Made by a program: the position numbers and the translations under genes. 64,000 bases of DNA from a virus (lineage: Duplodnaviria; Heunggongvirae; Uroviricota; Caudoviricetes), in IMG/VR virus record IMGVR_UViG_3300027673_000001, positions 82,759 through 146,758 of that record; one strand, written 5' to 3'. The notes beneath the pieces were generated by a model that ran no database searches, was not told where the DNA came from, and saw only the letters and a list, made by a program, of their open reading frames with translations. Position 1 is the first letter of the stretch; each line of letters opens with the position of its first letter. Positions 1 to 64,000 of the stretch are shown here, piece after piece.

Positions 1-285
1 CAAAGACTAGCTGCTGTATCTGGCAACCTTAGCACTGCTGCTTCCCAATTCCAAAATACTATAGGGAGCACTTTTGGCACCATACGTTCTGCCATAACAG
101 GTTACCAAAACGACTTTCTATCATTCCAGAGACAAATAAGCCAGGGACTTGGCGTCCTGAATGGCGTTGGCTCTGACATAAGATCCGTTCTCAACGCTCC
201 TAGAGACCTGATAAACTCCGGCAAGTCAACGATCGGGGATGTAAAATGGGGCATCAAAGAATTTAAGGGAGCGCTAAGGCTATGA
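1..285 (+). CDS. 3'-terminal part of a Gly/Ser/Gln-rich protein (probable virion/structural protein, 5' end outside window)
   Basis: Open frame from position 1 to TGA at 283-285 (..QRLAAVSGNLSTAASQFQNTIGSTFG..GALRL*); absent from ORF track because it has no start; heads a co-oriented + strand block. Confidence 0.4.
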   Translation, partial: QRLAAVSGNLSTAASQFQNTIGSTFGTIRSAITGYQNDFLSFQRQISQGLGVLNGVGSDIRSVLNAPRDLINSGKSTIGDVKWGIKEFKGALRL

Positions 286-617
286 CAACACCTTCTGGAA
301 AAAGAGAACACGAAGCATGGATGAATAGAACATGGAGACCAGCGATGGCGTGGGCCTATATGATTATCTGTTTGAATGACTTCCTGTTCGCTACACTCAT
401 CAACTATGCGTTTTTCTACTATACAGGTCTCGAATACATACCATGGGAGCCACTTACATTAGCAGGTGGAGGTTTGTTCCACATGGCGATGGGCGCCATT
501 GTTGGTGTAACTGCATGGCAAAGAACCCAAGAAAAGATGATAGAGTATAAGATGACTAGCATGAATACTTTGAGGGACAACACACCTTATGACCCAAGAG
601 ACACCGGACCCTATTGA
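282..617 (+). CDS. hypothetical membrane protein (two predicted TM segments)
   Basis: 111-aa ORF with hydrophobic stretches MAWAYMIICLNDFLFATLINYAFFYY and LAGGGLFHMAMGAIVGVTAW; start overlaps upstream stop (ATGA). Confidence 0.4.
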   Translation: MTTPSGKREHEAWMNRTWRPAMAWAYMIICLNDFLFATLINYAFFYYTGLEYIPWEPLTLAGGGLFHMAMGAIVGVTAWQRTQEKMIEYKMTSMNTLRDNTPYDPRDTGPY

Positions 618-1068
618 GCCGATAGGCCCTCAGGAAAAGACAAACAAGTCCCTGAGTGAAATTTTTGGGACTGCACCCATGACTGTCGTTGTAGACGAGC
701 ATGGGGTGTCTGTGCCTATGGAAGAAAATGAGTCAAAGAACATAGACGCCGATGCTGACCAAGCCAGGAAGAACCTCTATCATATTCTTAAGAGAGGCGA
801 CACAGCTCTGGACCTTGCCATAAAACTAGCAGAGGATAGTGAGTCGCCTAGAGCTATTGAGGTCATTGGAGGTCTGATAAAGAACCTCGCTGATATCAAT
901 ATGCAGATTATAGGAGTTCATGAAGCGAAAAACAAAGCCAAGGGTAAGACCGCAGCCTCTCAGGAACCATCGCAACCCAATAAGGTCGTCTCCAACACAA
1001 TCGTCTTTAATGGTTCAACTGCTGATTTGTCCAAAATGATATCTGACATGAGAAAAGAGAATGAATGA
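589..1068 (+). CDS. hypothetical acidic protein (late/structural module)
   Basis: 159-aa ORF, Glu/Asp-rich, overlapping stop-start coupling with neighbours. Confidence 0.4.
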   Translation: MTQETPDPIEPIGPQEKTNKSLSEIFGTAPMTVVVDEHGVSVPMEENESKNIDADADQARKNLYHILKRGDTALDLAIKLAEDSESPRAIEVIGGLIKNLADINMQIIGVHEAKNKAKGKTAASQEPSQPNKVVSNTIVFNGSTADLSKMISDMRKENE

Positions 1069-1766
1069 TGCTACCAAAACCAATTGATGAATTGTTTACC
1101 GCCACTATACCTAGCACAGGCAAGAAGATAAAGTTCAGGTCCTTCAACATCAGGGAAGAGAAGGCTCTTTTGTTAGCCAAGGAATCCAATGATGTTTCAA
1201 TGATGGTGGAAGCCATCAAGTCCCTCATTAGAGGTTGCACAGATGGTAAGGTAGACCCATCCTCTCTTGCTATGTTTGACATAGAGTACTTGCTGACACA
1301 GATAAGAGCCAAGAGCGTAGGAGAAATCGTTACACTTCTTCTACCCTGCGCCGCAGATGAAAAGCATGAGAGAGTAAGAGTCCCCATTGACCTCACAAAA
1401 ATGAATGTGAGGAAACACGACACCCATACCCTAAAGTTTGACATTGATGGAAACATAGGTGTGATGATGAAGTATCCGAATCTGGACGCCATATCCCAGA
1501 TTGAAAAATCAGATGAAGCTCTTTCTATTGCCCTGTGTATCGACTACATCTTTGATCAGGATCAAGTATATCATTCCAAGGATACCACAATAGAAGAACT
1601 TCTCGCCTGGGTACAGGAGAACCTAAAGCCCAAACATCTCAAGGAAATCAAGAGCAAGTTCTTTGACTTAACGCCAAACTTCGAGCACTCAGTAGAGTAC
1701 TCCTGTCCTGTTTGTGGACACATGAACAAAAAAGTAATCAAGGGAACTTCAAGTTTTTTCGTCTAA
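1065..1766 (+). CDS. hypothetical protein with C-terminal Zn-ribbon (CPVCGH)
   Basis: 233-aa ORF; ATGA overlap with upstream ORF; C-terminal CxxC-H motif. Confidence 0.45.
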   Translation: MMLPKPIDELFTATIPSTGKKIKFRSFNIREEKALLLAKESNDVSMMVEAIKSLIRGCTDGKVDPSSLAMFDIEYLLTQIRAKSVGEIVTLLLPCAADEKHERVRVPIDLTKMNVRKHDTHTLKFDIDGNIGVMMKYPNLDAISQIEKSDEALSIALCIDYIFDQDQVYHSKDTTIEELLAWVQENLKPKHLKEIKSKFFDLTPNFEHSVEYSCPVCGHMNKKVIKGTSSFFV

Positions 1767-1786
1767 ACCTTTCCCACGACGATCTC

Positions 1787-1942
1787 ATGACTTTCTATAA
1801 GACAAACTTCCTGTTGATAAAGCAACATGGTTTTAGTCTTACGGAACTCGAGAACATGATGCCTTGGGAAAGGGATGTGTATCTACAACTCCTTGAAAAC
1901 TTCCTAGAAGAGAAGAAAAAGAAGAGAGCAAAACATGGCTAA
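1787..1942 (+). CDS. small hypothetical protein
   Basis: Internal ATG of track ORF 1712..1942 chosen to avoid overlap with the 233-aa ORF; basic C-terminus; weak RBS. Confidence 0.25.
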   Translation: MTFYKTNFLLIKQHGFSLTELENMMPWERDVYLQLLENFLEEKKKKRAKHG

Positions 1943-3323
1943 CCTACCTGTATCCGTCACTCAAGACGACGAAATGTCCCTGGACTCTACAACCTCCATA
2001 GAAAGGCAGGAAGTAGAGAACATCCTAATGAGCATAAAGAATGACTTGTTGGAGGGAATAAAGGAAGGCATAGACAGTGAGATACAATCCGTAGGTCCTG
2101 AGTATAGAGAACAGATAGAACTCAATCAAGAGTACCTAAAACAAATCCTCGAAGCAATAGAGGAAGGAATGGTCTCTGAAATCAGGGAGTTTGTGTCCTC
2201 TGAGAAGGAGCTCAATGATGAGACTATCAAGGAAATCACAGAGAGGTTGTCTGAGATATCAACTAGGATAGTCGAAACTCCTATACCACAAGCCGAAGTT
2301 GAGCCAGCGGAGGACGTGGTTCCTAGGGAAGTACCCAAACAAAGAACAGTGACAGCTCAGGGCCCTATGGGGTTCCTTAGAGATGTTCTTCTAACGTCTG
2401 TTGGTTTAGAGGACTTTTCGGAAAAACTGAACGAGAGACCCAAACCAGAAAAGTTCTCTGACCCTTTGTTTGAAGATAGTCAAGAGGAAAGGTTCTTTGA
2501 GGAGGGACAGAAGGACAAAGCAGAGTTTGCTGAAGTTAAGAAGCAGACTGTGCTCCTTACTGAAATCAGGGACTACGCAAAACTTCTTGAAAATCAAGAA
2601 GGCATGATACCAGACACACAAGGCTCTAATGGAGAAGGCTCTGGGTTTAACTTTGACCTTGGGACTAGGTCTGGTCGAGGAGCCCTTTCTCGTTTAGGGT
2701 CTCTAGCTACTAGAGTTGCTTTACCAGCCGCCGCCGTTGGTACCGCTGGTCTTGCTGGTTACAAAGCAGGAGAGATACTAAATGACCAAGTCCTGAACCC
2801 CCTTGCTGGTAGCATAACTGGGGATGAGAACGATACCGTTGGTACGGCTCTCTTCAAGGGAGTAGACGCAGTCAAGGGTATCTTTGGGAATAGTGAAGAG
2901 GATAAGATGATGGAGGCAGACAGAGCCTCCGAACTTGAACTAGCAAAGAGAAAACTATCAGCTGGAGAACCCATAAGTAAGAACCTAGCCGATAAGGTTA
3001 GGAATTATGGGTTAGAAGTTCCTGATGAAATGATAGTAGATCCTTCTTCGAGGACTGTGCCCTTGGCGGATAGTTTATCTCAAGGAGAAGAGCTAGTAGG
3101 AGCCACAACGGATAGAACATCAAAGCTCATGGATAGCGGTGAGGTATCATCATTAGACGCAGCCAAGGAAATAGGGAAGAACATTGTTGTTCAAGCCCCG
3201 CCGCCAGTAGTCATTCCCCAGACATCATCAACACCAGTAATCATGCCCCCCTTTACCTCAAACATCAGAAACAATGAAAGCACTATGTCTGATTACATAA
3301 GGAGAAGGTTTAGACCTCATTAA
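1935..3323 (+). CDS. large acidic protein with Gly/Ala-rich central segment (possible virion/internal or tail-associated protein)
   Basis: 462-aa ORF; highly acidic N-terminus, GLAGYKAGE Gly-rich region; followed by a bidirectional terminator. Confidence 0.5.
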   Translation: MANLPVSVTQDDEMSLDSTTSIERQEVENILMSIKNDLLEGIKEGIDSEIQSVGPEYREQIELNQEYLKQILEAIEEGMVSEIREFVSSEKELNDETIKEITERLSEISTRIVETPIPQAEVEPAEDVVPREVPKQRTVTAQGPMGFLRDVLLTSVGLEDFSEKLNERPKPEKFSDPLFEDSQEERFFEEGQKDKAEFAEVKKQTVLLTEIRDYAKLLENQEGMIPDTQGSNGEGSGFNFDLGTRSGRGALSRLGSLATRVALPAAAVGTAGLAGYKAGEILNDQVLNPLAGSITGDENDTVGTALFKGVDAVKGIFGNSEEDKMMEADRASELELAKRKLSAGEPISKNLADKVRNYGLEVPDEMIVDPSSRTVPLADSLSQGEELVGATTDRTSKLMDSGEVSSLDAAKEIGKNIVVQAPPPVVIPQTSSTPVIMPPFTSNIRNNESTMSDYIRRRFRPH

Positions 3324-3352
3324 AAAGCCCCTTTACGGGGCTTTCTTGTCTT
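3323..3352. terminator. bidirectional rho-independent terminator between convergent 462-aa gene and gene 32
   Basis: Hairpin AGCCCCTTTACGGGGCT flanked by A-run upstream and T-run downstream, usable on both strands. Confidence 0.6.
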
Positions 3353-4280
3353 AGAACGCGATGTCGTCGTCTTCCATCATAGCTCGGAAGATTGCTTCAT
3401 CATCGTCGACCTCGATAGCTTTCGCTTTGGGCTCCTCCTTGACCTTACCGGCTTTCGGTGCCTCCTTGGCTACTGGCTTTTCGTCAGCCAACAGGAAGTC
3501 GTTCGCTTTCTGCATTGCCGCACCGCCGCCACTCAGAACCATATCCAGCTTACGCTTCAGTTCGTCGTAGGACTTGAATGTGGATGGGTCAGTAAACTCA
3601 GCCAGACCATGGCGGGAATTCAGGACTTTCAGAATCTCTTCGTCATCATCGCTGATAGGCTTGGGCGAATCAAACTCGGACTTATCTGTCGAGCTATAGC
3701 CGTCTACCTTACGGATACGGAGCCTGAAGTTGGCGCCTTCCCATGGGTCAAATACGTTGATTGCCTTCATATCCTCAAACTCTGGGGACAGAGCGTCTTG
3801 GATTTGGTCAAACAACTTCTTGCCGCATTTGAAGAGCTTTACTTGTCCTTCATTCTCTGGGTTCGCGGGATCTTTAATAACCAGAACGTTGAAGATGAAT
3901 GACAAGCGACGCTTACGCTTCCTGGCAATCTCTTTGTCTGCCTCAGTACCATTCCAGAGCTCGTTGCAATGCTCAACAACGGGGTCAGGTTGTCCAATAG
4001 TAGTCAGACACTTTTCAATGTACCACTTACCAGTAGGACCCTGGAAGCCTTTGTCGTAGACTTTTGCCCACGGCAGAGCGTCGTCATCAATAGCTGGGAG
4101 GAATCGAATAACAGCCGAGCCGTTGCCTGCTTTGTCGACAGCAGCTTTCCAGAAGCGAGTGTCTTCTTGACGACCGCCTTGGGAGTTGGCTTGTTTGGAG
4201 AGTTCAGTAGAAATCTTTGTGAGCGAAGATGCTGAGGATTTCTTCATTGCGCGTAGCGCTTGCAAGTCTAGTTTAGACAT
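3351..4280 (-). CDS. 32: single-stranded DNA-binding protein gp32
   Basis: Strong hand alignment to T4 gp32 (GNGSAVIRFLP.., KWYIEKC.., CNELWN, acidic DDDIAF C-terminus); start taken at internal MSKLDLQ with AGGAAAAACT RBS rather than track start. Confidence 0.9.
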   Translation of the reverse strand: MSKLDLQALRAMKKSSASSLTKISTELSKQANSQGGRQEDTRFWKAAVDKAGNGSAVIRFLPAIDDDALPWAKVYDKGFQGPTGKWYIEKCLTTIGQPDPVVEHCNELWNGTEADKEIARKRKRRLSFIFNVLVIKDPANPENEGQVKLFKCGKKLFDQIQDALSPEFEDMKAINVFDPWEGANFRLRIRKVDGYSSTDKSEFDSPKPISDDDEEILKVLNSRHGLAEFTDPSTFKSYDELKRKLDMVLSGGGAAMQKANDFLLADEKPVAKEAPKAGKVKEEPKAKAIEVDDDEAIFRAMMEDDDIAF

Positions 4281-4290
4281 AGTTTTTCCT

Positions 4291-4494
4291 TTAGTTTTCG
4301 TTGGATCGTTGGTTCGAGTTTGTATTGTAAGACTGTTCATCCTCCGTGTCAAGACTGTCGTCGAGATCAAGGTAGTAATCGGCGTCTTCCAATACTGATC
4401 TATTTAGTATCCTCATTCCCTCACCTGGGCGATTTGAGGCACGTTTAGACTTCTTTTTGTAATCTTTAGGTTCGTCTTCTTGCCAGTGTTTCAT
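4291..4494 (-). CDS. hypothetical small acidic protein
   Basis: 67-aa ORF immediately upstream of gene 32. Confidence 0.4.
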   Translation of the reverse strand: MKHWQEDEPKDYKKKSKRASNRPGEGMRILNRSVLEDADYYLDLDDSLDTEDEQSYNTNSNQRSNEN

Positions 4495-5126
4495 GCGATT
4501 GCTCCATTGAAGGCGGCAACGAACTCATTGTACTTGGTGATCATGTTCTGTGTGGGTTTAGTAAAATCTGCTGCTTTCTTGATTGTGAGAAACTCTTTAC
4601 GCCAGAGGGGAAACTTTCCCATCCAATCATATTTTGTGACAACGTCTTCTATGGCATTGATGTAGCATAGAGTCTGTATATCTATTCTACCATTCATAGC
4701 CATAGTATAAAGGATGGGGGTGTTGTTGTCTACACCGAAGATGTCATTGAAATTTGAACATCTGTTCATGATATAATCAATATCATCACCAAACTTCACA
4801 TCCCTGGAGAGCTTGTACTTTCTCCACTTCAAGACGTTCTTCTGTCCGGCGTCAAAATCAGTCAAGGGAAACTGGTTACCATAAACCATATTGGCTATGA
4901 AGTACGTTCCAGCTTCCTTTGTGTCGCCAAACTTCTTTGACAGAGACAGAAACAAGCCATAGTCTTTTCTGGTCTCTACCTTGACTGCCTTGATTCTGCC
5001 GTTCATCTTGACAGCATTGTACTTCTGGTTAGTGAAATGAGTCTTGACACTCAAGTATAACCAGAAGCACTTTTGGACATCAATCATATAGTGATGGTGA
5101 TTTCTTAAGAAGTCCTTGGTCAGCAA
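4491..5126 (-). CDS. 59: helicase-loading protein gp59-like
   Basis: 211 aa; position directly upstream of gene 32 as in T4; the FWLYLSVKTHFTNQKY segment recalls the T4 gp59 N-terminal segment from memory. Confidence 0.65.
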   Translation of the reverse strand: MLTKDFLRNHHHYMIDVQKCFWLYLSVKTHFTNQKYNAVKMNGRIKAVKVETRKDYGLFLSLSKKFGDTKEAGTYFIANMVYGNQFPLTDFDAGQKNVLKWRKYKLSRDVKFGDDIDYIMNRCSNFNDIFGVDNNTPILYTMAMNGRIDIQTLCYINAIEDVVTKYDWMGKFPLWRKEFLTIKKAADFTKPTQNMITKYNEFVAAFNGAIA

Positions 5127-5349
5127 ACTCTACAGCTAGCTTTTCCTTGAGCTGCCTGGATACTGACTTTGCTATATCTTCGGGGTCTATGTCGTGCTCT
5201 TCACAGAAACTCAGTAGAGCAGCACAACATGACACCCCTTCTGCCGCGGCTCTCTTCTCTATGTGTTGGGAGAACTCATTAGCAGTACCGAAGAGTTTTT
5301 TCTTTCTGGATGAAGTAGTCGACGGATTTGATTGCTCTGTTGTATGCAT
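5080..5349 (-). CDS. hypothetical small protein (position of T4 gene 33/dsbA-type regulators)
   Basis: 89-aa ORF; 70-nt overlap with next ORF so true start/stop uncertain. Confidence 0.35.
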   Translation of the reverse strand: MHTTEQSNPSTTSSRKKKLFGTANEFSQHIEKRAAAEGVSCCAALLSFCEEHDIDPEDIAKSVSRQLKEKLAVEFADQGLLKKSPSLYD

Positions 5350-5578
5350 TGTATTCTTCTGATTTAGCTAAGTAAAGTTTCCACTCAGGACTATCATCTC
5401 TTTCGCCCATTATCTTCGAACCAAACCTATCTATAAACTTGTCCAGAAAGGAATGCAACAGTTGTGTTTCCTTTACCCACTGGGCCTTGAGTTCCTGAAG
5501 ATCTCCGCCCTGGAGCATAGTGTCGGAAAGTTTGTAGTTCAAACGATTGTAGAAGTCAGACATGAGTTTCCTTTTCAC
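5279..5578 (-). CDS. hypothetical small protein
   Basis: 99-aa ORF in early array. Confidence 0.4.
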   Translation of the reverse strand: MKRKLMSDFYNRLNYKLSDTMLQGGDLQELKAQWVKETQLLHSFLDKFIDRFGSKIMGERDDSPEWKLYLAKSEEYNAYNRAIKSVDYFIQKEKTLRYC

Positions 5579-5604
5579 GATTATACATTATGAGCTTTCC
5601 GTTG

Positions 5605-6033
5605 TCAACGTCTCATACCAGCAAAGTCCTTGGCTTCTTGATCTGAGAAAACTGGTTGAAGGCATGACTTATGGACGATGGATACACCCTTAACCATCGT
5701 TCCGCTGTACATCATCGGCTGACGAGATGAGGCAACCCCACCAGGAGTATGATGAGAAGGTACATCAACTCGTTCACGCCCAGGTGGATTTGATAGCGTG
5801 TAACTAAGAACTGAGCTAGACGTATCAACCTTTGTCTTTGACTTAGACTTCCCATATTTTTCCTTAAGTTGTTCCCATGATCTTTGGTTTTCTTCAAACC
5901 TGCGCTTTTCTTCAGCTGATTTGAACTTTTGCTTCTTCATGCGGTAAAGTTGATTGCTACAACGATAGATGCACATATCAATGATATGACGGCATATTCC
6001 CATGGTTGTTTTTCCTTGGGGTATGCAAGCCAT
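5605..6033 (-). CDS. hypothetical protein
   Basis: 142-aa ORF. Confidence 0.4.
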   Translation of the reverse strand: MACIPQGKTTMGICRHIIDMCIYRCSNQLYRMKKQKFKSAEEKRRFEENQRSWEQLKEKYGKSKSKTKVDTSSSVLSYTLSNPPGRERVDVPSHHTPGGVASSRQPMMYSGTMVKGVSIVHKSCLQPVFSDQEAKDFAGMRR

Positions 6034-6078
6034 ATCAAGGCTATGGAAAGGAAGAACACCATCAAGGCGTCTATGAGA

Positions 6079-6252
6079 TCAACGACCATATAGAATGCTG
6101 TCCTTCTTGTTTAGGGGCACGCGATGTTTCGGGTGGAGGAGCCACTTCTCACCCATCTTCATGATGGTTTCCTTGGCTCGTTCCTCATTACGTTTCTTGA
6201 TTTCTTCGAGCTCTTGTTCGAGGGTTGATTTGGAGTTGGTTTGAACAATCAT
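6079..6252 (-). CDS. small hypothetical early protein (57 aa, below ORF-track cutoff)
   Basis: ATG at 6252 preceded by AAAGGA RBS and TTGACA-N17-TACAAT promoter; MIVQTNSKSTLEQELEEIKKRNEERAKE.. Confidence 0.35.
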   Translation of the reverse strand: MIVQTNSKSTLEQELEEIKKRNEERAKETIMKMGEKWLLHPKHRVPLNKKDSILYGR

Positions 6253-6275
6253 ATCAATAGTCCTTTCGTAAGGTT

Positions 6276-6304
6276 ATTGTAACATGAACATGAATAAATG
6301 TCAA
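6276..6304 (-). promoter_or_regulatory. sigma70-like early promoter (TTGACA-N17-TACAAT)
   Basis: Reverse complement reads GTTGACATTTATTCATGTTCATGTTACAAT immediately upstream of the 6252 start; lies at the edge of conserved 125-bp element copy A. Confidence 0.55.
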
Positions 6305-6430
6305 CAACCGCCAGATAGACGACAGGGGTGTTGCGTTGGTGTTTTGTGTGCCAGTACCCGTTAAGGGGTTCTAGAGCAAAATCGCACGTCTTGGGGTCAA
6401 TAAAATCAATGACTTAGGAGTGCATTTAGG
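6295..6430. repeat. conserved ~125-bp non-coding element, copy A of 3
   Basis: Near-identical to 31011..31149 and 45859..45988 (..CCAGATAGACGACAGGGGTGTTGCGTTGGTGTTTTGTGTGCCAGTACCCGTT..AAATCGCACGTCTTGGGGTCAATAAAATCAATGACTTAGGAG). Confidence 0.8.
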
Positions 6431-6956
6431 GGTTAGAAATGCCCTTTGGGACGTCAAACACAAAAGTGACCCTATCCACTTCGCCTATGTTTAGGGCCGT
6501 GTGGGGCTTCTTGTTGTCAAACCAAAAGAATGTGCCAGGCTCAATGACGTGAGCCTCGCCGTCTACTTCATAACGATACCTACCAGCAAGGGAGAAGTGG
6601 TAACGGTCCCTGGTGAGATAGTACTTGCCTTCATCTATGTGTAGACCTACTGAGTGTCCAGGCAGAAGCCTAAAGAAGGCAGCTCTTGAATGATTGTTGA
6701 CTTTGTTCTCTCTAAGCCATGCGTTGAGCCTCGGGAACAAAATCCTGGCCGGGGTGTCTCCTTGATGCTCGGAGTCCTTGATGTCCACGGCACCATATTG
6801 GATACCCATTGTGAGTGGTAAAAAACCATAGGGGTTTTGAATTCCGCCTATGTTTGACATCTGACTAACCATACCCCAGAGGTCCTTGTTTTGTTCAAGT
6901 TCCTCTAGGAATGGTTGAGTGTTTATGCCTGTCTTTATGAAACGAAAGTTGCTCAT
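6426..6956 (-). CDS. cupin-fold oxygenase-like protein (Asp/Asn beta-hydroxylase-like)
   Basis: 176 aa; H-x-D ... H arrangement (LHIDEG ... PHTALN) typical of cupin 2OG/Fe oxygenases; family assignment from motif only. Confidence 0.4.
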   Translation of the reverse strand: MSNFRFIKTGINTQPFLEELEQNKDLWGMVSQMSNIGGIQNPYGFLPLTMGIQYGAVDIKDSEHQGDTPARILFPRLNAWLRENKVNNHSRAAFFRLLPGHSVGLHIDEGKYYLTRDRYHFSLAGRYRYEVDGEAHVIEPGTFFWFDNKKPHTALNIGEVDRVTFVFDVPKGISNP

Positions 6957-7585
6957 TCTGCTTTTTTCGAACGACGGGTTCTGGGCTTCTGTTCTGGAGT
7001 TTCTTCTCCTTGAATCCCTAGCTTTGCCTCAATCCAGTTCTTACGATTGTTGATACGTTGTCTGATTTCTTCGGCGTCAAACCACATCTCTACACCGTCC
7101 TGAACCTTGAGCATCTCCTCCTCTGTTAGGAAGCCACTGTAAGCCTCATTCAGGATTCGGATGCTTTGTTTGTGTTCAAAGTCTGAATGGGCTTTCACGT
7201 TACCAACAAAGCCATAGGTGCCATATTGAGCAGTGTGAACCATCATCGAAGCATAGTCAAGTACAAGGACTTCATCGCAGTACATCGTAATGATGGAAGC
7301 TGCGCTATGAGTGTTGCCCACCAGTATTGCACAGACGGTAGCTTGAGTGTTCTTCATACCCTCTACAATAGCGCCACAGCTTGAAAGGTAGCCACCACAG
7401 GAATTGATGTAGACGTGGAACCTATCGTCGGGGCCTGCATTGAACAGGGCAGAGATGAGCTCTCTATAGTTCTCGGGCTCAGAGATGTCCTGGTCAAGGT
7501 GGACCTCATAGATGTAGGACTTCTTCTCTATCGCTTTGATGATGCCAACTTCCTGGAAGTCGTCTTCTTGATTGTTTTTGCTCAT
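6953..7585 (-). CDS. ClpP-like serine protease
   Basis: ClpP motifs YINSCGG, GNTHSAAS (Ser), MVHTAQYG (His); start moved to internal MSKNN (7585) to remove overlap with upstream SleB-like gene. Confidence 0.7.
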   Translation of the reverse strand: MSKNNQEDDFQEVGIIKAIEKKSYIYEVHLDQDISEPENYRELISALFNAGPDDRFHVYINSCGGYLSSCGAIVEGMKNTQATVCAILVGNTHSAASIITMYCDEVLVLDYASMMVHTAQYGTYGFVGNVKAHSDFEHKQSIRILNEAYSGFLTEEEMLKVQDGVEMWFDAEEIRQRINNRKNWIEAKLGIQGEETPEQKPRTRRSKKAE

Positions 7586-7586
7586 G

Positions 7587-8063
7587 TTACTTCTTGTAGA
7601 AAATGTGTCTGCCAATCTCGGCTGTGATTCTTTTACTTGCTGCCCAGGAAGGCTGGACATAAGTTGAGTGGAAGTGAGTTGCTCCCCTTGTGACAGTGTC
7701 CTTCTCTCTATGATAGATTGTCTCGGCTTGCTTGTAGATGTCCTCATAAATTTCCTGTCTTATCCTAGGTAGGTTTTTGCTGCACACCCATGAGAATTGG
7801 CAAGTTGACTTCCATTTCTGGTAGACAACGGAGCAAACATCATTTGGGTATGCCCTATGCTCAACTCTGTTCATTGTGACATGACCAACAGCTGCTCTTC
7901 CCTTTCGACTCTCGCCCCGGGCTTCATAGTAGATGTTCAAGGCCAGACATTCTATCTGACCCTTGGTCTTATCTATAACCTGGGGTGTTGAGTAAACGGG
8001 GGTTAACAAAAGAAGACTAAACGCTACCTTTGAACTTAGCGTTAATGCCCGACTCAATAACAC
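7587..8063 (-). CDS. SleB-like cell-wall hydrolase with signal peptide
   Basis: N-terminal signal sequence; NIYYEARGE hydrolase_2 signature. Confidence 0.6.
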   Translation of the reverse strand: MLLSRALTLSSKVAFSLLLLTPVYSTPQVIDKTKGQIECLALNIYYEARGESRKGRAAVGHVTMNRVEHRAYPNDVCSVVYQKWKSTCQFSWVCSKNLPRIRQEIYEDIYKQAETIYHREKDTVTRGATHFHSTYVQPSWAASKRITAEIGRHIFYKK

Positions 8064-8313
8064 ACGAAACTCCTTTAGACCTTGACGACTTCAGAACAGT
8101 CATCGTTCCTGTCACGGCGTTGAACCATACACTAATGATATGGTCATCGTTTTCCTCAGACAGGCCCACCAGAACAATGTTCTCCTTGAACCTTTCGGAG
8201 AGTAGGATAACAAAATCATCCGTAGGCGCACAGATTGGTTCATTTGCCATTGCCATGGATGATACCGTCAACAGTATGGCTGCTGTTATTTTCTTGAGCA
8301 TATTAGACTCCAA
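8017..8313 (-). CDS. hypothetical secreted protein
   Basis: 98 aa with signal peptide MLKKITAAILLTVSSMAMA. Confidence 0.4.
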   Translation of the reverse strand: MESNMLKKITAAILLTVSSMAMANEPICAPTDDFVILLSERFKENIVLVGLSEENDDHIISVWFNAVTGTMTVLKSSRSKGVSCVIESGINAKFKGSV

Positions 8314-8962
8314 AGGTTCTCTTATATTTTACACGAACACCAACGAACTTGTCAAGCCAGTTGGATACTTTATCATTGAATACTAGGGAGTCATCATCCT
8401 CTACGGACATCAGTATCACTAGGTCCTCAATCTTTTGACCAGTTCTTTCGAACCACATTCTTGAATAAGCAGCACATTGCATCCAGTATGAATCAATGTC
8501 CTCATGTCTCTTCTTTCGAGTCGAGGTCTTGAAGTCGATAATGGACAGCTTGCCTTCCCACATACCAACACAATCGACGGTCCCCGCCGTCATTAGAGTG
8601 TCGCTGTATAGTTGCCCCTCGATGGCATAGGTATCACCTATACGGTCAACAAGGGGTTTGAATCTTTTCCAGTTTGAACCATAGAGCATTTTGTCTATGG
8701 GTGTTACTCTTGGTTCCTCTCCCTTGAGATAGGCCTCCGTCATGGAGTGAACAAAGGTTCCTCTCTTTGCTGCTCTCGCGCCTATTCTCTTGGCTTCCTC
8801 TGCTCCTACTGCCTTCCTCCAAGCATCAAGGCCTGGGTTATCAATAACGGAAAAGACAGTTGTCACGGAAGGATACTTGTTCTTTTCAGGTGTAAGGTAT
8901 AGACGACCAAATTCAGTATTGTCTAGTCTTTGAATCCTTGGGAGTTCAACTGGTAGGTGCAT
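8303..8962 (-). CDS. PD-(D/E)XK-family nuclease-like protein
   Basis: 219 aa; D..IIDFKTS (D-x(n)-D/E-x-K) arrangement; assignment from motif only. Confidence 0.45.
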   Translation of the reverse strand: MHLPVELPRIQRLDNTEFGRLYLTPEKNKYPSVTTVFSVIDNPGLDAWRKAVGAEEAKRIGARAAKRGTFVHSMTEAYLKGEEPRVTPIDKMLYGSNWKRFKPLVDRIGDTYAIEGQLYSDTLMTAGTVDCVGMWEGKLSIIDFKTSTRKKRHEDIDSYWMQCAAYSRMWFERTGQKIEDLVILMSVEDDDSLVFNDKVSNWLDKFVGVRVKYKRTFGV

Positions 8963-9594
8963 TAAAGAATTCTCATTGCTCTATTGTAGATGTTGGTTCT
9001 GTCGTCTAGACCCTTGAACCCACCGTTCACTATTCTTGTTGTCCTTCTAACATCCCCAGCAAAGTCATTTAGCTTGTTGGAGTGCCAGAACCAACATGCA
9101 CTCATTATGGCATATTGTTTCTCGGAGAGCAACTCAGGAGTTTCCAAAAGGCGATCATCGCCAAAAAGGAAGTCGGAACAGGCCCTGTAGTTGTTCTTGC
9201 CCGTAACCTGAATGATGCCCCGACCTCTATACTTCCAACCTTCCTTGGAAGCCTCACCACCGTTGCCCATCCTGTTGGCATAGACTCTCGAGGCAATCCA
9301 TTCGGGTTGGCGGGCATACCTAAATGCCGTCTTGTCATCGGGGAAGTACTTGGGGAAGACTTTCCTTAGACCATCTTGGCTGTAGTTGAGGTTCTCAACA
9401 AGGACATTCAAGTGAGCAGACTCATGGCCACATTGAGCAAGGAAAGAAGCAATCCTCTCCTTGGTGTCGATATCATAGGAAGGCAGCACCATGGATAGCT
9501 CATAGGACCAAGGAGCTGGTTCCCTGATGTTAGGCAGGATGGCCTTTAGCTTATCAGTCTCTATCATATCAATACCCCAATCTGTCGCAGGCAA
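8962..9594 (-). CDS. endolysin, GH19 chitinase-like lysozyme
   Basis: GH19 signature CGHESAH and YRGRGIIQVTGKNNY. Confidence 0.7.
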   Translation of the reverse strand: MPATDWGIDMIETDKLKAILPNIREPAPWSYELSMVLPSYDIDTKERIASFLAQCGHESAHLNVLVENLNYSQDGLRKVFPKYFPDDKTAFRYARQPEWIASRVYANRMGNGGEASKEGWKYRGRGIIQVTGKNNYRACSDFLFGDDRLLETPELLSEKQYAIMSACWFWHSNKLNDFAGDVRRTTRIVNGGFKGLDDRTNIYNRAMRIL

Positions 9595-10420
9595 TGATGA
9601 AGGACTTCACAAGGGAACTCCTAACAATATCGTTGGGTGTGAACTCAACGTATTCATATTCCGTCATGCTGTTTAGAACATGGAGGAACTTCTCCAGACC
9701 AGACACATCGTGCTTGTTCTTCACAAGGTCGTTCTGCTTGAGGTCGCCCACAAAGATAATCTTGGATCTATGACCTGTGCGGGAGATAACAGAAGACAGT
9801 TCATGCCATGTCATGGACTGGCATTCGTCAACGATTATAATCGCGTCATCAATAGAAATACCACGAATGGCAGTAGTAGATATAAACCTGGCATAGCCTT
9901 GCTCCTTTAGACGATCCCATGCGTCGGCTCTTCCGAACAGGGTCTGACATATTTCCTTATAGGGTTGTTCATAGATTGCCATCTTCTCATCAAGGTCACC
10001 GGGCACAAAACCCTGGTCCCTAACCTGAACAGCAGAACGAACAATAACCACTTGCCTGAAGGAATTCTCACGATCCAGAACTTCCTCCAGGGCCTTGTAG
10101 ACAGAAAGAAAGGTCTTTCCAACTCCAGGGGAGCCAAAAAGACCTACACAATATGCGCCCTTCTTATACATATCAAAGAATTTTCTCTGATTGTCAGTAA
10201 GGGGCTCGAAACCCTTCAGGTGATCGAGCTTTATTTTAAGGGCATTGGAAACTCTATTTGTCTGTCCCTGAGTAGTAGAGCCTTCATCGGCTTCAAATAT
10301 TTCTTCTCGTCGGGACAGGGGGGTTTTCTTGGAAGCCATTAGGCGTTTCTCCTGAGTTTGACACAAGGTATATAGCCTAACGGATGTTGTCTCTAAGCTC
10401 CCTACCTCCTGGTGTTCCAT
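9569..10420 (-). CDS. phoH: PhoH-like ATPase
   Basis: Walker A GSPGVGKTF, Walker B IIVDECQ, overall PhoH layout; common T4-like accessory gene. Confidence 0.8.
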   Translation of the reverse strand: MEHQEVGSLETTSVRLYTLCQTQEKRLMASKKTPLSRREEIFEADEGSTTQGQTNRVSNALKIKLDHLKGFEPLTDNQRKFFDMYKKGAYCVGLFGSPGVGKTFLSVYKALEEVLDRENSFRQVVIVRSAVQVRDQGFVPGDLDEKMAIYEQPYKEICQTLFGRADAWDRLKEQGYARFISTTAIRGISIDDAIIIVDECQSMTWHELSSVISRTGHRSKIIFVGDLKQNDLVKNKHDVSGLEKFLHVLNSMTEYEYVEFTPNDIVRSSLVKSFIIACDRLGY

Positions 10421-10622
10421 CTGCTACCTTCTGTAGCACTTCCCTAAACCCATTGTCTATCTTAACTCGACCTAACCTTACTGGGTCACCAAATGAAGGC
10501 GAGTCCACTAGGGCTCTTTCTAGTTCTGGGTGTTGGGCCTTAAATTCGTCGAGCTCTGAGATCTTCATGACGTGCTCAACAAATTCCCCAGTCTCTTTGT
10601 TCTTAAATGTATAGGTTGGCAT
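10377..10622 (-). CDS. hypothetical protein
   Basis: 81-aa ORF. Confidence 0.4.
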   Translation of the reverse strand: MPTYTFKNKETGEFVEHVMKISELDEFKAQHPELERALVDSPSFGDPVRLGRVKIDNGFREVLQKVADGTPGGRELRDNIR

Positions 10623-11127
10623 AGGTTGTTCTGTAGTCTAGTCCCTTTAGGGCCCAGAAGATATCCTTTTTCATCTTCTCAAACTCCGATGCCTTATATA
10701 GCACACCTATACCCCCTGCCTGCCTAAAGTCCCTGATGATATCCTCTCGATCATCAATCAGGAGAGAAAGACTATGGGCAAAGTAATCTGCCTTGTGGGA
10801 GAACTTAGTCACGAAGTTCCGGGGATAAAATAACCCCCGGTCATGGAGCCAACGAGTTTTCTGTACCGAGCCAGCCTCAACCATATCTTTTTCAGATGAG
10901 CCTACCGAGGAAAGAATTTCGATTGGAATATCATGGCTCTCCAGGAAGAAAATAAGCTCTCGACCATTTTCCATGTAGTCAAGTTCCTCGAATATTTTCC
11001 TCTCCAAGACGGCATGTCGGAACTTTTTATAGTCCTTCTCGAACTTACCGTCTATATTGGTATAGGCCTTTTCAAAGTCGGCAATCACGCCGTCCATGTC
11101 AAGGTATATGACAGGTCGATTTCTCAT
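10603..11127 (-). CDS. HAD-family 5'(3')-deoxyribonucleotidase
   Basis: N-terminal DMDGV motif (IYLDMDGVIADF) of HAD phosphatases / deoxyribonucleotidase family. Confidence 0.6.
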   Translation of the reverse strand: MRNRPVIYLDMDGVIADFEKAYTNIDGKFEKDYKKFRHAVLERKIFEELDYMENGRELIFFLESHDIPIEILSSVGSSEKDMVEAGSVQKTRWLHDRGLFYPRNFVTKFSHKADYFAHSLSLLIDDREDIIRDFRQAGGIGVLYKASEFEKMKKDIFWALKGLDYRTTYANLYI

Positions 11128-11579
11128 CGTAGGTACTTCCTAAGTTCGGGCTTCCAGAATGTATCGGGCTTCATCACCTTACCATTCTCGTCCTTGAGCA
11201 TGACTCTATTGCCATCCTCATCCAATACGCTCTTGGATAGGTTACTGTCCATTACTTCATGACAGGCACCGGAGATATCCGCACCGAGGGCAATACCACC
11301 ACCGAGGGCAACGACAGCGAGATCAACATCGGCATCGAGGGCCTCTACTTGGTTTATATTCTCAACCAGGAAATCAAAGCGACCTTCCTTGAAGAGCTTG
11401 GAATGGTATTCAAGGGAAGTCTGGAGTTTGCCCAACTCCCCACCATGGGGTATGGATGAGATCTTCTCGGCCATTTCCTCGAGCTGGAGTCCGATGTAAA
11501 GAGCTACCTTGCGGGTATCAAAGCGTCCCCCGGTACCGGCAATCATGTTGAACTCAACGATTTTATCTACGAAAGTCAT
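11124..11579 (-). CDS. MazG-like nucleoside triphosphate pyrophosphohydrolase
   Basis: 151 aa all-alpha NTP-PPase pattern (LQLEEMAE ... EALDADVD). Confidence 0.5.
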   Translation of the reverse strand: MTFVDKIVEFNMIAGTGGRFDTRKVALYIGLQLEEMAEKISSIPHGGELGKLQTSLEYHSKLFKEGRFDFLVENINQVEALDADVDLAVVALGGGIALGADISGACHEVMDSNLSKSVLDEDGNRVMLKDENGKVMKPDTFWKPELRKYLR

Positions 11580-12880
11580 TCCTTTATTCCTTTTTCTGGT
11601 ATGTTGGCTAGAGTGTCTGCCTTGGTTTTGTCGAGCCTCACGCTCATGTATCTCGGCAGGAAGAGACTGTGCTTGGACCCTTCGGTCTTGGGTTTTATCC
11701 TCTCATTGTATGCGGTCTCAATAATTCTGTCAAGCCAGTACTCCTGAGGTTGAGCCCGGTCAAGGTCCGAGAAGCCAGTGCCTACGGATACAGACAGCTC
11801 ACCATCGGCTGATTCAAGGAGCAGGGCACCCATCTTGCCGACATATTTTCCAGTCCCCTCAACAATTCCAACGCATCGGAGGTCACAGGTCAGGAGACCC
11901 TTGAATTTAATCTGATCCTTGGATCTTTTATTTTCCCACACCGAGGAATAATTCTTGAGGATAGTTCCTTCGAATCCCTCGGACAATAATTCCCGGAAGT
12001 GGGCAACGGCTTCCTTCTCGGAATTAACGATCCGGGTATTTACCAGGGAAATATTATGGCGGAAGAATAGCGAGAGATCAGCCAATCGGGAGAGACGATC
12101 CCTATAGGGAGAATTATAGGTCTCGGCCCTATCGAAGTTCTCAAGGGGAATACGGTCAAAGGCAACGAAGTGCAGACCCCCTGCCTCCTGGGGAGAGATA
12201 GTGCCCTTAATGGCCTTGTTGACAATGCCATTCCCGGTCTTCCTATCGACGACCTTCCCGAATGTATCCTTGTAGAGGAGCTCACCATCAAGGACAAAAT
12301 CTGAGCCGAGAGCCCCGAGATAATCAAAAGACCCATGAACCTCGACTGGTCGCCCCGAGGAGGAAAAACACTCAACAACACCATCACAAACACGGATAGC
12401 AAGGCGAGCACCATCCAGCTTAACCTGACTGTAGGCAGGATAAACGATACGGAGCGAGGACTTGGCATCAAAAGCCGTTGCCTTCATCACGGGAAAATCC
12501 GGAATAAGACCAGGCCATACAACGGAGGCAGCACCCTCGGAAGCCCCGATCCGAAGATCCTTAAGGATGATACGATTCAGGACAATGGCATCTTCCTGGG
12601 ATAGCCCGGTGAGCATATCCACAAGGGCATCAATGGCGGCATTGCCCGTGAGTTCCCGACGACGAAAACGATCCAACAACCCAAAGGCATCGGAAAGAGA
12701 ATACTTTATGGAGTCATGGGAATAGTCTGGTATCTTCTTAATGCCATATGTGTAGTAGGGATTGAGGGCATAGAGAAAGACCTTCTTCAATTCATCATTA
12801 CTTTGATGAGAAGAAAGGATGCGAATCTTCTCATTCCGAGAAGAAACTGAGGAGACGGAATCGAGTATGGATAGAATCAT
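11576..12880 (-). CDS. 30: ATP-dependent DNA ligase (T4 gp30-like)
   Basis: Motif I KLDGAR (KxDG) and ligase-sized 434-aa ORF. Confidence 0.75.
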   Translation of the reverse strand: MILSILDSVSSVSSRNEKIRILSSHQSNDELKKVFLYALNPYYTYGIKKIPDYSHDSIKYSLSDAFGLLDRFRRRELTGNAAIDALVDMLTGLSQEDAIVLNRIILKDLRIGASEGAASVVWPGLIPDFPVMKATAFDAKSSLRIVYPAYSQVKLDGARLAIRVCDGVVECFSSSGRPVEVHGSFDYLGALGSDFVLDGELLYKDTFGKVVDRKTGNGIVNKAIKGTISPQEAGGLHFVAFDRIPLENFDRAETYNSPYRDRLSRLADLSLFFRHNISLVNTRIVNSEKEAVAHFRELLSEGFEGTILKNYSSVWENKRSKDQIKFKGLLTCDLRCVGIVEGTGKYVGKMGALLLESADGELSVSVGTGFSDLDRAQPQEYWLDRIIETAYNERIKPKTEGSKHSLFLPRYMSVRLDKTKADTLANIPEKGIKE

Positions 12881-13134
12881 GATTTACCTTGTTCAAATTC
12901 CCGGAGCATTATGTTGTAGGCAACGGGATCAAGTTTCTTAAGAATGTCCGAGGGAGAGAACGTAATGCCAGCTATAACGACAGAGGGATAGCTCTCGTCG
13001 ATACTGTAGTCAAGGAGCTCGGCAACGGAACCGAAATCACTCTCTGGCCACCCGCTCTCTTCGATCTCTTCGACATCTTTGATATCTTCGACATTACCTA
13101 ATTCAAGATCCTGTAGAGAAATATTCTTGCTCAT
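12877..13134 (-). CDS. hypothetical acidic protein
   Basis: Internal ATG (13134) of track ORF 12877..13506 used; upstream part of that track ORF is low-complexity read-through overlapping a membrane ORF in another frame. Confidence 0.4.
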   Translation of the reverse strand: MSKNISLQDLELGNVEDIKDVEEIEESGWPESDFGSVAELLDYSIDESYPSVVIAGITFSPSDILKKLDPVAYNIMLREFEQGKS

Positions 13135-13223
13135 TATGTACTCAAATCGAAGGAAAATTGCGGAGGAAATTCCGTATAAGACGGTTGACGAATGATGTGC
13201 GGAAACAGTATGTATGGCGATGT

Positions 13224-13445
13224 TTATGAGCGAGCAGCAGTGACCGCACCGCCGATGATACCACCGATCCATGTAAAGGTAGCGCCTATGGTGAACGCGG
13301 ATGCTGAAGTGCCTAGCGCATCGTTCAAGAAGGCGAACATCGATGGGTAGAGTAGGTTCAGTAGCATTGCGATGCCTCCGCCTAGAGCAGGCGCAATGAG
13401 TATAGCGAGGAGGATACCTAGAATGATTCCGAGAGCCTTGGACAT
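13224..13445 (-). CDS. small membrane protein
   Basis: 73 aa, two TM helices; AGGAA RBS and TTGACG-N17-TAAAAT promoter upstream. Confidence 0.45.
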   Translation of the reverse strand: MSKALGIILGILLAILIAPALGGGIAMLLNLLYPSMFAFLNDALGTSASAFTIGATFTWIGGIIGGAVTAARS

Positions 13446-13477
13446 GATTGATTCCTAATAGAGAGAATGGATACTGT

Positions 13478-13506
13478 ATTTTACGATGGAAGTTTGTTGT
13501 CGTCAA
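13478..13506 (-). promoter_or_regulatory. sigma70-like early promoter
   Basis: Reverse strand TTGACG-N17-TAAAAT upstream of 13445 start. Confidence 0.5.
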
Positions 13507-13831
13507 CCAGGAACCATCCTAGAACTTGAACTTCGTCGGTTTCGAGGTAGACGAACTCTTCTGAGGAGAACCGAGAAGCGCACTCGATGGCGAGGATCTT
13601 CTGGTACTCTGCACCGGCGTAGATCTCATAGTAGCGCAGCTCATCTTGCATCTCACTCTCTACGAATGCCTCGGCTTCTGCTCTAGTGCGGGGACGGAGT
13701 AGACCGAAGAACCGAGGCTTCATGCAGCTCTCGATCAACTGTTCAGTCTTATCGTGTATGCGTGCTGCTCGGAATTCACGGTACTTGAAGCAGGCATCCA
13801 GTACTCTTTGTTTCTCGAACTTAACTTGCAT
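13481..13831 (-). CDS. hypothetical protein
   Basis: Start at MQVKFEK (13831) with GGAGG RBS. Confidence 0.4.
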   Translation of the reverse strand: MQVKFEKQRVLDACFKYREFRAARIHDKTEQLIESCMKPRFFGLLRPRTRAEAEAFVESEMQDELRYYEIYAGAEYQKILAIECASRFSSEEFVYLETDEVQVLGWFLVDDNKLPS

Positions 13832-14213
13832 GGGGAACCTCCAGATTGTGGGTCTTTGCGATTCTCTCCATACGGCTGAGCCATTGACCAATGTCCTCAA
13901 CGAGGTCATCATCATGAGCGTCCTGGAGTTGTATGAGGAATTGGCTCATTTCTTCCCAATCAGTACCAACAACCTTCTCCAGTATCTCCCTGAGCTTGTA
14001 TTCACGTGAGCCCTCAGTTTCGCCATTAGTTATGACTCCCCGAACAGTAACACCTTCGATCATTGGGTTGTAGAGTTCATCTGGTATGAGGCAACCGATG
14101 GCGCATGACTGTTTGTATTCATTCCTATACCTACATTCGCCATGGGCATAGGCAGGACCACCTTGGGTCATGATGTGGGCATGGACTTTGTTGAAAACTT
14201 CTTGCTTGTTCAT
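13821..14213 (-). CDS. hypothetical Cys-rich protein
   Basis: Start at MNKQEVF (14213); several Cys/His. Confidence 0.4.
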   Translation of the reverse strand: MNKQEVFNKVHAHIMTQGGPAYAHGECRYRNEYKQSCAIGCLIPDELYNPMIEGVTVRGVITNGETEGSREYKLREILEKVVGTDWEEMSQFLIQLQDAHDDDLVEDIGQWLSRMERIAKTHNLEVPHAS

Positions 14214-14223
14214 TTGTTTGCTC

Positions 14224-14526
14224 TCACTTGATGATGAACTGCACGACAGAGCAGTCCTTGTTATAGACACCGGATGCCCAGTCATAGGACCCTTCGTGCT
14301 CCTGCCGCCCCATCAGTACTGCGTAATCACTCTTCAGCAGGACAATCGAAGCGACGTCATCTGCCACTTCGATGGGAGAGGAGACCTGTATCCACCACAC
14401 ACCCTTCTCATCCTTGCTGAAGTCATCGAGCTCCGCATGGGGAATGTTCTTTGTGAGCTTCTCAACAGCCTTCCGAATCTTGGCTACTTCCTTCTCTTCC
14501 CGCTTCGCTACATTGACCATTGCCAT
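14224..14526 (-). CDS. hypothetical early protein
   Basis: 100 aa; consensus early promoter + AGGAG RBS upstream. Confidence 0.45.
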   Translation of the reverse strand: MAMVNVAKREEKEVAKIRKAVEKLTKNIPHAELDDFSKDEKGVWWIQVSSPIEVADDVASIVLLKSDYAVLMGRQEHEGSYDWASGVYNKDCSVVQFIIK

Positions 14527-14548
14527 CTTCTTCTCCTAGTATGCTACT

Positions 14549-14577
14549 ATTATAGCACAGAGGGGATTAAAATTCAA
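14549..14577 (-). promoter_or_regulatory. consensus early promoter TTGAAT-N17-TATAAT
   Basis: Reverse strand TTGAATTTTAATCCCCTCTGTGCTATAAT, then AGGAG RBS and ATG at 14526. Confidence 0.65.
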
Positions 14578-15017
14578 GCCAGCCTCTCGTTGATCTCACT
14601 GTAGAACTTCATGTACTTGGCAATCCGAGCTACGTCCTTTTCAGTGACTCCCTTCAGGCGACGGATATCGCTATTGTGTCTCAGGTCGCATCGTTTGACC
14701 TTCATGGCATCTTCGTTGGCAAACACGCCTTCTTTGTACTCTTCGTAGGTCTGTCCGGGTTGTTTGGTCAGAGCACGGATACCAGCGATCACCCTCTCAG
14801 AGATCCCGAGAGCCCTGAGGTCGGCGTAAGTTACGGAGGTGTCCTCTATAACATCGTGGCCAAGAGCGATACACTGCAACTCCTCGTCTGCTTCCTTGAG
14901 AAAGCTCATCACGCGAAGGGGATGTAGGATGTAGGGGTTGCCGCCTTTGTCAAACTGCCCAGCATGGGCATTGGTGCAAAGTACCAACATCTTGTCCAGC
15001 ATCTCACCTTTTCTCAT
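14574..15017 (-). CDS. HD-domain hydrolase, small alarmone (p)ppGpp hydrolase-like (SpoT/Mesh1 hydrolase domain)
   Basis: H..HPLRV ... LGHDVIEDT matches the RelA/SpoT HD hydrolase signature. Confidence 0.55.
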   Translation of the reverse strand: MRKGEMLDKMLVLCTNAHAGQFDKGGNPYILHPLRVMSFLKEADEELQCIALGHDVIEDTSVTYADLRALGISERVIAGIRALTKQPGQTYEEYKEGVFANEDAMKVKRCDLRHNSDIRRLKGVTEKDVARIAKYMKFYSEINERLA

Positions 15018-15039
15018 CTTCTTCTCCTAGTATGCTACT

Positions 15040-15068
15040 ATTATAGCACAGAGGTGGTTAAAATTCAA
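15040..15068 (-). promoter_or_regulatory. consensus early promoter TTGAAT-N17-TATAAT
   Basis: Same element as at 14549; precedes the HD hydrolase gene. Confidence 0.65.
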
Positions 15069-15070
15069 AC

Positions 15071-15316
15071 TCAGAAGAACACCTTCTGGGTCTTAATGTG
15101 GTCAATGTTCTCGATGTTTAGATAGAACAGTTCATTGCCTAGGGACTTGTCCAGCCCTTCTGCTTTGTAGCTATACATCACCCCTTTGTTCTTCTCTATG
15201 ATGAAGTCATCACACTTGAAGGAGAATCGATGACCGGACTTCAGTGTGATAGTGACCTTGATTCGTTTCCCGAAAACCATCTTCAACTCCTTCTCTGTAT
15301 GTCTACAGTATAACAC
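15071..15316 (-). CDS. hypothetical protein
   Basis: 81-aa ORF. Confidence 0.4.
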   Translation of the reverse strand: MLYCRHTEKELKMVFGKRIKVTITLKSGHRFSFKCDDFIIEKNKGVMYSYKAEGLDKSLGNELFYLNIENIDHIKTQKVFF

Positions 15317-15331
15317 GGAGTTGAATAAAAT

Positions 15332-15832
15332 TCAACCCACCAGGGTAAATTTCTTTACAGTAACCTGGACCTTTCGCGTAGCAACATCATAGATCTTGAA
15401 CGTGTTCAGGTCCACTACCTTCAGATCCTCATCGCCATCGATGCAACCATCCTGCTTGGCGATGTTGATTGCATTGGCAATGGCCTCATCATTGGTCTCG
15501 TCGCTGTGGGCATAGAAGGTATCGGCATAATCATGCTCCTTGCAGACCAGCAGGAACTTTTCCAGCTTCGGCTCAACGGACTTCTGCTCTACGATCTTCT
15601 TGGTAGGGGTCTTGGAGGTCTGGAGCATCTCCAAGATCTGTTCCCACTTCAGTACTCGAGCTCGACCAGTATCGTCCTTGAGAGCGACCCGGCACTCAGG
15701 CCAAGTGGGACGAGTTTGCCAGCTCAGAGCATGACCCATGAAGCGGGGTTGCTTACTGATGATACGTCGATTGTCCACGTCCACAACGTACTTGGACAGT
15801 TTTGCGGAGGGTTTGAAACAGATGTAATTCAT
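15332..15832 (-). CDS. hypothetical protein
   Basis: 166-aa ORF. Confidence 0.4.
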   Translation of the reverse strand: MNYICFKPSAKLSKYVVDVDNRRIISKQPRFMGHALSWQTRPTWPECRVALKDDTGRARVLKWEQILEMLQTSKTPTKKIVEQKSVEPKLEKFLLVCKEHDYADTFYAHSDETNDEAIANAINIAKQDGCIDGDEDLKVVDLNTFKIYDVATRKVQVTVKKFTLVG

Positions 15833-15855
15833 GATGTGTAAGGTCTTTCAGTTGT

Positions 15856-16164
15856 TTAGAGAGTTTTCCAGCCAGAGGGCATACAGAGGTAGTCCACTCC
15901 GTCCACGTTGATGATATCCCCGACAGATACGCTTCGGGCATCACCATAGAGCTCTGCTCGTTCATCTTCCCGGGAAGGGTTGTTGGTGAGGTCAAACACT
16001 TCCTCTGCTACGGCTTCCCCTTCCTTGCCCTGGATAGACATGGAGCCATAATTTAGGTACTTGCCTTCCTTGATTGCCTTCTTCGCTACGTCTGCTGCGT
16101 TCTTCGAGAAGTAAAACTCAGAGAAGTACTCAGGGGCGACCAGTTTGATAGTTGCTACTGCCAT
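15856..16164 (-). CDS. hypothetical protein
   Basis: 102-aa ORF. Confidence 0.4.
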   Translation of the reverse strand: MAVATIKLVAPEYFSEFYFSKNAADVAKKAIKEGKYLNYGSMSIQGKEGEAVAEEVFDLTNNPSREDERAELYGDARSVSVGDIINVDGVDYLCMPSGWKTL

Positions 16165-16168
16165 GGGG

Positions 16169-16363
16169 TTACTCGTATTGGTCGATTGCGATGATGACTC
16201 GGTCAGTTCCTATGTTATCAAATTTAGCATCCGGGAGCCTCCCGATGAACACTCCAAGGACCTCTTCATAGTAGTTCCCATTGCCTTCGTCGTTGATGTG
16301 AACTTCGAGGTCCTTGGGGAATGCTTCGAGCTTCTTAATGAGGTCGCCTACGGTCAGTTTCAT
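16169..16363 (-). CDS. hypothetical protein
   Basis: 64-aa ORF. Confidence 0.35.
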   Translation of the reverse strand: MKLTVGDLIKKLEAFPKDLEVHINDEGNGNYYEEVLGVFIGRLPDAKFDNIGTDRVIIAIDQYE

Positions 16364-16417
16364 CTCTTGTTTCCTTGTTTCGCTATGTCTCTATTATAAG
16401 GCAGAGTTGAATAAAAT

Positions 16418-16615
16418 TCAAGGCGTGAACTTAATCGTTATGAACCCAAACATCAGGGAAAACAGGATGGCTACCAAAACCGTCCAAACCACTACTTGCA
16501 CAGCCCCAGTGGGTTGGTCATTGATTGGGCTTAGACAGAGAACACCCAGGAGTCCTGCACCAAACAGAAAGAATACAACCTTCAGAAGAAACGTTGCGCT
16601 CAGTACCAGTTCCAT
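16418..16615 (-). CDS. small membrane protein
   Basis: Start at MELVLS (16615) with AAGGAG RBS downstream of promoter 16640..16668. Confidence 0.4.
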   Translation of the reverse strand: MELVLSATFLLKVVFFLFGAGLLGVLCLSPINDQPTGAVQVVVWTVLVAILFSLMFGFITIKFTP

Positions 16616-16639
16616 CTTCAACTCCTTTACTATGTCTCT

Positions 16640-16668
16640 ATTATAGCACAAAGTTGAATAAAATTCAA
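16640..16668 (-). promoter_or_regulatory. consensus early promoter TTGAAT-N17-TATAAT
   Basis: ctattatagcacaaagttgaataaaattcaag on + strand = TTGAAT-N17-TATAAT on - strand. Confidence 0.6.
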
Positions 16669-16829
16669 GCCTTTCCGTGGTGGCGCTTGTTCTCACGGAT
16701 TGCATTCTTGACAGTCAAGTTGGTCTCGTATGCCGCGCGGCGCATCTCCTGGAAGAACACCATGGCCCACAGTAACGGGATAAGGAAGAGATTCAGGACA
16801 TAGGAGATGTTGTTCTTGACTTTGTTCAT
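16665..16829 (-). CDS. small membrane protein
   Basis: Start at MNKVKNN (16829) with AAGAGG RBS. Confidence 0.4.
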   Translation of the reverse strand: MNKVKNNISYVLNLFLIPLLWAMVFFQEMRRAAYETNLTVKNAIRENKRHHGKA

Positions 16830-16993
16830 TTCGTGTACCTCTTGTTTCGCTATGTCTCTATTATAAGGCAGAGTTGAATAAAATTCAAGAATTATCAATG
16901 GTGAGAGTACTGGTAGCTCCCCAGCTGGTGCCGCTCTTAAAAGACCTATACACTTGGTCCTGGACGTATGGCTCCATGGGACCGTCCACTGTA

Positions 16994-17215
16994 TCATTCA
17001 ATCCCGAAGTGAGTCATAAGATCTTCACCGTCTGCCCAGTCAGTAGCGCCGCTCCAGCTGGTTTCCAGACGAGAATCGATGAAGCTGGCACACTCCCGCA
17101 CGATCAACTCGGCGAACTTTTTAGTGTAAGCTTCATGGAACTCACCGCCTTGATCCACAATGTCATCGGCGTAGTCCTCAGCCTCAGAGGCCAGTGTTTG
17201 AATTCGTTCGTTCAT
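16994..17215 (-). CDS. small early protein, member of KFAELIVxEC paralogue family
   Basis: Shares MNERI..KFAELIVRECASF..HFG with 17212..17487 and 22793..23020. Confidence 0.45.
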   Translation of the reverse strand: MNERIQTLASEAEDYADDIVDQGGEFHEAYTKKFAELIVRECASFIDSRLETSWSGATDWADGEDLMTHFGIE

Positions 17216-17487
17216 TGTTTAACTCCGAAATGTGATTTGATCAGAGAACCAGCATCTTCTAACGCTTCTGCTTTTGCCTTCATACGTTCGTAGTATTCAA
17301 GAGATTCATATTTCCCGGGATTTGAGTAATATTCTTTCTCGCCATTCAACAGAGCCAAGCATTCCTTGACAATCAACTCAGCGAACTTTTCTTTATCAAA
17401 GATTTTTGAAGTCGCGTCCCAATCACGTTCGTGAGGAACTTCGACGTATGATTGTTCGGCGAGTTCCTTGATTCGTTCGTTCATCAT
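17212..17487 (-). CDS. small early protein, member of KFAELIVxEC paralogue family
   Basis: MMNERIKELAE..KFAELIVKEC..HFGV. Confidence 0.45.
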   Translation of the reverse strand: MMNERIKELAEQSYVEVPHERDWDATSKIFDKEKFAELIVKECLALLNGEKEYYSNPGKYESLEYYERMKAKAEALEDAGSLIKSHFGVKQ

Positions 17488-17499
17488 TTTGACCTCTTT

Positions 17500-17706
17500 T
17501 CAGGAGTTGAAGTAGACCACAAAGTGTGTTGCGTCTTCCTTGAGACAATCCGCTGCGCCATGGCGTACTTGGTAGGGAGTGCGAAGGAATCGAGGTCCCC
17601 GGAAGAACACCCTAACTCCCCGGTTGGCTTTTCGCCATTCCTCATACTTTTCCATGGGAATGTAACGGTGGTTCTTGGTCTGCTTGTTCATCTCAGAACG
17701 CCTCAC
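17500..17706 (-). CDS. hypothetical protein
   Basis: 68-aa ORF. Confidence 0.35.
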   Translation of the reverse strand: MRRSEMNKQTKNHRYIPMEKYEEWRKANRGVRVFFRGPRFLRTPYQVRHGAADCLKEDATHFVVYFNS

Positions 17707-17926
17707 ACATATTGGGAAAACGACCCGTCTCCTCGAGCTTCTTCAGGGCTCGGGCACCACCAGCCTCCGCTTCTTCCTTGGTGGCGAACACCGGAGCAGA
17801 GGCACAGGAACTACCAAGATAGGTCTCTCCTCGGGCAGTCACGAAGTTGTCAAAGCTCACGGACCACTTCCCGCTCTTGCTCTGCTCTACACCGGACATC
17901 ACTGTTTGATACGTTGCCATCTTCAA
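17693..17926 (-). CDS. hypothetical protein
   Basis: 77-aa ORF followed upstream by consensus promoter. Confidence 0.4.
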   Translation of the reverse strand: MKMATYQTVMSGVEQSKSGKWSVSFDNFVTARGETYLGSSCASAPVFATKEEAEAGGARALKKLEETGRFPNMCEAF

Positions 17927-17972
17927 CTCCTAGTATACCTACAGTATAGCAGAATCTTGAATAAAATTCAAC

Positions 17973-18191
17973 TCACTCACCCCTGATCATAACAAGCGTT
18001 TTCCCTGCCATGTTGGGATACTTCTTCCGATCTTCCTCGGAAGTATAGTCATAAACATCACAGTTCTGGATGCTCACCGGAACATAGCCCATGTAGGTAC
18101 TATATCCAGAGGTGAACTCAACGCCACACTCAACTTCGGCATCCTGGGGGAGGGTCTGCATCCACTTGATCATGTCTGCTACTGTCGTCAT
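17973..18191 (-). CDS. hypothetical protein
   Basis: 72-aa ORF. Confidence 0.35.
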   Translation of the reverse strand: MTTVADMIKWMQTLPQDAEVECGVEFTSGYSTYMGYVPVSIQNCDVYDYTSEEDRKKYPNMAGKTLVMIRGE

Positions 18192-18192
18192 C

Positions 18193-18396
18193 TTATGCTC
18201 CTATCATTTCCCGTACTGCATCAAACTTCGTCGATGCAGGAATCCACTTGAACTGCTCCCGTTTCCGGTTCGCCTTCTCCCAGTCCATGTTGATCATGAA
18301 CCAACCTTCTTCGGAGCTAAAGGAAACCTTCGAGGCAAACTTGACGATGTGTACCCATCGTCCCTCGTGCTTTGCTATTGTGTAGGTCATCTTCAA
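18193..18396 (-). CDS. hypothetical protein
   Basis: 67-aa ORF with promoter 18413..18441 upstream. Confidence 0.4.
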   Translation of the reverse strand: MKMTYTIAKHEGRWVHIVKFASKVSFSSEEGWFMINMDWEKANRKREQFKWIPASTKFDAVREMIGA

Positions 18397-18412
18397 CTCC
18401 TAGTATGCTACT

Positions 18413-18441
18413 ATTATAGCACAGGGTTGAATAAAATTCAA
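18413..18441 (-). promoter_or_regulatory. consensus early promoter TTGAAT-N17-TATAAT
   Basis: ctattatagcacagggttgaataaaattcaag. Confidence 0.6.
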
Positions 18442-18523
18442 GAGTCCCGGGGGAGCCCCTTATAGGGAGAAGAGCATGAACGCCACAAAAACCATGTAGA
18501 AGTAGATCAGGAAGAAGAACATA

Positions 18524-18706
18524 TCAGAAAGCGATCAGGAAGGCAATGGAGATGAGGGTCAGGAAGATTGCGGATCGATGAAACTCAAAACGCCCATTGC
18601 TTGTGAGTACCACCACAAGGGCACTCAGAGTAAAGTAACCCAACCATACCCAGCTGAGGGTGGTGAGGAAAGTGATTAGTTCGTTCATAGTAATTCCATC
18701 CAGCAA
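18524..18706 (-). CDS. small membrane protein
   Basis: 60 aa, two TM. Confidence 0.35.
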   Translation of the reverse strand: MLDGITMNELITFLTTLSWVWLGYFTLSALVVVLTSNGRFEFHRSAIFLTLISIAFLIAF

Positions 18707-18854
18707 ATGATTCTAAAGACGGCTGCGATAAACCCCACAACCAAGATAAGCCCAATCACGAAAACCGGGACAAAATAGGTCAAGACACTGAGCAGAAAGA
18801 CAAGGAAAGCAAAAGAGACCTTAACACTCAGGGGCATATTCTTAAGGATGTTTT

Positions 18855-19040
18855 TCATTTTTCAACACAGACAAAGTCAATACTCTTCACCGTACCCCGG
18901 GACATGGTGACTGCTGCTTTACCAGCTGCCTCGCATCGGGCTTTCGTTGTGAACTCCGCCGTAGTCAGGGCATTGGAGTTACCATCACCCATGGACCCTA
19001 CGTGAGCAAATATGATTAGGATAAACGCAGCCATTTTCAA
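18855..19040 (-). CDS. small secreted protein
   Basis: 61 aa with signal peptide. Confidence 0.35.
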   Translation of the reverse strand: MKMAAFILIIFAHVGSMGDGNSNALTTAEFTTKARCEAAGKAAVTMSRGTVKSIDFVCVEK

Positions 19041-19053
19041 TTTCCTCTTTCTG

Positions 19054-19425
19054 TTACAGTAGTTTCAGTAGCTTTCGCTCTTCCTGGGTAAGTTTCCCCA
19101 GGGCAGCAGTACGAGCCATTTCCATACGCTCGGCTTCTGCCATTACAGATTCCTTGAGCCCAACGCTCCACAAAAGAGTAGCCAGGGCCTGCTCGTTTTC
19201 CCGAGTATAGGTAGGCCCCATGGGCGGGGGAAGCACGTCATAACGATTATCCCGGTCCTCCAGCTGGAACTTTCCATCCCGAACAGTCAGTTCGAAGTTT
19301 GCCTTCTGGGCTCTCTCCAGTGTTTGCATAAGGCGCTGGGTATAGGTTGCTGCCGCCTCGGCTTCCTGGGCTAGAAGCTCTGCATTCAAACGCTCCTGGC
19401 GCTGTTCCTTAGTTTCCCGGGCCAT
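19054..19425 (-). CDS. hypothetical coiled-coil protein
   Basis: 123-aa ORF. Confidence 0.4.
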   Translation of the reverse strand: MARETKEQRQERLNAELLAQEAEAAATYTQRLMQTLERAQKANFELTVRDGKFQLEDRDNRYDVLPPPMGPTYTRENEQALATLLWSVGLKESVMAEAERMEMARTAALGKLTQEERKLLKLL

Positions 19426-19429
19426 TTTT

Positions 19430-19648
19430 TTAGACTCCTTGTTTGGTCAGCAGATAGTCGAGCATTTCCTCGACCCTTGCATCGTCATCGAGTTTTTCAA
19501 TAACGGGGTTGACTTTCTCGATGAACTTGTCAATGCGAGCTCGGTGTTCATCCGTCAGCCTACCCATCTTATGTGTTGCCCTTGCGTAGTGCTCCAGGGC
19601 ATAAAGGGCATTGACTGCGTCAATATTGGGGATGTCTTCGATCTTCAT
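19430..19648 (-). CDS. hypothetical protein
   Basis: 72-aa ORF. Confidence 0.35.
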   Translation of the reverse strand: MKIEDIPNIDAVNALYALEHYARATHKMGRLTDEHRARIDKFIEKVNPVIEKLDDDARVEEMLDYLLTKQGV

Positions 19649-19660
19649 TTCTGTTTTCCT

Positions 19661-19888
19661 TTAGTCAAAACGATGAGCCCATAGCCTCTCATAGTATTGG
19701 TCCATTAGCTTCCGGCAGATTGGGTCCTTCATCAGTTTATTGATCTTGCTCTGGGCGTATTCTACCAGGAACTGCTCATCTTCTTCGGAGAGCTCCATCT
19801 GGTCTTCCGTCAGTTTGGTTCCTGCAAAGTATCCACTCTTGATTTCCAGGAGCATCTCGTATTTTTGATTTATCTGGTAGGGGGTCAT
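19661..19888 (-). CDS. hypothetical protein
   Basis: 75-aa ORF; promoter-like element upstream at ~19900-19945. Confidence 0.4.
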   Translation of the reverse strand: MTPYQINQKYEMLLEIKSGYFAGTKLTEDQMELSEEDEQFLVEYAQSKINKLMKDPICRKLMDQYYERLWAHRFD

Positions 19889-19943
19889 TCTCTATATTCT
19901 TTCCTTGCTATGTCTATATTATAGCGGAATCTTGAATAAAAAT

Positions 19944-20171
19944 CTACTTCCTACCGAGCTTCGACACAGCTTCGGCCTTCGACTGGACAAGCAAGCCCAG
20001 GAAGTGCCTATAAGTTCTAACCCTCATTTCGGCGAACTTATCATTGGGGTTGAGTTCGAGGGACTTTTCTGCTTCCTCTAGCTTCAAGGAAAGATGTGCC
20101 TCCTCTTTTCTATGACGCTCTATATCTTCGTTTACGCCCCTGGCTTCCTGCCAGAAATACCTGGCTACCAT
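19944..20171 (-). CDS. hypothetical protein
   Basis: 75-aa ORF. Confidence 0.35.
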   Translation of the reverse strand: MVARYFWQEARGVNEDIERHRKEEAHLSLKLEEAEKSLELNPNDKFAEMRVRTYRHFLGLLVQSKAEAVSKLGRK

Positions 20172-20485
20172 GAGATGATATACCCATAGTTCCTTACTAG
20201 TAAGGGGTCCTTCTCTTCCTCAAGGGCTCTCGGAACATACGGATCCCCGTAGTATGCCACTGTAGCTTTGTAACCGAGGGCATAGAGCTTGTTCAGGACT
20301 CGACCCATTTGGGGCGTGGTTTCCAGTCTCTTCCAAGTTTCCTGGGCATCTAGTAGAATAGACACTGTGCTCTTACCTTCCATGGCGGCCGCCATGATTG
20401 CAGGTTCTATTGAGACATTCAGGAAGGTCTCTGCTTCCCTATCCGCGTAATCGAATAACTCCCGAGCTTCTTTTGCTGATATCAT
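20165..20485 (-). CDS. hypothetical protein
   Basis: 106-aa ORF. Confidence 0.4.
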   Translation of the reverse strand: MISAKEARELFDYADREAETFLNVSIEPAIMAAAMEGKSTVSILLDAQETWKRLETTPQMGRVLNKLYALGYKATVAYYGDPYVPRALEEEKDPLLVRNYGYIISW

Positions 20486-20775
20486 TGTCTCGCCCCTCCC
20501 AACATCTTGTTCAGAATTTTCCCATCGGCATCACCGTTGCTCTTGATCTTCAGGCTAATGCTTTCGCCGTAACATATCCAACCTTCTGAGGAATGATATA
20601 CACAGAACCCAGCGCCGCTGATCTTCTCCTTACCACCGAACATATTGTATGCCACATCTACATGAGCGAGCGTTTCGGGGAACACAACGGGGGTCATATC
20701 GTCATGAATGATGTATTTTGCTTGATAGAACATCTTATACCTTGAGTGAAAGGAACTCTTCTTCGGTAATTCCAC
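20482..20775 (-). CDS. hypothetical protein
   Basis: 97-aa ORF. Confidence 0.4.
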   Translation of the reverse strand: MELPKKSSFHSRYKMFYQAKYIIHDDMTPVVFPETLAHVDVAYNMFGGKEKISGAGFCVYHSSEGWICYGESISLKIKSNGDADGKILNKMLGGARQ

Positions 20776-20998
20776 TGAAATCCAGGGGTTTGGTGTATTG
20801 GTCAGTCACGCACCATATAACCCTGCCGTCAACCATCTTGCCAACTCGACGAGTATAGCCCGAGTCTGCCATGCTTGCGAACATGCCGTCCTCCCGCTCA
20901 TATCGATCTACTGCCCAGTTGTCCATTCTGGGGTACTTGGGCTCGATGTAGTTCCTACGGTCAGAGATCTTTCGGTAGACTTCCTCGAACTTAGACAT
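20735..20998 (-). CDS. hypothetical protein
   Basis: 87-aa ORF; promoter-like element upstream at ~21010-21050. Confidence 0.4.
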   Translation of the reverse strand: MSKFEEVYRKISDRRNYIEPKYPRMDNWAVDRYEREDGMFASMADSGYTRRVGKMVDGRVIWCVTDQYTKPLDFSGITEEEFLSLKV

Positions 20999-21177
20999 TT
21001 TCTACTCCTTGTTTCGCTATGTCTCTATTATAAAGGAACCTTGAATAAAAATCTAGGCCTGTTTCTGGAGAGAAAGATACCGGTGGTAGAGCCCAAGTAT
21101 TAGGCTCCAGTCCCGGGAAGGGCCACAGTTCAGGATGCTTCTATAGTAAAGCACCTGGCTGTCGATGAACTCCCTAC

Positions 21178-21468
21178 TCATGAGTTCCTTACCTCAGTGA
21201 TAAAGATATCTTCGAATTCGTCATAGGATCCAATAACGTCATAGAATATATTTTTGAGTACCTTTTCTGCTTGTTTGAAGTCCCCGGGATGATTCTTGAG
21301 ATGGTTTCTGCAGGAGAGGGAGAGATGAGTCAAACCAATCTGTTCGAGAATCTCCATAACCACGTCCAGGACATACTCAATCTGCTCAACCGTGTCAGAG
21401 GCATAAACCTCAATGTCACCGTGGCTTTTCCAAACTACTACTTTCATTCGAACTCCACCCCCACGCAA
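21178..21468 (-). CDS. hypothetical protein
   Basis: 96-aa ORF. Confidence 0.35.
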   Translation of the reverse strand: MRGGGVRMKVVVWKSHGDIEVYASDTVEQIEYVLDVVMEILEQIGLTHLSLSCRNHLKNHPGDFKQAEKVLKNIFYDVIGSYDEFEDIFITEVRNS

Positions 21469-21881
21469 TACTTTTCCCGGTAAGCCCTATACATCTTGTA
21501 GGCATTGCTGTCCCGGTCTAGTTTGTCTGGGGACGCCATGGACTTGATTTTTTCAAGGAGTAGGATTGATACGAATGCAATTGCCCCTATAGCCATGATA
21601 AAGAAAGACACCATGAGCCATTCTGAGGGTTGGATGTATGTCATATTGACTGCCATCCATGTAAGCCACACCAAAATAGGCGAAGCGATTACTGCCAGAA
21701 GAAAGGCAGAGACAGCCACACCAAATATGATTACCATTAGACCCCTAAGCATTATACCTAAGGCATTGCACATATTGTCTGCATTGTAGTTGATGGTGTT
21801 TACCGTCTCTCCACCATAGGTAGTCATAAGCCTCACGGGGAGACCACCGAAGAACGTTGACTTTGTTTTGAACTTGATCAT
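21444..21881 (-). CDS. integral membrane protein
   Basis: 145 aa with three to four hydrophobic helices. Confidence 0.4.
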   Translation of the reverse strand: MIKFKTKSTFFGGLPVRLMTTYGGETVNTINYNADNMCNALGIMLRGLMVIIFGVAVSAFLLAVIASPILVWLTWMAVNMTYIQPSEWLMVSFFIMAIGAIAFVSILLLEKIKSMASPDKLDRDSNAYKMYRAYREKYCVGVEFE

Positions 21882-21900
21882 TTTGATTCCTTTCAGAATT

Positions 21901-22158
21901 TTAACTTATGGACAGGGAAACCAATCTCTCCGCAATCTCCCGGGAAAATCTTCGGGCGGTTTCTTTAACGGTTTTCTCATTTCCCTTGACGTTATGGATC
22001 ATCATCCATAGGTCCGCATCTTCTTCGCAATGCTCAATCCACTTGCGCCATGTGAAATTGGGTCCACGGTTCTTGGGGTTGGAGAACATGGCAAACCCCG
22101 CAGACACGTTGGCGTAGCAGATGTTGGCGATTTCAAGACTTTTCTTTTCACTAATCAT
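21901..22158 (-). CDS. hypothetical protein
   Basis: 85-aa ORF. Confidence 0.35.
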   Translation of the reverse strand: MISEKKSLEIANICYANVSAGFAMFSNPKNRGPNFTWRKWIEHCEEDADLWMMIHNVKGNEKTVKETARRFSREIAERLVSLSIS

Positions 22159-22166
22159 TGTGTCTC

Positions 22167-22427
22167 CTACCCATAATGGGAATGAGTAACCTCCTTGATT
22201 GTCCTAGTCTTCCCACAGACTTTGCATTGAGACCAGTACTTTGTGAACGCCTTATCATAGTAGCTCCCTGAGTAATACGTTTCCTTGTCTTCTCTTTCAA
22301 CGCAAGGGCAGTCAATAAGGAGCTCATTCAGATCATCTTCTGCTTCGTCGAGAGCCTTTTTCGACTTTTCAACAGAGGATTTCAGGAAAGCAACTCTTTT
22401 CTTGAATTCTTCGTATGAATCCATCAT
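22167..22427 (-). CDS. hypothetical Zn-ribbon protein
   Basis: CPCVE ... CKVCGK cysteine pairs. Confidence 0.4.
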   Translation of the reverse strand: MMDSYEEFKKRVAFLKSSVEKSKKALDEAEDDLNELLIDCPCVEREDKETYYSGSYYDKAFTKYWSQCKVCGKTRTIKEVTHSHYG

Positions 22428-22783
22428 GAAGTTCCTTTCTTCTCAAACTTCTTCTTCAGGCGTTCATACTCTGTGCGTTCCTTTTCCTCTTTCTTTTCTT
22501 TTTCGGAATCCTCCCGGGCCCGGCGGATAGCAAGTGCCGCCATGCGCTTCTTGTATTCCTTTTCAGTCTCGAGACGGCTCTCCCAGAGCTCTAGTTCCTT
22601 TCCGCCATCATATCCATAGTAGTCCACAACGAAGTAAACATTTCGACCACTGAATCTTTCTATGAGGTAATCCATATGTTCCTTGACTTCCTGGGGTGTT
22701 TTCCCATCCAGAACACTATAGAAACATTCGTCTTGCACTTTCGAACCGATTACCTTATACTCAGTTTCTTTATCTTTTTTCAT
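22424..22783 (-). CDS. hypothetical charged protein
   Basis: 119 aa, KE-rich C-terminus. Confidence 0.4.
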   Translation of the reverse strand: MKKDKETEYKVIGSKVQDECFYSVLDGKTPQEVKEHMDYLIERFSGRNVYFVVDYYGYDGGKELELWESRLETEKEYKKRMAALAIRRAREDSEKEKKEEKERTEYERLKKKFEKKGTS

Positions 22784-22792
22784 TACTTTTCC

Positions 22793-23020
22793 TTAGGTCT
22801 TCACACCAAAGTGATCCATGATTAGCTTGCTGATCGCCACGTCATCGTCAATAGAGCATCCAATAGCTCCCCGGAAGTTGATGGAAGAGCATTCCTTGAC
22901 GATCAGTTCGGCGAACTTGTCCGCATCCAGACGTATGAAATTTTCTGGTTCACCAAAAGCACCATGGCTTCTCTCAACAACCATGGCCTGCTGCTTCAGT
23001 TTTTCAATTCTTTTGTTCAT
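22793..23020 (-). CDS. small early protein, third member of KFAELIVxEC paralogue family
   Basis: MNKRIEKLKQQ..KFAELIVKECSS..HFGVKT. Confidence 0.45.
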   Translation of the reverse strand: MNKRIEKLKQQAMVVERSHGAFGEPENFIRLDADKFAELIVKECSSINFRGAIGCSIDDDVAISKLIMDHFGVKT

Positions 23021-23418
23021 ACTTCCCTCAGGTACTTCTTGATTTCCACTGCGAACTTCTCGTCGTCACGAACATCACTCTCGATACTGAGATACACAGA
23101 GTACTTCGGTGAATACTGGCCGGCTTCCTTGGCTGTGAACATATCACGGTTGCCGCTCAGGGGGCTTCCATTGCGACCCCTAAGTTGTTCCTGTGTCAGG
23201 GACGCTGTATGGATGTTGGGGTAGAAAGATTCCTTGAAGTACTTCTCGTTATATTCCTCGAACTCCTTGAAGTCAAAGTAGAGCTGGTAACAATCAGTTT
23301 TGGCGTCCCACTCAATGTCCGTCAACCAGGCAATCATACCTTTTTCGACGAAGTCGTCTTCGAAGATGGGTTTGATGAACTGTACTTTAAGGGCGCTAAT
23401 CATGTTGACTGTAATCAT
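23017..23418 (-). CDS. hypothetical protein
   Basis: Internal ATG at 23418 overlapping stop of upstream gene; removes 85-nt overlap of track ORF. Confidence 0.4.
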   Translation of the reverse strand: MITVNMISALKVQFIKPIFEDDFVEKGMIAWLTDIEWDAKTDCYQLYFDFKEFEEYNEKYFKESFYPNIHTASLTQEQLRGRNGSPLSGNRDMFTAKEAGQYSPKYSVYLSIESDVRDDEKFAVEIKKYLREV

Positions 23419-23798
23419 TATGCCGATTCCTTTACTGCCTTGGCGTTCTTGAGAGCTTCGAGAGCGATCTCGAGGTTTTCGAGATCCCGGGATTTTGCGC
23501 ACTCCTGAACAGTCCCCCAGAGAGCGTGAATTTGGTTTTCGATGAGTTTCTTCTTCTCGCTCTCGAAGATTTGTTCCTGAGAGACGATATAAGGGCTCCA
23601 GCCAGGGTGCTTTTTGTAGAAGCTGGTGTCCTCGATGTTCTTCGAAGCCACGAAAGTCCGAATGTAAGAGTCGCCAATCCGTGAAACTGTAACACGGGTC
23701 TTGGTGGTTTTGATTACCTCATAGAGGCCCTGGGAGTAGCCCTGATTGCAAACCACACCAACTACGTCGCCTACCACCAATGTCGTTACATTCACCAT
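23418..23798 (-). CDS. hypothetical protein
   Basis: 126 aa; promoter-like element at ~23810-23860. Confidence 0.4.
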   Translation of the reverse strand: MVNVTTLVVGDVVGVVCNQGYSQGLYEVIKTTKTRVTVSRIGDSYIRTFVASKNIEDTSFYKKHPGWSPYIVSQEQIFESEKKKLIENQIHALWGTVQECAKSRDLENLEIALEALKNAKAVKESA

Positions 23799-23854
23799 TT
23801 CGTGTACCTCTTGTTTCGCTATGTCTCTATTATACGGCAGGCTTGAATAAATGT

Positions 23855-24250
23855 CTACCAGTCGATTTTGATGAGGTAGTCACCGGCAGGGAGGATGCCT
23901 CTCCTGTTTAGATCATTCGCCAGTGTTTCGAGATTCGGGTAGAAGTTCCTATGCCAGAAAATCTCTGTGTAGAAATCTTCTAGATTCGGTTGGGGCATTT
24001 TAGGGGGTTGTTTGGGGTCTCTTTCTAGCCAGGCATTGAAAGAAACGCCCATTTCATCACCATTAACGACTTCTGGAATCGTGTCGTTTTCAAAATCTTC
24101 TGGTTCACACGGAACGCTAATTTCGATTGAACCTCGTTCCATGCAACCATTTTGCTGCTGTAGGCAATAGGGTCGACCGTAAGTTTGAACTACGAGTTCG
24201 TCCCAATCGTAGCAATCAATCACTTTCATTTGATGAAAGAACACAGGCAT
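23855..24250 (-). CDS. hypothetical protein
   Basis: 131-aa ORF. Confidence 0.4.
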   Translation of the reverse strand: MPVFFHQMKVIDCYDWDELVVQTYGRPYCLQQQNGCMERGSIEISVPCEPEDFENDTIPEVVNGDEMGVSFNAWLERDPKQPPKMPQPNLEDFYTEIFWHRNFYPNLETLANDLNRRGILPAGDYLIKIDW

Positions 24251-24260
24251 AATTATCTCC

Positions 24261-24557
24261 TTAGGGGTTTTGAGCCATGTTCAGCTGTATGTCGAATCCA
24301 TTCCAGAAACCAGAATGACCAACACAGGCTCCCATGATAGGGCCGCCATACTTTCGTGCATCCTCCAGGGATTTGAGGCTTTCTTGAAGGGCCTTGTTGA
24401 AATCCATGAAATCACCAACACCGGCTCGAATCATTCCGGCTGTCGTATAGAAACAAGTCCGACCGCTTATGACCCGAAACCTAGTGCCTTTGGTGAACTT
24501 CTTAACTTTGTTCATGACAAATCCTTGTTGTGCTATGTGTCTAGTATAGCACAACAA
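24261..24557 (-). CDS. hypothetical protein
   Basis: 98-aa ORF. Confidence 0.4.
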   Translation of the reverse strand: MLCYTRHIAQQGFVMNKVKKFTKGTRFRVISGRTCFYTTAGMIRAGVGDFMDFNKALQESLKSLEDARKYGGPIMGACVGHSGFWNGFDIQLNMAQNP

Positions 24558-24576
24558 GGATTAAATTTCAAGAGGT

Positions 24577-25005
24577 TTAGTCTTTCTTGGGTATCGCGCT
24601 CATGCAAGCCTCTGCCGCTTCTCTGAGGTCCTTGTCAATTTTGTCTGCGTCCTCTTCAGAGAGTATGGTGTGGGAATCTATAGCTAGCAATGCGTTGATG
24701 GCATCCCTTGCTTTATGAAGGACATCAAAGACTGCTCTATTTGGGTATAGAAAAACCGGGAGGATGCTGATTGCAGTGTCTGGGTATATACCGGCCCGCT
24801 CTTTGCTGAATTGCCATTCATAAGGACCTTTGGTTGTATGTTGGCTTACCCAGCCATATGGCTCTGTGCTCGACAGCAGATCTTTCCATTGCTGGTCTCG
24901 TAGGTCAACTAAGGCGTTGCTAAATTGCTCCCAAGTCTGCCAGTTAGACTTTGCGGTTTCGTAAAGTGCCCTGATTTCTTTACTTGTTGGTTTCTGGGGT
25001 ATCAT
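24577..25005 (-). CDS. hypothetical protein (paralogue of 25382..25828)
   Basis: Shares DLRDQQW(K/R)(D/E)(L/M)L and W..Q segments with 25382..25828. Confidence 0.4.
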   Translation of the reverse strand: MIPQKPTSKEIRALYETAKSNWQTWEQFSNALVDLRDQQWKDLLSSTEPYGWVSQHTTKGPYEWQFSKERAGIYPDTAISILPVFLYPNRAVFDVLHKARDAINALLAIDSHTILSEEDADKIDKDLREAAEACMSAIPKKD

Positions 25006-25008
25006 GAT

Positions 25009-25389
25009 TTATCCTTTATTGACGGTTGCGACTTTGCCACCAAGACAACCTTGCGCTTGAACATACGGAGCATCTTTAAAAACTTCAAGCAGCTCAAGGG
25101 CGCATTTCTGTTCTGCGGCGATTAGTACTTCCCTCACAACACAAACAGCTTGGTCTTCTGTTGTTTCGCCTTCAGCAAATAGTTGAAGAGCCTCATCTAC
25201 TTCCGGTTCGTTAGCTATGCGAAGGCAGTCGTTCCATTCATACTTCCCTGAAACCAAGGCCTGCTCTATAGACTCTCTCAGAGACTCATACATCTCGGCA
25301 GTTTTGGTGTTGTATGCTTTGGACCCTTGGGTATGACGTAGCTCGGCATAGTTGTCAACCAAACCCATTATCTGTTCTAATTTATTCAT
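25009..25389 (-). CDS. hypothetical protein
   Basis: 126-aa ORF. Confidence 0.4.
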   Translation of the reverse strand: MNKLEQIMGLVDNYAELRHTQGSKAYNTKTAEMYESLRESIEQALVSGKYEWNDCLRIANEPEVDEALQLFAEGETTEDQAVCVVREVLIAAEQKCALELLEVFKDAPYVQAQGCLGGKVATVNKG

Positions 25390-25828
25390 CGTCGTTCCTT
25401 GTTTCCTTAGTGACGTCTATCTTTGTCCTGGCGGCATCCCATTTAGCCAGAACTGCTTCGCCGCCAGGGAGCTCTTTCAACCCTTCAATCAGGATATTGG
25501 TGCAGGGGTGGTATGTGGGTTTGGCTTCCAAAGGTTTTGGGAGAGGGATGGGTTTAGTGTAGACCATACGGGAACCAAGATGGGGTTCAATCAGTAGTTT
25601 TTCATAAAGATCTTTGTCGACATCAACCCAGGAAAGAGATGGATCTAGAGGATTCAGTACGCAAACTTGATACACTGGTTCCTGTCCCGCCAGCATCTCC
25701 CGCCACTGCTGGTCGCGTAGGTCGGCTATGGAGTGGGCAATGTACATTCCGCAGTTGTAGCTGTGCTTCTGCATAATTGCGTCACACACCTCATCTATCT
25801 TTTCTTCTGTGAGCTTCGGCGGGGTCAT
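25382..25828 (-). CDS. hypothetical protein (paralogue of 24577..25005)
   Basis: 148-aa ORF. Confidence 0.4.
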   Translation of the reverse strand: MTPPKLTEEKIDEVCDAIMQKHSYNCGMYIAHSIADLRDQQWREMLAGQEPVYQVCVLNPLDPSLSWVDVDKDLYEKLLIEPHLGSRMVYTKPIPLPKPLEAKPTYHPCTNILIEGLKELPGGEAVLAKWDAARTKIDVTKETRNDDE

Positions 25829-26790
25829 GCTGCACCCCCGTTCTTCTCGCGGAGCTTGGCTTCGATGATGTGATAGATCATTTGCGCGGCACCCATCTGT
25901 ACACCAGCCTGCAAAGCAGCGTCATATATCTCGCTGTATTCAAACCCCACCCACTCCCGCTGGGCTGTGGGCTGGGGTGCGGCGTTGAGCAGGGCATCAA
26001 TCATCATGTCGCGCAGCGAACCCTTACTGGCGACTGGCACCCGCGCCTCTTGGGCTGGGGGCTGGGGTGCGGCTGTCGCTGGTTTTCCGCAGTGCGGGCA
26101 GTGGGAAACCCAAAGCTCCACATCGTTTTGCAGCAGTGCAGCGCAGTCGTGTTGCCACTTGGACGTCGTCCAGCTTACTTTGACTTCTTGGGCTGGGGGC
26201 TCGGGTGCGCTGGCACTCAGATGCTGGTCGTCCTCTGCTGCCACGAGCGCAACCCACCGCCCGTCAAGCTCTTTCCAGTTCCAAAAGCAATTGACCCTGC
26301 CAGCATCATCTAAGCTCAGTTTGAACCGTGTGCCGTTAGCCAGATACTGCACAGGCACCCGCGCCTCTTGGGCTGGGGGCTGGGGTGAGAATTTCTTGCA
26401 GGGAAACGGAAGAACATCTTCATGAACCAATTCTGCGGCGCTGGCATTATCAAGCGCCTTGATTACAGACTCGTCATCGAACCGACCTGCCTCTTGCGCA
26501 AGTACCCCAATGACTTGGTAGCATTCAGCCAAGATGCGTGTCAGGTGCTGGTCTTGAGGCTTGGATGTTATATTGGCGCGACAGCAATTAGACGTTTCAC
26601 ACCCGGCTGGCGACCCACAATGACCTAGTACGCAATTGCCATCCCACGTCACCGACACCCGCGCACTCAGCGCCTGCTCTATGGCGGCGCGGAGGGCATC
26701 CATTGCCGCATCGTGCTCTTTCCACCGCGGTGGCCCGAAGGTCGCGCAGGCGTGCTCTGCCAACTCCATGATTCGATCTACTTCAGTCAT
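25825..26790 (-). CDS. GC-rich Cys-containing protein with repeated PQPPAQEARVPV linker motifs
   Basis: 321-aa ORF; visibly higher GC than neighbours; ~35-bp DNA direct repeats (TCTTGGGCTGGGGGCTGGGGTG) encode the repeated peptide; + strand ORFs here are GC artefacts. Confidence 0.45.
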   Translation of the reverse strand: MTEVDRIMELAEHACATFGPPRWKEHDAAMDALRAAIEQALSARVSVTWDGNCVLGHCGSPAGCETSNCCRANITSKPQDQHLTRILAECYQVIGVLAQEAGRFDDESVIKALDNASAAELVHEDVLPFPCKKFSPQPPAQEARVPVQYLANGTRFKLSLDDAGRVNCFWNWKELDGRWVALVAAEDDQHLSASAPEPPAQEVKVSWTTSKWQHDCAALLQNDVELWVSHCPHCGKPATAAPQPPAQEARVPVASKGSLRDMMIDALLNAAPQPTAQREWVGFEYSEIYDAALQAGVQMGAAQMIYHIIEAKLREKNGGAA

Positions 26791-26980
26791 ATGTGTCCTT
26801 TGAATGAATGAACATGAGCTTCTGCTCTAGTTCCTTGATTTTCCGGTCTCTCCAGGCGAGCTGCTCTGCGATTTCACTCTTACCATTCAACCCAAATCGG
26901 GTCATGGAGTCCATATGGAAAGCGAATTCAGAGGCAAAATCTTCAGGGTCTACGTTTGGGTAGGGGCAATCTTGATTCAT
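26783..26980 (-). CDS. hypothetical protein
   Basis: 65-aa ORF. Confidence 0.35.
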   Translation of the reverse strand: MNQDCPYPNVDPEDFASEFAFHMDSMTRFGLNGKSEIAEQLAWRDRKIKELEQKLMFIHSKDTYD

Positions 26981-26983
26981 GAT

Positions 26984-27334
26984 TTAACGATGTCGAGCTG
27001 CGCCAACTCGATCTTCTTTGGTCCAATGATACTTCTCCCCGTCAGGGAGAATTCCGTCAACAACCCCAGACACGCCAGCCTTGCCGACCATATTGGGATC
27101 TTCTGAAACCATCGTGACAAAGGAACGACCCATATCACGCAAGTCCTTGCACATAGTCAAAGCCTCATTTAGAGATCCTACATCTTTGTAGTAGGCCATT
27201 TCTTCATTGGTCCCAAACTTAGGACCCATCCAATACACCTTAAACATAGGTATTATCACTTTTTGAATTGTCATTTGTTGTTCACGTGTCCTGGTACGTT
27301 GAACCCCTCGCACTGCCCAACAGGCTTGATGCAA
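26984..27334 (-). CDS. hypothetical protein
   Basis: 116-aa ORF. Confidence 0.4.
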   Translation of the reverse strand: MHQACWAVRGVQRTRTREQQMTIQKVIIPMFKVYWMGPKFGTNEEMAYYKDVGSLNEALTMCKDLRDMGRSFVTMVSEDPNMVGKAGVSGVVDGILPDGEKYHWTKEDRVGAARHR

Positions 27335-27421
27335 ACGTGGTAGTCAAGGGAGCCTATGGAACCGAGAATGTGCATACTAAGGTGGAAGGCGCCGACGATG
27401 GCGAGGAAAGTTTTCATGCGC

Positions 27422-27685
27422 TTAGAATGTGTCAAAGATAACCATGTGGTCGACGGTCTTCATATCAAAAACGGGGCGGTATATCATCTGCATTCCGTCC
27501 CATTGGTCCTGACAGAACAAAGGGTCTCCTGGCTGTACTGGGATGAACTTTACTCTGGCTCCAGTGACGTGGCTCTCAACTTCAAAAGAAGGAGGCTTGC
27601 CAAAGTACTCACTGGAAAGTGTCAGCTTCTTCTTTTGCTTGTCGTAATCACAAAGTTTCAAGGAAACCAAATATTCCTTTTTCAT
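27422..27685 (-). CDS. hypothetical protein
   Basis: 87-aa ORF; promoter-like element at ~27690-27740. Confidence 0.4.
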   Translation of the reverse strand: MKKEYLVSLKLCDYDKQKKKLTLSSEYFGKPPSFEVESHVTGARVKFIPVQPGDPLFCQDQWDGMQMIYRPVFDMKTVDHMVIFDTF

Positions 27686-27828
27686 CTACAACTCCTTGTG
27701 CTATGCCTTAGTATAGCACAGAGCTGAATAAATTTCAAGCACTTGTGACTCTATATGCCCTGGACCAAAGGTCGATTCTAAAGAACCACCTATAGTTGTT
27801 CATCCCAAAACCTATTCGAATCATTCGA

Positions 27829-28611
27829 TTACCTGGTTCCAAATCTATCTTTGTTGCTTTTATCATATGATTCGATAATCTGCTTTAGGGAATCTTTTGG
27901 ACTACCTATCAGTCGATGAGAATAGCCGACGAATGGAACTATCTTATCACTGGTTTGGTTTACGATGATATTGTTTAGGGTATTGAGTTTTTGCACTTCC
28001 CTAATCACATCGTAAATGGAATAGGTGGTTCCGGAACCTATTTCATAAGTTCCTTGAATCCCTGTTAGGGCTGCCTGAGCAATAGCATCTCCCACATCAT
28101 TCACGCTTATGAAATCCAGCCTCGAATGACCAGAGACTTTCAATTCAAAAGATCTACGGGAATAGAAGCTATTGATCAAAGATGGAATGAGACGAGTGTC
28201 TTTATCATCAAACTCCCCCGCCACATTATGAATCCTTAGTATAGCGAAATTTGGGCGAGATTTGACTATATTCTCCATTCCCAGTTTCGTCCAACTGTAG
28301 GGAGATTCTGCTCCCTTAGCAGCAGCAATAGAGGAGATATGGATGAACCTATCACAATTCAATTGTGCCCTAAAGGAACGACACAATTCCTTTGCTTCCG
28401 TGTATTCTTCTAATGAACATCCCGGAGATGCGCCTGGACCGGAAGCGTTGATTATCGTACCATAGTTGCCCAAAGACGGAGGAGACCTATATCCATCGTA
28501 AACACCACCAAATGATGGATCTACTTTGATTATAGGCCTGTCTGTGTATTTCTCCAGACTCCTAACGATTCTCTTGCCAATATAACCATTGGCGCCAAGT
28601 ACAGTTATCAT
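27829..28611 (-). CDS. NAD(P)-dependent epimerase/dehydratase-like (short-chain Rossmann) protein
   Basis: N-terminal GxxGxxG (VLGANGYIGKR) Rossmann motif; 260 aa. Confidence 0.5.
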   Translation of the reverse strand: MITVLGANGYIGKRIVRSLEKYTDRPIIKVDPSFGGVYDGYRSPPSLGNYGTIINASGPGASPGCSLEEYTEAKELCRSFRAQLNCDRFIHISSIAAAKGAESPYSWTKLGMENIVKSRPNFAILRIHNVAGEFDDKDTRLIPSLINSFYSRRSFELKVSGHSRLDFISVNDVGDAIAQAALTGIQGTYEIGSGTTYSIYDVIREVQKLNTLNNIIVNQTSDKIVPFVGYSHRLIGSPKDSLKQIIESYDKSNKDRFGTR

Positions 28612-28985
28612 TCTGTATCAATAGAGACACGACCGAAGGTTATCACGCCTCCTCGAGAATAGGTTTCGAAGTCATGTTTGAATTCGACTATAACGCCGAG
28701 ACTCATCATATGCTCTTCATCAAAAACGCTATCGTCTCGAATTTGGTCCACCAAAATGCAACCAATTAGGCCTGCATCTACACCTACCGAACCGCCAGTG
28801 GAAACTGGGTATTCGCCGTCTCCCCAGGCGGTTCGGTAGGTAGCAAAACGGCGCCCGTCTTTCAGAGTGAATTCGCCATCAAGACATTCATTTCCTTTGA
28901 TTGTAATTTCACAGAACTCGTCCCAAGCATCGTGCAAAACATAGCACAGATCGCCAATGTAATATTTGCCAGCGGGCATAGTCAT
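28608..28985 (-). CDS. hypothetical protein
   Basis: 125-aa ORF translationally coupled to neighbours. Confidence 0.4.
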   Translation of the reverse strand: MTMPAGKYYIGDLCYVLHDAWDEFCEITIKGNECLDGEFTLKDGRRFATYRTAWGDGEYPVSTGGSVGVDAGLIGCILVDQIRDDSVFDEEHMMSLGVIVEFKHDFETYSRGGVITFGRVSIDTE

Positions 28986-29182
28986 TTGGGGTCCTTTTCT
29001 AGAGCAAAATACTCTTCGTTAGTCAGGTAGAAATCAGAGGTCGGATCGTAATAGGCGCCTTCTTTGGGATCGTAATACAGAACCTTTCCGCCGACCAAAA
29101 AAGGACCTTCGAGACCCTTGCGGGGCTCAAATCCCTTGAACAGCTCTTCCGTCAATCCCAAAACCTTGTAGCCCATAAACAA
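28982..29182 (-). CDS. hypothetical protein
   Basis: 66-aa ORF; promoter-like element at ~29190-29230. Confidence 0.35.
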   Translation of the reverse strand: MFMGYKVLGLTEELFKGFEPRKGLEGPFLVGGKVLYYDPKEGAYYDPTSDFYLTNEEYFALEKDPK

Positions 29183-29225
29183 CTCCTTGTGCTATGCCTT
29201 AGTATAGCACAAGGCTGAATAAATT

Positions 29226-29471
29226 TCAACTGACTTCAGGCCCTTCTATGTTGTACCGACCCCCGCACTTTGAGCAGTATGACCAGCTCCAACCTATTCC
29301 GTTGTCGTGTGAGGAACCAAATCTGTGACCTTCTTCGCTTTCTCCACACTCCCTTTGGAGGGCGAGCTTCGCAGGTAAGTAGACATTCTTGTCATACTGT
29401 TCAGTGGCTTGGCTATGGAACTCACGCCTCTCTTTTTCCAGCTGCCTGTACCTTTCCCATATGGTATTCAT
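29226..29471 (-). CDS. hypothetical Zn-ribbon protein
   Basis: CSKCGGRY motif. Confidence 0.35.
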   Translation of the reverse strand: MNTIWERYRQLEKERREFHSQATEQYDKNVYLPAKLALQRECGESEEGHRFGSSHDNGIGWSWSYCSKCGGRYNIEGPEVS

Positions 29472-29833
29472 TGAGAGACCTTATTCATATTCCTTGGACA
29501 CGAAACAGAACCACAAGCATGGTTAGGTCCTTGCCCACAGGCGGGACAGAGCCAAAAATTTTGCGGTGGTTTTGGCTCCACCGGCTTGAAGGGGTTGATC
29601 TCTGGCCAACGTGGGGGTTTTGGTGCTAGAGGTCCGGAGGGGTTGATTTCTGGCCAACGTGGGGGTTTTGGTGCTAGAGGTCCGGAGGGGTTGATCTCTG
29701 GCCAGCGCGGCGCATTTGGTTGCGTACCTATAGGACCTATAGGAAGGAGATTGTTTTCCAAATACCTGATTCGCCTTGATAGTTCCTCTATCTGCGCTTC
29801 AAGTCTTTTGATGAGTTTTTCTTGATCCTGCAT
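29468..29833 (-). CDS. protein with N-terminal coiled coil, tandem PRWPEINPSGPLAPKP repeats and C-terminal Cys cluster
   Basis: 121 aa; 48-bp tandem DNA repeat x~2.7 at 29583..29720 encodes the peptide repeat; CPACG...CGSVSCP at C-terminus. Confidence 0.45.
   Translation of the reverse strand: MQDQEKLIKRLEAQIEELSRRIRYLENNLLPIGPIGTQPNAPRWPEINPSGPLAPKPPRWPEINPSGPLAPKPPRWPEINPFKPVEPKPPQNFWLCPACGQGPNHACGSVSCPRNMNKVSQ
29583..29720. repeat. 48-bp tandem repeat (~2.7 copies) inside CDS
   Basis: GGGGTTGATCTCTGGCCAACGTGGGGGTTTTGGTGCTAGAGGTCCGGA repeated head-to-tail. Confidence 0.8.
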
Positions 29834-29840
29834 AATTACC

Positions 29841-30968
29841 TCAAAAAGCTGCCCAGTTGAATTTCTTGCGTTCCTTCCTCTGGAGGATCAGGTAGTCGCC
29901 GTTGGTTTTCTCGAACTTCAAGTATCCCTTGTCAAAGTCAACAGAAGTGAGTTCCTCAACCTCATAGGAGGCGTGACACCAAATGTACTCAGCATCTTCC
30001 TCGTCGATGCCCAATGCCTGGGGAGTTTGTTCTTTCTTCTTTGACTTCTTGTCGTTCTTAACACGGAAGCTGAAGCTGAACCCTTCGTTGAATGGGTTGA
30101 TGTCCTCGATTTCCAGGAAGTCCTTGTGGAGTTGGCTGATGCTGATATTATTTCCGTTATGCTTTATCATAACGATAGTGAAGGAGCTGTCGCTGTTCCC
30201 GGTGGGTTTGGTGTTCAGCATGGAAACCAGAGTTTTGGGCGACTCGTTGTATCGGTTCACTTCCTCAACCATGGCCTTGAGCATATCGAAGTTGAATGTG
30301 TCAAACACCGCAGACAGCCTCAGAATCTCCTCGGTGAAGTTTTTGTAGATGAGATTGTCCTCGCAGTATTCCCTGATGAATGCCTTGTCCAGCCCTTCAT
30401 ACTCTATCATGTAGAAGATGCGCCCAGGGCGATTCTTCATGTGGCTGTTCACACGGTAGGTGTCGTTGCAAGTCAACACAAAGAGCTTCTTGCTTGGGTA
30501 GACGCCGTCCAGGAGAGTCAAAAGAAGTTCCTGGTCATCTTTGTCATAAACCTTCTCGAACTCATCAAAGATGACAATCGCAGGTTGGTTGATTTGCTGG
30601 ATGAACTTGTTGAAGGAATCACCACACCAAGCATTGTTGATAACGATGGTTGGAATTCCTTTGGAGATACCTTGTATGGAGAGGTTCTTGGCCAAGAGAC
30701 TCTTGCCGCTACCCTTTTCTCCAGCAAGCAAAACACCAGTAGATGCAGCACGGGAATCAAATGTAGTCAAGATTCTGTCGGTATGCTTTTGGGTTTCACC
30801 GTACAGTTTACCCACGGGCTTGAACGCCTCGATGGGCTTAAGGAAGAACTCCTTAGTCATCGCATCCATATCAACGGTGTAGTTCCCAACAGGGAGCGCA
30901 TCGTGCATGTTCAATGCGTTGTGGGTTGTAACGAAAAAGTTCTCGCCGCGCTTCAGAAAAATGCTCAT
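29841..30968 (-). CDS. P-loop AAA-type ATPase
   Basis: Walker A GEKGSGKS, Walker B IVIFDEFEK; antisense 301-aa + ORF rejected. Confidence 0.6.
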   Translation of the reverse strand: MSIFLKRGENFFVTTHNALNMHDALPVGNYTVDMDAMTKEFFLKPIEAFKPVGKLYGETQKHTDRILTTFDSRAASTGVLLAGEKGSGKSLLAKNLSIQGISKGIPTIVINNAWCGDSFNKFIQQINQPAIVIFDEFEKVYDKDDQELLLTLLDGVYPSKKLFVLTCNDTYRVNSHMKNRPGRIFYMIEYEGLDKAFIREYCEDNLIYKNFTEEILRLSAVFDTFNFDMLKAMVEEVNRYNESPKTLVSMLNTKPTGNSDSSFTIVMIKHNGNNISISQLHKDFLEIEDINPFNEGFSFSFRVKNDKKSKKKEQTPQALGIDEEDAEYIWCHASYEVEELTSVDFDKGYLKFEKTNGDYLILQRKERKKFNWAAF

Positions 30969-30992
30969 TGTGATTCCAGGGTTGTTTTCTGT

Positions 30993-31021
30993 ATTCTACT
31001 AGAGAAGGGTTTAAATGTCAA
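30993..31021 (-). promoter_or_regulatory. sigma70-like early promoter TTGACA-N17-TAGAAT
   Basis: Reverse strand CATTGACATTTAAACCCTTCTCTAGTAGAAT upstream of ATPase start. Confidence 0.55.
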
Positions 31022-31149
31022 TGTTTGGTAGATAGACGACAGGGGTGTTGCGTTGGTGTTTTGTGTGCCAGTACCCGTTAAGGGGTTCTAGGGCAAAATC
31101 GCACGTCTTGGGGTCAATAAAATCAACGACTTAGGAGTGCATTTAGGGG
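31011..31149. repeat. conserved ~125-bp non-coding element, copy B of 3
   Basis: Near-identical to 6295..6430 (one or two substitutions). Confidence 0.8.
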
Positions 31150-31160
31150 AGAATTTGAGC

Positions 31161-31355
31161 TCAAATCCAGTCTTGGCTAAGATGTTTGCCATCTTCCTTA
31201 ACCATGACGGGCATTCCTTGCTCGTCTTTCTTGACTTTTATTCCCTCAAACCTGAGAACCTTCGCGCATGCCAGTTCAGAAGTCTCGGCGGGAACCCAGA
31301 AGTGCGTTTTGCCTTCCTTAGTGGGGGTTTCATACTCAAAAAGAAAGAGTTTCAT
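31161..31355 (-). CDS. hypothetical protein
   Basis: 64-aa ORF. Confidence 0.35.
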   Translation of the reverse strand: MKLFLFEYETPTKEGKTHFWVPAETSELACAKVLRFEGIKVKKDEQGMPVMVKEDGKHLSQDWI

Positions 31356-31552
31356 TTTCCCTTTAATCCTGCTTTGATTACCCTAGCAATCGCCAAAGCG
31401 AATATCACTGCTACGGTTTGCCAGGGGTAGAAAACCATACTCAACACAATCATCGCAAAGGAGAGGATACCCAACGCGACGAAAGATAACATTAGAGAAA
31501 CGCTTAAGTCGTATTCAAAAGCTCTTTGGATGTTAGAGAAGAATTTTTCCAT
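31352..31552 (-). CDS. small membrane protein
   Basis: 66 aa, two TM. Confidence 0.4.
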   Translation of the reverse strand: MEKFFSNIQRAFEYDLSVSLMLSFVALGILSFAMIVLSMVFYPWQTVAVIFALAIARVIKAGLKGK

Positions 31553-31585
31553 GATAAACCGCGGGAGTTTCCTCCCGCGTCTCTT

Positions 31586-32392
31586 TTACTTAGATGGAGC
31601 CATCAGGGCCGTAAAGTTGCTAGGCACTACGATAGTCTGAACTTTGCCGTCTCGGATACCTTCGGAGATGTTGATCATAGCCATGGCTTGCATATACTCC
31701 ACTGCTCCGGAGTTTGCGTTCAGGGCAGCGATGCGTTCAGCCTCAAGCTTCGCGGTTTTAACTTCGACTTCTTTCTTGAGCATCTCATTTTGGCTTCGAA
31801 CCAACTCGTTTGCGCTGTCCACAATCTTACGATCTGGCATGACGTTACGGATTAGAACTTGGCTTACGTTGATGGCACCATCCAGTTTTTCTTCTGCTAG
31901 GGACGCAATCATCTGCTCACGAATCTCGACTTCCATTTGGGCTCGATTGTCGTTCATCTCGAGGCTCTTATACTTTCGGGCACTCTTGTAAGCGGCGTTT
32001 CGAGCTACTTGGTGAATGTAATTATACATCAAGTAGATATCGCCTTCTCGATCTTCAGCCACTGTATGGAACCCTCGGTTCTTTTCAATCCAAATCTCAG
32101 CCACACTCGAAGGGTTGATCGAATAGATAACTGCGAGGTCAAAGTCCTGCAAGGTGCTGTTGTCGGATGCCAGGGGAGTCAAGTTCGAAACATCAACCTG
32201 AACGTCCTTTACTGGGAAGGTGAGTACATCACCGACTACAACCTGATTCCAAGAACCAGGAACAAGTTCATCAGCCTTGACTTGCTTGTCAAAGCCGATT
32301 CGGACACCCACCGTACCAGTTTCAATACGAGTGCAGCCTACGGAGAGGACAGCGGCGGAAAGCAGAGCTACAAAACCAAAACGAATTTTCAC
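31586..32392 (-). CDS. SPFH/band-7 (prohibitin/HflK-like) lipoprotein
   Basis: Lipoprotein signal LSVGC, SPFH-like core followed by coiled-coil; 268 aa. Confidence 0.55.
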   Translation of the reverse strand: MKIRFGFVALLSAAVLSVGCTRIETGTVGVRIGFDKQVKADELVPGSWNQVVVGDVLTFPVKDVQVDVSNLTPLASDNSTLQDFDLAVIYSINPSSVAEIWIEKNRGFHTVAEDREGDIYLMYNYIHQVARNAAYKSARKYKSLEMNDNRAQMEVEIREQMIASLAEEKLDGAINVSQVLIRNVMPDRKIVDSANELVRSQNEMLKKEVEVKTAKLEAERIAALNANSGAVEYMQAMAMINISEGIRDGKVQTIVVPSNFTALMAPSK

Positions 32393-32407
32393 TTCAAGTC
32401 CTTTAGA

Positions 32408-32580
32408 AAAGAATTACGAAACCAACCAACAAAGAAACAGAGACTAGAGAAAGTATCATGGCATATACAGCCGTCTTAGTTACGGACCAACGCTCACGGT
32501 ATGTCATGTCCCGAATCTTCTCGATTGAGAAGAACAGGACTGCCGTCAAGACCAGGAAAGCTACTATCGCCTTCAACATC
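32408..32580 (-). CDS. small two-TM membrane protein upstream of SPFH gene (NfeD-like partner?)
   Basis: 57-aa ORF MLKAIVAFLVLTAVLFFSIEKIRDMTYRERWSVTKTAVYAMILSLVSVSLLVGFVIL; not in track (<60 aa). Confidence 0.3.
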
Positions 32581-32625
32581 TTTTATCTCCTAAAACCATA
32601 GTCTAACACATCAACGAATAAATTT

Positions 32626-33027
32626 CTAGTCCTCGTATAGATGTGGCTTTTGTGAGATTCTCAGGGCAATGCGCTGCCTCACAAGGTTGTCATCATCTTC
32701 GGAGGACTGCCAATCACTGTAGAAAGTAGAGGGAAGACCGTTAAAGGAAACTACTCGCGTCCTGTCTGGCTTATACCCTCGCCTTTCCATCTCATCACAA
32801 AGAGCATTGAACCTCGTTATGAGGAACTTCTGCTTGTCATAGAAGAACTTCACGTGGCCAGAGTTTAGAGTGAACTTACCAGGTATTGATCCTAGTATGG
32901 AGGACTCTGTCTTTGTGCGGAGGGAGCGCCTAAGTGCCGCCGGCACCATGGTAATCTCCCTAAGCTCTGCTATGAGGTGAGCTCGTTTGAGCTCCTTGGG
33001 TGGTATGTTTGAGTTGATTCTCGTCAT
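32626..33027 (-). CDS. denV: endonuclease V, pyrimidine-dimer DNA glycosylase
   Basis: Hand alignment with T4 DenV: MTRIN.., AEYRELP-like, SPTF-LG-GHVTFFYDK-EFL motif (GHVKFFYDKQKFL). Confidence 0.85.
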   Translation of the reverse strand: MTRINSNIPPKELKRAHLIAELREITMVPAALRRSLRTKTESSILGSIPGKFTLNSGHVKFFYDKQKFLITRFNALCDEMERRGYKPDRTRVVSFNGLPSTFYSDWQSSEDDDNLVRQRIALRISQKPHLYED

Positions 33028-33043
33028 ACCTTATGATATAACA

Positions 33044-34117
33044 TCAACGGTTTCTAGTCAACCCATTCAAGAATTCATACATCTTGGTTCCCGTGAAGAA
33101 GTCCCTTAGGTTGGCATCATGAATTTTCTTGGCATTGTAAATGTTGAATGTTGTCATCTTCTCAGTTATGAGATCAGCCAAGTACTCAACATTTGAAGGC
33201 TTCATTTCTGGTTCATACCCATAGGCGACTTCAGAAGGATAGAACGAACCATCAAAGTGCATAACTTCATATGACAGTCTCTTGGGAACCAAAACTTCAC
33301 AGCCAGCTCTCGGCGCTTCTATGCCTATACTGATGCCAAGTGTCTCCTGCATAGAAGCAGAGAACGCTAGCTTGGATCTGTAAAGAAGGTTGTGGTATTC
33401 AAACTTTGTTTCACAGACATCCATTGCCACGATGAACTTGTAAGATGGAAGCCTTTCTGCTAGGGCATAGAACAAGTTCAGGTTCTTCTCTGGGGACTTT
33501 CTGTGGGGGAAAACCACGATGTTCTCTTTCGGCGGAGCATTTTCCAGTTCCCAATAAGGAGTGAACACCTCATCATAGTACTCCATGGGAAACCCCGTGG
33601 ATAAGGTACTGGCTTTGTGAATAGACCAGGAGTAAAGGCGTTCAGAGAAAGGAGTTGCAAAAAGTATCTTGTCATACGCCTTTGCAAAGGTTTCCTCCAT
33701 TGTCCATCCCCATCTCTTGTCTTTTGACTTGTTGGGCAGAAGGTCAGCGGGATCCCAGTAACCAGCGTGAGCAATACCTATGATCTTCACATCAATACCC
33801 ATCAACTCAGCCATGTACTTGGTGTTATTCACAGTTGGGTTCCAGTAGTCCATGTAAAGAAACACGTCTCCAGATTTGACTTCTCCCCTGCTGAACATCT
33901 CTGCAATGAGAGCAGATTGCCGGGACTTGAAGTCGATAGTAGCTGTGAAGTTTAGGAAAGCACCGGGCGTGTTTTCACAAGTTGAGAACAGAACCTCAAC
34001 CGTCTTTACGTTGAAGTTAGGACAGTTCTTGGCGAACAGAGTGGGTACAAATTGATACCAGTGCTTTGTATAGCGAGTCTCAATGGGTTCTATAGGAACT
34101 ATGAAGAGGTTCTGCAT
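33044..34117 (-). CDS. GT-B glycosyltransferase-like protein
   Basis: 357 aa; C-terminal E-x7-E-like motif ETLGISIGIEAPRAGCEVLV of GT1/GT4 enzymes; assignment tentative. Confidence 0.4.
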   Translation of the reverse strand: MQNLFIVPIEPIETRYTKHWYQFVPTLFAKNCPNFNVKTVEVLFSTCENTPGAFLNFTATIDFKSRQSALIAEMFSRGEVKSGDVFLYMDYWNPTVNNTKYMAELMGIDVKIIGIAHAGYWDPADLLPNKSKDKRWGWTMEETFAKAYDKILFATPFSERLYSWSIHKASTLSTGFPMEYYDEVFTPYWELENAPPKENIVVFPHRKSPEKNLNLFYALAERLPSYKFIVAMDVCETKFEYHNLLYRSKLAFSASMQETLGISIGIEAPRAGCEVLVPKRLSYEVMHFDGSFYPSEVAYGYEPEMKPSNVEYLADLITEKMTTFNIYNAKKIHDANLRDFFTGTKMYEFLNGLTRNR

Positions 34118-34510
34118 TTATTCTCCAATGGTGTTTCTGAGGTCCGGCACCCAAGTAATGATGCCATCGGATTCCCCGTCCTCGCTTACCCTAATCGTGT
34201 ATTCTCGCAAAGGCCCATACTTGGAGATCAGATGGGAAAGAATTCCGTCGGCAATCATCTCACATGATTTGTGATTTTGGTTACCGCCCTTAATGAACTC
34301 CTGAAGGTCCCACTTTACAAGGAAGAACTCCAGCTCACGATCGTGGTGGTTCACGGAGATCGTAACCTCAACCTTGAACATATGGCGATGCTCAGATTCA
34401 AGGAACTTGATCCTTGGGTCGATAGTTCCCGCATTGGGGTAGAAGTGAAACCCTTCAAATTCCGTTCTTACGGTGATGAAGGATTTCTTTATGCCTACAT
34501 AATGGTTCAT
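34118..34510 (-). CDS. T-fold (PTPS/QueD-like) protein, second copy
   Basis: 130 aa; His-rich ESEHRHMFKVEV segment resembling Zn-binding site of 6-pyruvoyl-tetrahydropterin synthase family. Confidence 0.35.
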   Translation of the reverse strand: MNHYVGIKKSFITVRTEFEGFHFYPNAGTIDPRIKFLESEHRHMFKVEVTISVNHHDRELEFFLVKWDLQEFIKGGNQNHKSCEMIADGILSHLISKYGPLREYTIRVSEDGESDGIITWVPDLRNTIGE

Positions 34511-35772
34511 CAGAAAAAGTCCTCTAGGTCGGTTGGTTTGCCGCTTTGAACTCTCTTGCTTTTCACCCTTCTGGAGAAGTGTCCTAGCCAGATGTCAAAG
34601 TCGCCTTTGCTCTTCACATTATACAGAGCCTTCGCCGGATTGTAAAATTCAGCATCGATGGCTAGTTGAAGCATATTCTCTCTGCTCTCCATCATCCAGT
34701 CAACGTGCTCAATGTAGTTCATTATTGATTTGACAGTAAAGGCAGTCCTTGCCCTAAGGAAGTCAAAGTCCTCTCCACCCTGATCAATATACTTTGTGTA
34801 CCCTGTGTTCATAATCTTGTGGAACTTATGGGCATCAAGGCCAGCCATGTCGCATATTGTGCTGATGTCCTCAAATGTCGCTTCGTAGAACTTCGACATC
34901 TTTCTATCAAAAGCTACCTGTTTCCTGTTCTTGGTGTAGTAAAGCCCAAGCTCAACACCACTGGTGTGAGTTGTGCTATCGTATGACATAGTTAGAGATT
35001 CGTCATACAGACCAGATTGTTTGAATATCAAGTAGGGTAGCATCCTCTTGGCTGAGCCTACACCCAGGACGTGGAGATGTTTCTTTTCCATTTGCAGTTG
35101 GGAGAATATGAAAGCTCTTTCGATATCTTCCAACGTGCCTGTACCAAGAGCAGCAGCACCCATAGCCACTGCCGTAACCTCTCCCTTATCTTCATAGGGG
35201 ATTTGTTCAAGGACAATGTCAACCCACTTCATGTAAGTGTCATAACAGTTTCCTTGAGCGATAAGAATAGGCTTGCACTCGGACTTTTGCTCTCTATAGA
35301 CGTGAATCTGCCTGGCGATGTTCTTCCCGGTGAGCTTGGCGTAATGTTCCATCTCGTCGGGTTTGAACCAACGATTAGTCACATCGTTCCTGCCAGACGT
35401 CTTACCCTGAGTGCCGATTGGTATTTCATCAAAGCACATACCAAAGTCTGCAGAAGCGCATTGGTTCCTATAGATATCGTCCTTGATTTCGTCCGTTACA
35501 GCCTTGCCTTGAGTGATAATCTGAAGACCACCACTGTCAGCATGAATGCTATGGTACCCATCTAGTTTCCTAAACCTCGGACCAAAGGATTGCTCAGTGA
35601 ATCCATTGAATAACAAACCAAACTCATGGTTAGGCGAGGATTTTGCAATCTTCGACAGAAGTTCAGAGATGAATGGCCCATTAACGGGGTCACCGGCATT
35701 GCGTGGCGAATGAAGCCTCATGTAGCTAGTACCTGAGGCGATGTATTCTATTTTCTTATCCGAAGAAAGCAT
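34510..35772 (-). CDS. dpdA: DpdA / tRNA-guanine transglycosylase-family DNA transglycosylase
   Basis: 420 aa with TGT-family DSGG(F/L)Q motif (HADSGGLQII); sits in cluster with FolE/QueD/QueE. Confidence 0.6.
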   Translation of the reverse strand: MLSSDKKIEYIASGTSYMRLHSPRNAGDPVNGPFISELLSKIAKSSPNHEFGLLFNGFTEQSFGPRFRKLDGYHSIHADSGGLQIITQGKAVTDEIKDDIYRNQCASADFGMCFDEIPIGTQGKTSGRNDVTNRWFKPDEMEHYAKLTGKNIARQIHVYREQKSECKPILIAQGNCYDTYMKWVDIVLEQIPYEDKGEVTAVAMGAAALGTGTLEDIERAFIFSQLQMEKKHLHVLGVGSAKRMLPYLIFKQSGLYDESLTMSYDSTTHTSGVELGLYYTKNRKQVAFDRKMSKFYEATFEDISTICDMAGLDAHKFHKIMNTGYTKYIDQGGEDFDFLRARTAFTVKSIMNYIEHVDWMMESRENMLQLAIDAEFYNPAKALYNVKSKGDFDIWLGHFSRRVKSKRVQSGKPTDLEDFF

Positions 35773-37123
35773 CTAAGTTGTCCTCTTCTTCCTTTACTAC
35801 CATCTCTTCGGATTTGGTAAGGAAGGTTCTTGTTAGTGTTTGGAAATTGTTGAACTTCTTCCTGTTGCCATAGATTGATATCAAGTCCTCAGTAGATGCA
35901 AACCTACCCAGCGTCTTATCAATGAAAGCATCAACAAAGAAGTCGTCTTGCTCGTTGATTTTAGCGGAAGAAGAGTTGGACGTCAACCCATGGGGCTGTT
36001 CAATGAAGTCTCTCCACATCAGATCAGAAGCCGAGTCAAGAGACCTAACATATTTGATCCCCTTCTCCGTTCCTTCTTCTGAGTAGTGTAGGTTCCTCAA
36101 CCTAAGACCTACTTTAGAAGAACCAACCCTTTCAATGCTCAACAAATCTGTTTTGAAGTTGTAGACCCAGTCGTAATCCTCCACAACGCAATGGCAATGA
36201 CACAGGGCTTCCATCAGAGCAAAACCAAAGCTCTCGGACTTTGACGGCATATAGAATACCTTCGCCGATTTGATGAAGTTGACCTTATCTTCGCCTATGA
36301 TACTCTTCTTGATTACGAAGTTCTCGATGCCTTCTTTCTTGAACTCCTCTTCGAACTTCTTGGCTCCGTTCTCATTAGTCATGACCTTAGCCATTAGACC
36401 AGAGTCCTTGATTGCCTTCACAAACGCCTTGGGGTTTTTTCTTTCCTCCCATCTTCCGATGAACAGGCAACCTTCTTTCTTTAAACCGTCTGAGGAATCC
36501 AATAGACTTCTTTCAGGGATAGGCATTGGCAACCACGCTGTTCTAGTGAGACCTGCTTCCTTTAGCTCCGCATTGTTCCTGGAAGACTGAGTACCAACAA
36601 AGATACCTGGGAGTCTCATGAAGGACTCAATCATTGGATCATAGTTGTCATTGAACACACCCTTGAATGTGTTGTTTCTGAAAACCAAGTTCTCGTTGTG
36701 GGTATAAAAGACTATCTTGATGTAGTCCTGTATCCCCAAAGCATAGGTTGAGAAAAGGGCCTCGGGCGTATTGATTACCAGAGCGTCATACAAAGAAGAC
36801 TGCATTGCCTTCATTAGTGAATCTCTGAACTTCATCACTTTCTCAAAGTTCAGAGATTCACTGAAAGAATGAATCTTTTGGTGAGCCACAAAGTCGTTGG
36901 AAGGAGGGACTAAGCTCTTGAAGTTTACATTTGGGATAGACTTCAAGTAACCCACAAACTCAGAGGCGCCGGGCAAAGGTGGCGCATCCATGATTATGTC
37001 TACTACCCAATCCAACCTCCCAGCCATCTCAACAAACCCCTTGGCGAACTGTCCGATTCCGCCATGGGGTATGAGATGTTGAGAAGAGATCAGGAATCCG
37101 ATTCTCTTCTTAAAGACTTTCAT
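35756..37123 (-). CDS. GT-B (GT1/GT4 family) glycosyltransferase
   Basis: 455 aa; classic motif SESFGFALMEA (E-x7-E). Confidence 0.6.
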   Translation of the reverse strand: MKVFKKRIGFLISSQHLIPHGGIGQFAKGFVEMAGRLDWVVDIIMDAPPLPGASEFVGYLKSIPNVNFKSLVPPSNDFVAHQKIHSFSESLNFEKVMKFRDSLMKAMQSSLYDALVINTPEALFSTYALGIQDYIKIVFYTHNENLVFRNNTFKGVFNDNYDPMIESFMRLPGIFVGTQSSRNNAELKEAGLTRTAWLPMPIPERSLLDSSDGLKKEGCLFIGRWEERKNPKAFVKAIKDSGLMAKVMTNENGAKKFEEEFKKEGIENFVIKKSIIGEDKVNFIKSAKVFYMPSKSESFGFALMEALCHCHCVVEDYDWVYNFKTDLLSIERVGSSKVGLRLRNLHYSEEGTEKGIKYVRSLDSASDLMWRDFIEQPHGLTSNSSSAKINEQDDFFVDAFIDKTLGRFASTEDLISIYGNRKKFNNFQTLTRTFLTKSEEMVVKEEEDNLDAFFG

Positions 37124-37789
37124 TTAGCCTCGCACCAAGTCCATGAATTCCTTACGCAGGGCAGGATCATTCTTGAATCCACCACCAAGTTTGGAAGTGA
37201 TTGTATAGGAGGAAGTGTCCTCCACGCCACGTTGTGCTACGCAGTAATGCTTACCACGAACAACAATAGCGATGTTGTCTGTCTCAAGGATACACTCGAG
37301 GGCATAGAAGAGCTGCTCAGCATAGCGTTCCTGAATCTGGGGACGTTGTGCGAAGAACTTGGCGATACGGTTCAGCTTGCTTAGACCCAATACCTTGTGC
37401 TTGGGAATGTAGGCGATGGACACCTTCTGGTCGATGGTAACGAAGTGATGTTCGCAGGAACTGATTGCGATGATGTCCTTTTCGACAACCATCTCATCGT
37501 AGTTCATCTTGTTATCAACTGTCGTGCACTTGGGGAAGTTGGCGTAGTCAAGACCTTGGAAGATCTCATTGACGTACATCTTTGCTACACGCTTTGGTGT
37601 ATCGACCAGGGAGTCATCCTGCAGGTCGAGACCAAGTACTTCCATGATAGCCGTGAAGTAATTCTCGATATAGGAGATCTTATGATCCTTTGGCATATCG
37701 CTATAGGCGTTCTTGACTACAGGAGTCTCTACGCCCTTGGCGATCAGGTAGGCGTTTACTTTTTCTCCGAGCTTTGCATCTGTTTTCAT
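37124..37789 (-). CDS. folE: GTP cyclohydrolase I
   Basis: SSCEHHF and KHYCVAQRG motifs, 221 aa. Confidence 0.8.
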   Translation of the reverse strand: MKTDAKLGEKVNAYLIAKGVETPVVKNAYSDMPKDHKISYIENYFTAIMEVLGLDLQDDSLVDTPKRVAKMYVNEIFQGLDYANFPKCTTVDNKMNYDEMVVEKDIIAISSCEHHFVTIDQKVSIAYIPKHKVLGLSKLNRIAKFFAQRPQIQERYAEQLFYALECILETDNIAIVVRGKHYCVAQRGVEDTSSYTITSKLGGGFKNDPALRKEFMDLVRG

Positions 37790-37824
37790 ATTTGTTCCTT
37801 GTTGTGGTGATTGTTTATTTAGGT

Positions 37825-38337
37825 TCAGTCAAAAAGGTTCTCGTTCCACTCACGATGACCTTCCCTGAATGCCATGTTTGCCTGAGTCTCGCGGACTTCA
37901 ACTTTGTAGCACCACAGGCGTTGTGCTTCTCCAGGACCCCACATATCAGGGATGTAGACTCCATTGACGTATTTGTAGAGCATATCAGCCAGGGACTCAC
38001 AACCCAGTCTAGGCAGGACAACAATCTTTGCCATACCCTTCTGCTCTAGAAGTTTGAATGTCTCCATCTCTGGGTCATCTTGTGCTACGATAAGAGTGTG
38101 ATCGAACTGAGATTCCAGGACCTTCTTCAGTTCCTTCAACCCGCCGTAGTCCGCCACCCAGTTGCGAACATCAAGGTCGTTCGTGCCGAAGTAGAACTTC
38201 ATGCTAAACGCATAACCATGGATAGTGTTGCAGTGGCTGTCCGCTCTCCACTGGCGATAGGCGCAGGGGAAGGCATCGACGTACTCCTTGGTACTGGTGT
38301 ATTTGTAAGTGATTGGTTGGTTCATTATGTATTCCAT
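37825..38337 (-). CDS. queD: 6-carboxy-5,6,7,8-tetrahydropterin synthase QueD
   Basis: CxxxHG(H/Y) motif HCNTIHGYAF; 170 aa. Confidence 0.65.
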   Translation of the reverse strand: MEYIMNQPITYKYTSTKEYVDAFPCAYRQWRADSHCNTIHGYAFSMKFYFGTNDLDVRNWVADYGGLKELKKVLESQFDHTLIVAQDDPEMETFKLLEQKGMAKIVVLPRLGCESLADMLYKYVNGVYIPDMWGPGEAQRLWCYKVEVRETQANMAFREGHREWNENLFD

Positions 38338-39194
38338 TCGTTACCGTAGATAATGCACTGGAGCCTAGGAGAGAACCTAAATCCATACTTCATTGCCAAG
38401 TCTGCCACCTTACGTTGGTTCTTGGCGTAAGCTTCGTTCGTCCCGCCTTCGGGCATCAGGTAAACACTGACGCGGTCAAAAGGTATGTTCTCATAACCAG
38501 TCATCATAACATCGATGACTTCAAGAACAGATTCCTCGTCGTCCACTACGAACTTCAGGTCAACTTCACCCACTTTCAGATAGCTCTCGATTGCTTCTGG
38601 CTTGATGGCGTCCTCGATGCTTTCCCCAGAAGCCATGAGCTTTGGAGAAACGCTAAAGTGCATGTTTGCTTTTGTCTTATCAAAAACGTTTTCTCCTAGA
38701 ATCTGAGTGCCGTTAGTCTCGACAGTGATATATAGACTCTCAGCCAAACCCCTATCGTGAATCTGGTCGATCAATTCAGAATATGCTTTTTGCCATCCAG
38801 GGAGTAGAGGTTCTCCGCCTGTCAGTATCAGATGAAAGTCACGACTGAATACCTTAACATCCAAGAGCTCTTCAATTTTGTCTGTGATCTCATATACAGA
38901 CATCATGGGGCTAAAGTCCTTGAACTCAGGATAGACCGCCGCGTAAGTGTCACACCCAGTATTAACCAAGGGAAGTTCAGTAAACTTCTTACCCCTGTAC
39001 TTTTCAATATCGTTGATGATTTGTTGAACTTCAGGGTTTGGACCGTCAAACTTTGTTCCGTGAGTCAAGCCAAAGGACTTGCACCGAAAGTTACAACCAA
39101 AGCTCCTGAGAAAGATAGAAGGCACTCCTGCGTACCTACCTTCGCCTTGAATTGAGGAGAACAGCTCCGAGACTTTAATCTTTGCCTTTGACAT
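38325..39194 (-). CDS. queE: 7-carboxy-7-deazaguanine synthase QueE (radical SAM)
   Basis: Cx3Cx2C-like cluster FLRSFGCNFRCKSFGLTHG near N-terminus; 289 aa. Confidence 0.65.
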   Translation of the reverse strand: MSKAKIKVSELFSSIQGEGRYAGVPSIFLRSFGCNFRCKSFGLTHGTKFDGPNPEVQQIINDIEKYRGKKFTELPLVNTGCDTYAAVYPEFKDFSPMMSVYEITDKIEELLDVKVFSRDFHLILTGGEPLLPGWQKAYSELIDQIHDRGLAESLYITVETNGTQILGENVFDKTKANMHFSVSPKLMASGESIEDAIKPEAIESYLKVGEVDLKFVVDDEESVLEVIDVMMTGYENIPFDRVSVYLMPEGGTNEAYAKNQRKVADLAMKYGFRFSPRLQCIIYGNEWNT

Positions 39195-39301
39195 AGGGCT
39201 CCTTGTCTAAAAATATGTCTATGTGAGTATTATATAGGTTCATTTGCATTTCGTCTATTCATGGTTGAAGTCCCCGAAGGGACTTGAACTGTATTGAGTG
39301 C

Positions 39302-39514
39302 TTAGACCCAATAAGTTTCGCCGAAGTGTTGGTTATATTGTTTCTCAAAAGCTTCGGAGAACTCCTCCACTGCTTGACGGGTAACAACCAAACGCTCGTT
39401 CATTCGGTGGAACTTCTTATAGGCAAACTCCGGTCCGCCGATCAGTTCGTTTTCGCTATCGTAAATGCCCTTGAGTTGTTGGAGCTCGGCGGGGTTGAAT
39501 TTGTATTCGATCAT
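39302..39514 (-). CDS. hypothetical protein
   Basis: 70-aa ORF. Confidence 0.35.
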   Translation of the reverse strand: MIEYKFNPAELQQLKGIYDSENELIGGPEFAYKKFHRMNERLVVTRQAVEEFSEAFEKQYNQHFGETYWV

Positions 39515-39537
39515 CTTCGTTTCCTTTTGGTTAGTGC

Positions 39538-40434
39538 TTACTTGCAGGTCAGGTACTCGGCGTGCTCTGCCCAGGTGCCATCTTCGTCAGCTGCCCGAAC
39601 TTTTGCTACGGTGATCAGGGTGCGGAGGTTAACTTCGCTCATCTTCTCCTTGTTGTTGTCAATGAACTTCAGGGCGTCCTTCTTGATCGACATATCGAAC
39701 ATGGGCAGGAACTCATCTTCTTTGATCATAACCGCCATGCGGTCAACCACTTCCTGCAGAGTCATCGACAGGTCGATCACTGCGCTACGGCTACGGATAG
39801 CCTGGTCAATCTTGTCTTCGCTCATGTTGGAGATGAACACCACGCGACCAGTAAAGATAAACGAGCGAGGCAGATCTTCGTCACGCATATCTGCGTTCCA
39901 GGAAATAATGCGAGTGTCATAGGAATCCAGGGCGCCTTTGAGCAAGTTCAGTGCAACGGGATCCTTCAGAACGCTGTCGCAGTCGTCGAACACAATCACA
40001 GTATCGTTGTTCTCGAACAGGGTGCGATACAGACCCTTGGCAGTGCTGTAGCCCTTAACGATCACGAAGCTACGGGCCCGACGGATGTTAGAGCCTTCTT
40101 CGCTCTCTGCTACGATAGTGGAAATGTCCTTCAGACCACTTTCAATGAGTGCCTTCTTCACGGAGAAGGACTTGCCAAGACCGCCACTGCCAGAAACTAC
40201 AGCGGAAGCCTGGAGACCTTTGGCGACCATCTTGACAGTCTTGTTCAGGAACTCGAAGCGCTTGTTGACATGGAAGCGGTTCTCCGTCTTTTCGATGGAC
40301 ACTGCAGCCTTACCAACAGTCTTTGCGAAGAAGTTTTCTGCGTGCATCTTCAGGTTTGCGCGCTTGACCATCTCGCCATTGATGTAAACTTCAAAACGCT
40401 TACCTGCTGCATATACACCGTGTTTCATCTTCAA
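39538..40434 (-). CDS. P-loop AAA-type ATPase
   Basis: Walker A GSGGLGKS, Walker B VIVFDDCD; antisense 306-aa + ORF rejected. Confidence 0.55.
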   Translation of the reverse strand: MKMKHGVYAAGKRFEVYINGEMVKRANLKMHAENFFAKTVGKAAVSIEKTENRFHVNKRFEFLNKTVKMVAKGLQASAVVSGSGGLGKSFSVKKALIESGLKDISTIVAESEEGSNIRRARSFVIVKGYSTAKGLYRTLFENNDTVIVFDDCDSVLKDPVALNLLKGALDSYDTRIISWNADMRDEDLPRSFIFTGRVVFISNMSEDKIDQAIRSRSAVIDLSMTLQEVVDRMAVMIKEDEFLPMFDMSIKKDALKFIDNNKEKMSEVNLRTLITVAKVRAADEDGTWAEHAEYLTCK

Positions 40435-40464
40435 CTCCTGTTTAACTTGTTTCGCTATGTTTCT

Positions 40465-40493
40465 ATTATAGCACAGTCTTGAATAAAATTCAA
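40465..40493 (-). promoter_or_regulatory. consensus early promoter TTGAAT-N17-TATAAT
   Basis: ctattatagcacagtcttgaataaaattcaa. Confidence 0.6.
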
Positions 40494-40582
40494 ACTTTGT
40501 TGCGCCCTAAAAGTGCTTAAATTTCAGGCATTTAGGGAGTTTCAAACACAGAAAACAAGTGTAACAGAAGCCAGATTAAATG

Positions 40583-40996
40583 TCAAGGGTGAAGAACCTC
40601 TCCAGCAAAGACCTGGAATCGGTCACGCATCTCTTGCATTTTATTCTCAGGTACGTTATGAATGCTACCAAAGTGGCTAGTCATCCTGAAGACCTTCAAG
40701 GCGTGGTTGTTTTCCCGACAATAGTCAACATATGGTTTCATTTCCTTGAAAGTGGTAAAGGTATTAGAAACCACAACCAACTTACCAGCATCAAGGGATT
40801 CCGTAACACTGACGAAGCACTTGGAGTGAGCATAGTGAAGCCTCGAGGCTAGAAACTCATACTCACCTTTATCGTTTACCATGAACTGGTCAGCCTCAAA
40901 GTGAGCAGAATTTTCAACATCACGGAGAATATGCTTCGCTAAGGTAGACTTGCCGGACCCAGGCAACCCCCTGATAATGATAAGACCTTTTTCCAT
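40583..40996 (-). CDS. P-loop polynucleotide-kinase-like NTPase
   Basis: Walker A GLPGSGKSTLAK at N-terminus, 137 aa; resembles kinase module of Pnkp enzymes. Confidence 0.5.
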   Translation of the reverse strand: MEKGLIIIRGLPGSGKSTLAKHILRDVENSAHFEADQFMVNDKGEYEFLASRLHYAHSKCFVSVTESLDAGKLVVVSNTFTTFKEMKPYVDYCRENNHALKVFRMTSHFGSIHNVPENKMQEMRDRFQVFAGEVLHP

Positions 40997-41964
40997 TAAA
41001 ATCCCTTAATCTTTCTGTACTGAACCCAACCCTTGAGGTTTCCACTCCACAGATTTCCTTCCATATCCACATGGGAGACTCCCTTCTCGAAAGCCTCGTG
41101 GAGGTAGAATCTTGGATTCTCCATGGGGGTTGCCTGATGCTCTGTAGGGGAAGCATGGGCTTGTCTGTTTCCTGGAGTAAGATTCAGCATATCGAAAATC
41201 TTTTGTGCTTTCTCAACGCTAGTATCGTTCTTTCGATAGGATACCTGAGCGCAACAGCTAACGGAAATCTTCATTGCTTCATCTAGCGTGACTTCGATGC
41301 CCTCTGACCAATATTTACCTTCGCGCCTTTCGACGTAGGGCAAGTGCCATTCCCCGGGTGCGAGATGTTGAGGAGTAGAATGATGCCTAGCATCCCTGAC
41401 GCACTTCGCAAGCTCATGAATTTCTGGTTGCGCATCGTCATGATCCCTGAGCCAAAGGAAGTTGTCCCACTCAGTGCCACTCACAACAGAACGAACCATC
41501 ATGAATGGCTCAGTAACCCGGTTCACTACCTGCTTATGATTACCAAGTTCTGCCAGGGCCTTTGCGGAATCAATTGCGTTTGACGCAGCCAAACCCCATG
41601 CAATCTGAGATTTTAGGATTTCATCCTGCCCCAGCTCTTCAACGGCAGTCATCCCAGGTTTGTTCTTACCCCAATAAACAGGAACAGCCATGTTTTCAAG
41701 TATCTGCTTGTGCATGGCTTCAACAGGGATAGCACGGCTAGAGGCTGTGTTCTTGCTCAACATCCTATGTGTATTGAGTTCCGCAAGGATAAACCTCGGG
41801 TACTCAAGCTCCATAGTTACCATCCTATTGCCAATATCGTTTATGGAGTCAGCCACAACCCTAGCACTGATTCCGTTCTTACCTACAACCTTAACTGATT
41901 TCATGTCAATCTCCGTGATGTTTGAGGACTTCTTTGTTGCGAAGTTCTCGATGTATTTCTTCAA
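40996..41964 (-). CDS. thyX: flavin-dependent thymidylate synthase ThyX
   Basis: ThyX motif RHR-x7-S: THRMLSKNTASSRA. Confidence 0.7.
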   Translation of the reverse strand: MKKYIENFATKKSSNITEIDMKSVKVVGKNGISARVVADSINDIGNRMVTMELEYPRFILAELNTHRMLSKNTASSRAIPVEAMHKQILENMAVPVYWGKNKPGMTAVEELGQDEILKSQIAWGLAASNAIDSAKALAELGNHKQVVNRVTEPFMMVRSVVSGTEWDNFLWLRDHDDAQPEIHELAKCVRDARHHSTPQHLAPGEWHLPYVERREGKYWSEGIEVTLDEAMKISVSCCAQVSYRKNDTSVEKAQKIFDMLNLTPGNRQAHASPTEHQATPMENPRFYLHEAFEKGVSHVDMEGNLWSGNLKGWVQYRKIKGF

Positions 41965-42463
41965 AGGACCAGGGAGCCATATCCGCCGGACAGCGAGTAT
42001 CTATACCTACATCCATGGAGCGACCATGTGGTTTCGTCATAAGTCCCCCATGAACGTGCCCAAAAAGGTGGTATGAGCCATCATGCATATGCTGCCACTC
42101 CCTCATTGGATAATGGAACAGAACAATGGCGATCTTATCCACGCTGATTTTCTTGTAGTCCTGAACAGTGACGAACATGGACTGAATGGATTTGTCTCCT
42201 CGGATCACTTTATCGTGGTTGCCAAGGATTAGGTGTTTCTGTCCGTTCAACCTACGAACGATGCTCTTGGTTTCCTCGGCATTACCAAAGCTAAAGTCTC
42301 CTAGGAAGTAGACTGTGTCGTTTTGGCGAACTCGATTGTTGTGGGCCTCGATCATGAGCTCATTCATATGTAGAACGGTTTCCCCAAACCTAGTGTTGGG
42401 ACAGAACTTCTGAATGTTCTTATGATAGAAGTGGTTGTCTGATGTGAAAAATACGTTGTTCAT
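41906..42463 (-). CDS. calcineurin-like metallophosphoesterase
   Basis: SDNHFYH, GDFSFGN, GNHD motifs. Confidence 0.65.
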   Translation of the reverse strand: MNNVFFTSDNHFYHKNIQKFCPNTRFGETVLHMNELMIEAHNNRVRQNDTVYFLGDFSFGNAEETKSIVRRLNGQKHLILGNHDKVIRGDKSIQSMFVTVQDYKKISVDKIAIVLFHYPMREWQHMHDGSYHLFGHVHGGLMTKPHGRSMDVGIDTRCPADMAPWSFEEIHRELRNKEVLKHHGD

Positions 42464-42464
42464 T

Positions 42465-43373
42465 TTACTTTGTAGGTCCGTTTTCCTCGAACCACCTTTC
42501 TATGTATTCTCTTCGAGCCATTTCATCAAGCTCAAAGAACCTTTCGCGCTCTACTTCCTGTATCCAATGATGCAAGCCATAGAACTCCTCGTCAATAGAT
42601 TCCTTATCGAATCTGAGGAACTTTTCCCAGTTGCCCCTCATGAAGAACTTCTTAGTCAAGTAATGAGGAGACTTTATCTTTGTCCATTGCTCATCGTTAG
42701 TACAGAGAACGAACCCCTCATGCTTACAGTTCTTGACTATTTCCTTCAAGTGACCAAACCTGTAATATTGAGCGTCTACAATCAAAACAGGTGTACCATG
42801 CCATATCATCTTCTCGACTGATGTGTTGGCAAGTTCTGCTTCACGATTGAAGTCGTGCAAACGGTAACCTATAAAATGCAGGCCTTCAGGCTCTTCGATG
42901 ATATGTGGGTCTTTCTTGTGGACACACTCAAACATGAATGTTCCCCCTGCCCCCTCCTCGACAATGCACTTGAAGGTAGTCTTTTGAGATTCGCTCCAGC
43001 TTTCAAATATCTCCTTGGCGTACCCAATAAAGTCAGAATCCAAAGATCCTGTGGTGCTCCAAAGTAGGTCATCTTTATACCAAGTACAGGCTATCATAAA
43101 GCCGTTCACTTTTCTCGAGGCAAACACGAGCTCGTCGTCCTTAATGAAAGGCGCGTCTTCTTCTATGCCATAGTTGTGGATTTTCTTAAATGGCAGGGAA
43201 ACTATGTTCCAGTCACTATCAACCACAAGCCCCCGACATTCCCTCAGGAAATCATTCCAAAGAGATTTGAAGAAGACAGATCGCCTGTACTTCATGACAA
43301 AGAGGTCTGGGTTGGAAGTTTCCTTCCTCACTACCAAATCTTTGTTTGCTTCATAAAGGGATTCGATGTTCAT
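42465..43373 (-). CDS. RNA ligase-like nucleotidyltransferase
   Basis: Lysine motif I KVNG (KxNG), 302 aa, adjacent to kinase and phosphoesterase. Confidence 0.45.
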   Translation of the reverse strand: MNIESLYEANKDLVVRKETSNPDLFVMKYRRSVFFKSLWNDFLRECRGLVVDSDWNIVSLPFKKIHNYGIEEDAPFIKDDELVFASRKVNGFMIACTWYKDDLLWSTTGSLDSDFIGYAKEIFESWSESQKTTFKCIVEEGAGGTFMFECVHKKDPHIIEEPEGLHFIGYRLHDFNREAELANTSVEKMIWHGTPVLIVDAQYYRFGHLKEIVKNCKHEGFVLCTNDEQWTKIKSPHYLTKKFFMRGNWEKFLRFDKESIDEEFYGLHHWIQEVERERFFELDEMARREYIERWFEENGPTK

Positions 43374-43804
43374 AGCATATCCATCATATCACCAGGGTCT
43401 CCTCGAAGCTTCAGGATTTCTGCATCCATACCTTCTTCAAAGAGTGTCCAATTTTCATAAATGCAGTCTGCAGCACCGTTTCGTTTCAGCTTCTCAGACA
43501 CAATGAAAGCCACAAATGCCGAGGAGATTCGCCGTCCTTCTTCTTCGCTCTGCAGGAGACCACCTTCGGCTGAGTAAGCAGTGATAGCCAGAAGAAGAAT
43601 TTGACACGCCGCTTCAACGTCCGATTCAAATGCCTCCGCCAGAGTGATGACTTCATTAAGATCATCATCGCTCATTTTGCTAATGTACTCGCCGGGTGAG
43701 AAGTACTCCTGCTCCTTGATGGTTGATATCATGTCTCTTAGTACACTAGAGCACGGTCCCTGGAGTACGCTATCGTAGTTTACGGTGTAGGCTTCGAAGT
43801 TCAT
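43370..43804 (-). CDS. hypothetical acidic protein
   Basis: 144-aa ORF. Confidence 0.4.
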   Translation of the reverse strand: MNFEAYTVNYDSVLQGPCSSVLRDMISTIKEQEYFSPGEYISKMSDDDLNEVITLAEAFESDVEAACQILLLAITAYSAEGGLLQSEEEGRRISSAFVAFIVSEKLKRNGAADCIYENWTLFEEGMDAEILKLRGDPGDMMDML

Positions 43805-43989
43805 TTTGATTGCTCTTTCTTCTCCAAGGAGAGTTCATATTTGGCGAGTTTTGCCATGTATAGAAAAGTTTTAGGGAACTGTTCAAAGTCGGGTATTCTG
43901 TCCCCGAACATCGTTTCCATCTTTTGGAGTATAGATTCCTCAATCAACCCAGACGTCTGAGTGGATTTGCTTGTGTTTTCGCTTTTCAT
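43801..43989 (-). CDS. hypothetical protein
   Basis: 62-aa ORF. Confidence 0.3.
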   Translation of the reverse strand: MKSENTSKSTQTSGLIEESILQKMETMFGDRIPDFEQFPKTFLYMAKLAKYELSLEKKEQSK

Positions 43990-44101
43990 TCTTTCGCTTG
44001 TCTTTGTGTTTACCCGCCTTGCGTTTGATTGCCAACACCACTAGGAAGTTTCTTTCCTTGAGGTTTTTTACTTTGATTTCAAATCCTTGCTTCTTGGACA
44101 T
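43940..44101 (-). CDS. small basic protein
   Basis: Internal ATG (44101); Lys/Arg-rich; overlaps previous ORF in different frame. Confidence 0.3.
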   Translation of the reverse strand: MSKKQGFEIKVKNLKERNFLVVLAIKRKAGKHKDKRKNEKRKHKQIHSDVWVD

Positions 44102-44161
44102 TCTAAGCCTCGCTGGCAACATAAATAAGATGTACACAAAGTCTAACAGGAAAAGGAATAA

Positions 44162-44365
44162 ATGTCAAGGTTCGTCGTCCTCAAAGGTTCTGAACTCATC
44201 ATCTCTGAAACCATAGAAGAACTCCCAGACGACTTTGATCACCTTATAGAGTTTGCTCCAGACTACCCAGAAGGTCCTCATACTCATGAGCAACATGAGG
44301 AGATGGAGTCATGGAACGACAAACTTCAAAAACTTTTGGAGAAGGAACGTGCCCGCAGTCACTAG
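44162..44365 (+). CDS. hypothetical acidic protein
   Basis: 67-aa + strand ORF in a 3-gene + island. Confidence 0.4.
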   Translation: MSRFVVLKGSELIISETIEELPDDFDHLIEFAPDYPEGPHTHEQHEEMESWNDKLQKLLEKERARSH

Positions 44366-44639
44366 AATAGGCGATGCCGACGTTCCCCATTGTTCAGGTA
44401 TGGTTAGGGCTCAAGGAAGCCCCGACGTTTTTGCCAATAACATACCGATCTCCAGACAGTCGGACTTAAACACCACTCACTTACTTCCTGGTGTTCCGTG
44501 CCCGCCTCATGCAGCGCCGATTACGACAGGAAGCTCAACGGTTTTTATAAATGGGCTAGGTTGTGGGAGAATTGGAGATGCCATCACTGGTTGCACATCG
44601 GTGGCAGCCGGTTCCCATAACGTGTTCGCAGGGGGTTAA
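44286..44639 (+). CDS. PAAR-repeat protein (gp5.4-like spike tip)
   Basis: PAAR-domain pattern RIGDADVPHCSG ... PCPPHAAPITTGSSTVFINGLGCGRIGDAITGC; start uncertain (44286 overlapping upstream ORF or ATG at 44400). Confidence 0.55.
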   Translation: MSNMRRWSHGTTNFKNFWRRNVPAVTRIGDADVPHCSGMVRAQGSPDVFANNIPISRQSDLNTTHLLPGVPCPPHAAPITTGSSTVFINGLGCGRIGDAITGCTSVAAGSHNVFAGG

Positions 44640-44978
44640 ATGGAAATGGCAGGTATATTGGGTCTTGCTTCTGGGCTTCCGGGAGCCTTCAGCGTGGTCT
44701 TCTCTTTTACAGCTCTGGCTGTTTCTACATGGCTGTACTTCAAAAGAGTAGGTCTAGAGAAGGAGAAAACTGAGAGTTCGGTGCATGACCTTCAAATCAA
44801 ATCATTGATAGAACAGATAGAGCTTTTGTCTACTGAGCTTTCCAGCGCCAGAATACAAATATCTGTCATCCACACGCAAAACTTGGAGCTCATGGCTCAA
44901 TTAAGAACCGCGAACTCCAAGATTAACGAATTGGAGAGCATCCTCTCCAAATCATCAGACAGCTCAAAGAGTCTTTAA
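44640..44978 (+). CDS. type-II membrane protein with coiled coil (i-spanin-like?)
   Basis: N-terminal TM (ILGLASGLPGAFSVVFSFTALAV) followed by heptad-rich region. Confidence 0.4.
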   Translation: MEMAGILGLASGLPGAFSVVFSFTALAVSTWLYFKRVGLEKEKTESSVHDLQIKSLIEQIELLSTELSSARIQISVIHTQNLELMAQLRTANSKINELESILSKSSDSSKSL

Positions 44979-45440
44979 GCGATCCGCACAGATAGAAGCT
45001 GCCCAGGAGTTTGGCTTAACCACAGGGTCAAGACCACAAACCCCCTTGATGTATCCAACAGCTTCACCAAGGGCGCAGGAGCTTCCATGGATTTCCAAGG
45101 GGTTGATATCCAAGTGAAGCTCAACGTGTCGCTTCTCGAGATCGACAGCTTCGGACACCTTCAAGTACAGTTCGGCGATTTTCATCACCTCTGTCATCAA
45201 ACGCATCTTTGGTCGATCTAGGTTGCGATCATAGTCTCGCTCCCTTTGTACCTCACCGAACACTTTTGCTCCGTGCTTTCCGTCTATATGGACAGCCACG
45301 ATAAGCAAGTAGTCGACCATCCAAACCCCATCAACATTCACACGCTCGGAGTCCGCACCAAAGTAAATCTTTGTTTCCGCAGATTGTGATTCGATGTATG
45401 ACTTCAGTGTTTCGATGTCGATGGTGATTTGCCGTGCCAT
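44964..45440 (-). CDS. hypothetical protein
   Basis: 158-aa ORF. Confidence 0.4.
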   Translation of the reverse strand: MARQITIDIETLKSYIESQSAETKIYFGADSERVNVDGVWMVDYLLIVAVHIDGKHGAKVFGEVQRERDYDRNLDRPKMRLMTEVMKIAELYLKVSEAVDLEKRHVELHLDINPLEIHGSSCALGEAVGYIKGVCGLDPVVKPNSWAASICADRLKTL

Positions 45441-45449
45441 GGTTTTTCC

Positions 45450-45698
45450 TTAGATGTATTCTTGGTAGAGTTTGGTGATGACGCCGTGGTCCATTTTCCA
45501 CATCACCTTGGGTTTTGCGCCTTCTTTATAGGCTTCCAGTGCCGAGTTCAGGCGGTCAGTGAACTCGATGCAAACGCCCAGGCTTTCTACTTTGTAGATG
45601 GGCTGGCGTTGCTTTTGTACGGGTTTGTCAAACACCGCACGATTCTGTACCTCCACGACTTTGCGTTTGTGGGGGCGAGGGGTATAGTTGATTGCCAT
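45450..45698 (-). CDS. hypothetical protein
   Basis: Start at MAINYTP (45698) with AAGGAG RBS. Confidence 0.4.
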   Translation of the reverse strand: MAINYTPRPHKRKVVEVQNRAVFDKPVQKQRQPIYKVESLGVCIEFTDRLNSALEAYKEGAKPKVMWKMDHGVITKLYQEYI

Positions 45699-45700
45699 TT

Positions 45701-45814
45701 TTACTCCTTGTTGAAAACCATAAAGATAATGCCCACCATGATGAATAGGCACAAAACCAGAATCATGTCGTTCCACATGCCGTCCATGGAGACCCAAGCA
45801 AAAAGTTCAGTCAT
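45701..45814 (-). CDS. very small membrane protein (37 aa)
   Basis: ATG 45814 with AAAGGAA RBS; hydrophobic MTELFAWVSMDGMWNDMILVLCLFIMVGIIFMVF. Confidence 0.3.
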   Translation of the reverse strand: MTELFAWVSMDGMWNDMILVLCLFIMVGIIFMVFNKE

Positions 45815-45840
45815 CTGATTTCCTTTGTTACTAAGTCTCT

Positions 45841-45869
45841 AGTATAAGAGTTCTATGATTAAATGTCAA
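45841..45869 (-). promoter_or_regulatory. sigma70-like early promoter TTGACA-N17-TATACT
   Basis: Reverse strand GTTGACATTTAATCATAGAACTCTTATACT. Confidence 0.5.
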
Positions 45870-45988
45870 CATCCGCCAGATAGACGACAGGGGCGTTGCG
45901 TTGGTGTTTTGTGTGCCAGTACCCGTTTAGATGAATCTAGCTGAAATCGCACGTCTTGGAGTCAATAAAATCAATGACTTAGGAGCCA
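45859..45988. repeat. conserved ~125-bp non-coding element, copy C of 3 (central segment diverged)
   Basis: Flanks identical to copies A and B; central ~20 nt replaced. Confidence 0.75.
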
Positions 45989-46013
45989 CAAAAAAGGCTG
46001 GATCGTGCCAGCC
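45987..46013 (-). terminator. rho-independent terminator
   Basis: Hairpin GGCTGG-ATCGTG-CCAGCC with T-run on minus strand, just 3' of gene 46033..46503. Confidence 0.55.
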
Positions 46014-46032
46014 TTTGTTCTTCGAGTAGAGT

Positions 46033-46503
46033 TTACAGTACTCGTCGCTGGTAGATACCATAGTAGTCGAACAATTCCTGGGGCGTCATCTTTTCTGATT
46101 TTGGGATCATCAGACAAGCACCTATGAAAGACACACAGAACCACTTCTTTGGGTTATGTCTTATGAAGCTGAACTGGGAGCCAATGGCACCAAACCAATC
46201 GTATTTCTTACCGTTCTGTCTGTTGCACCAAGCAACAATCTCATCTTCAGTGAAGTCCGTCATAACCTCATAGACTTCCCATCTACCAGAACCATAGTCT
46301 ATGCTTGTTGCCCTAACACCGCCATCCCTGGGCGAAGAGCTCCATGACAAACCAATCTTCGATACTTCGCTAAAGTCATAGACAAGCTCGACGTGTGAGT
46401 ACTTTGAGTTTGTGAAAAAGCAGATGACTCTATCAAGCCATCTTGCTTTTGGGTTGTCTTTTTTTCTACCGTAGTAATAGGCAATGTGAGTTTTGTGTTT
46501 CAT
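46033..46503 (-). CDS. hypothetical protein
   Basis: 156-aa ORF. Confidence 0.4.
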   Translation of the reverse strand: MKHKTHIAYYYGRKKDNPKARWLDRVICFFTNSKYSHVELVYDFSEVSKIGLSWSSSPRDGGVRATSIDYGSGRWEVYEVMTDFTEDEIVAWCNRQNGKKYDWFGAIGSQFSFIRHNPKKWFCVSFIGACLMIPKSEKMTPQELFDYYGIYQRRVL

Positions 46504-46542
46504 GTTTCCCCCTGATGCTATATTTAGCTCAAGGGGAACACA

Positions 46543-46902
46543 TCAACCCCACTGGGTTACAGTCACTTGCTTGGGGTGTACCTCAAACATATCCTGGAAA
46601 GTGGCTCCTTCATAGGAAGCATACCAGCCATAAAGTTTGATATAGCACACCTCATCCCCACGTTTGAATTCATACACAGACCAAAAGTCATCTCCCTGAC
46701 CTTCGCCACCATAACTGTCCATCAACCTGAACTTGATGTTTGCGTCATCGAACAACTTCATGCAGTTTGGGTTGTATCGTTCAGTGATGCCTTCGTCATA
46801 AAAGAAAGCTTCCTGTAGATTGTTGTATTCAGCGTCATAGCCCTCGAAGCTATCTTCTGAAGTTTCCAGTATAGATTTCAATTCTTCGAAAAATGTAGTC
46901 AT
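46543..46902 (-). CDS. hypothetical protein
   Basis: 119-aa ORF. Confidence 0.4.
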   Translation of the reverse strand: MTTFFEELKSILETSEDSFEGYDAEYNNLQEAFFYDEGITERYNPNCMKLFDDANIKFRLMDSYGGEGQGDDFWSVYEFKRGDEVCYIKLYGWYASYEGATFQDMFEVHPKQVTVTQWG

Positions 46903-47690
46903 GTCAAAACCTCTTTGATACCTGAGAACTTTGTTTCACTATGGAGCGATAGAACCTCAGGGTAATGATCTATCGCCCAATCTCTAAACCACCCAGAGCA
47001 AAGAGTGGTGCATACCTTATCGAGGGACTTCATGAATGCCATCTTGGAAGGGTACTTCCAATCTTTAGGCACCATGAATCTCTCGATTGCAATTGTGTAG
47101 GCCTCCTCTGCCACACAAAAGTTCTTCTCTTCAACTGTGAACTTTTCCCACTTTTCTTTCGAGCAGAATACCTGTTCACCGTCCTCTAACATTCTAACAT
47201 ACATTGGCTTTTCCGTAAAGGCGACCAAGGTATGAATATAGTCATGGTCAAAGACCTTAACCACTGCATCATCGAAGAACTCGTCCTTGGACTTCTTCAG
47301 ACTGATAATGTGTTGACTGAACTCCCTTCTTGAGAGTTCCATCCTAACATCGAGAAAATCCTTGTCTTTTTCCGTAATCTCAATGGCGTGATGTTTCAAG
47401 AACTTGTGGTAGTGAGTGATATGCTTTTGGAACCCCAGATCTCTCCACAGATGGCTTCTCTTAATCAGAGCCAGACCCTTCATGGAAACTACCCTGAGCT
47501 CAGAACCATTAAACTTGATTACGTTGTCTGTTGCGAACTGCTCAATGTCTGCATTGTTTAGGAAGTCAAGCCTGTGGTGTTCTGTCCCTTCTATTGGGTG
47601 GGGAGATACAACATCCCAATCAGCGTCTTTCTTAAGCGAAAAAGACGGATCGTGGTAGGCTATAGCCCTCGAGCCGATCAGTAGGTTCAT
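46899..47690 (-). CDS. hypothetical protein
   Basis: 263-aa ORF. Confidence 0.4.
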   Translation of the reverse strand: MNLLIGSRAIAYHDPSFSLKKDADWDVVSPHPIEGTEHHRLDFLNNADIEQFATDNVIKFNGSELRVVSMKGLALIKRSHLWRDLGFQKHITHYHKFLKHHAIEITEKDKDFLDVRMELSRREFSQHIISLKKSKDEFFDDAVVKVFDHDYIHTLVAFTEKPMYVRMLEDGEQVFCSKEKWEKFTVEEKNFCVAEEAYTIAIERFMVPKDWKYPSKMAFMKSLDKVCTTLCSGWFRDWAIDHYPEVLSLHSETKFSGIKEVLT

Positions 47691-48469
47691 ACATCAAACG
47701 TCTTCAGTTTGAAGGGGAAGGCTTCAGTGTAGGTTTCATTTGGGTAACCCTTGGGATTCGCCAAAACTCTAGTTTCACACACCATGTAATCCACTGGCTC
47801 GTGCATATGCCCATGAACCCAAACTTTGATGTTGGGGTTATAGCACATGAAGTCCGACAGGTCCGAGGCATAACCCCCGTTCATCTCAAAGTCGTCCTGG
47901 AACTTAGCAGGCACAGATCGAAAAGATGGAGCGTGATGAGTCATCACAACCATGGGTTTGCCTTTCTCGGCTTCCTTCTTCAGGGCCTCGAGAGTGATTG
48001 AGTGTCTGTTCTTTGTGTCCACGGGACGAAGCTTGCGGTAGATGTTGACAACCTTGTCATCGTATGTGATGGCTTGGTAGTCATTCATGTACTGCCCAAC
48101 GGACCAGTTGGTCAACGGGCAGCCCTTGTTGAGGTTGGTCCACAAAGTCCCACCAAACAAGGTAACGTCGCCCAAGTCAACAACCTCATCATTGAGGAAT
48201 GTGATTCCGTGCTTGGCGTATTCTTCTTTCAGTTTTGGCAACGTCTTGTTGAAGTAGCCACCATAGAATTCATGATTACCTGCGACTGCGTAGATGCGAG
48301 GAAATTTGCTTGCCAGATCAGCCAAGAAACCCTGATAGTGGTCCTTGTGCATCTTGTCGCCAATTAGGATGTCGCCAGCGAGAAGTAGAACGTCTGCTTC
48401 TACATCATTCACCAAACGAGTAGAGTGATTGAACTCCATATGGAGATCACTGGCAAAGGCGATTTTCAT
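47687..48469 (-). CDS. calcineurin-like metallophosphoesterase
   Basis: DLHMEF, AGDILIGD, GNHEFY, HHAP motifs. Confidence 0.6.
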   Translation of the reverse strand: MKIAFASDLHMEFNHSTRLVNDVEADVLLLAGDILIGDKMHKDHYQGFLADLASKFPRIYAVAGNHEFYGGYFNKTLPKLKEEYAKHGITFLNDEVVDLGDVTLFGGTLWTNLNKGCPLTNWSVGQYMNDYQAITYDDKVVNIYRKLRPVDTKNRHSITLEALKKEAEKGKPMVVMTHHAPSFRSVPAKFQDDFEMNGGYASDLSDFMCYNPNIKVWVHGHMHEPVDYMVCETRVLANPKGYPNETYTEAFPFKLKTFDV

Positions 48470-48834
48470 AGTTTGTTTTCTTTGTGCAGACCACGGAGGG
48501 TTTTGATGGAACCAAAACGGACACCGAGGTTATACTCCAGGTGTTCTTCGTCGCCCATGGCGCGATGCTTTTCCATCAGAGATTCAATCACCTCTTCGAA
48601 GGAAGAACCCTTGAGCATTTCTTCCTTGATCTTCGCTGTGAGTGACACCAAGCGGCGAGTTTCAAGAGTGTGTTCCTCTTCCATGACTGCAATCAAGGAC
48701 TGCTCGAGGGCTCGTATCTCATCAATGATTTCCTTGTTGGTGCCGAACGCGACATCCCGGGGACGCACACCATAGACATCCTTGTAGATGTCCGAATACG
48801 TTTGGAGCAGTTCTTCGCGTTCCAGGATACTCAT
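48466..48834 (-). CDS. hypothetical protein
   Basis: Start at MSILERE (48834) downstream of promoter 48868..48896 with AAGGAAAGAAA RBS; rest of track ORF overlaps the promoter. Confidence 0.4.
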   Translation of the reverse strand: MSILEREELLQTYSDIYKDVYGVRPRDVAFGTNKEIIDEIRALEQSLIAVMEEEHTLETRRLVSLTAKIKEEMLKGSSFEEVIESLMEKHRAMGDEEHLEYNLGVRFGSIKTLRGLHKENKL

Positions 48835-48867
48835 TTTCTTTCCTTGATTTCTAACAACGGATGCCTT

Positions 48868-48896
48868 ATTGTAGCACGAAGTTGAATAAATTTCAA
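48868..48896 (-). promoter_or_regulatory. sigma70-like early promoter TTGAAA-N17-TACAAT
   Basis: ccttattgtagcacgaagttgaataaatttcaag. Confidence 0.55.
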
Positions 48897-49525
48897 GAGT
48901 TTTCTCGAACCCAGTCTTCTCTGCTGTAAGTGTAATCCCCGAAAGTCTTTTGGAACAAGGAAGGGTCGTTGAAGCACGCCACAACAAAGTCCCTGACAGG
49001 AACAAAGTCCTCGGGCTTCTTGACCTCGAATGGAGCAACCAGGGAAACGCCTCGGCAGTAACCATACTGCTTAACAGTCATGGAGCAGGTCTGGACGTAG
49101 TCACCTTCTCGTTTCAGACGTTCCTCTTCTTCTTTCCATTTGTCAAAGAATGTACGGTCGTTGTCTTCGAACTTGGATTCCCATGCCACAATTTTCTTTC
49201 TCTTCTTGTTCTTGCCTAGGTACTTGTAGACAGGAACGGAGTTGGCGAAAATATCGTCTTCGTCTTTTCTTTCGTTCTTGAAGGAGTTGTAAGCGATGTC
49301 GCTATTTTTGTCCGAGTACTCAAGCCTTGGATGAACCAACCAAACAACCACTTGGTGGGAGCCGTGCATAAAAGCAACATCATCCCACCAAGTGTATTCC
49401 CTCTCGTCATCATAAACGTGATAGATCTTTAGACCTAGCTTATGATTCCAACGGCTATCGTTCTTTGCTTTCTTGGCGTAACGCTTACTTTTCTCGATGA
49501 GGGCTTCGATGTAGCGATTCTTCAT
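48893..49525 (-). CDS. hypothetical protein
   Basis: 210-aa ORF. Confidence 0.4.
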   Translation of the reverse strand: MKNRYIEALIEKSKRYAKKAKNDSRWNHKLGLKIYHVYDDEREYTWWDDVAFMHGSHQVVVWLVHPRLEYSDKNSDIAYNSFKNERKDEDDIFANSVPVYKYLGKNKKRKKIVAWESKFEDNDRTFFDKWKEEEERLKREGDYVQTCSMTVKQYGYCRGVSLVAPFEVKKPEDFVPVRDFVVACFNDPSLFQKTFGDYTYSREDWVRENS

Positions 49526-50286
49526 ATGTCACCTTCGTGCAGTTCCCTGAACTTTCTTTTGGCTTCTGACAACATGAAAACCTTTTCGTTGTCATTGGAC
49601 CAGTCTTCCTCGAGAGGCTTGAAGTTGATACTGTGGGGTTCGTTCTCGTCGTAGGCCCAGCCCAGAGTCTTCATCATTTTGTGTTTGACCAAAAGATTTG
49701 GGCTCCGAAAAACCTCAGTATCCTGAAAACCAAGCATAACGCCTATCTCAGCCACTGCGCCACTTCGGCAAATGCCTGCGTGACAGTGAACAATGACATT
49801 GGTGTTTTTCTCCAATGCTTTCTGAAGCAGCCCAACCAAAGTGTCGGCGTCTTTCTGAGTGACAGCAAAGCCAGACATGTCGATCATTGTTCCAGACCCG
49901 TCGTTGGTCATCCCATCTTTTTCTATGTCCAGAAATTTGAACTGATGAACTTCCCTGAAATCCTTTAGAGGTTGAGGGAATTCCATGTCGGGGTCAACGA
50001 TTTGGATGAGCATCGAGTTGGGACCTGCATCAAAGTGCAAACCTCTTTTGATATCACTCAATGCTACGTTCTGAATCCAAGGCATGATATACTTTCGTTT
50101 TATGGCGGGGCGTAATCGAATCGAACGATCACCGGTATCAGCGATGGCACGGTGTTCAAGGCCGTTTTGCCTCCAAGGCGCTACACCCCAAAATCTTTGC
50201 TGGTTACGTCTTGTCCAGCTTCCAGGGAAGGGTATGACCCCCAGAACGTCTACACACTCAATCACATACCATAGATGTCTTTCCAT
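49522..50286 (-). CDS. dual-specificity/tyrosine protein phosphatase (CX5R)
   Basis: Active-site signature VHCHAGICRSGAV (HCxxGxxRS). Confidence 0.65.
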   Translation of the reverse strand: MERHLWYVIECVDVLGVIPFPGSWTRRNQQRFWGVAPWRQNGLEHRAIADTGDRSIRLRPAIKRKYIMPWIQNVALSDIKRGLHFDAGPNSMLIQIVDPDMEFPQPLKDFREVHQFKFLDIEKDGMTNDGSGTMIDMSGFAVTQKDADTLVGLLQKALEKNTNVIVHCHAGICRSGAVAEIGVMLGFQDTEVFRSPNLLVKHKMMKTLGWAYDENEPHSINFKPLEEDWSNDNEKVFMLSEAKRKFRELHEGDI

Positions 50287-50295
50287 CAGTCTTAT

Positions 50296-50370
50296 TGGTA
50301 GCGGAGTCCTGGAATCGAACCAGGGACCTGGAGCTTATGAGACTCCCGAGATACCACTTCTCCAACCCGC
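50296..50370 (-). tRNA. tRNA-Met/Ile2 (anticodon CAT)
   Basis: Hand-folded cloverleaf; T-arm GGTTCGATTCC, anticodon loop CTCATAA, 3' CCA encoded. Confidence 0.55.
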
Positions 50371-50376
50371 AACATT

Positions 50377-50452
50377 TGGCGCGCCCAGAAGGATTCAAAC
50401 CTCCGACCCACTGCTTAGGACGCAGCTGCTCTATTCACTGAGCTATGGACGC
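50377..50452 (-). tRNA. tRNA-Arg (anticodon CCT by hand fold)
   Basis: Perfect acceptor GCGTCCA/TGGGCGC, D-arm GCTCAGTGAATAGAGC, loop GTCCTAA. Confidence 0.5.
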
Positions 50453-50459
50453 ATTATAT

Positions 50460-50534
50460 TGGCCTGCCCGGCAGGAATCGAACCCACATTCACGGTGTAG
50501 AAGACCGCTGTATTATCCGTTATACGACGGGCAG
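50460..50534 (-). tRNA. tRNA-Arg (TCT)
   Basis: Acceptor CTGCCCG/CGGGCAG, loop CTTCTAC. Confidence 0.6.
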
Positions 50535-50535
50535 A

Positions 50536-50682
50536 TTATCCTAGTTCACGTTCCTCCATAATGGAGTTCCAAATCTGTTCTACAAAGGAGACAGGTACTC
50601 CGTACTTTTCTGAGATTTCAACATTAGAAGAAACTCCCAGTTCGAGCTCTTCCTTAATATCAAAAACCAGTTCCTTCAACAT
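50536..50682 (-). CDS. small early protein (48 aa)
   Basis: ATG 50682 with TAGGAG RBS after promoter-like element at ~50700-50745; stop abuts tRNA cluster. Confidence 0.3.
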   Translation of the reverse strand: MLKELVFDIKEELELGVSSNVEISEKYGVPVSFVEQIWNSIMEERELG

Positions 50683-50738
50683 ACCATCTCCTAACTGTCT
50701 ATGTATCTATTATAGCACAGTCACGAATAAAAATCTAG

Positions 50739-50815
50739 TGGTGCCCCTTGACAGATTCGAACTGTCACTACAGAGGTTTTGAATCTCTCGCCTCTTCCAA
50801 TTGGGCTAAAGGGGC
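50739..50815 (-). tRNA. tRNA, class I body with anticodon CAA (hand fold; identity uncertain)
   Basis: Acceptor GCCCCTT/AAGGGGC, T-arm GACAGTTCGAATCTGTC, loop TTCAAAA, 5-nt variable loop. Confidence 0.45.
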
Positions 50816-50816
50816 T

Positions 50817-50905
50817 TGGAGGAGAGCGACGGTATCGAACCGTATCCGATTTCTCGAACCACTCGCTTTCCAAGCGAGGGCAATCACCATCATGCATCAC
50901 TCTCC
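50817..50905 (-). tRNA. tRNA-Ser (GGA)
   Basis: Class II, acceptor GGAGAGT/GCTCTCC, loop TTGGAAA, long variable arm. Confidence 0.6.
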
Positions 50906-50906
50906 G

Positions 50907-51179
50907 TTACCAGTTTCTTGGTAGCTTTGCCTTATGGCTAGTATCAACGAGCCAAGCAGTATCAACAAATCCATGTGTGGGTTCCATGGTCTCGGTAAAC
51001 AATTCATAGATCATACTAGCTACAGGCTCAGGAAATCCTTTCCTGCTGTCCCTTCTCTCGTCCATCAACAAGGTGGACAAATAGTTGTTCAAGGCATCCT
51101 TGTTTGACCAAAGGAAGTCTATCCTATCCCTAACGTGGGGATAAGACTCTAAGATGTGAAGGACGTGTTCTTTTTTCAT
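50907..51179 (-). CDS. hypothetical protein embedded in tRNA cluster
   Basis: Internal ATG (51179) used so that it does not overlap tRNA at 51192..51268. Confidence 0.35.
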   Translation of the reverse strand: MKKEHVLHILESYPHVRDRIDFLWSNKDALNNYLSTLLMDERRDSRKGFPEPVASMIYELFTETMEPTHGFVDTAWLVDTSHKAKLPRNW

Positions 51180-51191
51180 CTTGTATGTATG

Positions 51192-51268
51192 TGGTGCGCC
51201 GGGAGGGATTCGAACCCTCACTCGATGGCTTCTAAGGCCATTGCCTCTGCCAATTGGGCTACCAGCGC
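51192..51268 (-). tRNA. tRNA, class I body with anticodon TAG (hand fold; identity uncertain)
   Basis: Acceptor GCGCTGG/CCGGCGC, anticodon stem ATGGC/GCCAT, loop CTTAGAA. Confidence 0.45.
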
Positions 51269-51276
51269 ATTATTCC

Positions 51277-51351
51277 TGGTGGTGATAGTTGGTAACGATC
51301 CAACCTTCTCGGCTTATGAAACCGGCCTACATCCTTCTATAGCATATCACC
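51277..51351 (-). tRNA. tRNA (CAT), third CAU-anticodon tRNA
   Basis: Acceptor GGTGATA/TATCACC, T-arm GTTGGATCGTTACCAAC, loop TTCATAA. Confidence 0.45.
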
Positions 51352-51356
51352 GAAGT

Positions 51357-51431
51357 TGGGCAGACGTTACGGATACGATCCGTTCCTACGAGTGTCACAG
51401 ACTCGGGTGCTTCCACTACACTAAACGCTGC
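51357..51431 (-). tRNA. tRNA-His (GTG)
   Basis: Loop CTGTGAC, D-arm GTGTAGTGGAAGCAC, extra 5' G opposite discriminator C; acceptor has one bulge. Confidence 0.45.
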
Positions 51432-51436
51432 ATAAA

Positions 51437-51511
51437 TGGCATACCAGGAAGGATTCGAACCCTCACTGCAAGGTTTTGGAGACCTGCCGACTGCCGTTGT
51501 CTTACTGGTAT
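51437..51511 (-). tRNA. tRNA-Trp (CCA)
   Basis: Acceptor ATACCAG/CTGGTAT, loop CTCCAAA. Confidence 0.6.
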
Positions 51512-51517
51512 ATAATT

Positions 51518-51593
51518 TGGAGTACGCGGCAGGAGTCAAACCTGCTTGAAGTGGATTTGCAATCCACCGCCTAAGTCGTTCAGCCACGCGCAC
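51518..51593 (-). tRNA. tRNA-Cys (GCA)
   Basis: Anticodon stem GTGGA/TCCAC, loop TTGCAAA. Confidence 0.6.
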
Positions 51594-51647
51594 AAAATGT
51601 TGCACACCACTTATCCTATTATACACCGTGTGCAATGGTGAGTTTCT

Positions 51648-51723
51648 TGGCCCCGCCCTCTGGTAACGATCCAGACCCTCAGCGTTTTCAGCGCCGCGCT
51701 TCCACCTGGTTAGCTTGAGCGGG
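51648..51723 (-). tRNA. tRNA-Phe (GAA)
   Basis: Acceptor CCCGCTC/GGGCGGG, loop CTGAAAA, T-loop ATCGTTA variant. Confidence 0.55.
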
Positions 51724-51730
51724 ATATACT

Positions 51731-51805
51731 TGGTGCGCCCGGAGGGAATTGAACCCCCACTCGATCGATTATGAGTCGACTGCTTTACCATTAAGCTACA
51801 AGCGC
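51731..51805 (-). tRNA. tRNA-Met (CAT)
   Basis: Acceptor GCGCTTG/CGGGCGC, loop CTCATAA. Confidence 0.55.
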
Positions 51806-51812
51806 ATCAATT

Positions 51813-51890
51813 TGGTGGGATCGACGAGATTCGAACTCGTAGTCTGTTGACTCTCATTCAACAAGGTATGCCAATTCCCTTCACGATCCC
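51813..51890 (-). tRNA. tRNA, anticodon GAG by hand fold (identity uncertain)
   Basis: Acceptor GGGATCG/CGATCCC, T-arm ACGAGTTCGAATCTCGT, stem GTTGA/TCAAC loop ATGAGAG. Confidence 0.4.
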
Positions 51891-51896
51891 AAATTT

Positions 51897-51978
51897 CCTA
51901 TATTGAAACACACAGTACAACGTGCGCCCTCTCAGGTCTTAAACAGCGTCCCGTACACGCCTATGCGTTTCAATATAG
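51897..51978. repeat. hairpin element H1 (conserved inverted-repeat termini, variable core)
   Basis: CCTATATTGAAACACACAG ... CTATGCGTTTCAATATAG. Confidence 0.6.
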
Positions 51979-52120
51979 CGACCCATTGTGGGCAGGACTC
52001 GAACCTGCAAGTGGCGTCTATTTCCACCGGCCCTATTAGGGACCTATGTTTACCGTTTCCATCACCACGGGTCATCGGGTTAATTACTCCCGACTACGGA
52101 GACTGATGATCAGTCAATCA

Positions 52121-52208
52121 CCATATAGAAACACACTGACCTCGGAATGACTTATGAGAATACGCGGAGTTCCGATTTAGCGTCTTTCACCAGTGTGTTT
52201 GTATATGG
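52121..52208. repeat. hairpin element H2
   Basis: CCATATAGAAACACACTG ... CAGTGTGTTTGTATATGG. Confidence 0.7.
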
Positions 52209-52324
52209 TATCACCTTTTCCCATACCTTGCGGAGTATATTCGGTATGAGCATCTAGCCGCTCTCACATTACTGTGAGCCTCCCGCTTGACACTTTGATG
52301 ATGCAAAGCCTCTTGGAAACACTA

Positions 52325-52413
52325 CCATATAGAAACACACTCAAACTGGTCTGTTCTCCTACCCCCGTACAGCCGTTCCAGACAGGAGCAAGGTAGAGTG
52401 CGTTTTTATATGG
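52325..52413. repeat. hairpin element H3
   Basis: CCATATAGAAACACACTC ... GAGTGCGTTTTTATATGG. Confidence 0.7.
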
Positions 52414-52516
52414 AATGGTACGCCATCTCACAGCCGACACAAAGAGCCCCACTACTCAACAACTCTGCCGTTACCTAGGTGGGCAGTTTTCCGAGGGTAG
52501 TTTCGTTTGCGTTATA

Positions 52517-52605
52517 CCATATAGAAACACACTAGCCAATACAGATTGATTACTGCGATTGTTCAAATGCCACTCAAATTCGGCAACTAGTGTATTTGTA
52601 TATGG
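52517..52605. repeat. hairpin element H4 (terminal TGG = CCA of tRNA-Lys)
   Basis: CCATATAGAAACACACTAG ... CTAGTGTATTTGTATATGG. Confidence 0.7.
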
Positions 52606-52677
52606 TAGGGGTGGAGAATTTCGAAATCTCGACTCACCGGGTAAAAGCCGGTTACTCTGCCTCTGAGTTACACCCCC
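52603..52677 (-). tRNA. tRNA-Lys (TTT)
   Basis: D-arm GCTCAGAGGCAGAGT, stem ACCGG/CCGGT, loop CTTTTAC; 3' CCA lies inside hairpin element. Confidence 0.6.
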
Positions 52678-52682
52678 AAATA

Positions 52683-52759
52683 TGGTCCCTCGCCTCAGAT
52701 TCGAACTGAGACCTCACGGATTAAGAGTCCGGTACGCTAACCATTAACGCCAGCGAGGG
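52683..52759 (-). tRNA. tRNA (anticodon CTT by hand fold, Lys?)
   Basis: Perfect acceptor CCCTCGC/GCGAGGG, T-arm CTCAGTTCGAATCTGAG, loop CTCTTAA. Confidence 0.45.
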
Positions 52760-52866
52760 AAAGCTCAAGTAAAGATTGTCTTTAGAGTGCTTTCCGGGAC
52801 CATACTTGGGTGGTTCAGGAAAACACTGGTTGTTTACCAGGTTTCATTTCTTTCTCCGTTAAAATT

Positions 52867-52941
52867 TGGTGCCCCTTGACGGAATCGAACCGCCACCCCT
52901 GGATTACAAAACCAGTCCACTGCCATTATGATTAAAAGGGC
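52867..52941 (-). tRNA. tRNA-Thr (TGT)
   Basis: Acceptor GCCCTTT/AAGGGGC, loop TTTGTAA. Confidence 0.55.
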
Positions 52942-52959
52942 TTGTCTTTGTAAGTATCT

Positions 52960-52988
52960 AGTATAGCATACTCACGATTAAAAGTAAA
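52960..52988 (-). promoter_or_regulatory. sigma70-like promoter TTTACT-N17-TATACT inside tRNA cluster
   Basis: Reverse strand CATTTTACTTTTAATCGTGAGTATGCTATACT. Confidence 0.5.
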
Positions 52989-52989
52989 A

Positions 52990-53065
52990 TGGTCTGGGTG
53001 GGGAATTCCGAGATCCCGTCCTCTAGCTTCCAAAGCCAGCCGTCTGCCTCTGACAATACACCCAG
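52990..53065 (-). tRNA. tRNA-Pro (TGG)
   Basis: Acceptor CTGGGTG/CACCCAG, loop TTTGGAA; atypical T-loop. Confidence 0.5.
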
Positions 53066-53071
53066 GTTATA

Positions 53072-53148
53072 TGGCGCCTCCTGAAGGATTTGAACCCTCA
53101 ACCTCTCAGTTCGTAGCCGAGTACTCTTTCCAGTTGAGCTAAGGAGGC
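53072..53148 (-). tRNA. tRNA-Arg (ACG)
   Basis: Acceptor GCCTCCT/AGGAGGC, loop CTACGAA. Confidence 0.6.
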
Positions 53149-53153
53149 ATGAA

Positions 53154-53239
53154 TGGCGGAGAAGAGAGGACTCGAACCTCCACGCCCTTTAGAACGACAG
53201 TTTAGCAAACTGTTGCGGCTACCATTTCGCCACTTCTCC
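53154..53239 (-). tRNA. tRNA-Ser (GCT)
   Basis: Class II, acceptor GGAGAAG/CTTCTCC, loop TTGCTAA. Confidence 0.6.
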
Positions 53240-53244
53240 ATTAT

Positions 53245-53350
53245 AGGCCCACTGTCCTGGAATCGAACCAGGTTAGCCAATCGGACGGAATCGAACCGTC
53301 TCTTCGGGGTGCGCGCAAGGTCCCGGGCGCCAAGCCTACAGTGGATTAAT
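53245..53350 (-). pseudogene. tRNA-like segment with two tandem T-arm motifs (degenerate or unusual tRNA)
   Basis: CCTGGTTCGATTCCAGG and GACGGTTCGATTCCGTC 30 nt apart; complementary acceptor halves CCACTGT/ACAGTGG but ~35 nt too long for a cloverleaf. Confidence 0.3.
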
Positions 53351-53354
53351 CTTT

Positions 53355-53443
53355 TGGCTGAGGAGGTAGGGGTCGAACCTACACGGTCATTACAACCGCC
53401 AGAGTCAAAGTCTGGTGCGTCTAGCCATTTTCGCCACTCCCCA
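53355..53443 (-). tRNA. class II tRNA, Leu/Ser-like body with anticodon TTG by hand fold (identity uncertain)
   Basis: 89 nt; D-arm GCGAAAATGGCTAGACGC, stem CCAGA/TCTGG loop CTTTGAC, long variable stem CGGT..ACCG, discriminator G. Confidence 0.4.
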
Positions 53444-53550
53444 ACAAAACTTACATATATGGTATCAGCGCCACCCCACCTTAGGAAGCCAACCCCTTGA
53501 TACTATCGCCGAGCCAGCGAGGGATCGAACCTCCTGGTCTTATCTGAACA

Positions 53551-53641
53551 CCATATTCAAACTCTCTGCTGCACGCTAAGGCCACTATCACTTACCGCGG
53601 AGTTGTGCGCCGGTCTGCTCCTTCAAAGAGTTTGAATATGG
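53551..53641. repeat. hairpin element H5 (terminal TGG = CCA of tRNA-Pro)
   Basis: CCATATTCAAACTCT ... AGAGTTTGAATATGG. Confidence 0.65.
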
Positions 53642-53717
53642 TCTCGGTAGTGGGATTCGAACTCACGATCTCCTGCTCCCAAAGCAGGCGCTTTAAGCCG
53701 GACTAAGCTACACCGAG
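53639..53717 (-). tRNA. tRNA-Pro (TGG), second copy
   Basis: Stem CCTGC/GCAGG loop TTTGGGA; 3' CCA lies inside hairpin element. Confidence 0.5.
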
Positions 53718-53803
53718 ATTATCTTTACTCATCTATTATTCTCTCGGGCAGTTGCACCCGCCCTTCCCTCTACCAATTGTGCAAACTGTTAGAGGAGTAC
53801 TCT

Positions 53804-53878
53804 TGGTACCTGGTGACGGGATTGAACCGCCGACAGCCTGCTTGTAAGGCAGGAGCTCTACCGCTGAGCTAACCAGGC
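53804..53878 (-). tRNA. tRNA-Val (TAC)
   Basis: Acceptor GCCTGGT/ACCAGGT, loop CTTACAA. Confidence 0.6.
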
Positions 53879-54461
53879 ATTGTTTGGAGCAGGTAGCCAG
53901 TAACGATCTGGTCTATTCAAGTTTGGAAGACTCGCGTGTATCCGTAAACACCTTACCTGCATTATCTTGGTGGAGGCCGTCGGTATCGAACCGATCTAGA
54001 CACGAATCTTGCAAGGATCCGCCGCAGCCCTCTGCTGCCCCCATGAATCTTTCTATACTGAAGAACACTGTAGCTGGACTTTCACCAATCTTATCAGTAC
54101 ACGAATCTTACCAATGCTCTTTAGCATAGTGGAGTGCTGAGAATACACACTTACCGGGCAACACTTCAGACATTATAGTAGGCCTTGCGAGCTTACCTTC
54201 TTCTGACTTCCACTGAGACCTCTTTCGGAGTATCACAGTATGCTACCAACATCGCCGTTTAGAGACAGGCATTAGTCTTGTCGTCATATGCTATTCTACG
54301 CTTTCCTTCCCGTTGACCTTGCGAGCCATTCAAGTGCGCTAACACTTTACGAAACATCCTGCATAAACAGATTTCGCCTTGCGAGCTACGTCTGACTTGA
54401 TTATCTTTCGACTCAAGTATTAGATGTCTTTCACATACGACCGGAGCAGTCTTTGCTTTTT

Positions 54462-54532
54462 GTATAAGGTTGGATTCGAACCAACAGCCTATTCCTTAAC
54501 AGGGAACTGCACTACCATTGTGCTACTTGAAA
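54462..54532 (-). pseudogene. tRNA-Asn(GTT)-like pseudogene
   Basis: Good D-arm GCACAATGGTAGTGC, stem GTTCC/GGAAT loop CTGTTAA, T-arm GTTGGTTCGAATCCAAC, but acceptor stem pairs only 4/7. Confidence 0.3.
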
Positions 54533-55021
54533 CCTACTGCGATGTGCTGCTCCAGTTGCTGCGTAAATTTTTGATCTACACAATACAACACACCACGTAC
54601 CTTTTGCCTTGCGAGCTACTCAGTCGTACTCTGCGATCGGTGTTCCTGCCCAGAAGGCACAGCCCACTAACCACTCATACTGCATTCTAGCCCTTGGCTG
54701 CAAAACCTCGGACACGAACACTACCCTTTCTCATACCTATTGGCTGGTTGGTTTTGCATGGAAGTCAGCACCACCTGTTACTTTTCTCGAACCCCAGTTC
54801 CTTGCGGCTGGTCGGCTCCAGTTCTTTCCCATACACCAGCTTCATAGTTACGTCCCCCGGTCTTATCAAGGAACGCTACCTCGCGGTAGTGAGCAGGCTT
54901 GCGTAAATGAACTATCTCTAGCGGAGTTATGTAGGAATACCTCCTTTGGGTCCTTCACAGGACTTATTCTTCGTAGTGGCGAACCACCACAGGACATTAC
55001 GCTGCCCTTAAAACTTCTTTG

Positions 55022-55094
55022 CTCCGTACCTTGGAATCGAACCAAGCTTCAAGGATTAACAGTCCTCTGCCCACACCGTGTTTGCTTGTACGGA
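55022..55094 (-). tRNA. tRNA-Asn (GTT)-like, atypical D-arm
   Basis: Perfect acceptor TCCGTAC/GTACGGA extended by 13-bp inverted repeat, loop CTGTTAA, T-arm CTTGGTTCGATTCCAAG. Confidence 0.35.
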
Positions 55095-55116
55095 GCAAAG
55101 AAGTTTCTTTGCTATT

Positions 55117-55191
55117 TGGAGCGGGTGAAGAATTTTGAAATCTCGTCCTGTTCGTTGGCAACGAACTGCTCTGCCTCTGAGCTACACCCGC
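55117..55191 (-). tRNA. tRNA-Gly (GCC)
   Basis: Perfect acceptor GCGGGTG/CACCCGC, loop TTGCCAA. Confidence 0.55.
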
Positions 55192-55198
55192 ATCTATC

Positions 55199-55272
55199 TG
55201 GTGCTCCTGGAAAGTTTCGATCTCTCGTCTAGCCCATACCAAGGGCTTGTTCTACCATTGAACTACAGGAGC
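55199..55272 (-). tRNA. tRNA-Thr (GGT)
   Basis: Acceptor GCTCCTG/CAGGAGC, loop TTGGTAT. Confidence 0.5.
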
Positions 55273-55278
55273 AATATC

Positions 55279-55353
55279 TGGCGGTCCCAAGGGGTAACGA
55301 TCCCCTTCTTCGGCAGTGACAGTGCCGTGTGCGTCCATGAACACTTTGAGACC
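55279..55353 (-). tRNA. tRNA-Asp (GTC)
   Basis: Stem CGGCA/TGCCG loop CTGTCAC; T-loop ATCGTTA. Confidence 0.5.
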
Positions 55354-55592
55354 AAGAATTTCTGCACATCTCCATGTGGGGACTCTTACCCCAGCCTTTC
55401 TAAGATTCACCGAGATGGCCTGATGAACGCTGTTTACTTTGCGGCTCTTGCTTTCCGCTTGATTCTTCTATAACTGGAGACCGCCTACATACAGCCATGA
55501 GCCATATGCCGTCCACGTTATCCGCTTACCTTTGAACATTGACCGAACGTACTGGCCGGTTGCACAAGTGGTAAGTTTCTGTCTCCGAAACT

Positions 55593-55668
55593 TGGTGCAG
55601 GGCGTGGTATCGAACCACATTCTCCTCGAGGTCATGACTCCTTTTAGAAGCACCATGCCATACCCCGC
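55593..55668 (-). tRNA. tRNA-like, anticodon arm not resolvable by hand
   Basis: 76 nt with good acceptor GCGGGGT/GCCCTGC, T-loop TTCGATA and CCA, but internal palindromes instead of a clear anticodon stem. Confidence 0.3.
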
Positions 55669-55673
55669 TTATT

Positions 55674-55756
55674 TGGTGGAGTGAGTAGGGATCGAACCTA
55701 CCTGCCAGAGGCCACCGGGTTACAGCCGGCTAGAACACCATTGTTCCATTCACTCC
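55674..55756 (-). tRNA. tRNA-Tyr (GTA)
   Basis: Class II, acceptor GGAGTGA/TCACTCC, loop CTGTAAC. Confidence 0.55.
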
Positions 55757-55762
55757 AATATC

Positions 55763-55837
55763 TGGTACTGCTACGGGGAATCGAACCCCGCTTTCCGCCT
55801 TGAAAGGGCAGCGTCCTAACCGATAGACGATAGCAGC
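55763..55837 (-). tRNA. tRNA-Glu (TTC)
   Basis: T-arm CGGGGTTCGATTCCCCG, loop CTTTCAA. Confidence 0.55.
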
Positions 55838-55844
55838 ATTGTTT

Positions 55845-55919
55845 GGAGTTCCGTAGGGGTTTCGATCCCCTCTCACTTGGTTGAAGGCCAAGTTGCCACA
55901 CCAGCTGCATCACGGAACA
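55845..55919 (-). tRNA. tRNA with loop CCTTCAA (TTC, atypical C33)
   Basis: Perfect acceptor GTTCCGT/ACGGAAC, stem CTTGG/CCAAG. Confidence 0.4.
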
Positions 55920-55988
55920 TATTCGACGAACTGTTCAAATTAACCATCGGTCAACTTTACTTGGTTCTAGGTTTCGGTTAACCCGTTA

Positions 55989-56094
55989 CCATATTGAAGC
56001 ACACTACTGAAATTGAGGATGGTGGATTCGAACCACTCTTGGCAACCCTGCTCCTCGATGCCCGTTTCAGTCAGGCTAGTGTACTTCAATATGG
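55989..56094. repeat. hairpin element H6 (terminal TGG = CCA of tRNA-Ile; core contains a T-arm-like motif)
   Basis: CCATATTGAAGCACACTACTG ... CTAGTGTACTTCAATATGG; internal GGTGGATTCGAACCAC. Confidence 0.65.
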
Positions 56095-56165
56095 TACCCA
56101 GTACTGGTAACGATCCAGTGTCTATCGATTATCAGTCGATTGCTCTGCCTTTGAGCTAACCGGGT
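56092..56165 (-). tRNA. tRNA-Ile (GAT)
   Basis: D-arm GCTCAAAGGCAGAGC, stem ATCGA/TCGAT loop CTGATAA; CCA lies inside hairpin element. Confidence 0.55.
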
Positions 56166-56264
56166 AGGTTTATGGTAGCCGTGCTGAAGCCTCGGCTTGG
56201 TGGGTTACCTAAGGTGTTGGGTCACCATCTCCAAACACCATCAGCGCATCAGCCTGCGCACTTA

Positions 56265-56358
56265 CCATATTGAAACACACAGAAGCTCTCTTATCCGCAT
56301 CACTAGACATTTTGTCGTAGCGTCGGTCATTGTACCCGATCGATGTGTTTCAATATGG
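56265..56358. repeat. hairpin element H7
   Basis: CCATATTGAAACACACAG ... GATGTGTTTCAATATGG. Confidence 0.7.
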
Positions 56359-56504
56359 AACCTTTGTGAGACCCCGTTATACCACCTACTTTTCAAGAAT
56401 CTTGCAGCCTGCTTATCCGGATTGACGCCGCTACTGCTGGGTTACCCCGTTCACAAAGGTCATTAGTTTCGAGTAGAGATAACACGAACTCTACACTCTA
56501 CTTA

Positions 56505-56582
56505 CCATATTGAACCACACTGGATAACCACCATACTTCCGGGTCTTACGCCGGCTATGTCTCTCAATGTGTTTCAATATGG
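56505..56582. repeat. hairpin element H8 (abuts orphan T-arm GTCGGTTCGAGTCCGAC + CCA)
   Basis: CCATATTGAACCACACTGG ... CAATGTGTTTCAATATGG. Confidence 0.65.
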
Positions 56583-56704
56583 TGTCGGACTCGAACCGAC
56601 AGTCTAAACGGATTTGACACTCGGTAGTACTACCTCCGAGCGCCACACATACATCCAGGAATCACCCCTTATCTCTGTGTGCTGCATCTAAACTATAACC
56701 TATA

Positions 56705-56791
56705 CCATATTGAACCACACTAAAAGTAATCTAACACCCGTTGGTCCGTGGAGCCCGAATGCTGAAAGAAATCTAGTACAGTTCAATATGG
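56705..56791. repeat. hairpin element H9
   Basis: CCATATTGAACCACACTA ... TAGTACAGTTCAATATGG. Confidence 0.65.
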
Positions 56792-56951
56792 CTTCTCCGA
56801 CAGAGGCATAGCTTACGCGAGCGTGTCTGGAGAATACCATCAACTTAGCGTATCGTCTCTCCCGAGAAGACTTCCTGCTGGAAACCGCTAAGTTTCTAGT
56901 ATGACTATGAATTGTTAATGAGCGTTGGTACTTTCTGCACCGTCATATGCT

Positions 56952-56981
56952 ATTGTAGCACACAACCGATTAAAAGTAAAC
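56952..56981 (-). promoter_or_regulatory. sigma70-like promoter GTTTAC-N18-TACAAT
   Basis: Reverse strand CAGGTTTACTTTTAATCGGTTGTGTGCTACAAT upstream of tRNA/hairpin array. Confidence 0.5.
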
Positions 56982-57295
56982 CTGTTTAGGCTGATGTCTC
57001 CTTAAACCTCTACCTGGATTCGAACTCAGGCCCTCTGGCAACCCCTATATGGGCTGGCGTGCAGGCACCCAGCACCTTAGAGGACTCATCTTAGTTCCGC
57101 GGCAACGTTGGTCGATGAGAGGAGAATCAGACTATCTGACGATTGCCGTCATCAGCCTAAACAGCACTTTGTTAACGAACTACCGACAAGCCTCGATCAA
57201 CTTGCCTTCTTATATCTCTATTATAGTGCCAAAACGATTAAATTTCAACACCTTTTGCTTCAGTGCCTTTCGGCGACTTCTGCTACACAAATCAC

Positions 57296-57324
57296 AGTAT
57301 AACAGTCCTAGGATTAAACGTCAA
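57296..57324 (-). promoter_or_regulatory. sigma70-like promoter TTGACG-N17-TATACT
   Basis: Reverse strand GCTTGACGTTTAATCCTAGGACTGTTATACT; second similar element at ~57215-57250. Confidence 0.5.
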
Positions 57325-57325
57325 G

Positions 57326-57354
57326 CACAAACAAGAAACCCTGCGAAGTGCAGG
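57326..57354 (-). terminator. rho-independent terminator
   Basis: Hairpin CCCTGCACTTCGCAGGG followed by TTTCTTGTTTGT on minus strand, downstream of gene 57525..57929. Confidence 0.55.
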
Positions 57355-57524
57355 GTCTTAGTATGAACTTGTGTTGCATCTAAAACCCTACGATACTCTA
57401 CCCTCGATAAGGGGGCGGTAGGAGACTTGCATGGCATCACTATGCCAATTGGTTGTCTGCTTCGCGGTGGTAAAGGATTTTTGTGTCATACAGTATATAG
57501 TCGTCTCTACACCAAAATTGGTGC

Positions 57525-57929
57525 CTAGTGCAAAAATATTTTGCTTTTTTTCACTTCTTCTTCGAACGGAGTAGCACCACCCATGTCGTCCTGTTCAACT
57601 TCGTAGAAGGATTCCCTTGACGGGAAGAGATGGTCAAGGTTTACTTCTTCTACAATGTTGTCAAAACTCTTTGAGAAAACCTGAGCATACTTGCCAAGCA
57701 CCCCATGGGTCCTAAAGACTAGCTTAGACACGTCTTTGATTGTTTGAATCTTATCTTTGTTCCTTATGAAGGTTGGGATGAAGAAGAACACACCATCTTC
57801 TAAGCTGACAACAAACTGAAGTGTAGCCACGTACCAAGTGTCCCCGTCAAACTCATGCTGACCAACAAAGACATTCACCACTTCTGGCACTAGCATGCCT
57901 GCATTTTCAAGAACGAATTCTTCACTCAT
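57525..57929 (-). CDS. hypothetical protein
   Basis: 134-aa ORF. Confidence 0.4.
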   Translation of the reverse strand: MSEEFVLENAGMLVPEVVNVFVGQHEFDGDTWYVATLQFVVSLEDGVFFFIPTFIRNKDKIQTIKDVSKLVFRTHGVLGKYAQVFSKSFDNIVEEVNLDHLFPSRESFYEVEQDDMGGATPFEEEVKKSKIFLH

Positions 57930-58344
57930 CTAGTCGCTCCACCTCAACACCACATTTTATCAGCTCGTCGATACCCCTGGAGTCCCTATAGAACTTCCCA
58001 AAGTAAACCTTCTTGAAGCCACTAGCCACGATGCCAAGACTACATGGATAACAAGGAGCGATCGTAACAAAGAGATCCGCCTCTTTGGCTGACTGCCCAT
58101 CTCGTGCCATCTTATAGATCAGGTTTTTCTCTGCGTGAATGACGCTGTCCAAAGTATAGGTTGACCCGTCATCATTGTGCCCCTCACAAACATTTGAGGA
58201 GCCAGGAGTAGTGCCATTGTATCCTATGGAAAGAACTCTATGTTCCTTCACGGCAACGGCGCCTACTTTGGCTCTCTCGGCGTATGATTGCTGAGCAACC
58301 AACTTCGCCATGTCCATGTAGAGTTTCTTATGCTTGGGACTCAT
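57922..58344 (-). CDS. cd: dCMP (cytidine/deoxycytidylate) deaminase
   Basis: Zinc-binding HAE ... PCYPC motifs. Confidence 0.7.
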   Translation of the reverse strand: MSPKHKKLYMDMAKLVAQQSYAERAKVGAVAVKEHRVLSIGYNGTTPGSSNVCEGHNDDGSTYTLDSVIHAEKNLIYKMARDGQSAKEADLFVTIAPCYPCSLGIVASGFKKVYFGKFYRDSRGIDELIKCGVEVERLDE

Positions 58345-58957
58345 TGCCTTCTACTTTTGCTTTCTTTGTAGAACCTTTCGGGCGACCTCTACCACGTTTT
58401 TCAGGAACCCCTGGCGGAGGTCCGAGTTTGTCTTTTGGTTGGGTAACATCAAGGACTGAGACCACATAGGTTCTTCCTTCTTCTCCCTGAATAACCTTGA
58501 CTTGGTTTTCCCGACGAAAGGCATTTTCTTCTTTGACTATACCTGCCTTCACTACCAAATCTGCGGTGATGTTGGGATATAGATCATCTAACTTTTGGTC
58601 CTTCACAAGGATCATAAGTTCTGCTTCGGTTGGGTGTACGCTCTCGAGTAGCTGGATGAAAAGCTGCTCGCGCCTAACTTGGTTAAGATCTGGGTTAGTG
58701 AAGATATAGAACTTCTTTACTTGCTGATACAGTGTGGCTGGGCTCATACCCAAAGGAGCAGAGTCTCTTTTGAAAGGAGGAGTTCCTTCGGGGAGCAAAA
58801 ACTTTGCTCTCTTATCAAAAGAGTAACCAAGGATGTTTGCAACGGCGTAGTTGGTTCTATACTCCTTTGCTAGGAGCTCAGGCTCGTCGTTGATCTTCTT
58901 CAAAATTTCAGTAACGTATGGGGTCATATTTTCCTCAAAAAGACTCAATGTCATCAA
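58328..58957 (-). CDS. hypothetical protein with C-terminal AT-hook-like RGRGRPKGS
   Basis: 209-aa ORF. Confidence 0.4.
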   Translation of the reverse strand: MMTLSLFEENMTPYVTEILKKINDEPELLAKEYRTNYAVANILGYSFDKRAKFLLPEGTPPFKRDSAPLGMSPATLYQQVKKFYIFTNPDLNQVRREQLFIQLLESVHPTEAELMILVKDQKLDDLYPNITADLVVKAGIVKEENAFRRENQVKVIQGEEGRTYVVSVLDVTQPKDKLGPPPGVPEKRGRGRPKGSTKKAKVEGNESQA

Positions 58958-59834
58958 GTAGGTTTTTGCAACGATGGGAGATCAAGTAGTCCATGATCTT
59001 CTTTTTGCTAACCGTAGGTTCATGTGTTAGGTATGTATGGATGATTCTTTCCCGTATTTCCTGGGGAATCTTCTCATACGAGACAAGCATTTCGTTACGC
59101 TGGAACCTAGCTCTTTCTGTATCGTTCTTACAAGCATCAATTCCCAACTTATAGAACTCCTCAAGGCGAGCTTTCTTGAAAGGGCTTTGACGTATGCCTT
59201 CCATCAAGCAGTTGTCTGCTGACATGATGTTTGGTATGCCGTCTCCTGTATCACCCATGCAGATTTTGTCAATCAGGCTTTTCTGGGCTGACAAAGCAGG
59301 CTTCACTGCCTTCTTCTGCATGGGGCTCCATTGACTTACACCTCGATACTTCTGAAGTTGAAGGTTGTCCTGGTCAGAAGAGAGGATGAGAATCTTTTGT
59401 GGTTCAGTCTCGAGCCCCTGCTCAATGAGCTCGTTTTCCTGGAAGTATTCAGTAAGGACGCCGATGACGTCATCTGCCTCTGCGCCTTCGGTAACTACAA
59501 CCTTGTAGGGAAAGTGTTCCTTGAGATCATCACGCAGTGAACTGATAGTGTCGAACACCAAGCCCCAATTGATTTTGCTTTCCTCTCTACCCTGAGCCCT
59601 TTTGCCTTTATACAAGGGAAACACCTTCTTTCGCCAATAGTTCCTACCATCAGCGCAGATGATCATGTTGCCATAGGTAGGTCCAAATTTACGCTTGTTG
59701 GAGACAAGGGAGGTAAGAACAACATGGCGAATCAAGTTGACAATCTTTTCATCGGAGCCTGTTTCCAAGTCCTTTTGGAAAGCGAAGATGCCTGATATTG
59801 CTACCTGGCTAAAGTCTACTAGAATTGGCATCAA
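58935..59834 (-). CDS. rnh: RNase H / 5'-3' flap exonuclease
   Basis: Hand alignment with T4 RNase H: DFSQVAI, Y-KG-R, SSDQD..QL..Y..V.QWSP. Confidence 0.8.
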   Translation of the reverse strand: MMPILVDFSQVAISGIFAFQKDLETGSDEKIVNLIRHVVLTSLVSNKRKFGPTYGNMIICADGRNYWRKKVFPLYKGKRAQGREESKINWGLVFDTISSLRDDLKEHFPYKVVVTEGAEADDVIGVLTEYFQENELIEQGLETEPQKILILSSDQDNLQLQKYRGVSQWSPMQKKAVKPALSAQKSLIDKICMGDTGDGIPNIMSADNCLMEGIRQSPFKKARLEEFYKLGIDACKNDTERARFQRNEMLVSYEKIPQEIRERIIHTYLTHEPTVSKKKIMDYLISHRCKNLLDDIESF

Positions 59835-60919
59835 AACACTTTCAAGATAATCATTTTGTCATTGACACGACCGTTTACGGGATGTGCCTTGGTAGTCAGG
59901 GCCTTGTATGCTGTAGCGATGGCTCTACGAGCCAGAGACCCAGCCATAAACACTTCGGGTTTACGAAGTAGCTTTACAGAGGAATGCTCTACGCTGAACC
60001 CAGTGATTGTCGTCCCACGAACGCCCAGCTTCTGGCCTGTCTCGGCTCCATACACGAAGAGCTTTCGCTTCTCGGTGTCATACAAATAAACCTGCTCTGC
60101 CCCGATTATACGTTCGGGATTCTCTGAAGTCAATTTCAACTCCGTGAAGGACTTCATATACTTCAGCTTCGCTACTTGAACAGACGCGGGCTTTTCCTTG
60201 CGAACTCGGGGCTTTCGAACCTTGACAGTAACAACCTGCTGAGCGCAGTCAGAAATGATTGACTGTACGAACTTAACGAAGCGCTTCAGCCTCACTTTAC
60301 CAAAGTTTCGATAACCTTCAACCAACTGTTCGTCATCACCATCTACGGCTGCTTGAAGTTCCTTCATAAGGGGAACATATAGGCTCCCAATAGCTTTGGC
60401 AACAGGGCCAGGAACATTGTTGGATTCCAAATATGCCTTAGCAGAGAAGTCCAACTTTCCCTGAGCCCAAGCATCAATTTCTGCGTCAATCTCTGCCTTG
60501 TGTTTGGATATAAGGATTGCGTTCTTATCTTCAACAACAGGCTTGGCTGCTACCTTTGTTGCTACCTTTACCTTGGGTTTCTTCTGGTACTTCAACTCAA
60601 GGACATGGAGCTCTTCGAGCATTTTCTGCTTGTGTTCTGGGGTAATGGGGTATCCCTTAGCTAGGGCCCGCCCAATCACACCAATACTCTTCAGCTCAAA
60701 GTCAGAAGGTTGGTCCAGATCAATCTTAGACTTGGGGGCATGAACAGCCACAAACTCGACAGCCCACTTCCGAATGGTTCGGTTGTCGGTGTTTCGATTG
60801 TGGTAGTTCATGAAGTGTATCAAGTCCTGAGTGTAGTTCTCTGACGTGATCTTAGGGTCAAAACTACGTTGACGAGCAACATACTCATGACGCTGTTCTG
60901 CTGTAGACTGTCTAGCCAT
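59831..60919 (-). CDS. hypothetical basic protein
   Basis: 362-aa ORF; promoter-like element at ~60940-60980. Confidence 0.4.
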   Translation of the reverse strand: MARQSTAEQRHEYVARQRSFDPKITSENYTQDLIHFMNYHNRNTDNRTIRKWAVEFVAVHAPKSKIDLDQPSDFELKSIGVIGRALAKGYPITPEHKQKMLEELHVLELKYQKKPKVKVATKVAAKPVVEDKNAILISKHKAEIDAEIDAWAQGKLDFSAKAYLESNNVPGPVAKAIGSLYVPLMKELQAAVDGDDEQLVEGYRNFGKVRLKRFVKFVQSIISDCAQQVVTVKVRKPRVRKEKPASVQVAKLKYMKSFTELKLTSENPERIIGAEQVYLYDTEKRKLFVYGAETGQKLGVRGTTITGFSVEHSSVKLLRKPEVFMAGSLARRAIATAYKALTTKAHPVNGRVNDKMIILKVF

Positions 60920-61004
60920 TAGTGCAATCCTTTACGTTATCCTATATTGTAACGCCTTCTGGAATAAATTTCAAGACTAAAAACCCGCCGAAGCGGGTTG
61001 ATTT

Positions 61005-61259
61005 TTATTCAGTCCCTACGACTGTTTCGTACAAAGTGTTGAACTCGTCTTGTTCTTCCTGCTCCTTCATGAAGGTCTGCTTGTGGTAAACACGAGCAGC
61101 CTTGTTTAGGGCCTTCTTGGAAAGACCATGCTCATCAGCCAAAGTCTTTACTGTTTCCTTAATGAGGTCACGTTCTGCTTCAATGCGAGTCATGCTCGCG
61201 CTAATCTCACCAAGCGCAGCTCTTACTGCTGCCTTAACTTTTGGGTCTTGCATATTCAT
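61005..61259 (-). CDS. hypothetical protein
   Basis: 84-aa ORF. Confidence 0.35.
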   Translation of the reverse strand: MNMQDPKVKAAVRAALGEISASMTRIEAERDLIKETVKTLADEHGLSKKALNKAARVYHKQTFMKEQEEQDEFNTLYETVVGTE

Positions 61260-61262
61260 GAT

Positions 61263-61523
61263 TTAAGATACCTTTACGATTGAGTCCCAGCGGAAACTGC
61301 GCCAGGCCTTTTTGTTGACGTCATACACAGCAAGGCTGGTAGTTGGGCGTGTCTTCCCTTCTTTGGGTTCTTTCGAACCTCCGGTGCCGACAGCAACATC
61401 TGGTTTGAGTGTGCACTCCATGTCCCTGAATTCACCGTTGAGCTTTTGGAAAGTAACCAACAAAGTTTTTTCACGCAGAGAGTTCCTTAGAGAGTTTTGG
61501 TTTTCTTCGAGAGTGTAGTCCAT
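61263..61523 (-). CDS. hypothetical protein
   Basis: 86-aa ORF. Confidence 0.35.
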   Translation of the reverse strand: MDYTLEENQNSLRNSLREKTLLVTFQKLNGEFRDMECTLKPDVAVGTGGSKEPKEGKTRPTTSLAVYDVNKKAWRSFRWDSIVKVS

Positions 61524-61569
61524 AACAACCTTTCTTTACTCACTCTCTAAGTATATGAGATTCTGACGT

Positions 61570-61974
61570 TCAAGTCAACTTTACATGGCTTCTCTTGATT
61601 CTTGCTAGCACGGCGTCGTTATAGAAGTGGTCTGGGCGTTCAAGAACTCTATGGTCCATCTGTTCCCTAAGTTCAAGATATGACATAGTACCTTTGTTGT
61701 AGCAAATATGAAGTATCTCTCTACTAAAGGCGTCCTTACCAAAAGCAGCAACATCATCTTGAAGAGCTTTGGATGAGCCAAAGTAGTCCTTCCAATCGCT
61801 TTCGCTCTTAACCTTCTTGCGCTTACCTGTGGAGTCTGTCTTTGTTCTGGTGAAGTGGAATATCTTTTTACCAAAGTATGACTTGCCAGTGTTCTTCGAA
61901 ACGATAACGTAAACAAACCCAACTGCTTTTTCTGGTATCTCAGTGAGTTCCTGACCTTTGTATTTCCAAGTCAT
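61570..61974 (-). CDS. GIY-YIG nuclease-domain protein (EndoII/DenA-like or degenerate Seg)
   Basis: GFVYVIVSKNTGKSYFGKK GIY-YIG motif; 134 aa; near nrd genes as denA is in T4. Confidence 0.45.
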   Translation of the reverse strand: MTWKYKGQELTEIPEKAVGFVYVIVSKNTGKSYFGKKIFHFTRTKTDSTGKRKKVKSESDWKDYFGSSKALQDDVAAFGKDAFSREILHICYNKGTMSYLELREQMDHRVLERPDHFYNDAVLARIKRSHVKLT

Positions 61975-62126
61975 TCATCATCCTCTGTATCATATTCCTC
62001 ATCCTCTGTGATGTCAGACCCACACACAGGGCAGAATGAAATGTCATTCTTCAGGAACTCGTCTTCGTTATATCTTAAGGTGCCGATGAAGTCACAGCTA
62101 TCGCACTCTATTTTTCTTGTTGCCAT
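61971..62126 (-). CDS. small Zn-ribbon protein
   Basis: Start at MATRKIE (62126) right after terminator hairpin; CDSC ... CPVCG. Confidence 0.35.
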   Translation of the reverse strand: MATRKIECDSCDFIGTLRYNEDEFLKNDISFCPVCGSDITEDEEYDTEDDE

Positions 62127-62154
62127 AAAAATACCCAGGTTGTTTAGTCCTGGG
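62127..62154 (-). terminator. rho-independent terminator
   Basis: Hairpin CCCAGGACTAAACAACCTGGG + TATTTTT on minus strand. Confidence 0.55.
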
Positions 62155-62253
62155 TATTTAGTGGAAGTTGAATTCAGCTCTACTAAATAGATGTGGGTCA
62201 CGGAACGGGAATTCCTACCCACTCTAGACATCAAAACAATCTAAGGAGACTAT

Positions 62254-62949
62254 ATGTCCAGCAATAGTATTTATTGCGTTTACCTCACCATCTACAGGGG
62301 TAACAAGCTTCCCCCATTCTATATTGGCTCATCATCCGTAGAAAAGGTTGAGCGAGGCTACCATGGCTCTGTTGGCTCGAAACAATACGGGAAGATATGG
62401 AAGAAAGAACTAAAACACCACCCCGAACTCTTTGAAACGAAAGTCCTTTCTACCTACTCATCTAGAGAAGAAGCAACCAAACGAGAGAACTATTTGCACC
62501 ACACATTGAATGTAGTGAGGAATCCTTTATACACTAACCTATGGTATGCAGTAGTAAACGGGTTTAGAGGATACAACTCAAAAGGTAAAATGAATTCAAT
62601 GTACGGGAAGAAGCGCCCCGACTCAGCAGAGAGAATGAGACAATACAACCCAATGCACAACCCAGTGACTAAAGCAAAAGTTGGTAAGTCACTAAAAGGA
62701 AGGGTTGCACCAAACAAAGGGAAAAGGAACCCACGCCAATCAAAGAGATTCACTGAGTCAAATCCTATGAAGGACAAAAGAGTTGTGGCAAAGATGCTAG
62801 CATCTAGGACACCGGAGTCTATAGGTAAGGGTAAGATTTGGGTAGCAAACACAATCACAAAAGAACGAAGTCGAATCCAGCCAGAGGACTTAGAACATAT
62901 GAAAAGTTCTGGCTGGATTCGACTAGCTAACAAAAAGCCAATACCTTAA
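62254..62949 (+). mobile_element. GIY-YIG homing endonuclease gene (Seg-like), free-standing between nrdA and downstream genes
   Basis: 231-aa + strand ORF inserted in minus-strand region; IYCVYLTIYRGNKLPPFYIGSSS..Y.GS motif plus basic NUMOD-like C-terminal half. Confidence 0.7.
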
Positions 62950-62951
62950 GA

Positions 62952-64000
62952 CTATTGACAAGCCTCGCACTCACCTTTTGATGCCTGGACACCTGCTTGA
63001 GTGTAGATATAGTAGAGACCTAGGATATTTGGGTCTCTGAATGCCTCGGAGTGAACCTCAGCAATCCAAGCAGGATCTTCGTCGGCAGCGAAGAACAGGT
63101 TTAGGGACTGCCACTGGTCAACATACCTGCTTCTGGTAGAAGCCATGCGGATGATTGTCTTTTGGTTTATCTCAAAGGCAGTTCTGAATACAGCCTTTTC
63201 TTCTTCAGACAACCAGGACACCTTTTGAACAGAACCTTGAGCAGCAGTAATCTCTGCAACGTGCTTCTTGGAGTAGACGCCTTTCTTCTTCATCAGGTTC
63301 AGAAGAGCGGGATTGAGTCTATCCACATCACCAGCGGCGGTCTGTTGCGTAAAGCTCATTGCTGGGTCTGGGTTGATGCCTTCCGAAATGCCTCCCATAA
63401 TCAGAGCAGTTGACTTGGTTGGAGCAATAGCGATGCGGTGAGTATTGCGAAGACCATGCCCCTTACACCATTCCGGTTCCCCCAACTCCACTGCCATGTC
63501 CCTAGATGCCTCTAGAGATTGGTCCCAAATCTGCCCGGAGATTCTCATGTTCAGCATCTGAGCCTGGAAGCTCTCAAAGCTCACCATGTTTTCCTGCAGA
63601 TAGGTATGGAAGCCACATTGACCAAGACCAAGAGCTCTACCCTTTTGTGTGAAACGAACTGCTTTCTCCAGACCCGGAATGTCTTTTGCTTTTTCGATGA
63701 GTTCCGACGCCACACAGTCAAGGAAGATTGTTGCCCAGAACACAGCGTCGGTATCTTTCCACTCATCGTACTTTGCAACGTTCATCGAGGATAGAACGCA
63801 AGTGAAGGTATGATCTTCGTCGGCAAACAAGGTAATCTCATCACAAAGGTTGGAAGCCTTAACGTCCAGACCAAGTTCCTTGTACATCAAAGGTCTCTTT
63901 TCATTGATCTTGTCAATGAAGCAGAAGTAACCCTTACCAACAACCATCTTTATCTTCAGGGCCTTGGCGAACCTACGCTGCATTTCTGCGTCGCCATTCT
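62952..64000 (-). CDS. nrdA: ribonucleoside-diphosphate reductase alpha subunit NrdA (C-terminal part; 5' end beyond window)
   Basis: Active-site SNLCDEI, C-terminal GECEACQ Cys pair; frame stays open upstream of the track start to the window edge. Confidence 0.75.
   Translation of the reverse strand, partial: NGDAEMQRRFAKALKIKMVVGKGYFCFIDKINEKRPLMYKELGLDVKASNLCDEITLFADEDHTFTCVLSSMNVAKYDEWKDTDAVFWATIFLDCVASELIEKAKDIPGLEKAVRFTQKGRALGLGQCGFHTYLQENMVSFESFQAQMLNMRISGQIWDQSLEASRDMAVELGEPEWCKGHGLRNTHRIAIAPTKSTALIMGGISEGINPDPAMSFTQQTAAGDVDRLNPALLNLMKKKGVYSKKHVAEITAAQGSVQKVSWLSEEEKAVFRTAFEINQKTIIRMASTRSRYVDQWQSLNLFFAADEDPAWIAEVHSEAFRDPNILGLYYIYTQAGVQASKGECEACQ

Follow-up and report, generated by a model that had tools for sequence, protein, structure and literature searches.

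Three copies of a 138-nt intergenic element precede predicted early promoters in a T4-like phage genome

In the 64-kb stretch of phage DNA analysed here (the window), a repeat search found one three-member family of 138 nt (D5), all members of which share the same orientation; all genes and promoters near the copies lie on the minus strand. Copy A (6295-6432, minus strand) runs from the stop codon of a 176-aa Asp/Arg-hydroxylase-like ORF (6426-6956) into the -35 box of the next promoter, and a 57-aa ORF (6079-6252) lies downstream of it. Copy B (31012-31149, minus strand) is located between a 64-aa ORF (31161-31355), soon after whose stop codon it begins, and an AAA-ATPase gene (29841-30968). 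Copy C (45860-45997, minus strand), in which the central 22 nt are replaced, is found between the terminator of an ORF at 46033-46503 and a 37-aa ORF (45701-45814) that is membrane-like and followed by an RNase H-like protein. The three downstream genes are unrelated to each other. Using nhmmer with a profile of the three copies, we recovered each of them in the window at E = 1e-45 to 3e-48, and no fourth copy with E < 0.5; sub-motifs of the element recurred elsewhere in the window only as a 14-mer inside a coding region at 29010, which we judged to be a chance match. Both searches bear out an earlier note, made from the same DNA, which had described three near-identical copies in one orientation.

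Read on the minus strand, every copy is followed after exactly 8 nt by a predicted early promoter that matches the sigma-70 consensus at 11 of 12 positions: TTGACA-17-TACAAT with a TG before the -10 box after copy A (6276-6304), TTGACA-17-TAGAAT after copy B (30993-31021) and TTGACA-17-TATACT after copy C (45841-45869), all on the minus strand. The start ATG follows 24-30 nt past the -10 box in all three cases. These promoter matches and the gene context agree with the description of a non-coding element at the boundaries of early units, directly upstream of early promoters. The TTGACA box that had been placed at the 'left edge' of the copies is indeed present, and in the minus-strand reading the copy lies 5' of the promoter. 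Folding detected an intrinsic terminator, AAAGGCUGG-CACGAU-CCAGCCUUU with a U-tract (45990-46016, minus strand), which closes the upstream gene 46033-46503, precedes copy C and lies outside the repeat. The replaced central patch and the hairpin reported for copy C are both real, but the hairpin stands before the element, as the terminator of the upstream gene, rather than after it. No intrinsic terminator was found at copies A and B.

Copies A and B differ at 2 of 120 positions (98% identity), while copy C departs from both by its replaced 22-nt central patch (13 mismatches) plus two to three scattered changes. Copy B has a replaced patch of its own, the 8-nt junction adjoining the -35 box. 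Independent JGI contigs (L088, L081) read through copy A and copy B into unique flanks, so that an assembly artefact can be dismissed. Three contigs, namely the JGI 162.7-kb contig and two Logan contigs, stop within copy A or B (L082 and L083 at their start, L089 at its end); the length of the repeat suffices to break short-read assembly graphs. Homologous recombination is very active in T4-type phages, and the near-identity of the copies, combined with patchy, length-preserving differences, points towards gene conversion among dispersed repeats. The copies probably arose by duplication, and recombination, not sustained selection on each base, has probably kept them alike.

The window belongs to a 162.7-kb circularly closing contig (JGI sample 3300005961), which we assign to a T4-like myovirus as it encodes gp32, gp5, gp25, gp6, gp53, gp2, RNase H, NrdAB, DsbA and a SegE-like endonuclease. 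The RNase H shares at most ~42% identity with that of any cultured phage, the closest being a Synechococcus T4-like phage, and the AAA-ATPase reached a best identity of ~50-61% among 5.8 billion proteins. As judged from sequence comparison, the phage is a deeply divergent T4-like lineage without close relatives. It is clonal (99.98-100% identity) across all samples containing it.

T4-type phages are known to carry PeSLs, modules of ~100 bp that consist of a stem-loop, an AT-rich region, a sigma-70-like early promoter and SD/ATG, and that divide early transcription units in hyperplastic regions of the genome (PMC2839356, PMC4122927). Between close relatives, PeSLs give rise to indels, mini-circles and swaps of genes (Arbiol et al. 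2010, PMC2839356; Comeau et al. 2014, PMC4122927). On its minus strand, the window has about 25 near-consensus sigma-70 promoters, which are grouped in PeSL-like repeat families. Families D1-D7 and D10 (14500-61000, minus strand) extend from the -35 box to the start codon and share C-TTGAAT-TTTATTCAAC...TATAAT-AGAGACATAG..., as exemplified by the repeats at 14524-14577, 16814-16882, 27683-27738 and 40440-40493 (minus strand). Tandem promoter pairs occur at 40455-40600 and 57215-57340 (minus strand), each with a TTGACA-type promoter upstream and a TTGAAT/TTGAAA-type promoter downstream; their -35 boxes are 93 and 76 nt apart, and the short leader of the first promoter crosses the second. Alignment of the element to these tandem-promoter regions (40586/40493 and 57324/57248) was unconvincing.

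Other features of the window lie further from the copies. A full-length GOLLD RNA (54134-54596, minus strand; 216 bits against a gathering score of 150, E = 8e-60) sits in a tRNA cluster and has a tRNA-Asn gene (54461-54532) embedded in it. The cluster comprises 32 tRNA genes at 50300-56165, all on the minus strand, including one ARAGORN call (51984-52071, 'tRNA-???') with an irregular two-base anticodon. The small ORF directly downstream of the AAA-ATPase gene (29468-29833, minus strand) contains three tandem 48-nt repeats (29565-29720), which encode the proline-rich repeat PRWPEINPSGPLAPKP. Four copies of a 37-nt G-rich repeat (family D11, 25943-26387) within a 321-aa ORF (25825-26790, minus strand) suggest, on the level of the predicted reading frame, a repetitive protein. 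A gene for a SegE-like GIY-YIG homing endonuclease is located at ~61.5-62 kb (L092 8946-9350), next to the WYL_2 and DsbA genes; the RNase H region lies downstream of it.

In the direction of transcription, each copy begins with a 16-nt motif identified by short-word and IHF consensus matching. It reads TAAGTCATTGATTTTA in copy A (6401-6416) and copy C (45966-45981), and TAAGTCGTTGATTTTA in copy B (31118-31133), where a single A-to-G change falls on an N position of the IHF consensus (all minus strand). In every copy, the TAA of the motif shares the frame of the upstream stop codon, which would occur by chance in about 1 of 27 cases if the copies were independent. A decayed second motif, AAGACGTGCGATTTT, follows 24 nt after the first (6378-6392, 31095-31109 and 45943-45957, minus strand); its alignment score was equalled by 5-142 of 2000 shuffles. 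Next comes a stem-loop, found by folding, CUAGAACCCC-UUAA-CGGGUACUGG at 6351-6374 and 31068-31091 (minus strand), which in copy C (about 45915-45940, minus strand) has another 5' arm and loop and the same 3' arm. Its predicted free energies are -9.8, -11.1 and -8.1 kcal/mol (z -2.3 to -2.9), and in copy C C-to-U changes preserve G-U pairs in the helix despite the replaced 5' arm. The stem-loop stands ~46 nt ahead of the -35 box and has no U-tract. Then follow, as defined by alignment, a C/A-rich, G-poor spacer, CACACAAAACACCAACGCAACACCCCTGTCGTCTATCT (6313-6350, 31030-31067 and 45878-45915, minus strand), identical in all copies save one A/G difference, and the 8-nt junction to the promoter. 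From the end of the motif to the -35 box there are 96 nt in all three copies, and from the motif to the ATG ~170 nt.

We found nothing to suggest that the element encodes a protein: it contains only short ORFs, which differ between the copies, and a tblastx search against 536 kb of related loci returned nothing below E = 0.3. The copies thus do not appear to be remnant 5' ends of duplicated genes, the outcome that the earlier note had named as speaking against its view.

A small or structured RNA on either strand, be it an sRNA, a nut/put-like antitermination RNA or an RNA processed from a 3' UTR, is very unlikely. It would account for the local stem-loop kept in all copies, in which the G-C to G-U changes work solely on the minus-sense RNA, and for a boxA-like stretch before the stem-loop of copy A, TGCTCTAGA. 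Against it stand the absence, on both strands, of a separate promoter or terminator, folds of the whole element that were no better than shuffles on both strands (z -1.2 to +1.1), and zero compensatory pairs in RNAalifold on both strands. Rfam yielded no family at the element, neither at gathering thresholds over the whole window nor at E <= 10 for copies A and C. Moreover, the boxA-like stretch is exactly what copy C replaces, and in other phages the motif occurs sense as well as antisense to genes, which points to a DNA-level function. The proposal of a small RNA gene, made earlier for this element, therefore finds no support. We also rejected a lambda-type nut site, since its boxA-like part is the segment replaced in copy C, and a long plus-strand pairing (GACGACAGGGG.../...CGCACGTCTTGGGGTC) lacked statistical support.

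The C/A-rich spacer led us to consider a Rho-dependent terminator or insulator, in which the C-rich, G-poor minus-sense RNA would serve as a rut site. Such sites comprise ~70-80 nt of C-rich, G-poor, unstructured and untranslated RNA, and in T4 the early units are known to be separated by Rho-dependent termination. The minus-sense C:G counts of the copies are 36:23, 43:19 and 32:23, a skew at the 96th to 99.7th percentile of the window that opposes the general trend of the genome; the region is untranslated and without strong structure, and an intrinsic terminator is missing from both A and B. On the other hand, rut sites require no exact sequence, a good intrinsic terminator already precedes copy C, and the skew is not extreme. 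We regard this explanation as unlikely; it is compatible with the reading that we favour below.

Searches for relatives of the body of the element were negative wherever we looked. Cultured phages gave no match in blastn, and nhmmer found none in 80 loci of AAA-ATPase relatives and the two closest contigs. Scans for homologues of the ~85-nt body, with three 18-22-nt blocks and a gapped two-block pattern in IMG/VR and with two blocks each in metagenome contigs (evidently without the source samples) and GTDB genomes, returned chance matches only, of 18-21 nt and in coding DNA. That the body has no homologue in the searched data can be explained by the deep divergence of the genome and its lack of close relatives. 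As no homologue points to selection on the body, it could be neutral hitch-hiking sequence. The step from a high level of conservation to function, taken in the earlier note, is weak, since the conservation is paralogous within one clonal genome and only the 16 nt of the motif are found in other phages.

The copies might be a neutral recent duplication in which only the promoter and perhaps the motif are functional, the body having been copied together with a promoter cassette by recombination and being functionless and too young to have diverged. We consider this a possible, though doubtful, explanation. Conservation is confined to paralogues in one clonal population, the body lacks homologues in IMG/VR, JGI metagenome contigs, GTDB genomes and cultured phages alike, the copies differ by replaced patches as is typical of conversion or recombination, and T4-type phages shuffle promoter cassettes in the same way (PMC2839356). 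But why should the spacing to the promoter be exact in three of three copies despite the replacement of 8 nt in copy B or 22 nt in copy C, and why should copy C keep its stem-loop with a different arm? Furthermore, in a T4-like phage proficient in recombination, direct repeats of 120 bp invite deletion, and yet three have been kept.

The motif is the part of the element that reaches beyond this genome. Its complement, AATCAATGACTTA in copies A and C and AATCAACGACTTA in copy B, is an exact fit to the 13-bp IHF consensus WATCAANNNNTTR (PMC7581858, PMC9452768). The same consensus is tabulated under H-NS in PMC6907758, evidently owing to a row swap, and this entry was hence set aside. Only seven matches to the IHF consensus occur in the whole window, and the copies supply three of them. 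Variation among the copies and their relatives falls on the N positions of the consensus, including the sole difference between A and B within the motif. A short-word search of related loci found the exact TAAGTCATTGATTTTA in four T4-like contigs (L041, L043, L056, L067) whose AAA-ATPase is only ~49% identical; in these, the motif directly follows the stop codon of a 761-aa ORF and is followed by a hairpin and a TTGACA promoter. Variants that differ at two positions only, both of them IHF N positions, were present in the same context in L035 (twice), L104, L118, L119, L123 and L205. In the other phages searched, only the motif and not the body is kept.

A scan of IMG/VR for TAAGTYRTTGATTTTA returned at least 120 matches, a raw count within chance expectation, but the surroundings of the sites are not random. 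Among the matches listed, the sites are mostly intergenic and often occur as nearby direct or inverted pairs. Again among the matches listed, a strong sigma-70 promoter follows within 150 nt on the same strand in 35 of 116 sites and is present on the divergent side in 21 of 116, each compared to a background of ~7%. An IHF site spans 30-35 bp and includes an AT-rich 5' domain (PMC7581858); at the position of this domain, +22 to +26, the 126 IMG/VR sites among the matches listed show a T-rich tract in a flank that the search pattern leaves unconstrained. In the window copies, the AT-rich flank is limited to the adjacent AATAAA, followed by CCCC. Inverted motif pairs enclosing 25-70 nt were observed in unrelated IMG/VR contigs (L175 12936-13030; also L153, L199, L176 and L135), and in L108, L143, L177, L209 and L210 the motif abuts tRNA 3' halves in an attP-like architecture. 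Matches in cultured phages were mostly to phages of Proteobacteria. In the literature, the motif string yielded only unrelated primer or siRNA matches.

Among cultured T4-like phages, Stenotrophomonas phage DLP6 (KU682439.2, loci L219-L222), the genome of which has 56% G+C, is the only one with the motif in large number. We found 30 copies of TAAGTCGTTGATTTT (up to two mismatches) in it, arranged in pairs exactly 25 nt apart (for example 45308-45347, 48051-48090 and 34653-34729), and no such pair in other cultured phages. Of 24 promoters of the form TTTACT-16/17-TATAAT, 13 have a motif pair upstream. The gap from the proximal motif to the -35 box measures 11/12, 21/22 or 32 nt, that is, steps of one helical turn, as expected of a protein that has to keep a fixed helical face with respect to RNA polymerase. 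A terminator hairpin lies between motif and promoter, with its T-tract overlapping the -35 box. The paper on DLP6 reports 25 'phage promoters' predicted with PHIRE, 22 of them 'in groups of two' before gene clusters, and its text does not give the consensus (PMC5349666). We take these paired 'phage promoters' to be the motif pairs, which lie upstream of conventional -35/-10 promoters.

Taken together, the fit to the consensus suggests that the motif is probably bound by a host architectural protein, most likely IHF, that would bend the DNA upstream of the promoter. Three observations speak against IHF: the consensus occurs just ~2-fold above scrambled controls in T4-like loci, GT is conserved at two of its 'N' positions and the motif is in this regard stricter than the consensus, and the tandem 25-bp spacing in DLP6 fits poorly with a footprint of 30-35 bp. 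The pair spacing and the additional GT leave room for another binding protein, of host or phage origin. An alternative that we consider improbable is that TAAGTYRTTGATTTTA represents a widespread, unnamed class of sites upstream of phage early promoters, read by a conserved non-IHF host protein or an injected phage protein, with the body as the binding platform of a phage-specific regulator that would join three otherwise unrelated early units into a small regulon. The motif is separated from the promoter by 96 nt here, compared to typically 4-50 nt in other phages and a phased distance in DLP6, and may therefore not act on the adjacent promoter in this genome. Its orientation is sense to the genes here and in the L035/L041 group and mostly antisense in DLP6, which again points towards a DNA-level function.

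As sites of the IHF type are common at att sites and at some origins, and as three dispersed identical copies could be recombination sites, we also considered a replication origin, a site-specific recombination site, a mobile element and a homing-endonuclease target. Inspection of the sequence revealed no iterons, AT-rich unwinding element, terminal inverted repeats or target-site duplications. No copy has an integrase or recombinase gene next to it, three direct sites would delete essential genes, and the nearest homing endonuclease, the SegE-like one, is encoded ~15 kb from the closest copy. Such functions are thus highly improbable, and neither the origin nor the homing target listed in the earlier note gains support; of the functions it offered, the 'boundary element' came closest. 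Ranked by the support that we found for them, the alternatives run from a neutral body through a Rho insulator and an RNA element to an origin, recombination or mobile element.

Several promoter types and sequence elements were tried and rejected. Candidates for a second internal promoter (TTGATT-17-TGCGAT and a TTGACC) lack a usable -10 box. A sigma-54 promoter (consensus GG-N10-GC, TGGCACG-N4-TTGCW) was considered owing to the IHF site and a TGGCAC; TGGCACACAAAACACC fits the -24 box, but the -12 TTGC is missing, with AC where GC is needed. A T4 MotA box, TTTGCTCTA, has no -10 box at the correct distance, and a T4 late promoter, TATAAATA, fails on sequence. The G-runs of a possible G-quadruplex are gone in copy C, and sigma-32 and sigma-E promoters, an integron attC site and a CRISPR-repeat mimic fail on reading the sequence.

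With moderate confidence, we read the copies as a cis-regulatory boundary cassette that would act at the DNA level, in the form of a lengthened T4-type PeSL module. In such a cassette, the motif, followed by its decayed second copy, would be bound by a host architectural protein, likely IHF, that bends the DNA upstream of the promoter. The small stem-loop would come after the motif pair, the C-rich, G-poor unstructured tract could let Rho end read-through from the upstream gene, and 8 nt further on the near-consensus sigma-70 early promoter would restart transcription. Near-identity and patchy mosaic differences would result from duplication and gene conversion by T4-type homologous recombination, and such repeats would in turn be crossover points for the shuffling of modules. 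Against this reading stands the fact that ~25 other strong predicted promoters of the window lack the element, which is carried by only 3 of ~28.

Taken alone, the element is an ordinary outcome of the way in which T4-type phages build and shuffle early units, and changes little. Its main value lies in a sharply defined 16-nt motif that fits the IHF consensus, is common to very distant T4-like phages, is helically phased relative to promoters in DLP6 and is enriched upstream of sigma-70 promoters in unrelated contigs. If the motif is confirmed as a factor site, the 'phage promoters' of DLP6 need re-annotation, early units in uncultured phages gain a simple sequence marker, and a dependence of divergent T4-like phages on host IHF for early transcription becomes testable.

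How does the element relate to known systems? With DLP6 it shares a T4-like genome, the core TAAGTC(G/A)TTGATTTT, a second copy 24-25 nt away and a position upstream of sigma-70-type early promoters. DLP6 differs in that its two copies are intact, lie 11-32 nt from the -35 box and mostly point the opposite way, and are found at no fewer than 13 promoters, whereas the element combines one intact and one decayed motif, 96 nt from the -35 box of three promoters, with a unique ~85-nt body. The repeats were read as promoters in the DLP6 paper; here, they are placed upstream of promoters.

IHF sites precede phage early promoters such as Mu Pe and lambda pL and also occur in the arms of attP. The motif resembles those at Mu Pe and lambda pL as a candidate site with a perfect 13-bp match upstream of a strong predicted early sigma-70 promoter. 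Like IHF sites, it is orientation-independent, and its phasing in DLP6 is as for a DNA-bending protein. Unlike typical IHF sites, it has GT fixed at two N positions, and a tandem spacing of 25 bp is unusual.

The closest likeness is to the PeSLs. As in these, a repeated intergenic module of a T4-type genome lies between a stop codon and the next ORF, a near-perfect predicted sigma-70 early promoter has a small stem-loop before it, though here at ~46 nt rather than just upstream, similar copies flank small ORFs without annotated function, and homology stops within the promoter region, where PeSL crossovers were mapped. The differences concern the architecture upstream of the promoter. PeSLs have an AT-rich region between stem-loop and promoter, the element a C/A-rich spacer; its homology lies upstream of the -35 box, while that of PeSLs extends from the -35 box to the ATG; and the block before its promoter (motif, decayed motif, stem-loop without U-tract, spacer) comprises ~105 nt on its own, compared to a total of ~100 bp for a PeSL. 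The element is therefore best read as a longer form of a known phage promoter cassette and no new kind of element.

Follow-up and report, generated by a model that had tools for sequence, protein, structure and literature searches.

A DpdL-type 7-deazaguanine operon with two associated glycosyltransferases in a T4-type phage genome

Results

A seven-gene operon for probable QueC-independent deazaguanine modification

Seven tightly packed minus-strand genes (positions 33044-39194 of the window, i.e., the whole 64-kb stretch of viral DNA analyzed) encoded QueE, QueD, FolE, the glycosyltransferase GT455, a DpdA2-like transglycosylase, DpdL and the glycosyltransferase GT357. Together they would modify the phage's own DNA with 7-deazaguanine independently of QueC, with the glycosyltransferases as integral tailoring enzymes, a reading to which we give a probability of about 0.55. 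Neighboring gene ends abutted or overlapped across the block (gaps of -17 to +35 nt), so the genes were considered a single operon. Every open reading frame (ORF) listed for this block in the preliminary description was recovered with the same coordinates and strand. The genes and their neighbors were as follows.

38325..39194, minus strand: QueE, 7-carboxy-7-deazaguanine synthase, radical SAM, operon gene 1 (phrog_2076, 2.6e-47)
37825..38337, minus strand: QueD, 6-carboxytetrahydropterin synthase, motif CNTIHGY (Pfam PTPS, 3.4e-16; phrog_2389, 2.4e-36)
37124..37789, minus strand: FolE, GTP cyclohydrolase I (Pfam GTP_cyclohydroI, 3.7e-56; NCBIfam FolE equivalog, 2.4e-91, above cut-off)
35756..37123, minus strand: GT455, GT4-family glycosyltransferase, 455 aa (Glycos_transf_1, 6.3e-11; EX7E motif)
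34510..35772, minus strand: DpdA2-like guanine transglycosylase, TGT fold (AF2 model and Foldseek; DSGGLQ)
34118..34510, minus strand: DpdL, T-fold QueD paralogue, 130 aa (LESEHRHMF motif; tblastn; phrog_17812, 1.2e-23)
33044..34117, minus strand: GT357, GT-B/GT4-like glycosyltransferase, 357 aa (AF2 model; synteny with DpdL)
27829..28611, minus strand: possible accessory with a weak link, short extended-SDR, NDP-sugar epimerase/dehydratase-like (Pfam Epimerase, 4.4e-13)
39538-40434: P-loop ORF, 298 aa (phrog_1250)

Profile and structure matches upheld FolE, QueD, QueE and a Tgt-family transglycosylase as the families of a 7-deazaguanine module. The QueE ORF displayed a Radical_SAM match under the Pfam cut-off and partial NCBIfam QueE matches, all under cut-off, and was 44.5% identical to QueE of phage BUCT-ZZ01, the closest isolate. 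The QueD ORF was 53% identical to that of phage ACP17.

The 130-aa protein had been described as a second PTPS-like T-fold protein; it is indeed a T-fold QueD paralogue, without the catalytic Cys, but its identity had been overlooked. Judged by its sequence, it is DpdL: its LESEHRHMF stretch fits the LxxxHRHxF motif of the family (PMC10516641), and tblastn related it to DpdL of phage phiST (31.6% identity, E 4e-10), ACP17 (42%) and BUCT-ZZ01 (68%). DpdL is the proposed decarboxylase of 7-carboxy-7-deazaguanine (CDG) in a QueC-less route to 2'-deoxy-7-deazaguanine (dDG), although dpdL and dpdA of phiST or ACP17 produced no dDG in E. coli (PMC10516641). It is thus very likely that the module belongs to the DpdL type of deazaguanine DNA modules and, as the DpdL route to dDG is already published, the QueC-less core is of a known kind rather than new.

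The reported lack of QueC in the window was confirmed by three tests covering 64 kb of the contig of about 163 kb: the motif SGGxDS did not appear in any frame, no ORF of at least 95 aa matched Pfam QueC, and tblastn with E. coli and pf16 QueC gave no match. QueC was not found either in the whole genome of BUCT-ZZ01 or in any of 240 viral loci (sets A-C).

A DpdA2-like transglycosylase

The transglycosylase ORF carried the invariant motifs DSGGLQ (79-84), GVGS (237-240) and YDSTTH (264-269). Its assignment to Tgt-family DpdA stood on DSGGLQ, fold and similarity to DpdA2, but not on profiles, as no sequence match was obtained in Pfam, NCBIfam or PDB. The best 50 Foldseek matches of its AF2 model (pLDDT 92.8) in PDB were all tRNA-guanine transglycosylases (E about 2.5e-8). 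It shared 35% identity with KVP40-type DpdA2 over 63% of its length, 31% with the ACP17 protein and 53% with that of BUCT-ZZ01, while hhalign gave a probability of 7% against phiST DpdA3. DpdA2 enzymes of phages VH7D and nt-1 have been shown to act on DNA (PMC6884629, PMC10516641); those assayed to date modified less than 0.1% of G.

DpdA of the window type was found in at least 398 IMG/VR contigs, usually in the order QueE-PRTase-FolE-DpdA-DpdL-GT357-QueD. DpdL and GT357 occurred together in 63 of 80 such loci, the remainder being mostly cut by contig ends. The PRTase gene belonged to the cluster in 56 of these 80 loci, as well as in BUCT-ZZ01 and PA5oct-like phages; the window had neither this PRTase nor the GalE-like gene that accompanies the cluster elsewhere.

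Two glycosyltransferases conserved with deazaguanine genes

The two GT-B enzymes announced for the block were both retained, GT455 by Glycos_transf_1 (42.6 bits against a cut-off of 26.4) and its EX7E motif (ESFGFALME, E297..E305), GT357 by its AF2 fold. They had no Pfam or PHROG match to the T4 alpha- or beta-glucosyltransferase families, which were also absent from the top structural matches; they are therefore not canonical glucosyl-HMC transferases by these searches.

GT455 carried a C-terminal extension, about 140 aa long and conserved, and was 43% identical to the gene at the same position in BUCT-ZZ01. Among 80 IMG/VR loci of its family, 76 had QueE within 10 kb, and in 70 the gene directly downstream was GalE-like (epimerase).

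GT357 had no Pfam match of its own. Its model (pLDDT 94.2) displayed a GT-B/GT4 fold, matched in Foldseek by BshA, MshA, sucrose-phosphate synthase, GlgM and also pterin glucosyltransferase; the best viral structural match was the ACP17 protein (TM 0.86-0.89). The invariant residues E258..E267 formed an E-x8-E variant. GT357 adjoined DpdL, on its downstream side, in 78 of the 80 viral loci found through GT357. Of the 62 loci found through DpdL, 50 had GT357 beside it, in every case on the DpdL strand and about 200-280 bp downstream. A TGT-like enzyme was present in 70/80 GT357 loci and in 80/80 window-type DpdA loci. The GT357 family also adjoined DpdL in ACP17, Xanthomonas X1, BUCT-ZZ01, PA5oct-like jumbo phages and alphaproteobacterial defence-like islands; there, the chromosomal trio of GT357, DpdL and TGT-like genes stood beside HEPN, CoiA-like nuclease and nSTAND genes, with no other phage genes. 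phiST, which makes plain dDG, has DpdL and no GT357 homologue, as would be expected if GT357 were an optional tailoring enzyme.

The complete order QueE, QueD, FolE, GT455, DpdA, DpdL, GT357 was also that of BUCT-ZZ01 and of a 216-kb IMG/VR contig (L094). In one marine locus, phosphomannomutase and a GDP-mannose-dehydratase-like SDR adjoined the TGT-like gene. Synteny thus strongly supported the earlier view of sugars as part of the pathway, and the glycosyltransferases are probably, from their gene context, functional parts of the module. The glycosyltransferases are also what is new in it: of the pathway once called possibly undescribed, the QueC-less core has been published, whereas no mention of a glycosyltransferase in these deazaguanine systems was found in the accessible literature, including the main text, as distinct from the supplementary tables, of PMC10516641.

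Genomic setting

The source genome was of the T4 type and cyanomyovirus/pelagimyovirus-like, its gp32 sharing 45-53% identity with the gp32 proteins of such phages. Given this genome type, the ThyX and dCMP deaminase genes in the window, and no hydroxymethylase or thymidylate-synthase-type hydroxylase found in its 64 kb, the initial framing as a T4-like genome normally relying on glucosyl-hmC does not apply.

The P-loop ORF had been counted as a module member. The ORF exists but, like a 70-aa ORF, had no homologue in about 320 viral loci (sets A-D), so both are regarded as neighbors rather than demonstrated members. The SDR ORF lay 4.4 kb downstream of the module on the same strand; weak homologues (22-30% identity) occurred in 34 of 80 GT357 loci, where they lay about 5 kb upstream of GT357, and none in loci with window-type DpdA.

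Discussion

Proposed pathway

GTP would be converted to CDG by FolE, QueD and QueE, activities that are established for these families. CDG would then yield 7-deazaguanine through the putative activity of DpdL, as in the published proposal, and the DpdA2-like TGT-fold enzyme would replace guanine in DNA by this base, by analogy with DpdA2 of VH7D and nt-1. From conserved synteny only, GT357 (coupled to DpdL) and GT455 (coupled to QueE) would most likely put one or two sugars on deazaguanine, acting on the free base before it is inserted or on DNA once it is in place. Candidate attachment sites are C7, N2 (the precedent being huimycin) and a carboxyl ester. The product would most likely be a dDG-type replacement that also carries sugar, through putative chemistry.

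That the final product bears a sugar is, taken by itself, a tentative proposal, at slightly less than even odds. 7-Deazaguanine has no hydroxyl group and, to our knowledge, no glycosylated purine occurs in natural DNA; both count against the sugar step. The nearest solved structures of GT357 are enzymes acting on small molecules, and any DNA binding by it is hypothetical, which also weighs against the main reading. So do the lack of dDG in E. coli with dpdL and dpdA, the low modification by the DpdA2 enzymes assayed, and the missing PRTase and GalE-like genes of the window. A chemical precedent exists in HuiG, a glycosyltransferase that glycosylates a 7-deazapurine base (PMC7439116).

Alternative readings

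The operon could instead make and insert unsubstituted 7-deazaguanine, as proposed for phiST, the glycosyltransferases having another target (another DNA base, the virion or host surface) or being structural or helper partners only. We hold this to be unlikely, yet worth serious attention: phiST swaps all G for dDG without any GT357 or GT455 homologue, GT357 was missing from 12 of 62 DpdL loci, deazaguanine offers no obvious acceptor group, and the fold neighbors of GT357 are generic GT4 enzymes. Nevertheless, in the sampled viral loci both families were nearly always accompanied by deazaguanine genes (78/80 and 76/80), both genes lie inside the operon with abutting or overlapping frames, the bacterial islands keep the trio in the absence of other phage genes, and no thymidylate-synthase-type hydroxylase or hydroxymethylase was found in the window.

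One of the two options in the preliminary description was dCDG-type modification: without QueC, the pathway would end at CDG, and DpdA would insert this base as such. In this reading the carboxyl might be esterified by a glycosyltransferase, and DpdL would be no decarboxylase. VH7D DpdA2 did put CDG into plasmid DNA of a queC-deleted host (52-95 per 10^6 nt), the activity of DpdL is a proposed one, and a carboxylate is a possible glycosyl acceptor. However, DpdL, with its clear motif and homology to the phiST protein, is the hallmark of the QueC-less path to dDG already in the literature (PMC10516641), and dCDG is therefore not the product to expect first; phiST DNA contains dDG and no dCDG, and dCDG has so far been seen at trace level only, in an archaeal virus without this gene set. 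This product is accordingly improbable.

It is also quite doubtful that the genes serve to produce a 7-deazapurine metabolite or nucleotide with a glycosyl or ribosyl group (similar to huimycin, dapiramicin or tubercidin), used before replication or as an effector, rather than to exchange bases after replication and glycosylate them. The frequent PRTase of window-type loci, BUCT-ZZ01 and PA5oct-like phages fits such a route, as the tubercidin pathway, which has no QueC step, proceeds from CDG with a PRTase and a decarboxylase; GT357, moreover, pairs with a base-binding T-fold protein and not with DpdA, and its fold neighbors, including pterin glucosyltransferase, have small-molecule acceptors. 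Against it, the window has no PRTase, the presence of a TGT-like enzyme in nearly every locus argues for base insertion into nucleic acid, and PA5oct virion DNA is itself G-modified.

Action of the TGT-fold enzyme on the phage's GUN-anticodon tRNAs instead of DNA is very improbable: among the 32 tRNAs of the window are Asp-GTC, two Asn-GTT, His-GTG and Tyr-GTA, and the fold matches are tRNA-guanine transglycosylases, but the closest named relatives are DpdA2 enzymes with demonstrated DNA modification, no Cys-rich Zn motif was seen on reading the sequence of the C-terminal helical domain, and no such tRNA arrays lie near the module in BUCT-ZZ01, ACP17 or the bacterial islands.

Relation to known systems

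The phiST/ACP17 dDG system (PMC10516641) shares with the window FolE, QueD, QueE, DpdL and a DpdA, without QueC, and ACP17 has a GT357 homologue between its dpdA and dpdL. phiST differs by a 259-aa DpdA3 with no significant similarity to the window enzyme, by MazG and by a small ATPase; the window adds two glycosyltransferases, which phiST does not have. The KVP40-like vibriophages nt-1 and VH7D (PMC6884629, PMC10516641), T4-type as well, hold the same transglycosylase lineage (35% identity over the catalytic two-thirds) with FolE upstream, directly adjacent in KVP40 and separated by GT455 in the window. Unlike the window, they carry QueC, QueF-like, Gat or ArcS, make dPreQ0, dPreQ1, mdPreQ1 or dG+, and have neither DpdL nor glycosyltransferases.

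PA5oct-like jumbo phages (Wroclawvirus) cluster GT357 (35% identity), DpdL and QueE with a TGT-like gene (TGT-like/GT357/DpdL/PRTase/QueE in PA5oct), but with a distant 540-aa TGT relative (hhalign probability 96.6%), a PRTase, an SDR fragment and no GT455. PA5oct DNA resists cleavage at G-containing restriction sites, which indicates a modified G whose nature was not identified (PMC12191111).

As in T4 glucosyl-hydroxymethylcytosine, a phage GT-B enzyme would decorate a non-canonical base, and a disaccharide like that of T2/T6 could result from the action of two glycosyltransferases. The window enzymes, however, have no sequence or specific structural similarity to the T4 glucosyltransferases, and are tied to purine (deazaguanine) rather than pyrimidine genes, without a hydroxymethylase. 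By pathway analogy, huimycin and dapiramicin may be likened to the module, combining FolE, QueD and QueE with glycosyltransferase(s) on a 7-deazapurine base, dapiramicin carrying a disaccharide, and tubercidin likewise starts from CDG without QueC. These are nonetheless actinomycete secondary metabolites, from clusters without TGT or DpdA, and huimycin needs QueC. The bacterial Dpd restriction-modification system (dPreQ0/dADG) also inserts a deazaguanine into DNA by a TGT-family enzyme, and the trio with GT357 likewise occurs in bacterial chromosomes near nuclease and defence-type genes, but Dpd uses preQ0 with DpdA, DpdB and DpdC, without DpdL or glycosyltransferase.

Deazaguanine operons paired with glycosyltransferases are present in hundreds of viral genomes and in some bacterial ones, a recurrence that suggests an as yet undescribed guanine in DNA, one that carries sugar.

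Gene content of the 7-deazaguanine block

The block of 7-deazaguanine genes put forward in the preliminary description was borne out. Seven minus-strand ORFs between 33044 and 39194 have abutting or overlapping ends, and QueE, QueD, FolE and a 455-aa glycosyltransferase (GT455) were confirmed by profile searches. The window proteins identified as a DpdA-like transglycosylase, DpdL (a T-fold protein) and a 357-aa glycosyltransferase (GT357) had no match in Pfam or NCBIfam, and PDB sequence searches were likewise silent; their assignment relied on structure prediction and on tblastn against phages.

Genes of the block and adjacent genes, with supporting evidence
38325-39194, minus: QueE (phrog_2076, 2.6e-47)
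37825-38337, minus: QueD (Pfam PTPS, 3.4e-16)
37124-37789, minus: FolE (Pfam 3.7e-56; NCBIfam 2.4e-91)
35756-37123, minus: GT455, GT4 enzyme (Pfam Glycos_transf_1 6.3e-11, above cut-off)
34510-35772, minus: DSGGLQ protein, 420 aa (AF2 fold and phage tblastn)
34118-34510, minus: DpdL, 130 aa (LxxxHRHxF signature and tblastn)
33044-34117, minus: GT357 (AF2 fold)
32626-33027: T4 endonuclease V (DenV), after GT357
39538-40434, minus: 298-aa P-loop protein (phrog_1250, function unknown; weak AAA match)
40583-40996, minus: 137-aa P-loop kinase-like protein, just upstream of ThyX (weak PNK and adenylyl-sulfate-kinase matches)

The P-loop ATPase had been counted as a block member. Homologues of this 298-aa ORF and of the upstream 70-aa ORF were absent from about 320 viral loci (sets A to D), so both were considered neighbours outside the module. 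The 137-aa kinase and the 298-aa ATPase were also set aside as module parts: neither resembles the ATPase of the phiST cluster, and conservation with the module was lacking for both. Xanthomonas phage X1 encodes a homologue of the 298-aa protein on the strand opposite to QueE, some 3 kb downstream of it.

No megablast match to the 7.4-kb block was found among 50,697 phage records, and by this comparison the phage appears to be without a close sequenced relative. Scans of the block for sigma-70 promoters and terminators stayed at chance level (10 found, 10.9 expected), with a single promoter-like site upstream of QueE (39257-39229). Fusions among GT357, GT455, DpdL and DpdA were absent from about 400 loci.

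A transglycosylase of the DpdA2 lineage

The Tgt/DpdA identity claimed for the 420-aa ORF was upheld by its predicted fold and by its similarity to DpdA2 proteins, and not by sequence searches of databases: even a profile of the protein with five phage homologues retrieved nothing from PDB. The AF2 model, built on 36 homologues, reached a pLDDT of 92.8, and its top 50 Foldseek matches in PDB were exclusively tRNA-guanine transglycosylases (TGT; E about 2.5e-8, TM 0.5 to 0.58), which identifies the fold as a TGT-type TIM barrel. The catalytic motifs (DSGGxQ aspartate, GxG loop and (F/Y)D(S/C) aspartate) were all found, as D79-S-G-G-L-Q84, G237-V-G-S and Y264-D-S (YDSTTH), invariant or near-invariant across the 36 homologues. 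Judging from motif position, the two aspartates probably correspond to Asp102 and Asp280 of TGT.

By tblastn, the enzyme shared 53% identity with a hypothetical protein of Synechococcus phage BUCT-ZZ01, 29 to 33% with proteins of Xanthomonas X1/BUDD, Acidovorax ACP17, Stenotrophomonas Menderavirus and Pseudomonas pf16, and 35% with KVP40-group proteins over residues 8-270, the catalytic two-thirds (E about 4e-40). KVP40-group proteins form the DpdA2 subfamily; for two of its members, those of VH7D and nt-1, insertion of deazaguanines into DNA was shown in E. coli (PMC6884629; PMC10516641). The window enzyme was nearer to this nt-1/KVP40 type than to phiST DpdA3 or a 540-aa TGT-like family, the two other groups compared. 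A DpdA3 identity was rejected (hhalign probability of 7% against phiST DpdA3), and kinship with the 540-aa family was distant (probability 96.6%). By analogy with the VH7D and nt-1 enzymes, the window protein would exchange guanine in DNA. The DpdA2 enzymes assayed so far modified less than 0.1% of G.

Absence of QueC from the window and presence of DpdL

The reported lack of QueC in the window was confirmed: no SGGxDS motif occurred in any frame of the 64 kb, no ORF of at least 95 aa matched Pfam QueC, and tblastn with E. coli and pf16 QueC returned nothing in the window or in the entire 156-kb BUCT-ZZ01 genome. These searches cover the 64-kb window of a 162,874-bp source contig, the remaining ~99 kb lying outside them. 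With the same two probes, QueC was also absent from the 240 viral loci of sets A to C. The "QueC-like" protein of Stenotrophomonas phage Moby was discarded as a probe and replaced by these two, being so divergent that its tblastn matches fell almost only within its own genus. In the Moby locus itself (L005, 5505-7986), a DpdA2-like gene is kept and the divergent QueC-like protein replaces DpdL and GT357; the Moby-type cluster also includes an inositol-3-phosphate synthase.

The 130-aa protein carries LESEHRHMF at residues 37-45, that is, LxxxHRHxF in place of the CxxxHGH of QueD. Cui et al. (2023) described DpdL as a paralogue of QueD that lacks its catalytic cysteine and bears this signature, carried by phages encoding FolE, QueD, QueE and a DpdA, but no QueC (PMC10516641); the same gene combination was found here. 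The signature is kept in BUCT-ZZ01, ACP17, X1, phiST, Phosso and one marine locus, and reads HFH in PA5oct-like PAC2. Identities reached 68% with BUCT-ZZ01, 42% with ACP17 and 31.6% with phiST (CGPG_00067, E 4e-10). The DpdL profile aligned to the window QueD with an hhalign probability of 60% (E 9e-5), and its PDB search gave a sole, non-significant match (2dj6, E 0.3); for phiST DpdL, the published HHpred value against PF01242 is 99.89% (PMC10516641). On this sequence evidence, the 130-aa protein is a DpdL.

The role proposed for DpdL is decarboxylation of 7-carboxy-7-deazaguanine (CDG) to 7-deazaguanine; dpdL and dpdA of phiST, and likewise those of ACP17, gave no 2'-deoxy-7-deazaguanine (dDG) in E. 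coli (PMC10516641). In phiST DNA, every G is replaced by dDG. Since the 130-aa protein is a DpdL homologous to that of phiST, the QueC-less core is of a published kind, and its default predicted product is dDG rather than the deoxy form of CDG (dCDG) suggested earlier.

Glycosyltransferases embedded in the cluster

The AF2 model of GT357 (pLDDT 94.2) displayed a GT-B fold with two Rossmann domains. The nearest folds were BshA, MshA, sucrose-phosphate synthase (SPS), GlgM and PglA (E 1e-10 to 1e-9), the first four being GT4 enzymes with small-molecule acceptors; the pterin glucosyltransferase BGluT ranked 31. The EX7E/Glycos_transf_1 feature was only partly present, with an E258-x8-E267 spacing and no Pfam match of GT357 itself, and several GT357 homologues and the BUCT-ZZ01 orthologue passed PF00534. 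In GT455, Glycos_transf_1 scored 42.6 bits for a cut-off of 26.4, and the EX7E motif was found as E297-x7-E305.

A canonical T4 glucosyl-HMC type, considered as a possible objection in the preliminary description, does not fit these enzymes. No Pfam or PHROG match to the T4 AGT/BGT families was obtained for the window glycosyltransferases at E <= 0.01, and the T4 alpha- and beta-glucosyltransferases fell outside the top 50 PDB fold matches of GT357. Among viral models, the sole close match to GT357 was an ACP17 protein (TM 0.86-0.89), a cyanophage "DNA alpha-GT" ranking merely 25th (TM about 0.5).

GT357 was tightly associated with DpdL. A homologue adjoins DpdL in ACP17 (between dpdA and dpdL), X1/BUDD, BUCT-ZZ01, PA5oct-like jumbo phages and Sinorhizobium phage Phosso, and the two lie about 3 kb apart in Burkholderia BCSR5. 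A scan of IMG/VR with the single GT357 sequence returned nothing; an alignment-based scan returned at least 589 contigs with a relative, the best 80 of which encoded DpdL (78/80), FolE (59/80), QueE (53/80) and no QueC (0/80). The reverse scan via DpdL gave at least 595 contigs. A GT357-family gene was present in 50 of the 62 DpdL loci with room for one, throughout on the same strand and about 200-280 bp downstream of DpdL, and was absent from phiST, Moby and pf16. GT357 hardly ever occurs without DpdL, and DpdL sometimes does without GT357, a pattern expected of a tailoring enzyme acting after DpdL.

GT455 belongs to a family of about 1280 proteins and is a deazaguanine-cluster gene. It is rare beside window-type DpdA, where it was seen in 2/80 loci, in BUCT-ZZ01 and in a 216-kb contig of identical gene order. 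Among 80 IMG/VR loci retrieved via GT455, QueE lay within 10 kb in 76, mostly directly upstream, QueD was found in 63 and FolE in 52, and a homologue of the BUCT-ZZ01 UDP-glucose 4-epimerase was directly downstream of GT455 in 70. In BUCT-ZZ01 itself, this epimerase (L091, 108831-109847) is about 40 kb from the cassette. A recurrent supercluster comprised TGT-like, DpdL, GT357, FolE, QueD, (PRTase), QueE, GT455 and GalE-like genes, and one marine locus displayed a phosphomannomutase and a GDP-mannose-dehydratase-like SDR beside the TGT-like gene. The window also encodes a short extended SDR, NDP-sugar epimerase/dehydratase-like (27829-28611, minus; GANGYIG, YSWTK), which was rejected as a module part: weak homologues occur near clusters of other lineages, none with window-type DpdA.

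Distribution in viruses and bacteria

Window-type DpdA was found in at least 398 IMG/VR contigs. The best 80 loci followed the order QueE, PRTase, FolE, DpdA, DpdL, GT357, QueD, with both DpdL and GT357 in 63 (most of the others end at a contig edge) and QueC in none. Unlike this canonical cassette, the window carries GT455 and has no PRTase. The PRTase, a small protein (Pfam Pribosyltran) encoded between QueE and FolE in most relatives (56 of these 80 loci, L094-L173; 8742-9203 in BUCT-ZZ01, L001; 11333-11767 in PAC2, L007), could salvage the guanine released by base exchange or serve deazapurine nucleotide synthesis as in tubercidin.

In most marine phage contigs, PA5oct-like jumbo phages and alphaproteobacterial chromosomes, the transglycosylase partner of DpdL and GT357 was an ADSGGFQ protein of 485-540 aa with no Pfam match, from the TGT-like family that was distantly related to DpdA2 in the hhalign comparison above (for example 7382-9004 in PAC2; 6659-8116 in L036; bacterial loci L342-L382). 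Bacterial GT357 homologues had an adjoining ADSGGFQ TGT-like gene in 40 of 79 loci and DpdL in 31 of 79, mostly without FolE and QueE, and their carriers included alphaproteobacterial isolates (Magnetospirillum, Methylobacterium, Sulfitobacter, Pelagibacterium, Devosia). Neighbouring genes encoded HEPN (HEPN_LA2681), a CoiA-like nuclease-domain protein, an nSTAND3 NTPase and histidine kinases, as in Magnetospirillum aberrantis (L360, 2250-11088) and Sulfitobacter (L373, 2089-13507). The bacterial GT357/(DpdL)/TGT-like module resembles a defence island or some restriction-modification-like system, and its neighbours suggest that cells employ the same chemistry for modification or restriction. 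Roseobacters also carry a GT455 homologue there, on the opposite strand.

Phage background

The phage is of the T4 type, and the window encodes a baseplate protein, gp32, RNase H, a SegE-like endonuclease, ribonucleotide reductase, DNA ligase and PhoH, gp32 sharing 45-53% identity with its counterparts in cyanomyoviruses and Pelagibacter phage HTVC008M. The earlier framing of the pathway against the glucosyl-hmC of T4 holds as an analogy only, since the window encodes ThyX and dCMP deaminase and no thymidylate-synthase-type hydroxymethylase was found within it.

Other features of the window
50300-56165, minus: array of 32 tRNA genes for most amino acids; the four GUN-anticodon types are all represented (Asp, two copies of Asn, His, Tyr), and several mechanical ORFs called here are probably spurious
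51984-52071: irregular call "tRNA-???" with a two-base anticodon
61570-61974 (minus), 62254-62949 (plus), 62952-63983 (minus): SegE-like GIY-YIG endonuclease (Pfam 2.7e-33) and, on the other strand, another ORF of GIY-YIG appearance, beside an ORF whose match to the ribonucleotide reductase large subunit is confined to the C-terminal part; possibly an insertion of a homing endonuclease, or a split nrdA
29468-29833, minus: 121-aa ORF with the proline-rich unit PRWPEINPSGPLAPKP three times in tandem and a Cys-rich C-terminal tail
6426-6956, minus: cupin/Asp-Arg-hydroxylase-like protein (Pfam)
44253-44639, plus: PAAR-motif protein (Pfam)
31586-32392, minus: SPFH/Band-7 protein with a lipoprotein-like N-terminus (Pfam)

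A possible glycosylated 7-deazaguanine

The QueC-less core belongs to the DpdL/dDG kind already known and has a transglycosylase of the DpdA2 type. Of the preliminary interpretation, the deazaguanine module and the non-T4 nature of the glycosyltransferases stood; dCDG gave way to the presence of DpdL, and the QueC-less core proved to be already published. The new element is the pair of embedded, cluster-specific glycosyltransferases, which appear undescribed: none was found for deazaguanine DNA systems in the literature searched. They may lead to a new hypermodified purine.

In the proposed pathway, the synthesis of CDG from GTP by FolE, QueD and QueE is on firm ground, and so are the presence of a TGT-fold base-exchange enzyme of the DNA-acting DpdA2 lineage and the integral place in the cluster of a DpdL-family member and two GT4-type glycosyltransferases. 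DpdL may yield 7-deazaguanine, and the glycosyltransferases may decorate it. The DpdL product would be the substrate of GT357 and be extended by GT455. The conserved cluster comprises TGT-like, DpdL and GT357 genes, to which GT455, a GalE-like or SDR gene, phosphomannomutase and PRTase may be added; it is widespread among aquatic T4-like and PA5oct-like jumbo phages and also found in alphaproteobacterial defence-type islands. Because GT357 is paired with a base-binding T-fold protein and not with DpdA, action on the free base before insertion is slightly favoured; for this route, a substituent linked at C7 would be the geometry tolerated by TGT-family pockets. Glycosylation on DNA is an equal candidate.

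From gene context, the probability that the conserved cluster yields a glycosylated 7-deazaguanine in DNA is put at slightly under one half (about 0.45). Against it count the lack of a hydroxyl group on 7-deazaguanine, the full dDG replacement in phiST without these glycosyltransferase genes, and the low DpdA2 activity measured so far. Eight 7-deazaguanine DNA derivatives are known, none with a sugar. In its favour, natural products offer precedents: HuiG, the glycosyltransferase of huimycin, adds N2-GlcNAc to a 7-deazapurine base, and dapiramicin bears a disaccharide on a 7-deazapurine (PMC7439116). Tubercidin is a precedent for chemistry that starts from CDG, does without QueC and relies on a PRTase and a decarboxylase. 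PA5oct carries a GT357/DpdL cluster as the window does, and its DNA resists cleavage at G-containing restriction sites, the structure of the modification being unsolved (PMC12191111).

If a glycosylated 7-deazaguanine is made, it would be the first sugar-bearing purine of a natural genome and would explain the G modification of PA5oct. The absence of dDG with ACP17 dpdL and dpdA might likewise be accounted for, although phiST, without such a glycosyltransferase, failed too. Alphaproteobacterial defence-type islands may in that case use the module for marking self DNA.

Modification of DNA with 7-deazaguanines is a main way in which phages counter host defences. The QueC-less DpdL branch includes two families of glycosyltransferases as integral members, often together with enzymes of sugar-nucleotide metabolism; this was seen across hundreds of environmental phage contigs, in bacterial chromosomes and in the cultured phages ACP17, X1/BUDD, BUCT-ZZ01, the PA5oct group, Phosso and BCSR5. 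This bears on the modified G of PA5oct, on the role of DpdL and on the completion of the dDG pathway, and is approachable in available phages. The predicted new class of hypermodified purines would matter for the evasion of restriction and CRISPR, for nucleases that depend on modification and for artefacts in the sequencing of aquatic viromes.

Follow-up and report, generated by a model that had tools for sequence, protein, structure and literature searches.

The Pnkp and Rnl1 enzymes of phage T4 reverse the damage done by the anticodon nuclease PrrC, and this established phage precedent is one of counter-defence. Immune effectors that cleave tRNA are increasingly recognised, i.e. PrrC, RloC, HEPN RNases, Cas13a, retron and OLD-family systems, and among phage repair pathways only that of T4 has, to our knowledge, been examined experimentally so far. 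In phages of the rV5, phi92 and PAK_P1 type, comparative genomics has described a neighbourhood comprising a T4-like tRNA ligase, a nucleotide kinase and a calcineurin-like phosphoesterase, accompanied by cREC, SIR2 and MazG (PMC9503650; also PMC7824862, PMC12846349), and the ligase, kinase and phosphoesterase genes have been given the same RNA-repair reading as is proposed here (PMC9503650, PMC7824862).

The locus studied here lies in a window of 64,000 nucleotides of viral DNA and represents this already known gene set, which has been noted previously and is present in hundreds of sequenced phages; the window adds another example, and the locus yields no new principle. As judged from sequence, it appears to exemplify a very common alternative, in which the HAD phosphatase of T4 is replaced by a separate metallophosphoesterase (MPE). 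The ligase, the MPE and the kinase probably constitute an RNA heal-and-seal pathway made up of three proteins and encoded by a large uncultured phage, and the set most likely mends cut tRNAs. Direct support comes from folds, catalytic motifs, conserved linkage and domain fusions.

Gene content and packing of the locus

The block consists of the following genes:

42465–43373, minus strand: Rnl1-type RNA ligase, 302 aa, containing SRKVNGFM
41906–42463, minus strand: metallophosphoesterase (MPE), 185 aa, with SDNHF, GDFSFGN, GNHD and GHVHG
40996–41964, minus strand: ThyX, start probably the ATG at 41904 (phrog_85, 1.4e-89; Pfam Thy1, 2.2e-7)
40583–40996, minus strand: P-loop kinase, 137 aa, with GLPGSGKST

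The ligase-like, MPE, ThyX and kinase ORFs described in the earlier note were confirmed at these positions on the minus strand, and the ligase, MPE and kinase are indeed separate ORFs, all three inside 2.8 kb. The profile matches of the four ORFs are well past chance level. Upstream, orf144 overlaps the ligase ORF by 4 nt, the spacing between ligase and MPE is 1 nt, the JGI call of ThyX (302 aa) starts 2 nt past the MPE stop, and the kinase ATG overlaps the ThyX stop by 1 nt (TAATG). Such close packing suggests that the ligase-MPE-ThyX-kinase block is co-transcribed; a promoter and terminator scan of positions 39000–45500 gave no excess over shuffled expectation, so that we infer co-transcription from gene packing only.

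The source phage is known from metagenomic contigs only, the longest being about 163 kb. Megablast of positions 40000–44000 against GenBank phages returned no match, nor did tblastn with a 462-aa ORF from another part of the window. Genes of the 7-deazaguanine pathway flank the block, and FolE, QueD and QueE genes are found in its neighbourhood. Three flanking ORFs (43370–43804, 43801–43989 and 39538–40434) gave no match to cREC or SIR2. Four ORFs have no homologues in 83 related loci and were rejected as module members: orf144 and orf62, both upstream of the ligase, the AAA protein (39538–40434) and orf210 (48893–49525).

Ligase, metallophosphoesterase and kinase

The 302-aa protein is supported as a short Rnl1-type ATP-dependent RNA ligase, i.e. 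a covalent nucleotidyltransferase. The Pfam search proposed in the earlier note returned no match for it at an E-value of ≤0.01, whereas the T4 Rnl1-type family phrog_562 was matched at 2e-45. The score against TIGR02308 was 19 bits with a cut-off of 242, and many homologues at 43–65% identity carry Pfam PF09511 (RNA_lig_T4_1). As the protein falls below curated thresholds, yet has PF09511 in its homologues and the phrog_562 match, we class it on profile grounds as a divergent Rnl1 subfamily and not as an equivalog.

Single-sequence phmmer against PDB gave no match, and T4 Rnl1 (2c5u) was reached only via the family profile, at 1e-11 with the motifs aligned. In this alignment, the covalent lysine that had been predicted in the 302-aa ORF is K88 of KVNG (motif I), equivalent to T4 K99, and K88, N90 and G91 are invariant among 45 homologues. 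Also invariant in these homologues are E149 (T4 E159, motif III), E219-G220 (E227-G228, motif IV), K232 and K234 (K240 and K242, motif V), R47 (R54) and K64 (K75). Of the T4 residues, R54, K75 and K119 are reportedly Rnl1-specific and essential in mutagenesis by the Shuman laboratory; K119 aligns with an invariant Thr (T108) in the window protein.

The predicted structure (AF2, pLDDT 92.6) has the nucleotidyltransferase fold, and its top three Foldseek matches are T4 Rnl1 entries (E-values 1e-12 to 8e-12, TM 0.67–0.71), Rnl1 being followed in rank by fungal Trl1-LIG, Rnl3, Rnl5 and Rnl2. The ligase domain of Pnkp, including that of Clostridium thermocellum Pnkp (CthPnkp), is absent among the best 50 structural matches. 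After motif V, about 65 residues (236–302) form four helices with pLDDT of 73–86. This helical C-terminal region is about half the T4 length, and the profile alignment to T4 ends at residue 243; in T4 Rnl1, the C-terminal helical domain of about 120 aa confers tRNA specificity.

The 185-aa ORF is supported, by its motifs and nearest relative, as a predicted dinuclear metallophosphoesterase of the aq_1665 clade. It matched Pfam Metallophos at 2.3e-4, with a score of 22.1 just over the gathering score of 21.5, and phrog_547 at 5e-53. The motifs DxH, GD, GNH(D/E), H, GH and GHxH supply the metal ligands and the catalytic His, and D9, H11, D56, N82, H83, H117, H136 and H138, metal ligands included, are invariant in 40 homologues. 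Its sole PDB relative is 1XM7 (Aquifex aq_1665), found at 3e-21 with the profile and at 1.3e-13 with the single sequence; no CthPnkp or lambda phosphatase chain was recovered from PDB by either query at E-values up to 10. The NCBIfam PdeM model was matched weakly (5e-4), far under its cut-off. The family comprises 16,117 cluster representatives at E≤1e-10, a size that suggests roles outside phage RNA repair as well. We propose that the MPE is the enzyme of 3′-end healing, i.e. an RNA 2′,3′-cyclic phosphodiesterase and 3′-phosphatase, a chemistry that the MPE domains of CthPnkp and lambda phosphatase carry out (PMC2190708, PMC3675462).

The 137-aa ORF is supported as a stand-alone, polynucleotide-kinase-like P-loop kinase and is a proposed 5′-OH RNA kinase. 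Besides Pfam AAA_33 (4.4e-8; this search and that with Metallophos, both suggested earlier, thus gave matches), it matched phrog_2071 (1e-31) and phrog_505, named ‘polynucleotide kinase’ (6e-9). The P-loop spans G10–T18, D36 aligns with the general base D35 of T4 Pnk, and R126, in the C-terminal helix, is near-invariant. The ORF consists of the kinase domain alone and has no phosphatase domain, including HAD (DxDxT).

Conceivably, the kinase and the MPE serve nucleotide metabolism as a dNMP or NMP kinase and a nucleotidase, together with ThyX and FolE/QueD/QueE, the proximity of the ligase being incidental. The kinase gene directly follows ThyX, the 7-deazaguanine genes flank the block, and PHROG names the kinase family just ‘ATPase’. 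The nearest relatives, according to the sequence profile and two structure searches, are nevertheless polynucleotide and tRNA kinases rather than dNMP kinases, and we consider this explanation most improbable. ThyX itself had been placed by the earlier note at the centre of the repair set, which was not borne out: it follows the kinase in three relatives (L004, L005 and L008) and the remaining related loci that were searched lack it. It is an inserted nucleotide-metabolism gene between MPE and kinase, outside the repair set, and acts in dTMP synthesis.

Linkage across phages, additional phosphohydrolases and the tRNA array

Unbiased clustering of neighbours around 43 dereplicated ligase loci shows that the ligase has no partner as constant as the MPE, which ranks ahead of either kinase family and of other phosphohydrolases. 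In 37 of the 43 loci the MPE gene shares the strand of the ligase gene and lies no more than 4 kb away, the distance being at most 1 kb in 33; often the two genes overlap. One of two AAA_33 kinase families is near the ligase in 31 loci, and all three genes occur together in 27. The two kinase families are distinct and fill one slot, being interchangeable within the module. A TROVE-like RNA-binding protein was found near the ligase in six of the 43 loci. Gene orders include MPE-LIG-KIN, LIG-MPE-KIN and PTP-KIN-MPE-HD-LIG, with a divergent arrangement in rV5, and this variability indicates that the linkage has been kept through rearrangements.

The rarity of a split set that had been implied earlier proved wrong, as homologues of the ligase and the kinase were present in 649 and 623 GenBank phage records, respectively, with nearly identical genus distribution and with annotations of the form ‘phosphoesterase / RNA ligase / ATPase’. 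Ligase and kinase genes are separated by 32–372 bp in ACP17, Boevelstad, JG005 and Csp-D17, the four GenBank records listing both positions. Moreover, contig P0504 encodes a fusion of an MPE of this clade with a kinase of this family, and the gene of an Rnl1-like ligase lies 1 kb away; the fusion is given low weight because it is seen in one contig and because the MPE and kinase genes overlap in many loci, so that a sequencing frameshift could mimic it.

Further features of the window bear on the module:

14574–15017, minus strand: HD-domain phosphohydrolase, 147 aa (phrog_990, 8e-59; Pfam HD_4, 7e-5, below gathering)
47687–48469: second MPE, 260 aa, with no PDB relative
49522–50286, minus strand: Cys-phosphatase (PTP/DSP-like), 254 aa, with HCHAGICRSG
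50300–56165, minus strand: tRNA array, 32 tRNA genes (ARAGORN) with an embedded GOLLD RNA

Two additional phosphohydrolase families, those of the Cys-phosphatase and the HD enzyme, travel with the module. The Cys-phosphatase matched phrog_5614 (1.8e-7) and, all under gathering, Pfam DSPc (6.8e-6), Tc-R-P (1.9e-5) and PTP-SAK (2.7e-3), and is 54% identical (3e-55) to the ORF immediately upstream of the ligase in the related locus L032. Members of its family are encoded no further than 4 kb from the ligase in 13 of the 43 dereplicated loci, and with a limit of 10 kb they are found in 39 of 83 loci. The protein is a candidate accessory enzyme of the module for end processing, whose gene has here been displaced from the ligase. 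The HD phosphohydrolase, another candidate accessory member, is here about 27 kb from the repair block; several loci have a phrog_990 gene between MPE and ligase, 12 of 43 have one no more than 4 kb from the ligase, and homologues at 73–78% identity are present in L007, L054, L061 and L071. The second MPE is a possible alternative phosphatase; before dereplication, 12 of 83 loci have a homologue of it at a distance of 1–4 kb from the ligase. A HAD protein at 10603–11127 was rejected as a repair member, being deoxyribonucleotidase-like (phrog_2643, 1.4e-26) and matching a ‘polynucleotide kinase’ PHROG weakly (9e-4).

With several more phosphohydrolases in the window and in related modules, RNA repair might involve only the ligase and the kinase, 3′ healing being left to the Cys-phosphatase, the HD enzyme, the HAD protein or the second MPE, and the MPE of the block being employed otherwise, e.g. 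in degradation of cyclic-nucleotide immune signals, as a protein phosphatase, or as a PdeM-like ligase-associated DNA-end nuclease. Its clade is uncharacterised, the weak PdeM match points in the last direction, and the number of cluster representatives suggests wider uses. Such a division of labour is decidedly unlikely, considering that the MPE adjoins the ligase with the constancy described above and is fused to the kinase in P0504, and that MPE domains of CthPnkp and lambda phosphatase do the chemistry in question (PMC2190708, PMC3675462).

For the three-protein pathway, we infer the substrates, the MPE chemistry, the sequence of steps and the role in counter-defence. The MPE, of aq_1665 type with two metal ions, would first open the cyclic phosphate and strip the resulting phosphate to leave a 2′,3′-diol, a job belonging to the HAD domain in T4 Pnkp and to a different MPE clade in CthPnkp. 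The 137-aa kinase would then move the gamma-phosphate of an NTP onto the 5′-OH with D36 as general base, and the Rnl1-type ligase would self-adenylylate at K88, transfer AMP to the 5′-phosphate and seal the nick. The Cys-phosphatase and the HD phosphohydrolase may process other end chemistries, e.g. 2′- or 3′-monophosphates; their families are often embedded in the module in relatives.

The tRNA island next to which the set was said to lie is real, with 32 ARAGORN calls instead of 30; Rfam placed 23 tRNAs above gathering in addition to GOLLD. ‘Next to’ is a loose description, as the distance from the start of the array is 6.9 kb to the ligase gene and 9.7 kb to the kinase gene, and about a dozen ORFs intervene; the Cys-phosphatase ends 14 nt short of the first tRNA. 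The 32 tRNAs are likely beneficiaries or substrates of repair and also a parallel escape from tRNA-targeting defences.

The array includes unusual tRNAs besides the embedded GOLLD RNA, and the set could instead serve the phage's own RNA biology, in maturation or splicing-like joining of array transcripts or in GOLLD processing, comparable to tRNA exon healing and sealing by fungal and plant Trl1. Fungal Trl1 ligase and kinase domains are among the structural neighbours of the ligase and kinase, the Cys-phosphatase abuts the array, and the phage protein FNU2_90 is encoded just ahead of a tRNA array. On the other side, no intron-containing tRNA has been demonstrated, and T4 Pnkp/Rnl1, the sole experimentally established phage precedent, acts in counter-defence. 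Furthermore, of the eight closest related loci, searched with Rfam up to 10 kb from the ligase, seven had no tRNA and none had GOLLD, and an association of GOLLD with the module was rejected. We therefore regard a role in the phage's own RNA biology as unlikely.

Returning to repair of cut tRNAs, a broader proposal is a real possibility, advanced tentatively: MPEs of the aq_1665 clade may be the dedicated RNA 3′-end healers (2′,3′-cyclic phosphodiesterase and phosphomonoesterase) for short Rnl1-type ligases in very many phages, i.e. the ‘missing phosphatase’ of stand-alone phage polynucleotide kinases, and together with the Cys-phosphatase and HD enzymes of the module they may form a toolkit for several types of RNA-end damage, conferring broad resistance to tRNA-cleaving defences.

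Comparison with known repair systems

A non-T4 architecture, as suggested in the earlier note, holds for the healing half of the system, and the sealing ligase is of the T4 Rnl1 type. Shared with T4 are the Rnl1 fold and motifs of the ligase, the kinase fold with its catalytic Asp aligned, and the logic of 3′ dephosphorylation, 5′ phosphorylation and sealing. Unlike T4 Pnkp, the window kinase is a stand-alone protein of 137 aa without a HAD domain, and 3′ healing is assigned to the separate MPE; compared with T4 Rnl1, the ligase is shorter by about 70 aa, its C-terminal domain is truncated, and a Thr occupies the position of K119.

The likeness to CthPnkp drawn in the same note did not stand, as the ligase is Rnl1-type, with the CthPnkp ligase outside the best 50 matches, and the MPE matches only 1XM7; with the MPE outside the CthPnkp clade, the non-T4 part is the healing half only. 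In contrast to bacterial Pnkp/Hen1 and the split Pnkp1-Rnl-Hen1 systems, the window has three polypeptides with ThyX between two of them, and its MPE is aq_1665-like and not lambda/PPP-like. Behind the T4 enzymes, fungal and plant Trl1 rank next as structural matches for both ligase and kinase domains, but Trl1 is one polypeptide that uses a 2H cyclic phosphodiesterase and leaves a 2′-phosphate; in the vicinity of the locus, neither a 2H nor a Tpt1/KptA gene was seen.

In Fusobacterium phage FNU2, gp90 (FNU2_90) likewise combines an AAA_33 kinase, Metallophos and RNA_lig_T4_1, as domains of one 738-aa protein, a layout shared by phrog_8238, and its gene precedes a tRNA array by about 0.9 kb. 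Kinase and MPE in this protein belong to the CthPnkp/PPP-like type, and thus only its ligase is closely comparable with the window protein.

Close counterparts are found in the phages of the rV5, phi92 and PAK_P1 type, which have the three protein families at 32–46% identity and an equal predicted role. Separate adjacent genes are likewise found in Klebsiella phage ZCKP1, Aeromonas phage 2L372X, Acidovorax phage ACP17 and rV5, homologues of all three being adjacent in ZCKP1, 2L372X and rV5_ev146. The window differs from them in having ThyX between MPE and kinase and in that cREC and SIR2 are not adjacent, and the genes for DNA ligase, MazG, the HD enzyme and the Cys-phosphatase, which border the module in relatives, are spread across 40 kb here. 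The prediction is testable in culturable phages of the rV5, phi92, PAK_P1/JG004 and Klebsiella ZCKP1 types.

Probable RNA repair genes and their surroundings in the window

The repair block consists of four minus-strand ORFs, which were located where the earlier note had placed them, and their domain assignments were backed by profile matches.

Genes of the proposed repair block
42465-43373 (-), ligase-like protein, 302 aa, containing RKVNG; phrog_562 (T4 Rnl1 PHROG), 2e-45
41906-42463 (-), metallophosphoesterase (MPE), 185 aa, with SDNHF, GDFSFGN, GNHD and GHVHG; Metallophos 2.3e-4, phrog_547 5e-53
40996-41964 (-), ThyX; phrog_85 1.4e-89
40583-40996 (-), P-loop kinase, 137 aa, with GLPGSGKST; AAA_33 4.4e-8, phrog_2071 1e-31

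Among the PHROG profiles, the kinase additionally matched phrog_505, “polynucleotide kinase” (6e-9). The block is tightly packed: a 144-aa ORF upstream of the ligase shares 4 nt with the ligase start, a single base lies between ligase and MPE, the JGI gene call starts ThyX 2 nt past the MPE stop, and the ThyX stop and kinase start overlap in TAATG. ThyX neighbours the ligase-kinase pair only in L004, L005 and L008, the three closest related loci having ThyX, where it follows the kinase; together with a dCMP deaminase (57922-58344) it represents ordinary dTMP synthesis. Nucleotide metabolism as the role of the MPE and kinase is a poorly supported rival explanation. The flanking orf144, orf62 and AAA protein, when checked against related loci, were not conserved partners of the module.

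Other genes near the block
35756-37123, glycosyltransferase
37124-37789 (-), FolE-like GTP cyclohydrolase
37825-38337 (-), QueD-like
38325-39194 (-), QueE-like
44253-44639 (+), PAAR-motif protein; phrog_281 1.3e-23
44964-45440 (-), RNaseH-like PF04308 protein, 6.5e-16

The FolE/QueD/QueE-like genes, which follow just downstream of the block after two intervening ORFs (39302-39514; AAA protein, 39538-40434), suggest 7-deazaguanine modification of phage DNA. The PAAR-motif gene, on the opposite strand, and the RNaseH-like gene lie just upstream.

In total, 32 tRNA genes were identified by ARAGORN at 50300-56165. The tRNA island is thus present, but “next to” the repair genes was a generous description, as the nearest tRNA lies 6.9 kb from the ligase. 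Maturation of the phage's own RNAs is a rival explanation for the repair enzymes. The array includes a full-length GOLLD RNA (54134-54596, minus strand; Rfam RF02032, 216.3 bits, gathering score 150, E 7.8e-60, covering model positions 1-416 of 416), with tRNA-Asn(GTT) (54461-54532) nested inside its variable linker. In the eight closest loci, no GOLLD RNA was found within 10 kb of the ligase, and therefore no link between GOLLD and the repair genes is evident. At 51984-52071 (-), ARAGORN calls an 88-nt “tRNA-?(Leu|Ile)(aa)” that is class-II-like and has six bases (ctaata) in its anticodon loop; Rfam gives no match to it at the gathering threshold, and the gene may be degenerate or may carry a variant of the loop. 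The tRNA-Gln(TTG) at 53355-53443 (-; Rfam 46.8 bits over 53358-53443) is, at 89 nt, unusually long for a Gln tRNA, possibly through an insertion or a long variable arm.

Ligase and metallophosphoesterase

As a single sequence, the ligase matched nothing in Pfam or PDB. Homologues numbered 1,284 at E<=1e-5, and many among the best 120 of these carry PF09511 RNA_lig_T4_1. A profile of 45 homologues recovered T4 Rnl1 at 1e-11, aligning K88 with the T4 adenylylation lysine K99, and R47, K64, E149, E219-G220 and K232/K234 with T4 R54, K75, E159, E227-G228 and K240/K242, respectively; all these ligase residues are invariant across the family. The AlphaFold model was confident (pLDDT 92.6), and its best Foldseek matches were three T4 Rnl1 entries (E ~1e-12, TM 0.67-0.71); next came the ligase domains of fungal Trl1 and archaeal Rnl3, and bacterial Pnkp ligase domains were absent from the top 50. 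The nucleotidyltransferase proposed in the earlier note is accordingly borne out by both the fold and the motif I lysine. Two departures from T4 Rnl1 were found: the position of T4 K119 is an invariant Thr in the window family, and only ~65 helical residues follow motif V, whereas T4 Rnl1 has a ~120-residue domain there, which confers tRNA preference. On this fold, these motifs and both departures, the protein is a short, divergent Rnl1-type RNA ligase.

The MPE retains every metal-binding or catalytic residue of the dinuclear superfamily: D9, H11, D56, N82, H83, H117, H136 and H138 do not vary among 40 homologues. The sole solved relative is the structural-genomics protein Aquifex aq_1665 (1XM7; profile 3e-21, single sequence 1.3e-13), with nothing else in PDB up to E 10, and likeness to the CthPnkp (Clostridium thermocellum Pnkp) and lambda phosphatase modules therefore appears, from sequence, to be at superfamily level only. 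With 16,117 cluster representatives at E<=1e-10 the clade is very large, and an MPE role unrelated to RNA repair is a further rival; the MPE domains of CthPnkp and lambda phosphatase hydrolyse 2',3'-cyclic phosphates (PMC2190708, PMC3675462). P0395, a 486-aa metagenomic member of the aq_1665-type family, has a ~300-aa insert directly after the conserved HGH motif, beginning with Cys and with Cys again following ...HITGN, which by sequence resembles an inserted intein or homing endonuclease. The window also encodes a second, longer MPE (47687-48469 (-), 260 aa; Pfam Metallophos 1.5e-19, phrog_1649) with no PDB sequence relative; 12 of the 83 related loci encode a homologue of it, at 1-4 kb downstream of the ligase.

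Linkage and fusion across phages

By tblastn, homologues of the ligase and kinase were found in 649 and 623 GenBank phage records, respectively, with almost identical genus distributions (Escherichia 199/198, Pseudomonas 177/173, Klebsiella 36/36, Acinetobacter 24/24, Campylobacter 23/23). Klebsiella phage ZCKP1 and Aeromonas phage 2L372X have the adjacent order phosphoesterase - RNA ligase - ATPase, and rV5 has its kinase and phosphoesterase genes divergent from a ligase-cREC-SIR2 operon.

For neighbour analysis, 80 IMG/VR loci around ligase homologues and three GenBank loci were dereplicated to 43 ligase clusters, and all same-strand ORFs within 4 kb of the ligase were clustered without prior labels.

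Gene families near the ligase (of 43 loci)
MPE, 37 (within 1 kb in 33)
Second AAA_33 kinase family, ~164 aa, 20
Cys-phosphatase, 13
HD_4 phosphohydrolase, 12
Window-type kinase, 11
TROVE-like RNA-binding protein, 6
ATP-dependent DNA ligase, 6
Either kinase, 31
Ligase, MPE and kinase together, 27

The ligase is accompanied more constantly by the MPE than by the kinase or any other family; the MPE lies upstream of it in 31 loci and, as in the window, downstream in 7. Gene order varied widely (e.g. Cys-phosphatase-kinase-MPE-HD-ligase, MPE-ligase-kinase, ligase-MPE-kinase), which argues that linkage has been maintained and not merely inherited. The Cys-phosphatase and HD families belong to an extended module; their window members are displaced from the ligase.

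Displaced module members and associated genes
49522-50286, Cys-phosphatase with HCx5R motif; 14 nt between its end and the first tRNA
14574-15017, HD protein; phrog_990
11124-11579, MazG, near the HD protein
11576-12880, DNA ligase, near the HD protein

The Cys-phosphatase is 54% identical to the ORF immediately upstream of the ligase in the related locus L032, and MazG and DNA ligase genes flank the repair module in relatives.

Maintained linkage is further supported by fusions. Fusobacterium phage FNU2 gp90 (738 aa), whose gene ends ~0.9 kb before a tRNA array, joins AAA_33, Metallophos and RNA_lig_T4_1, a layout shared by phrog_8238; its healing half is CthPnkp/PPP-like. In the metagenomic P0504, encoded 1 kb from an Rnl1-like ligase, the window MPE clade is fused to the window kinase family (A2 profile 1.8e-41), on a single contig where a frameshift artefact is possible. 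Locus L087 (Logan contig SRR22936137_29023, 3056-5987) contains an Rnl1-like ligase, one intervening gene and an apparent MPE-kinase fusion, among QueC, MazG, dNMP kinase and family-B DNA polymerase genes; its N-terminal MPE motif is apparently disrupted upstream of the called start.

Proposed pathway and known systems

A three-protein heal-and-seal pathway is the best-supported reading of the ligase, MPE and kinase, and a function in RNA end repair is likely. Folds, motifs, linkage and fusions are what the data show directly. By analogy with T4 Pnkp/Rnl1, CthPnkp and lambda phosphatase, the substrates would be RNA ends with a 2',3'-cyclic phosphate on one side of the break and a 5'-OH on the other; the MPE would yield a 3'-OH end (2',3'-diol), the kinase a 5'-phosphate, and the ligase would close the break through K88-AMP, presumably countering host defence. 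Anticodon-loop repair specifically is held with less confidence, tRNA specificity being less secure because the C-terminal domain of the ligase is truncated. The literature search turned up no biochemical or genetic experiment on these phage proteins.

The locus belongs to a phage neighbourhood already known from comparative genomics, i.e. the rV5-type T4-like ligase, nucleotide kinase and calcineurin-like phosphoesterase (PMC9503650); the contribution here is quantitative, in the constancy of the MPE and the two extra phosphohydrolase families. In some jumbo phages, calcineurin-like and HD phosphatases are stand-ins for HAD (PMC7824862), and in Pakpunavirus a PNK that “lacks 3'-phosphatase domain” adjoins an RNA ligase (PMC12846349). 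The window locus would function as the T4 pathway does, but the absence of an HAD domain sets it apart from T4 Pnkp. Nor is it a CthPnkp, because the set is split, the MPE is of a different clade and the ligase is of Rnl1 type.
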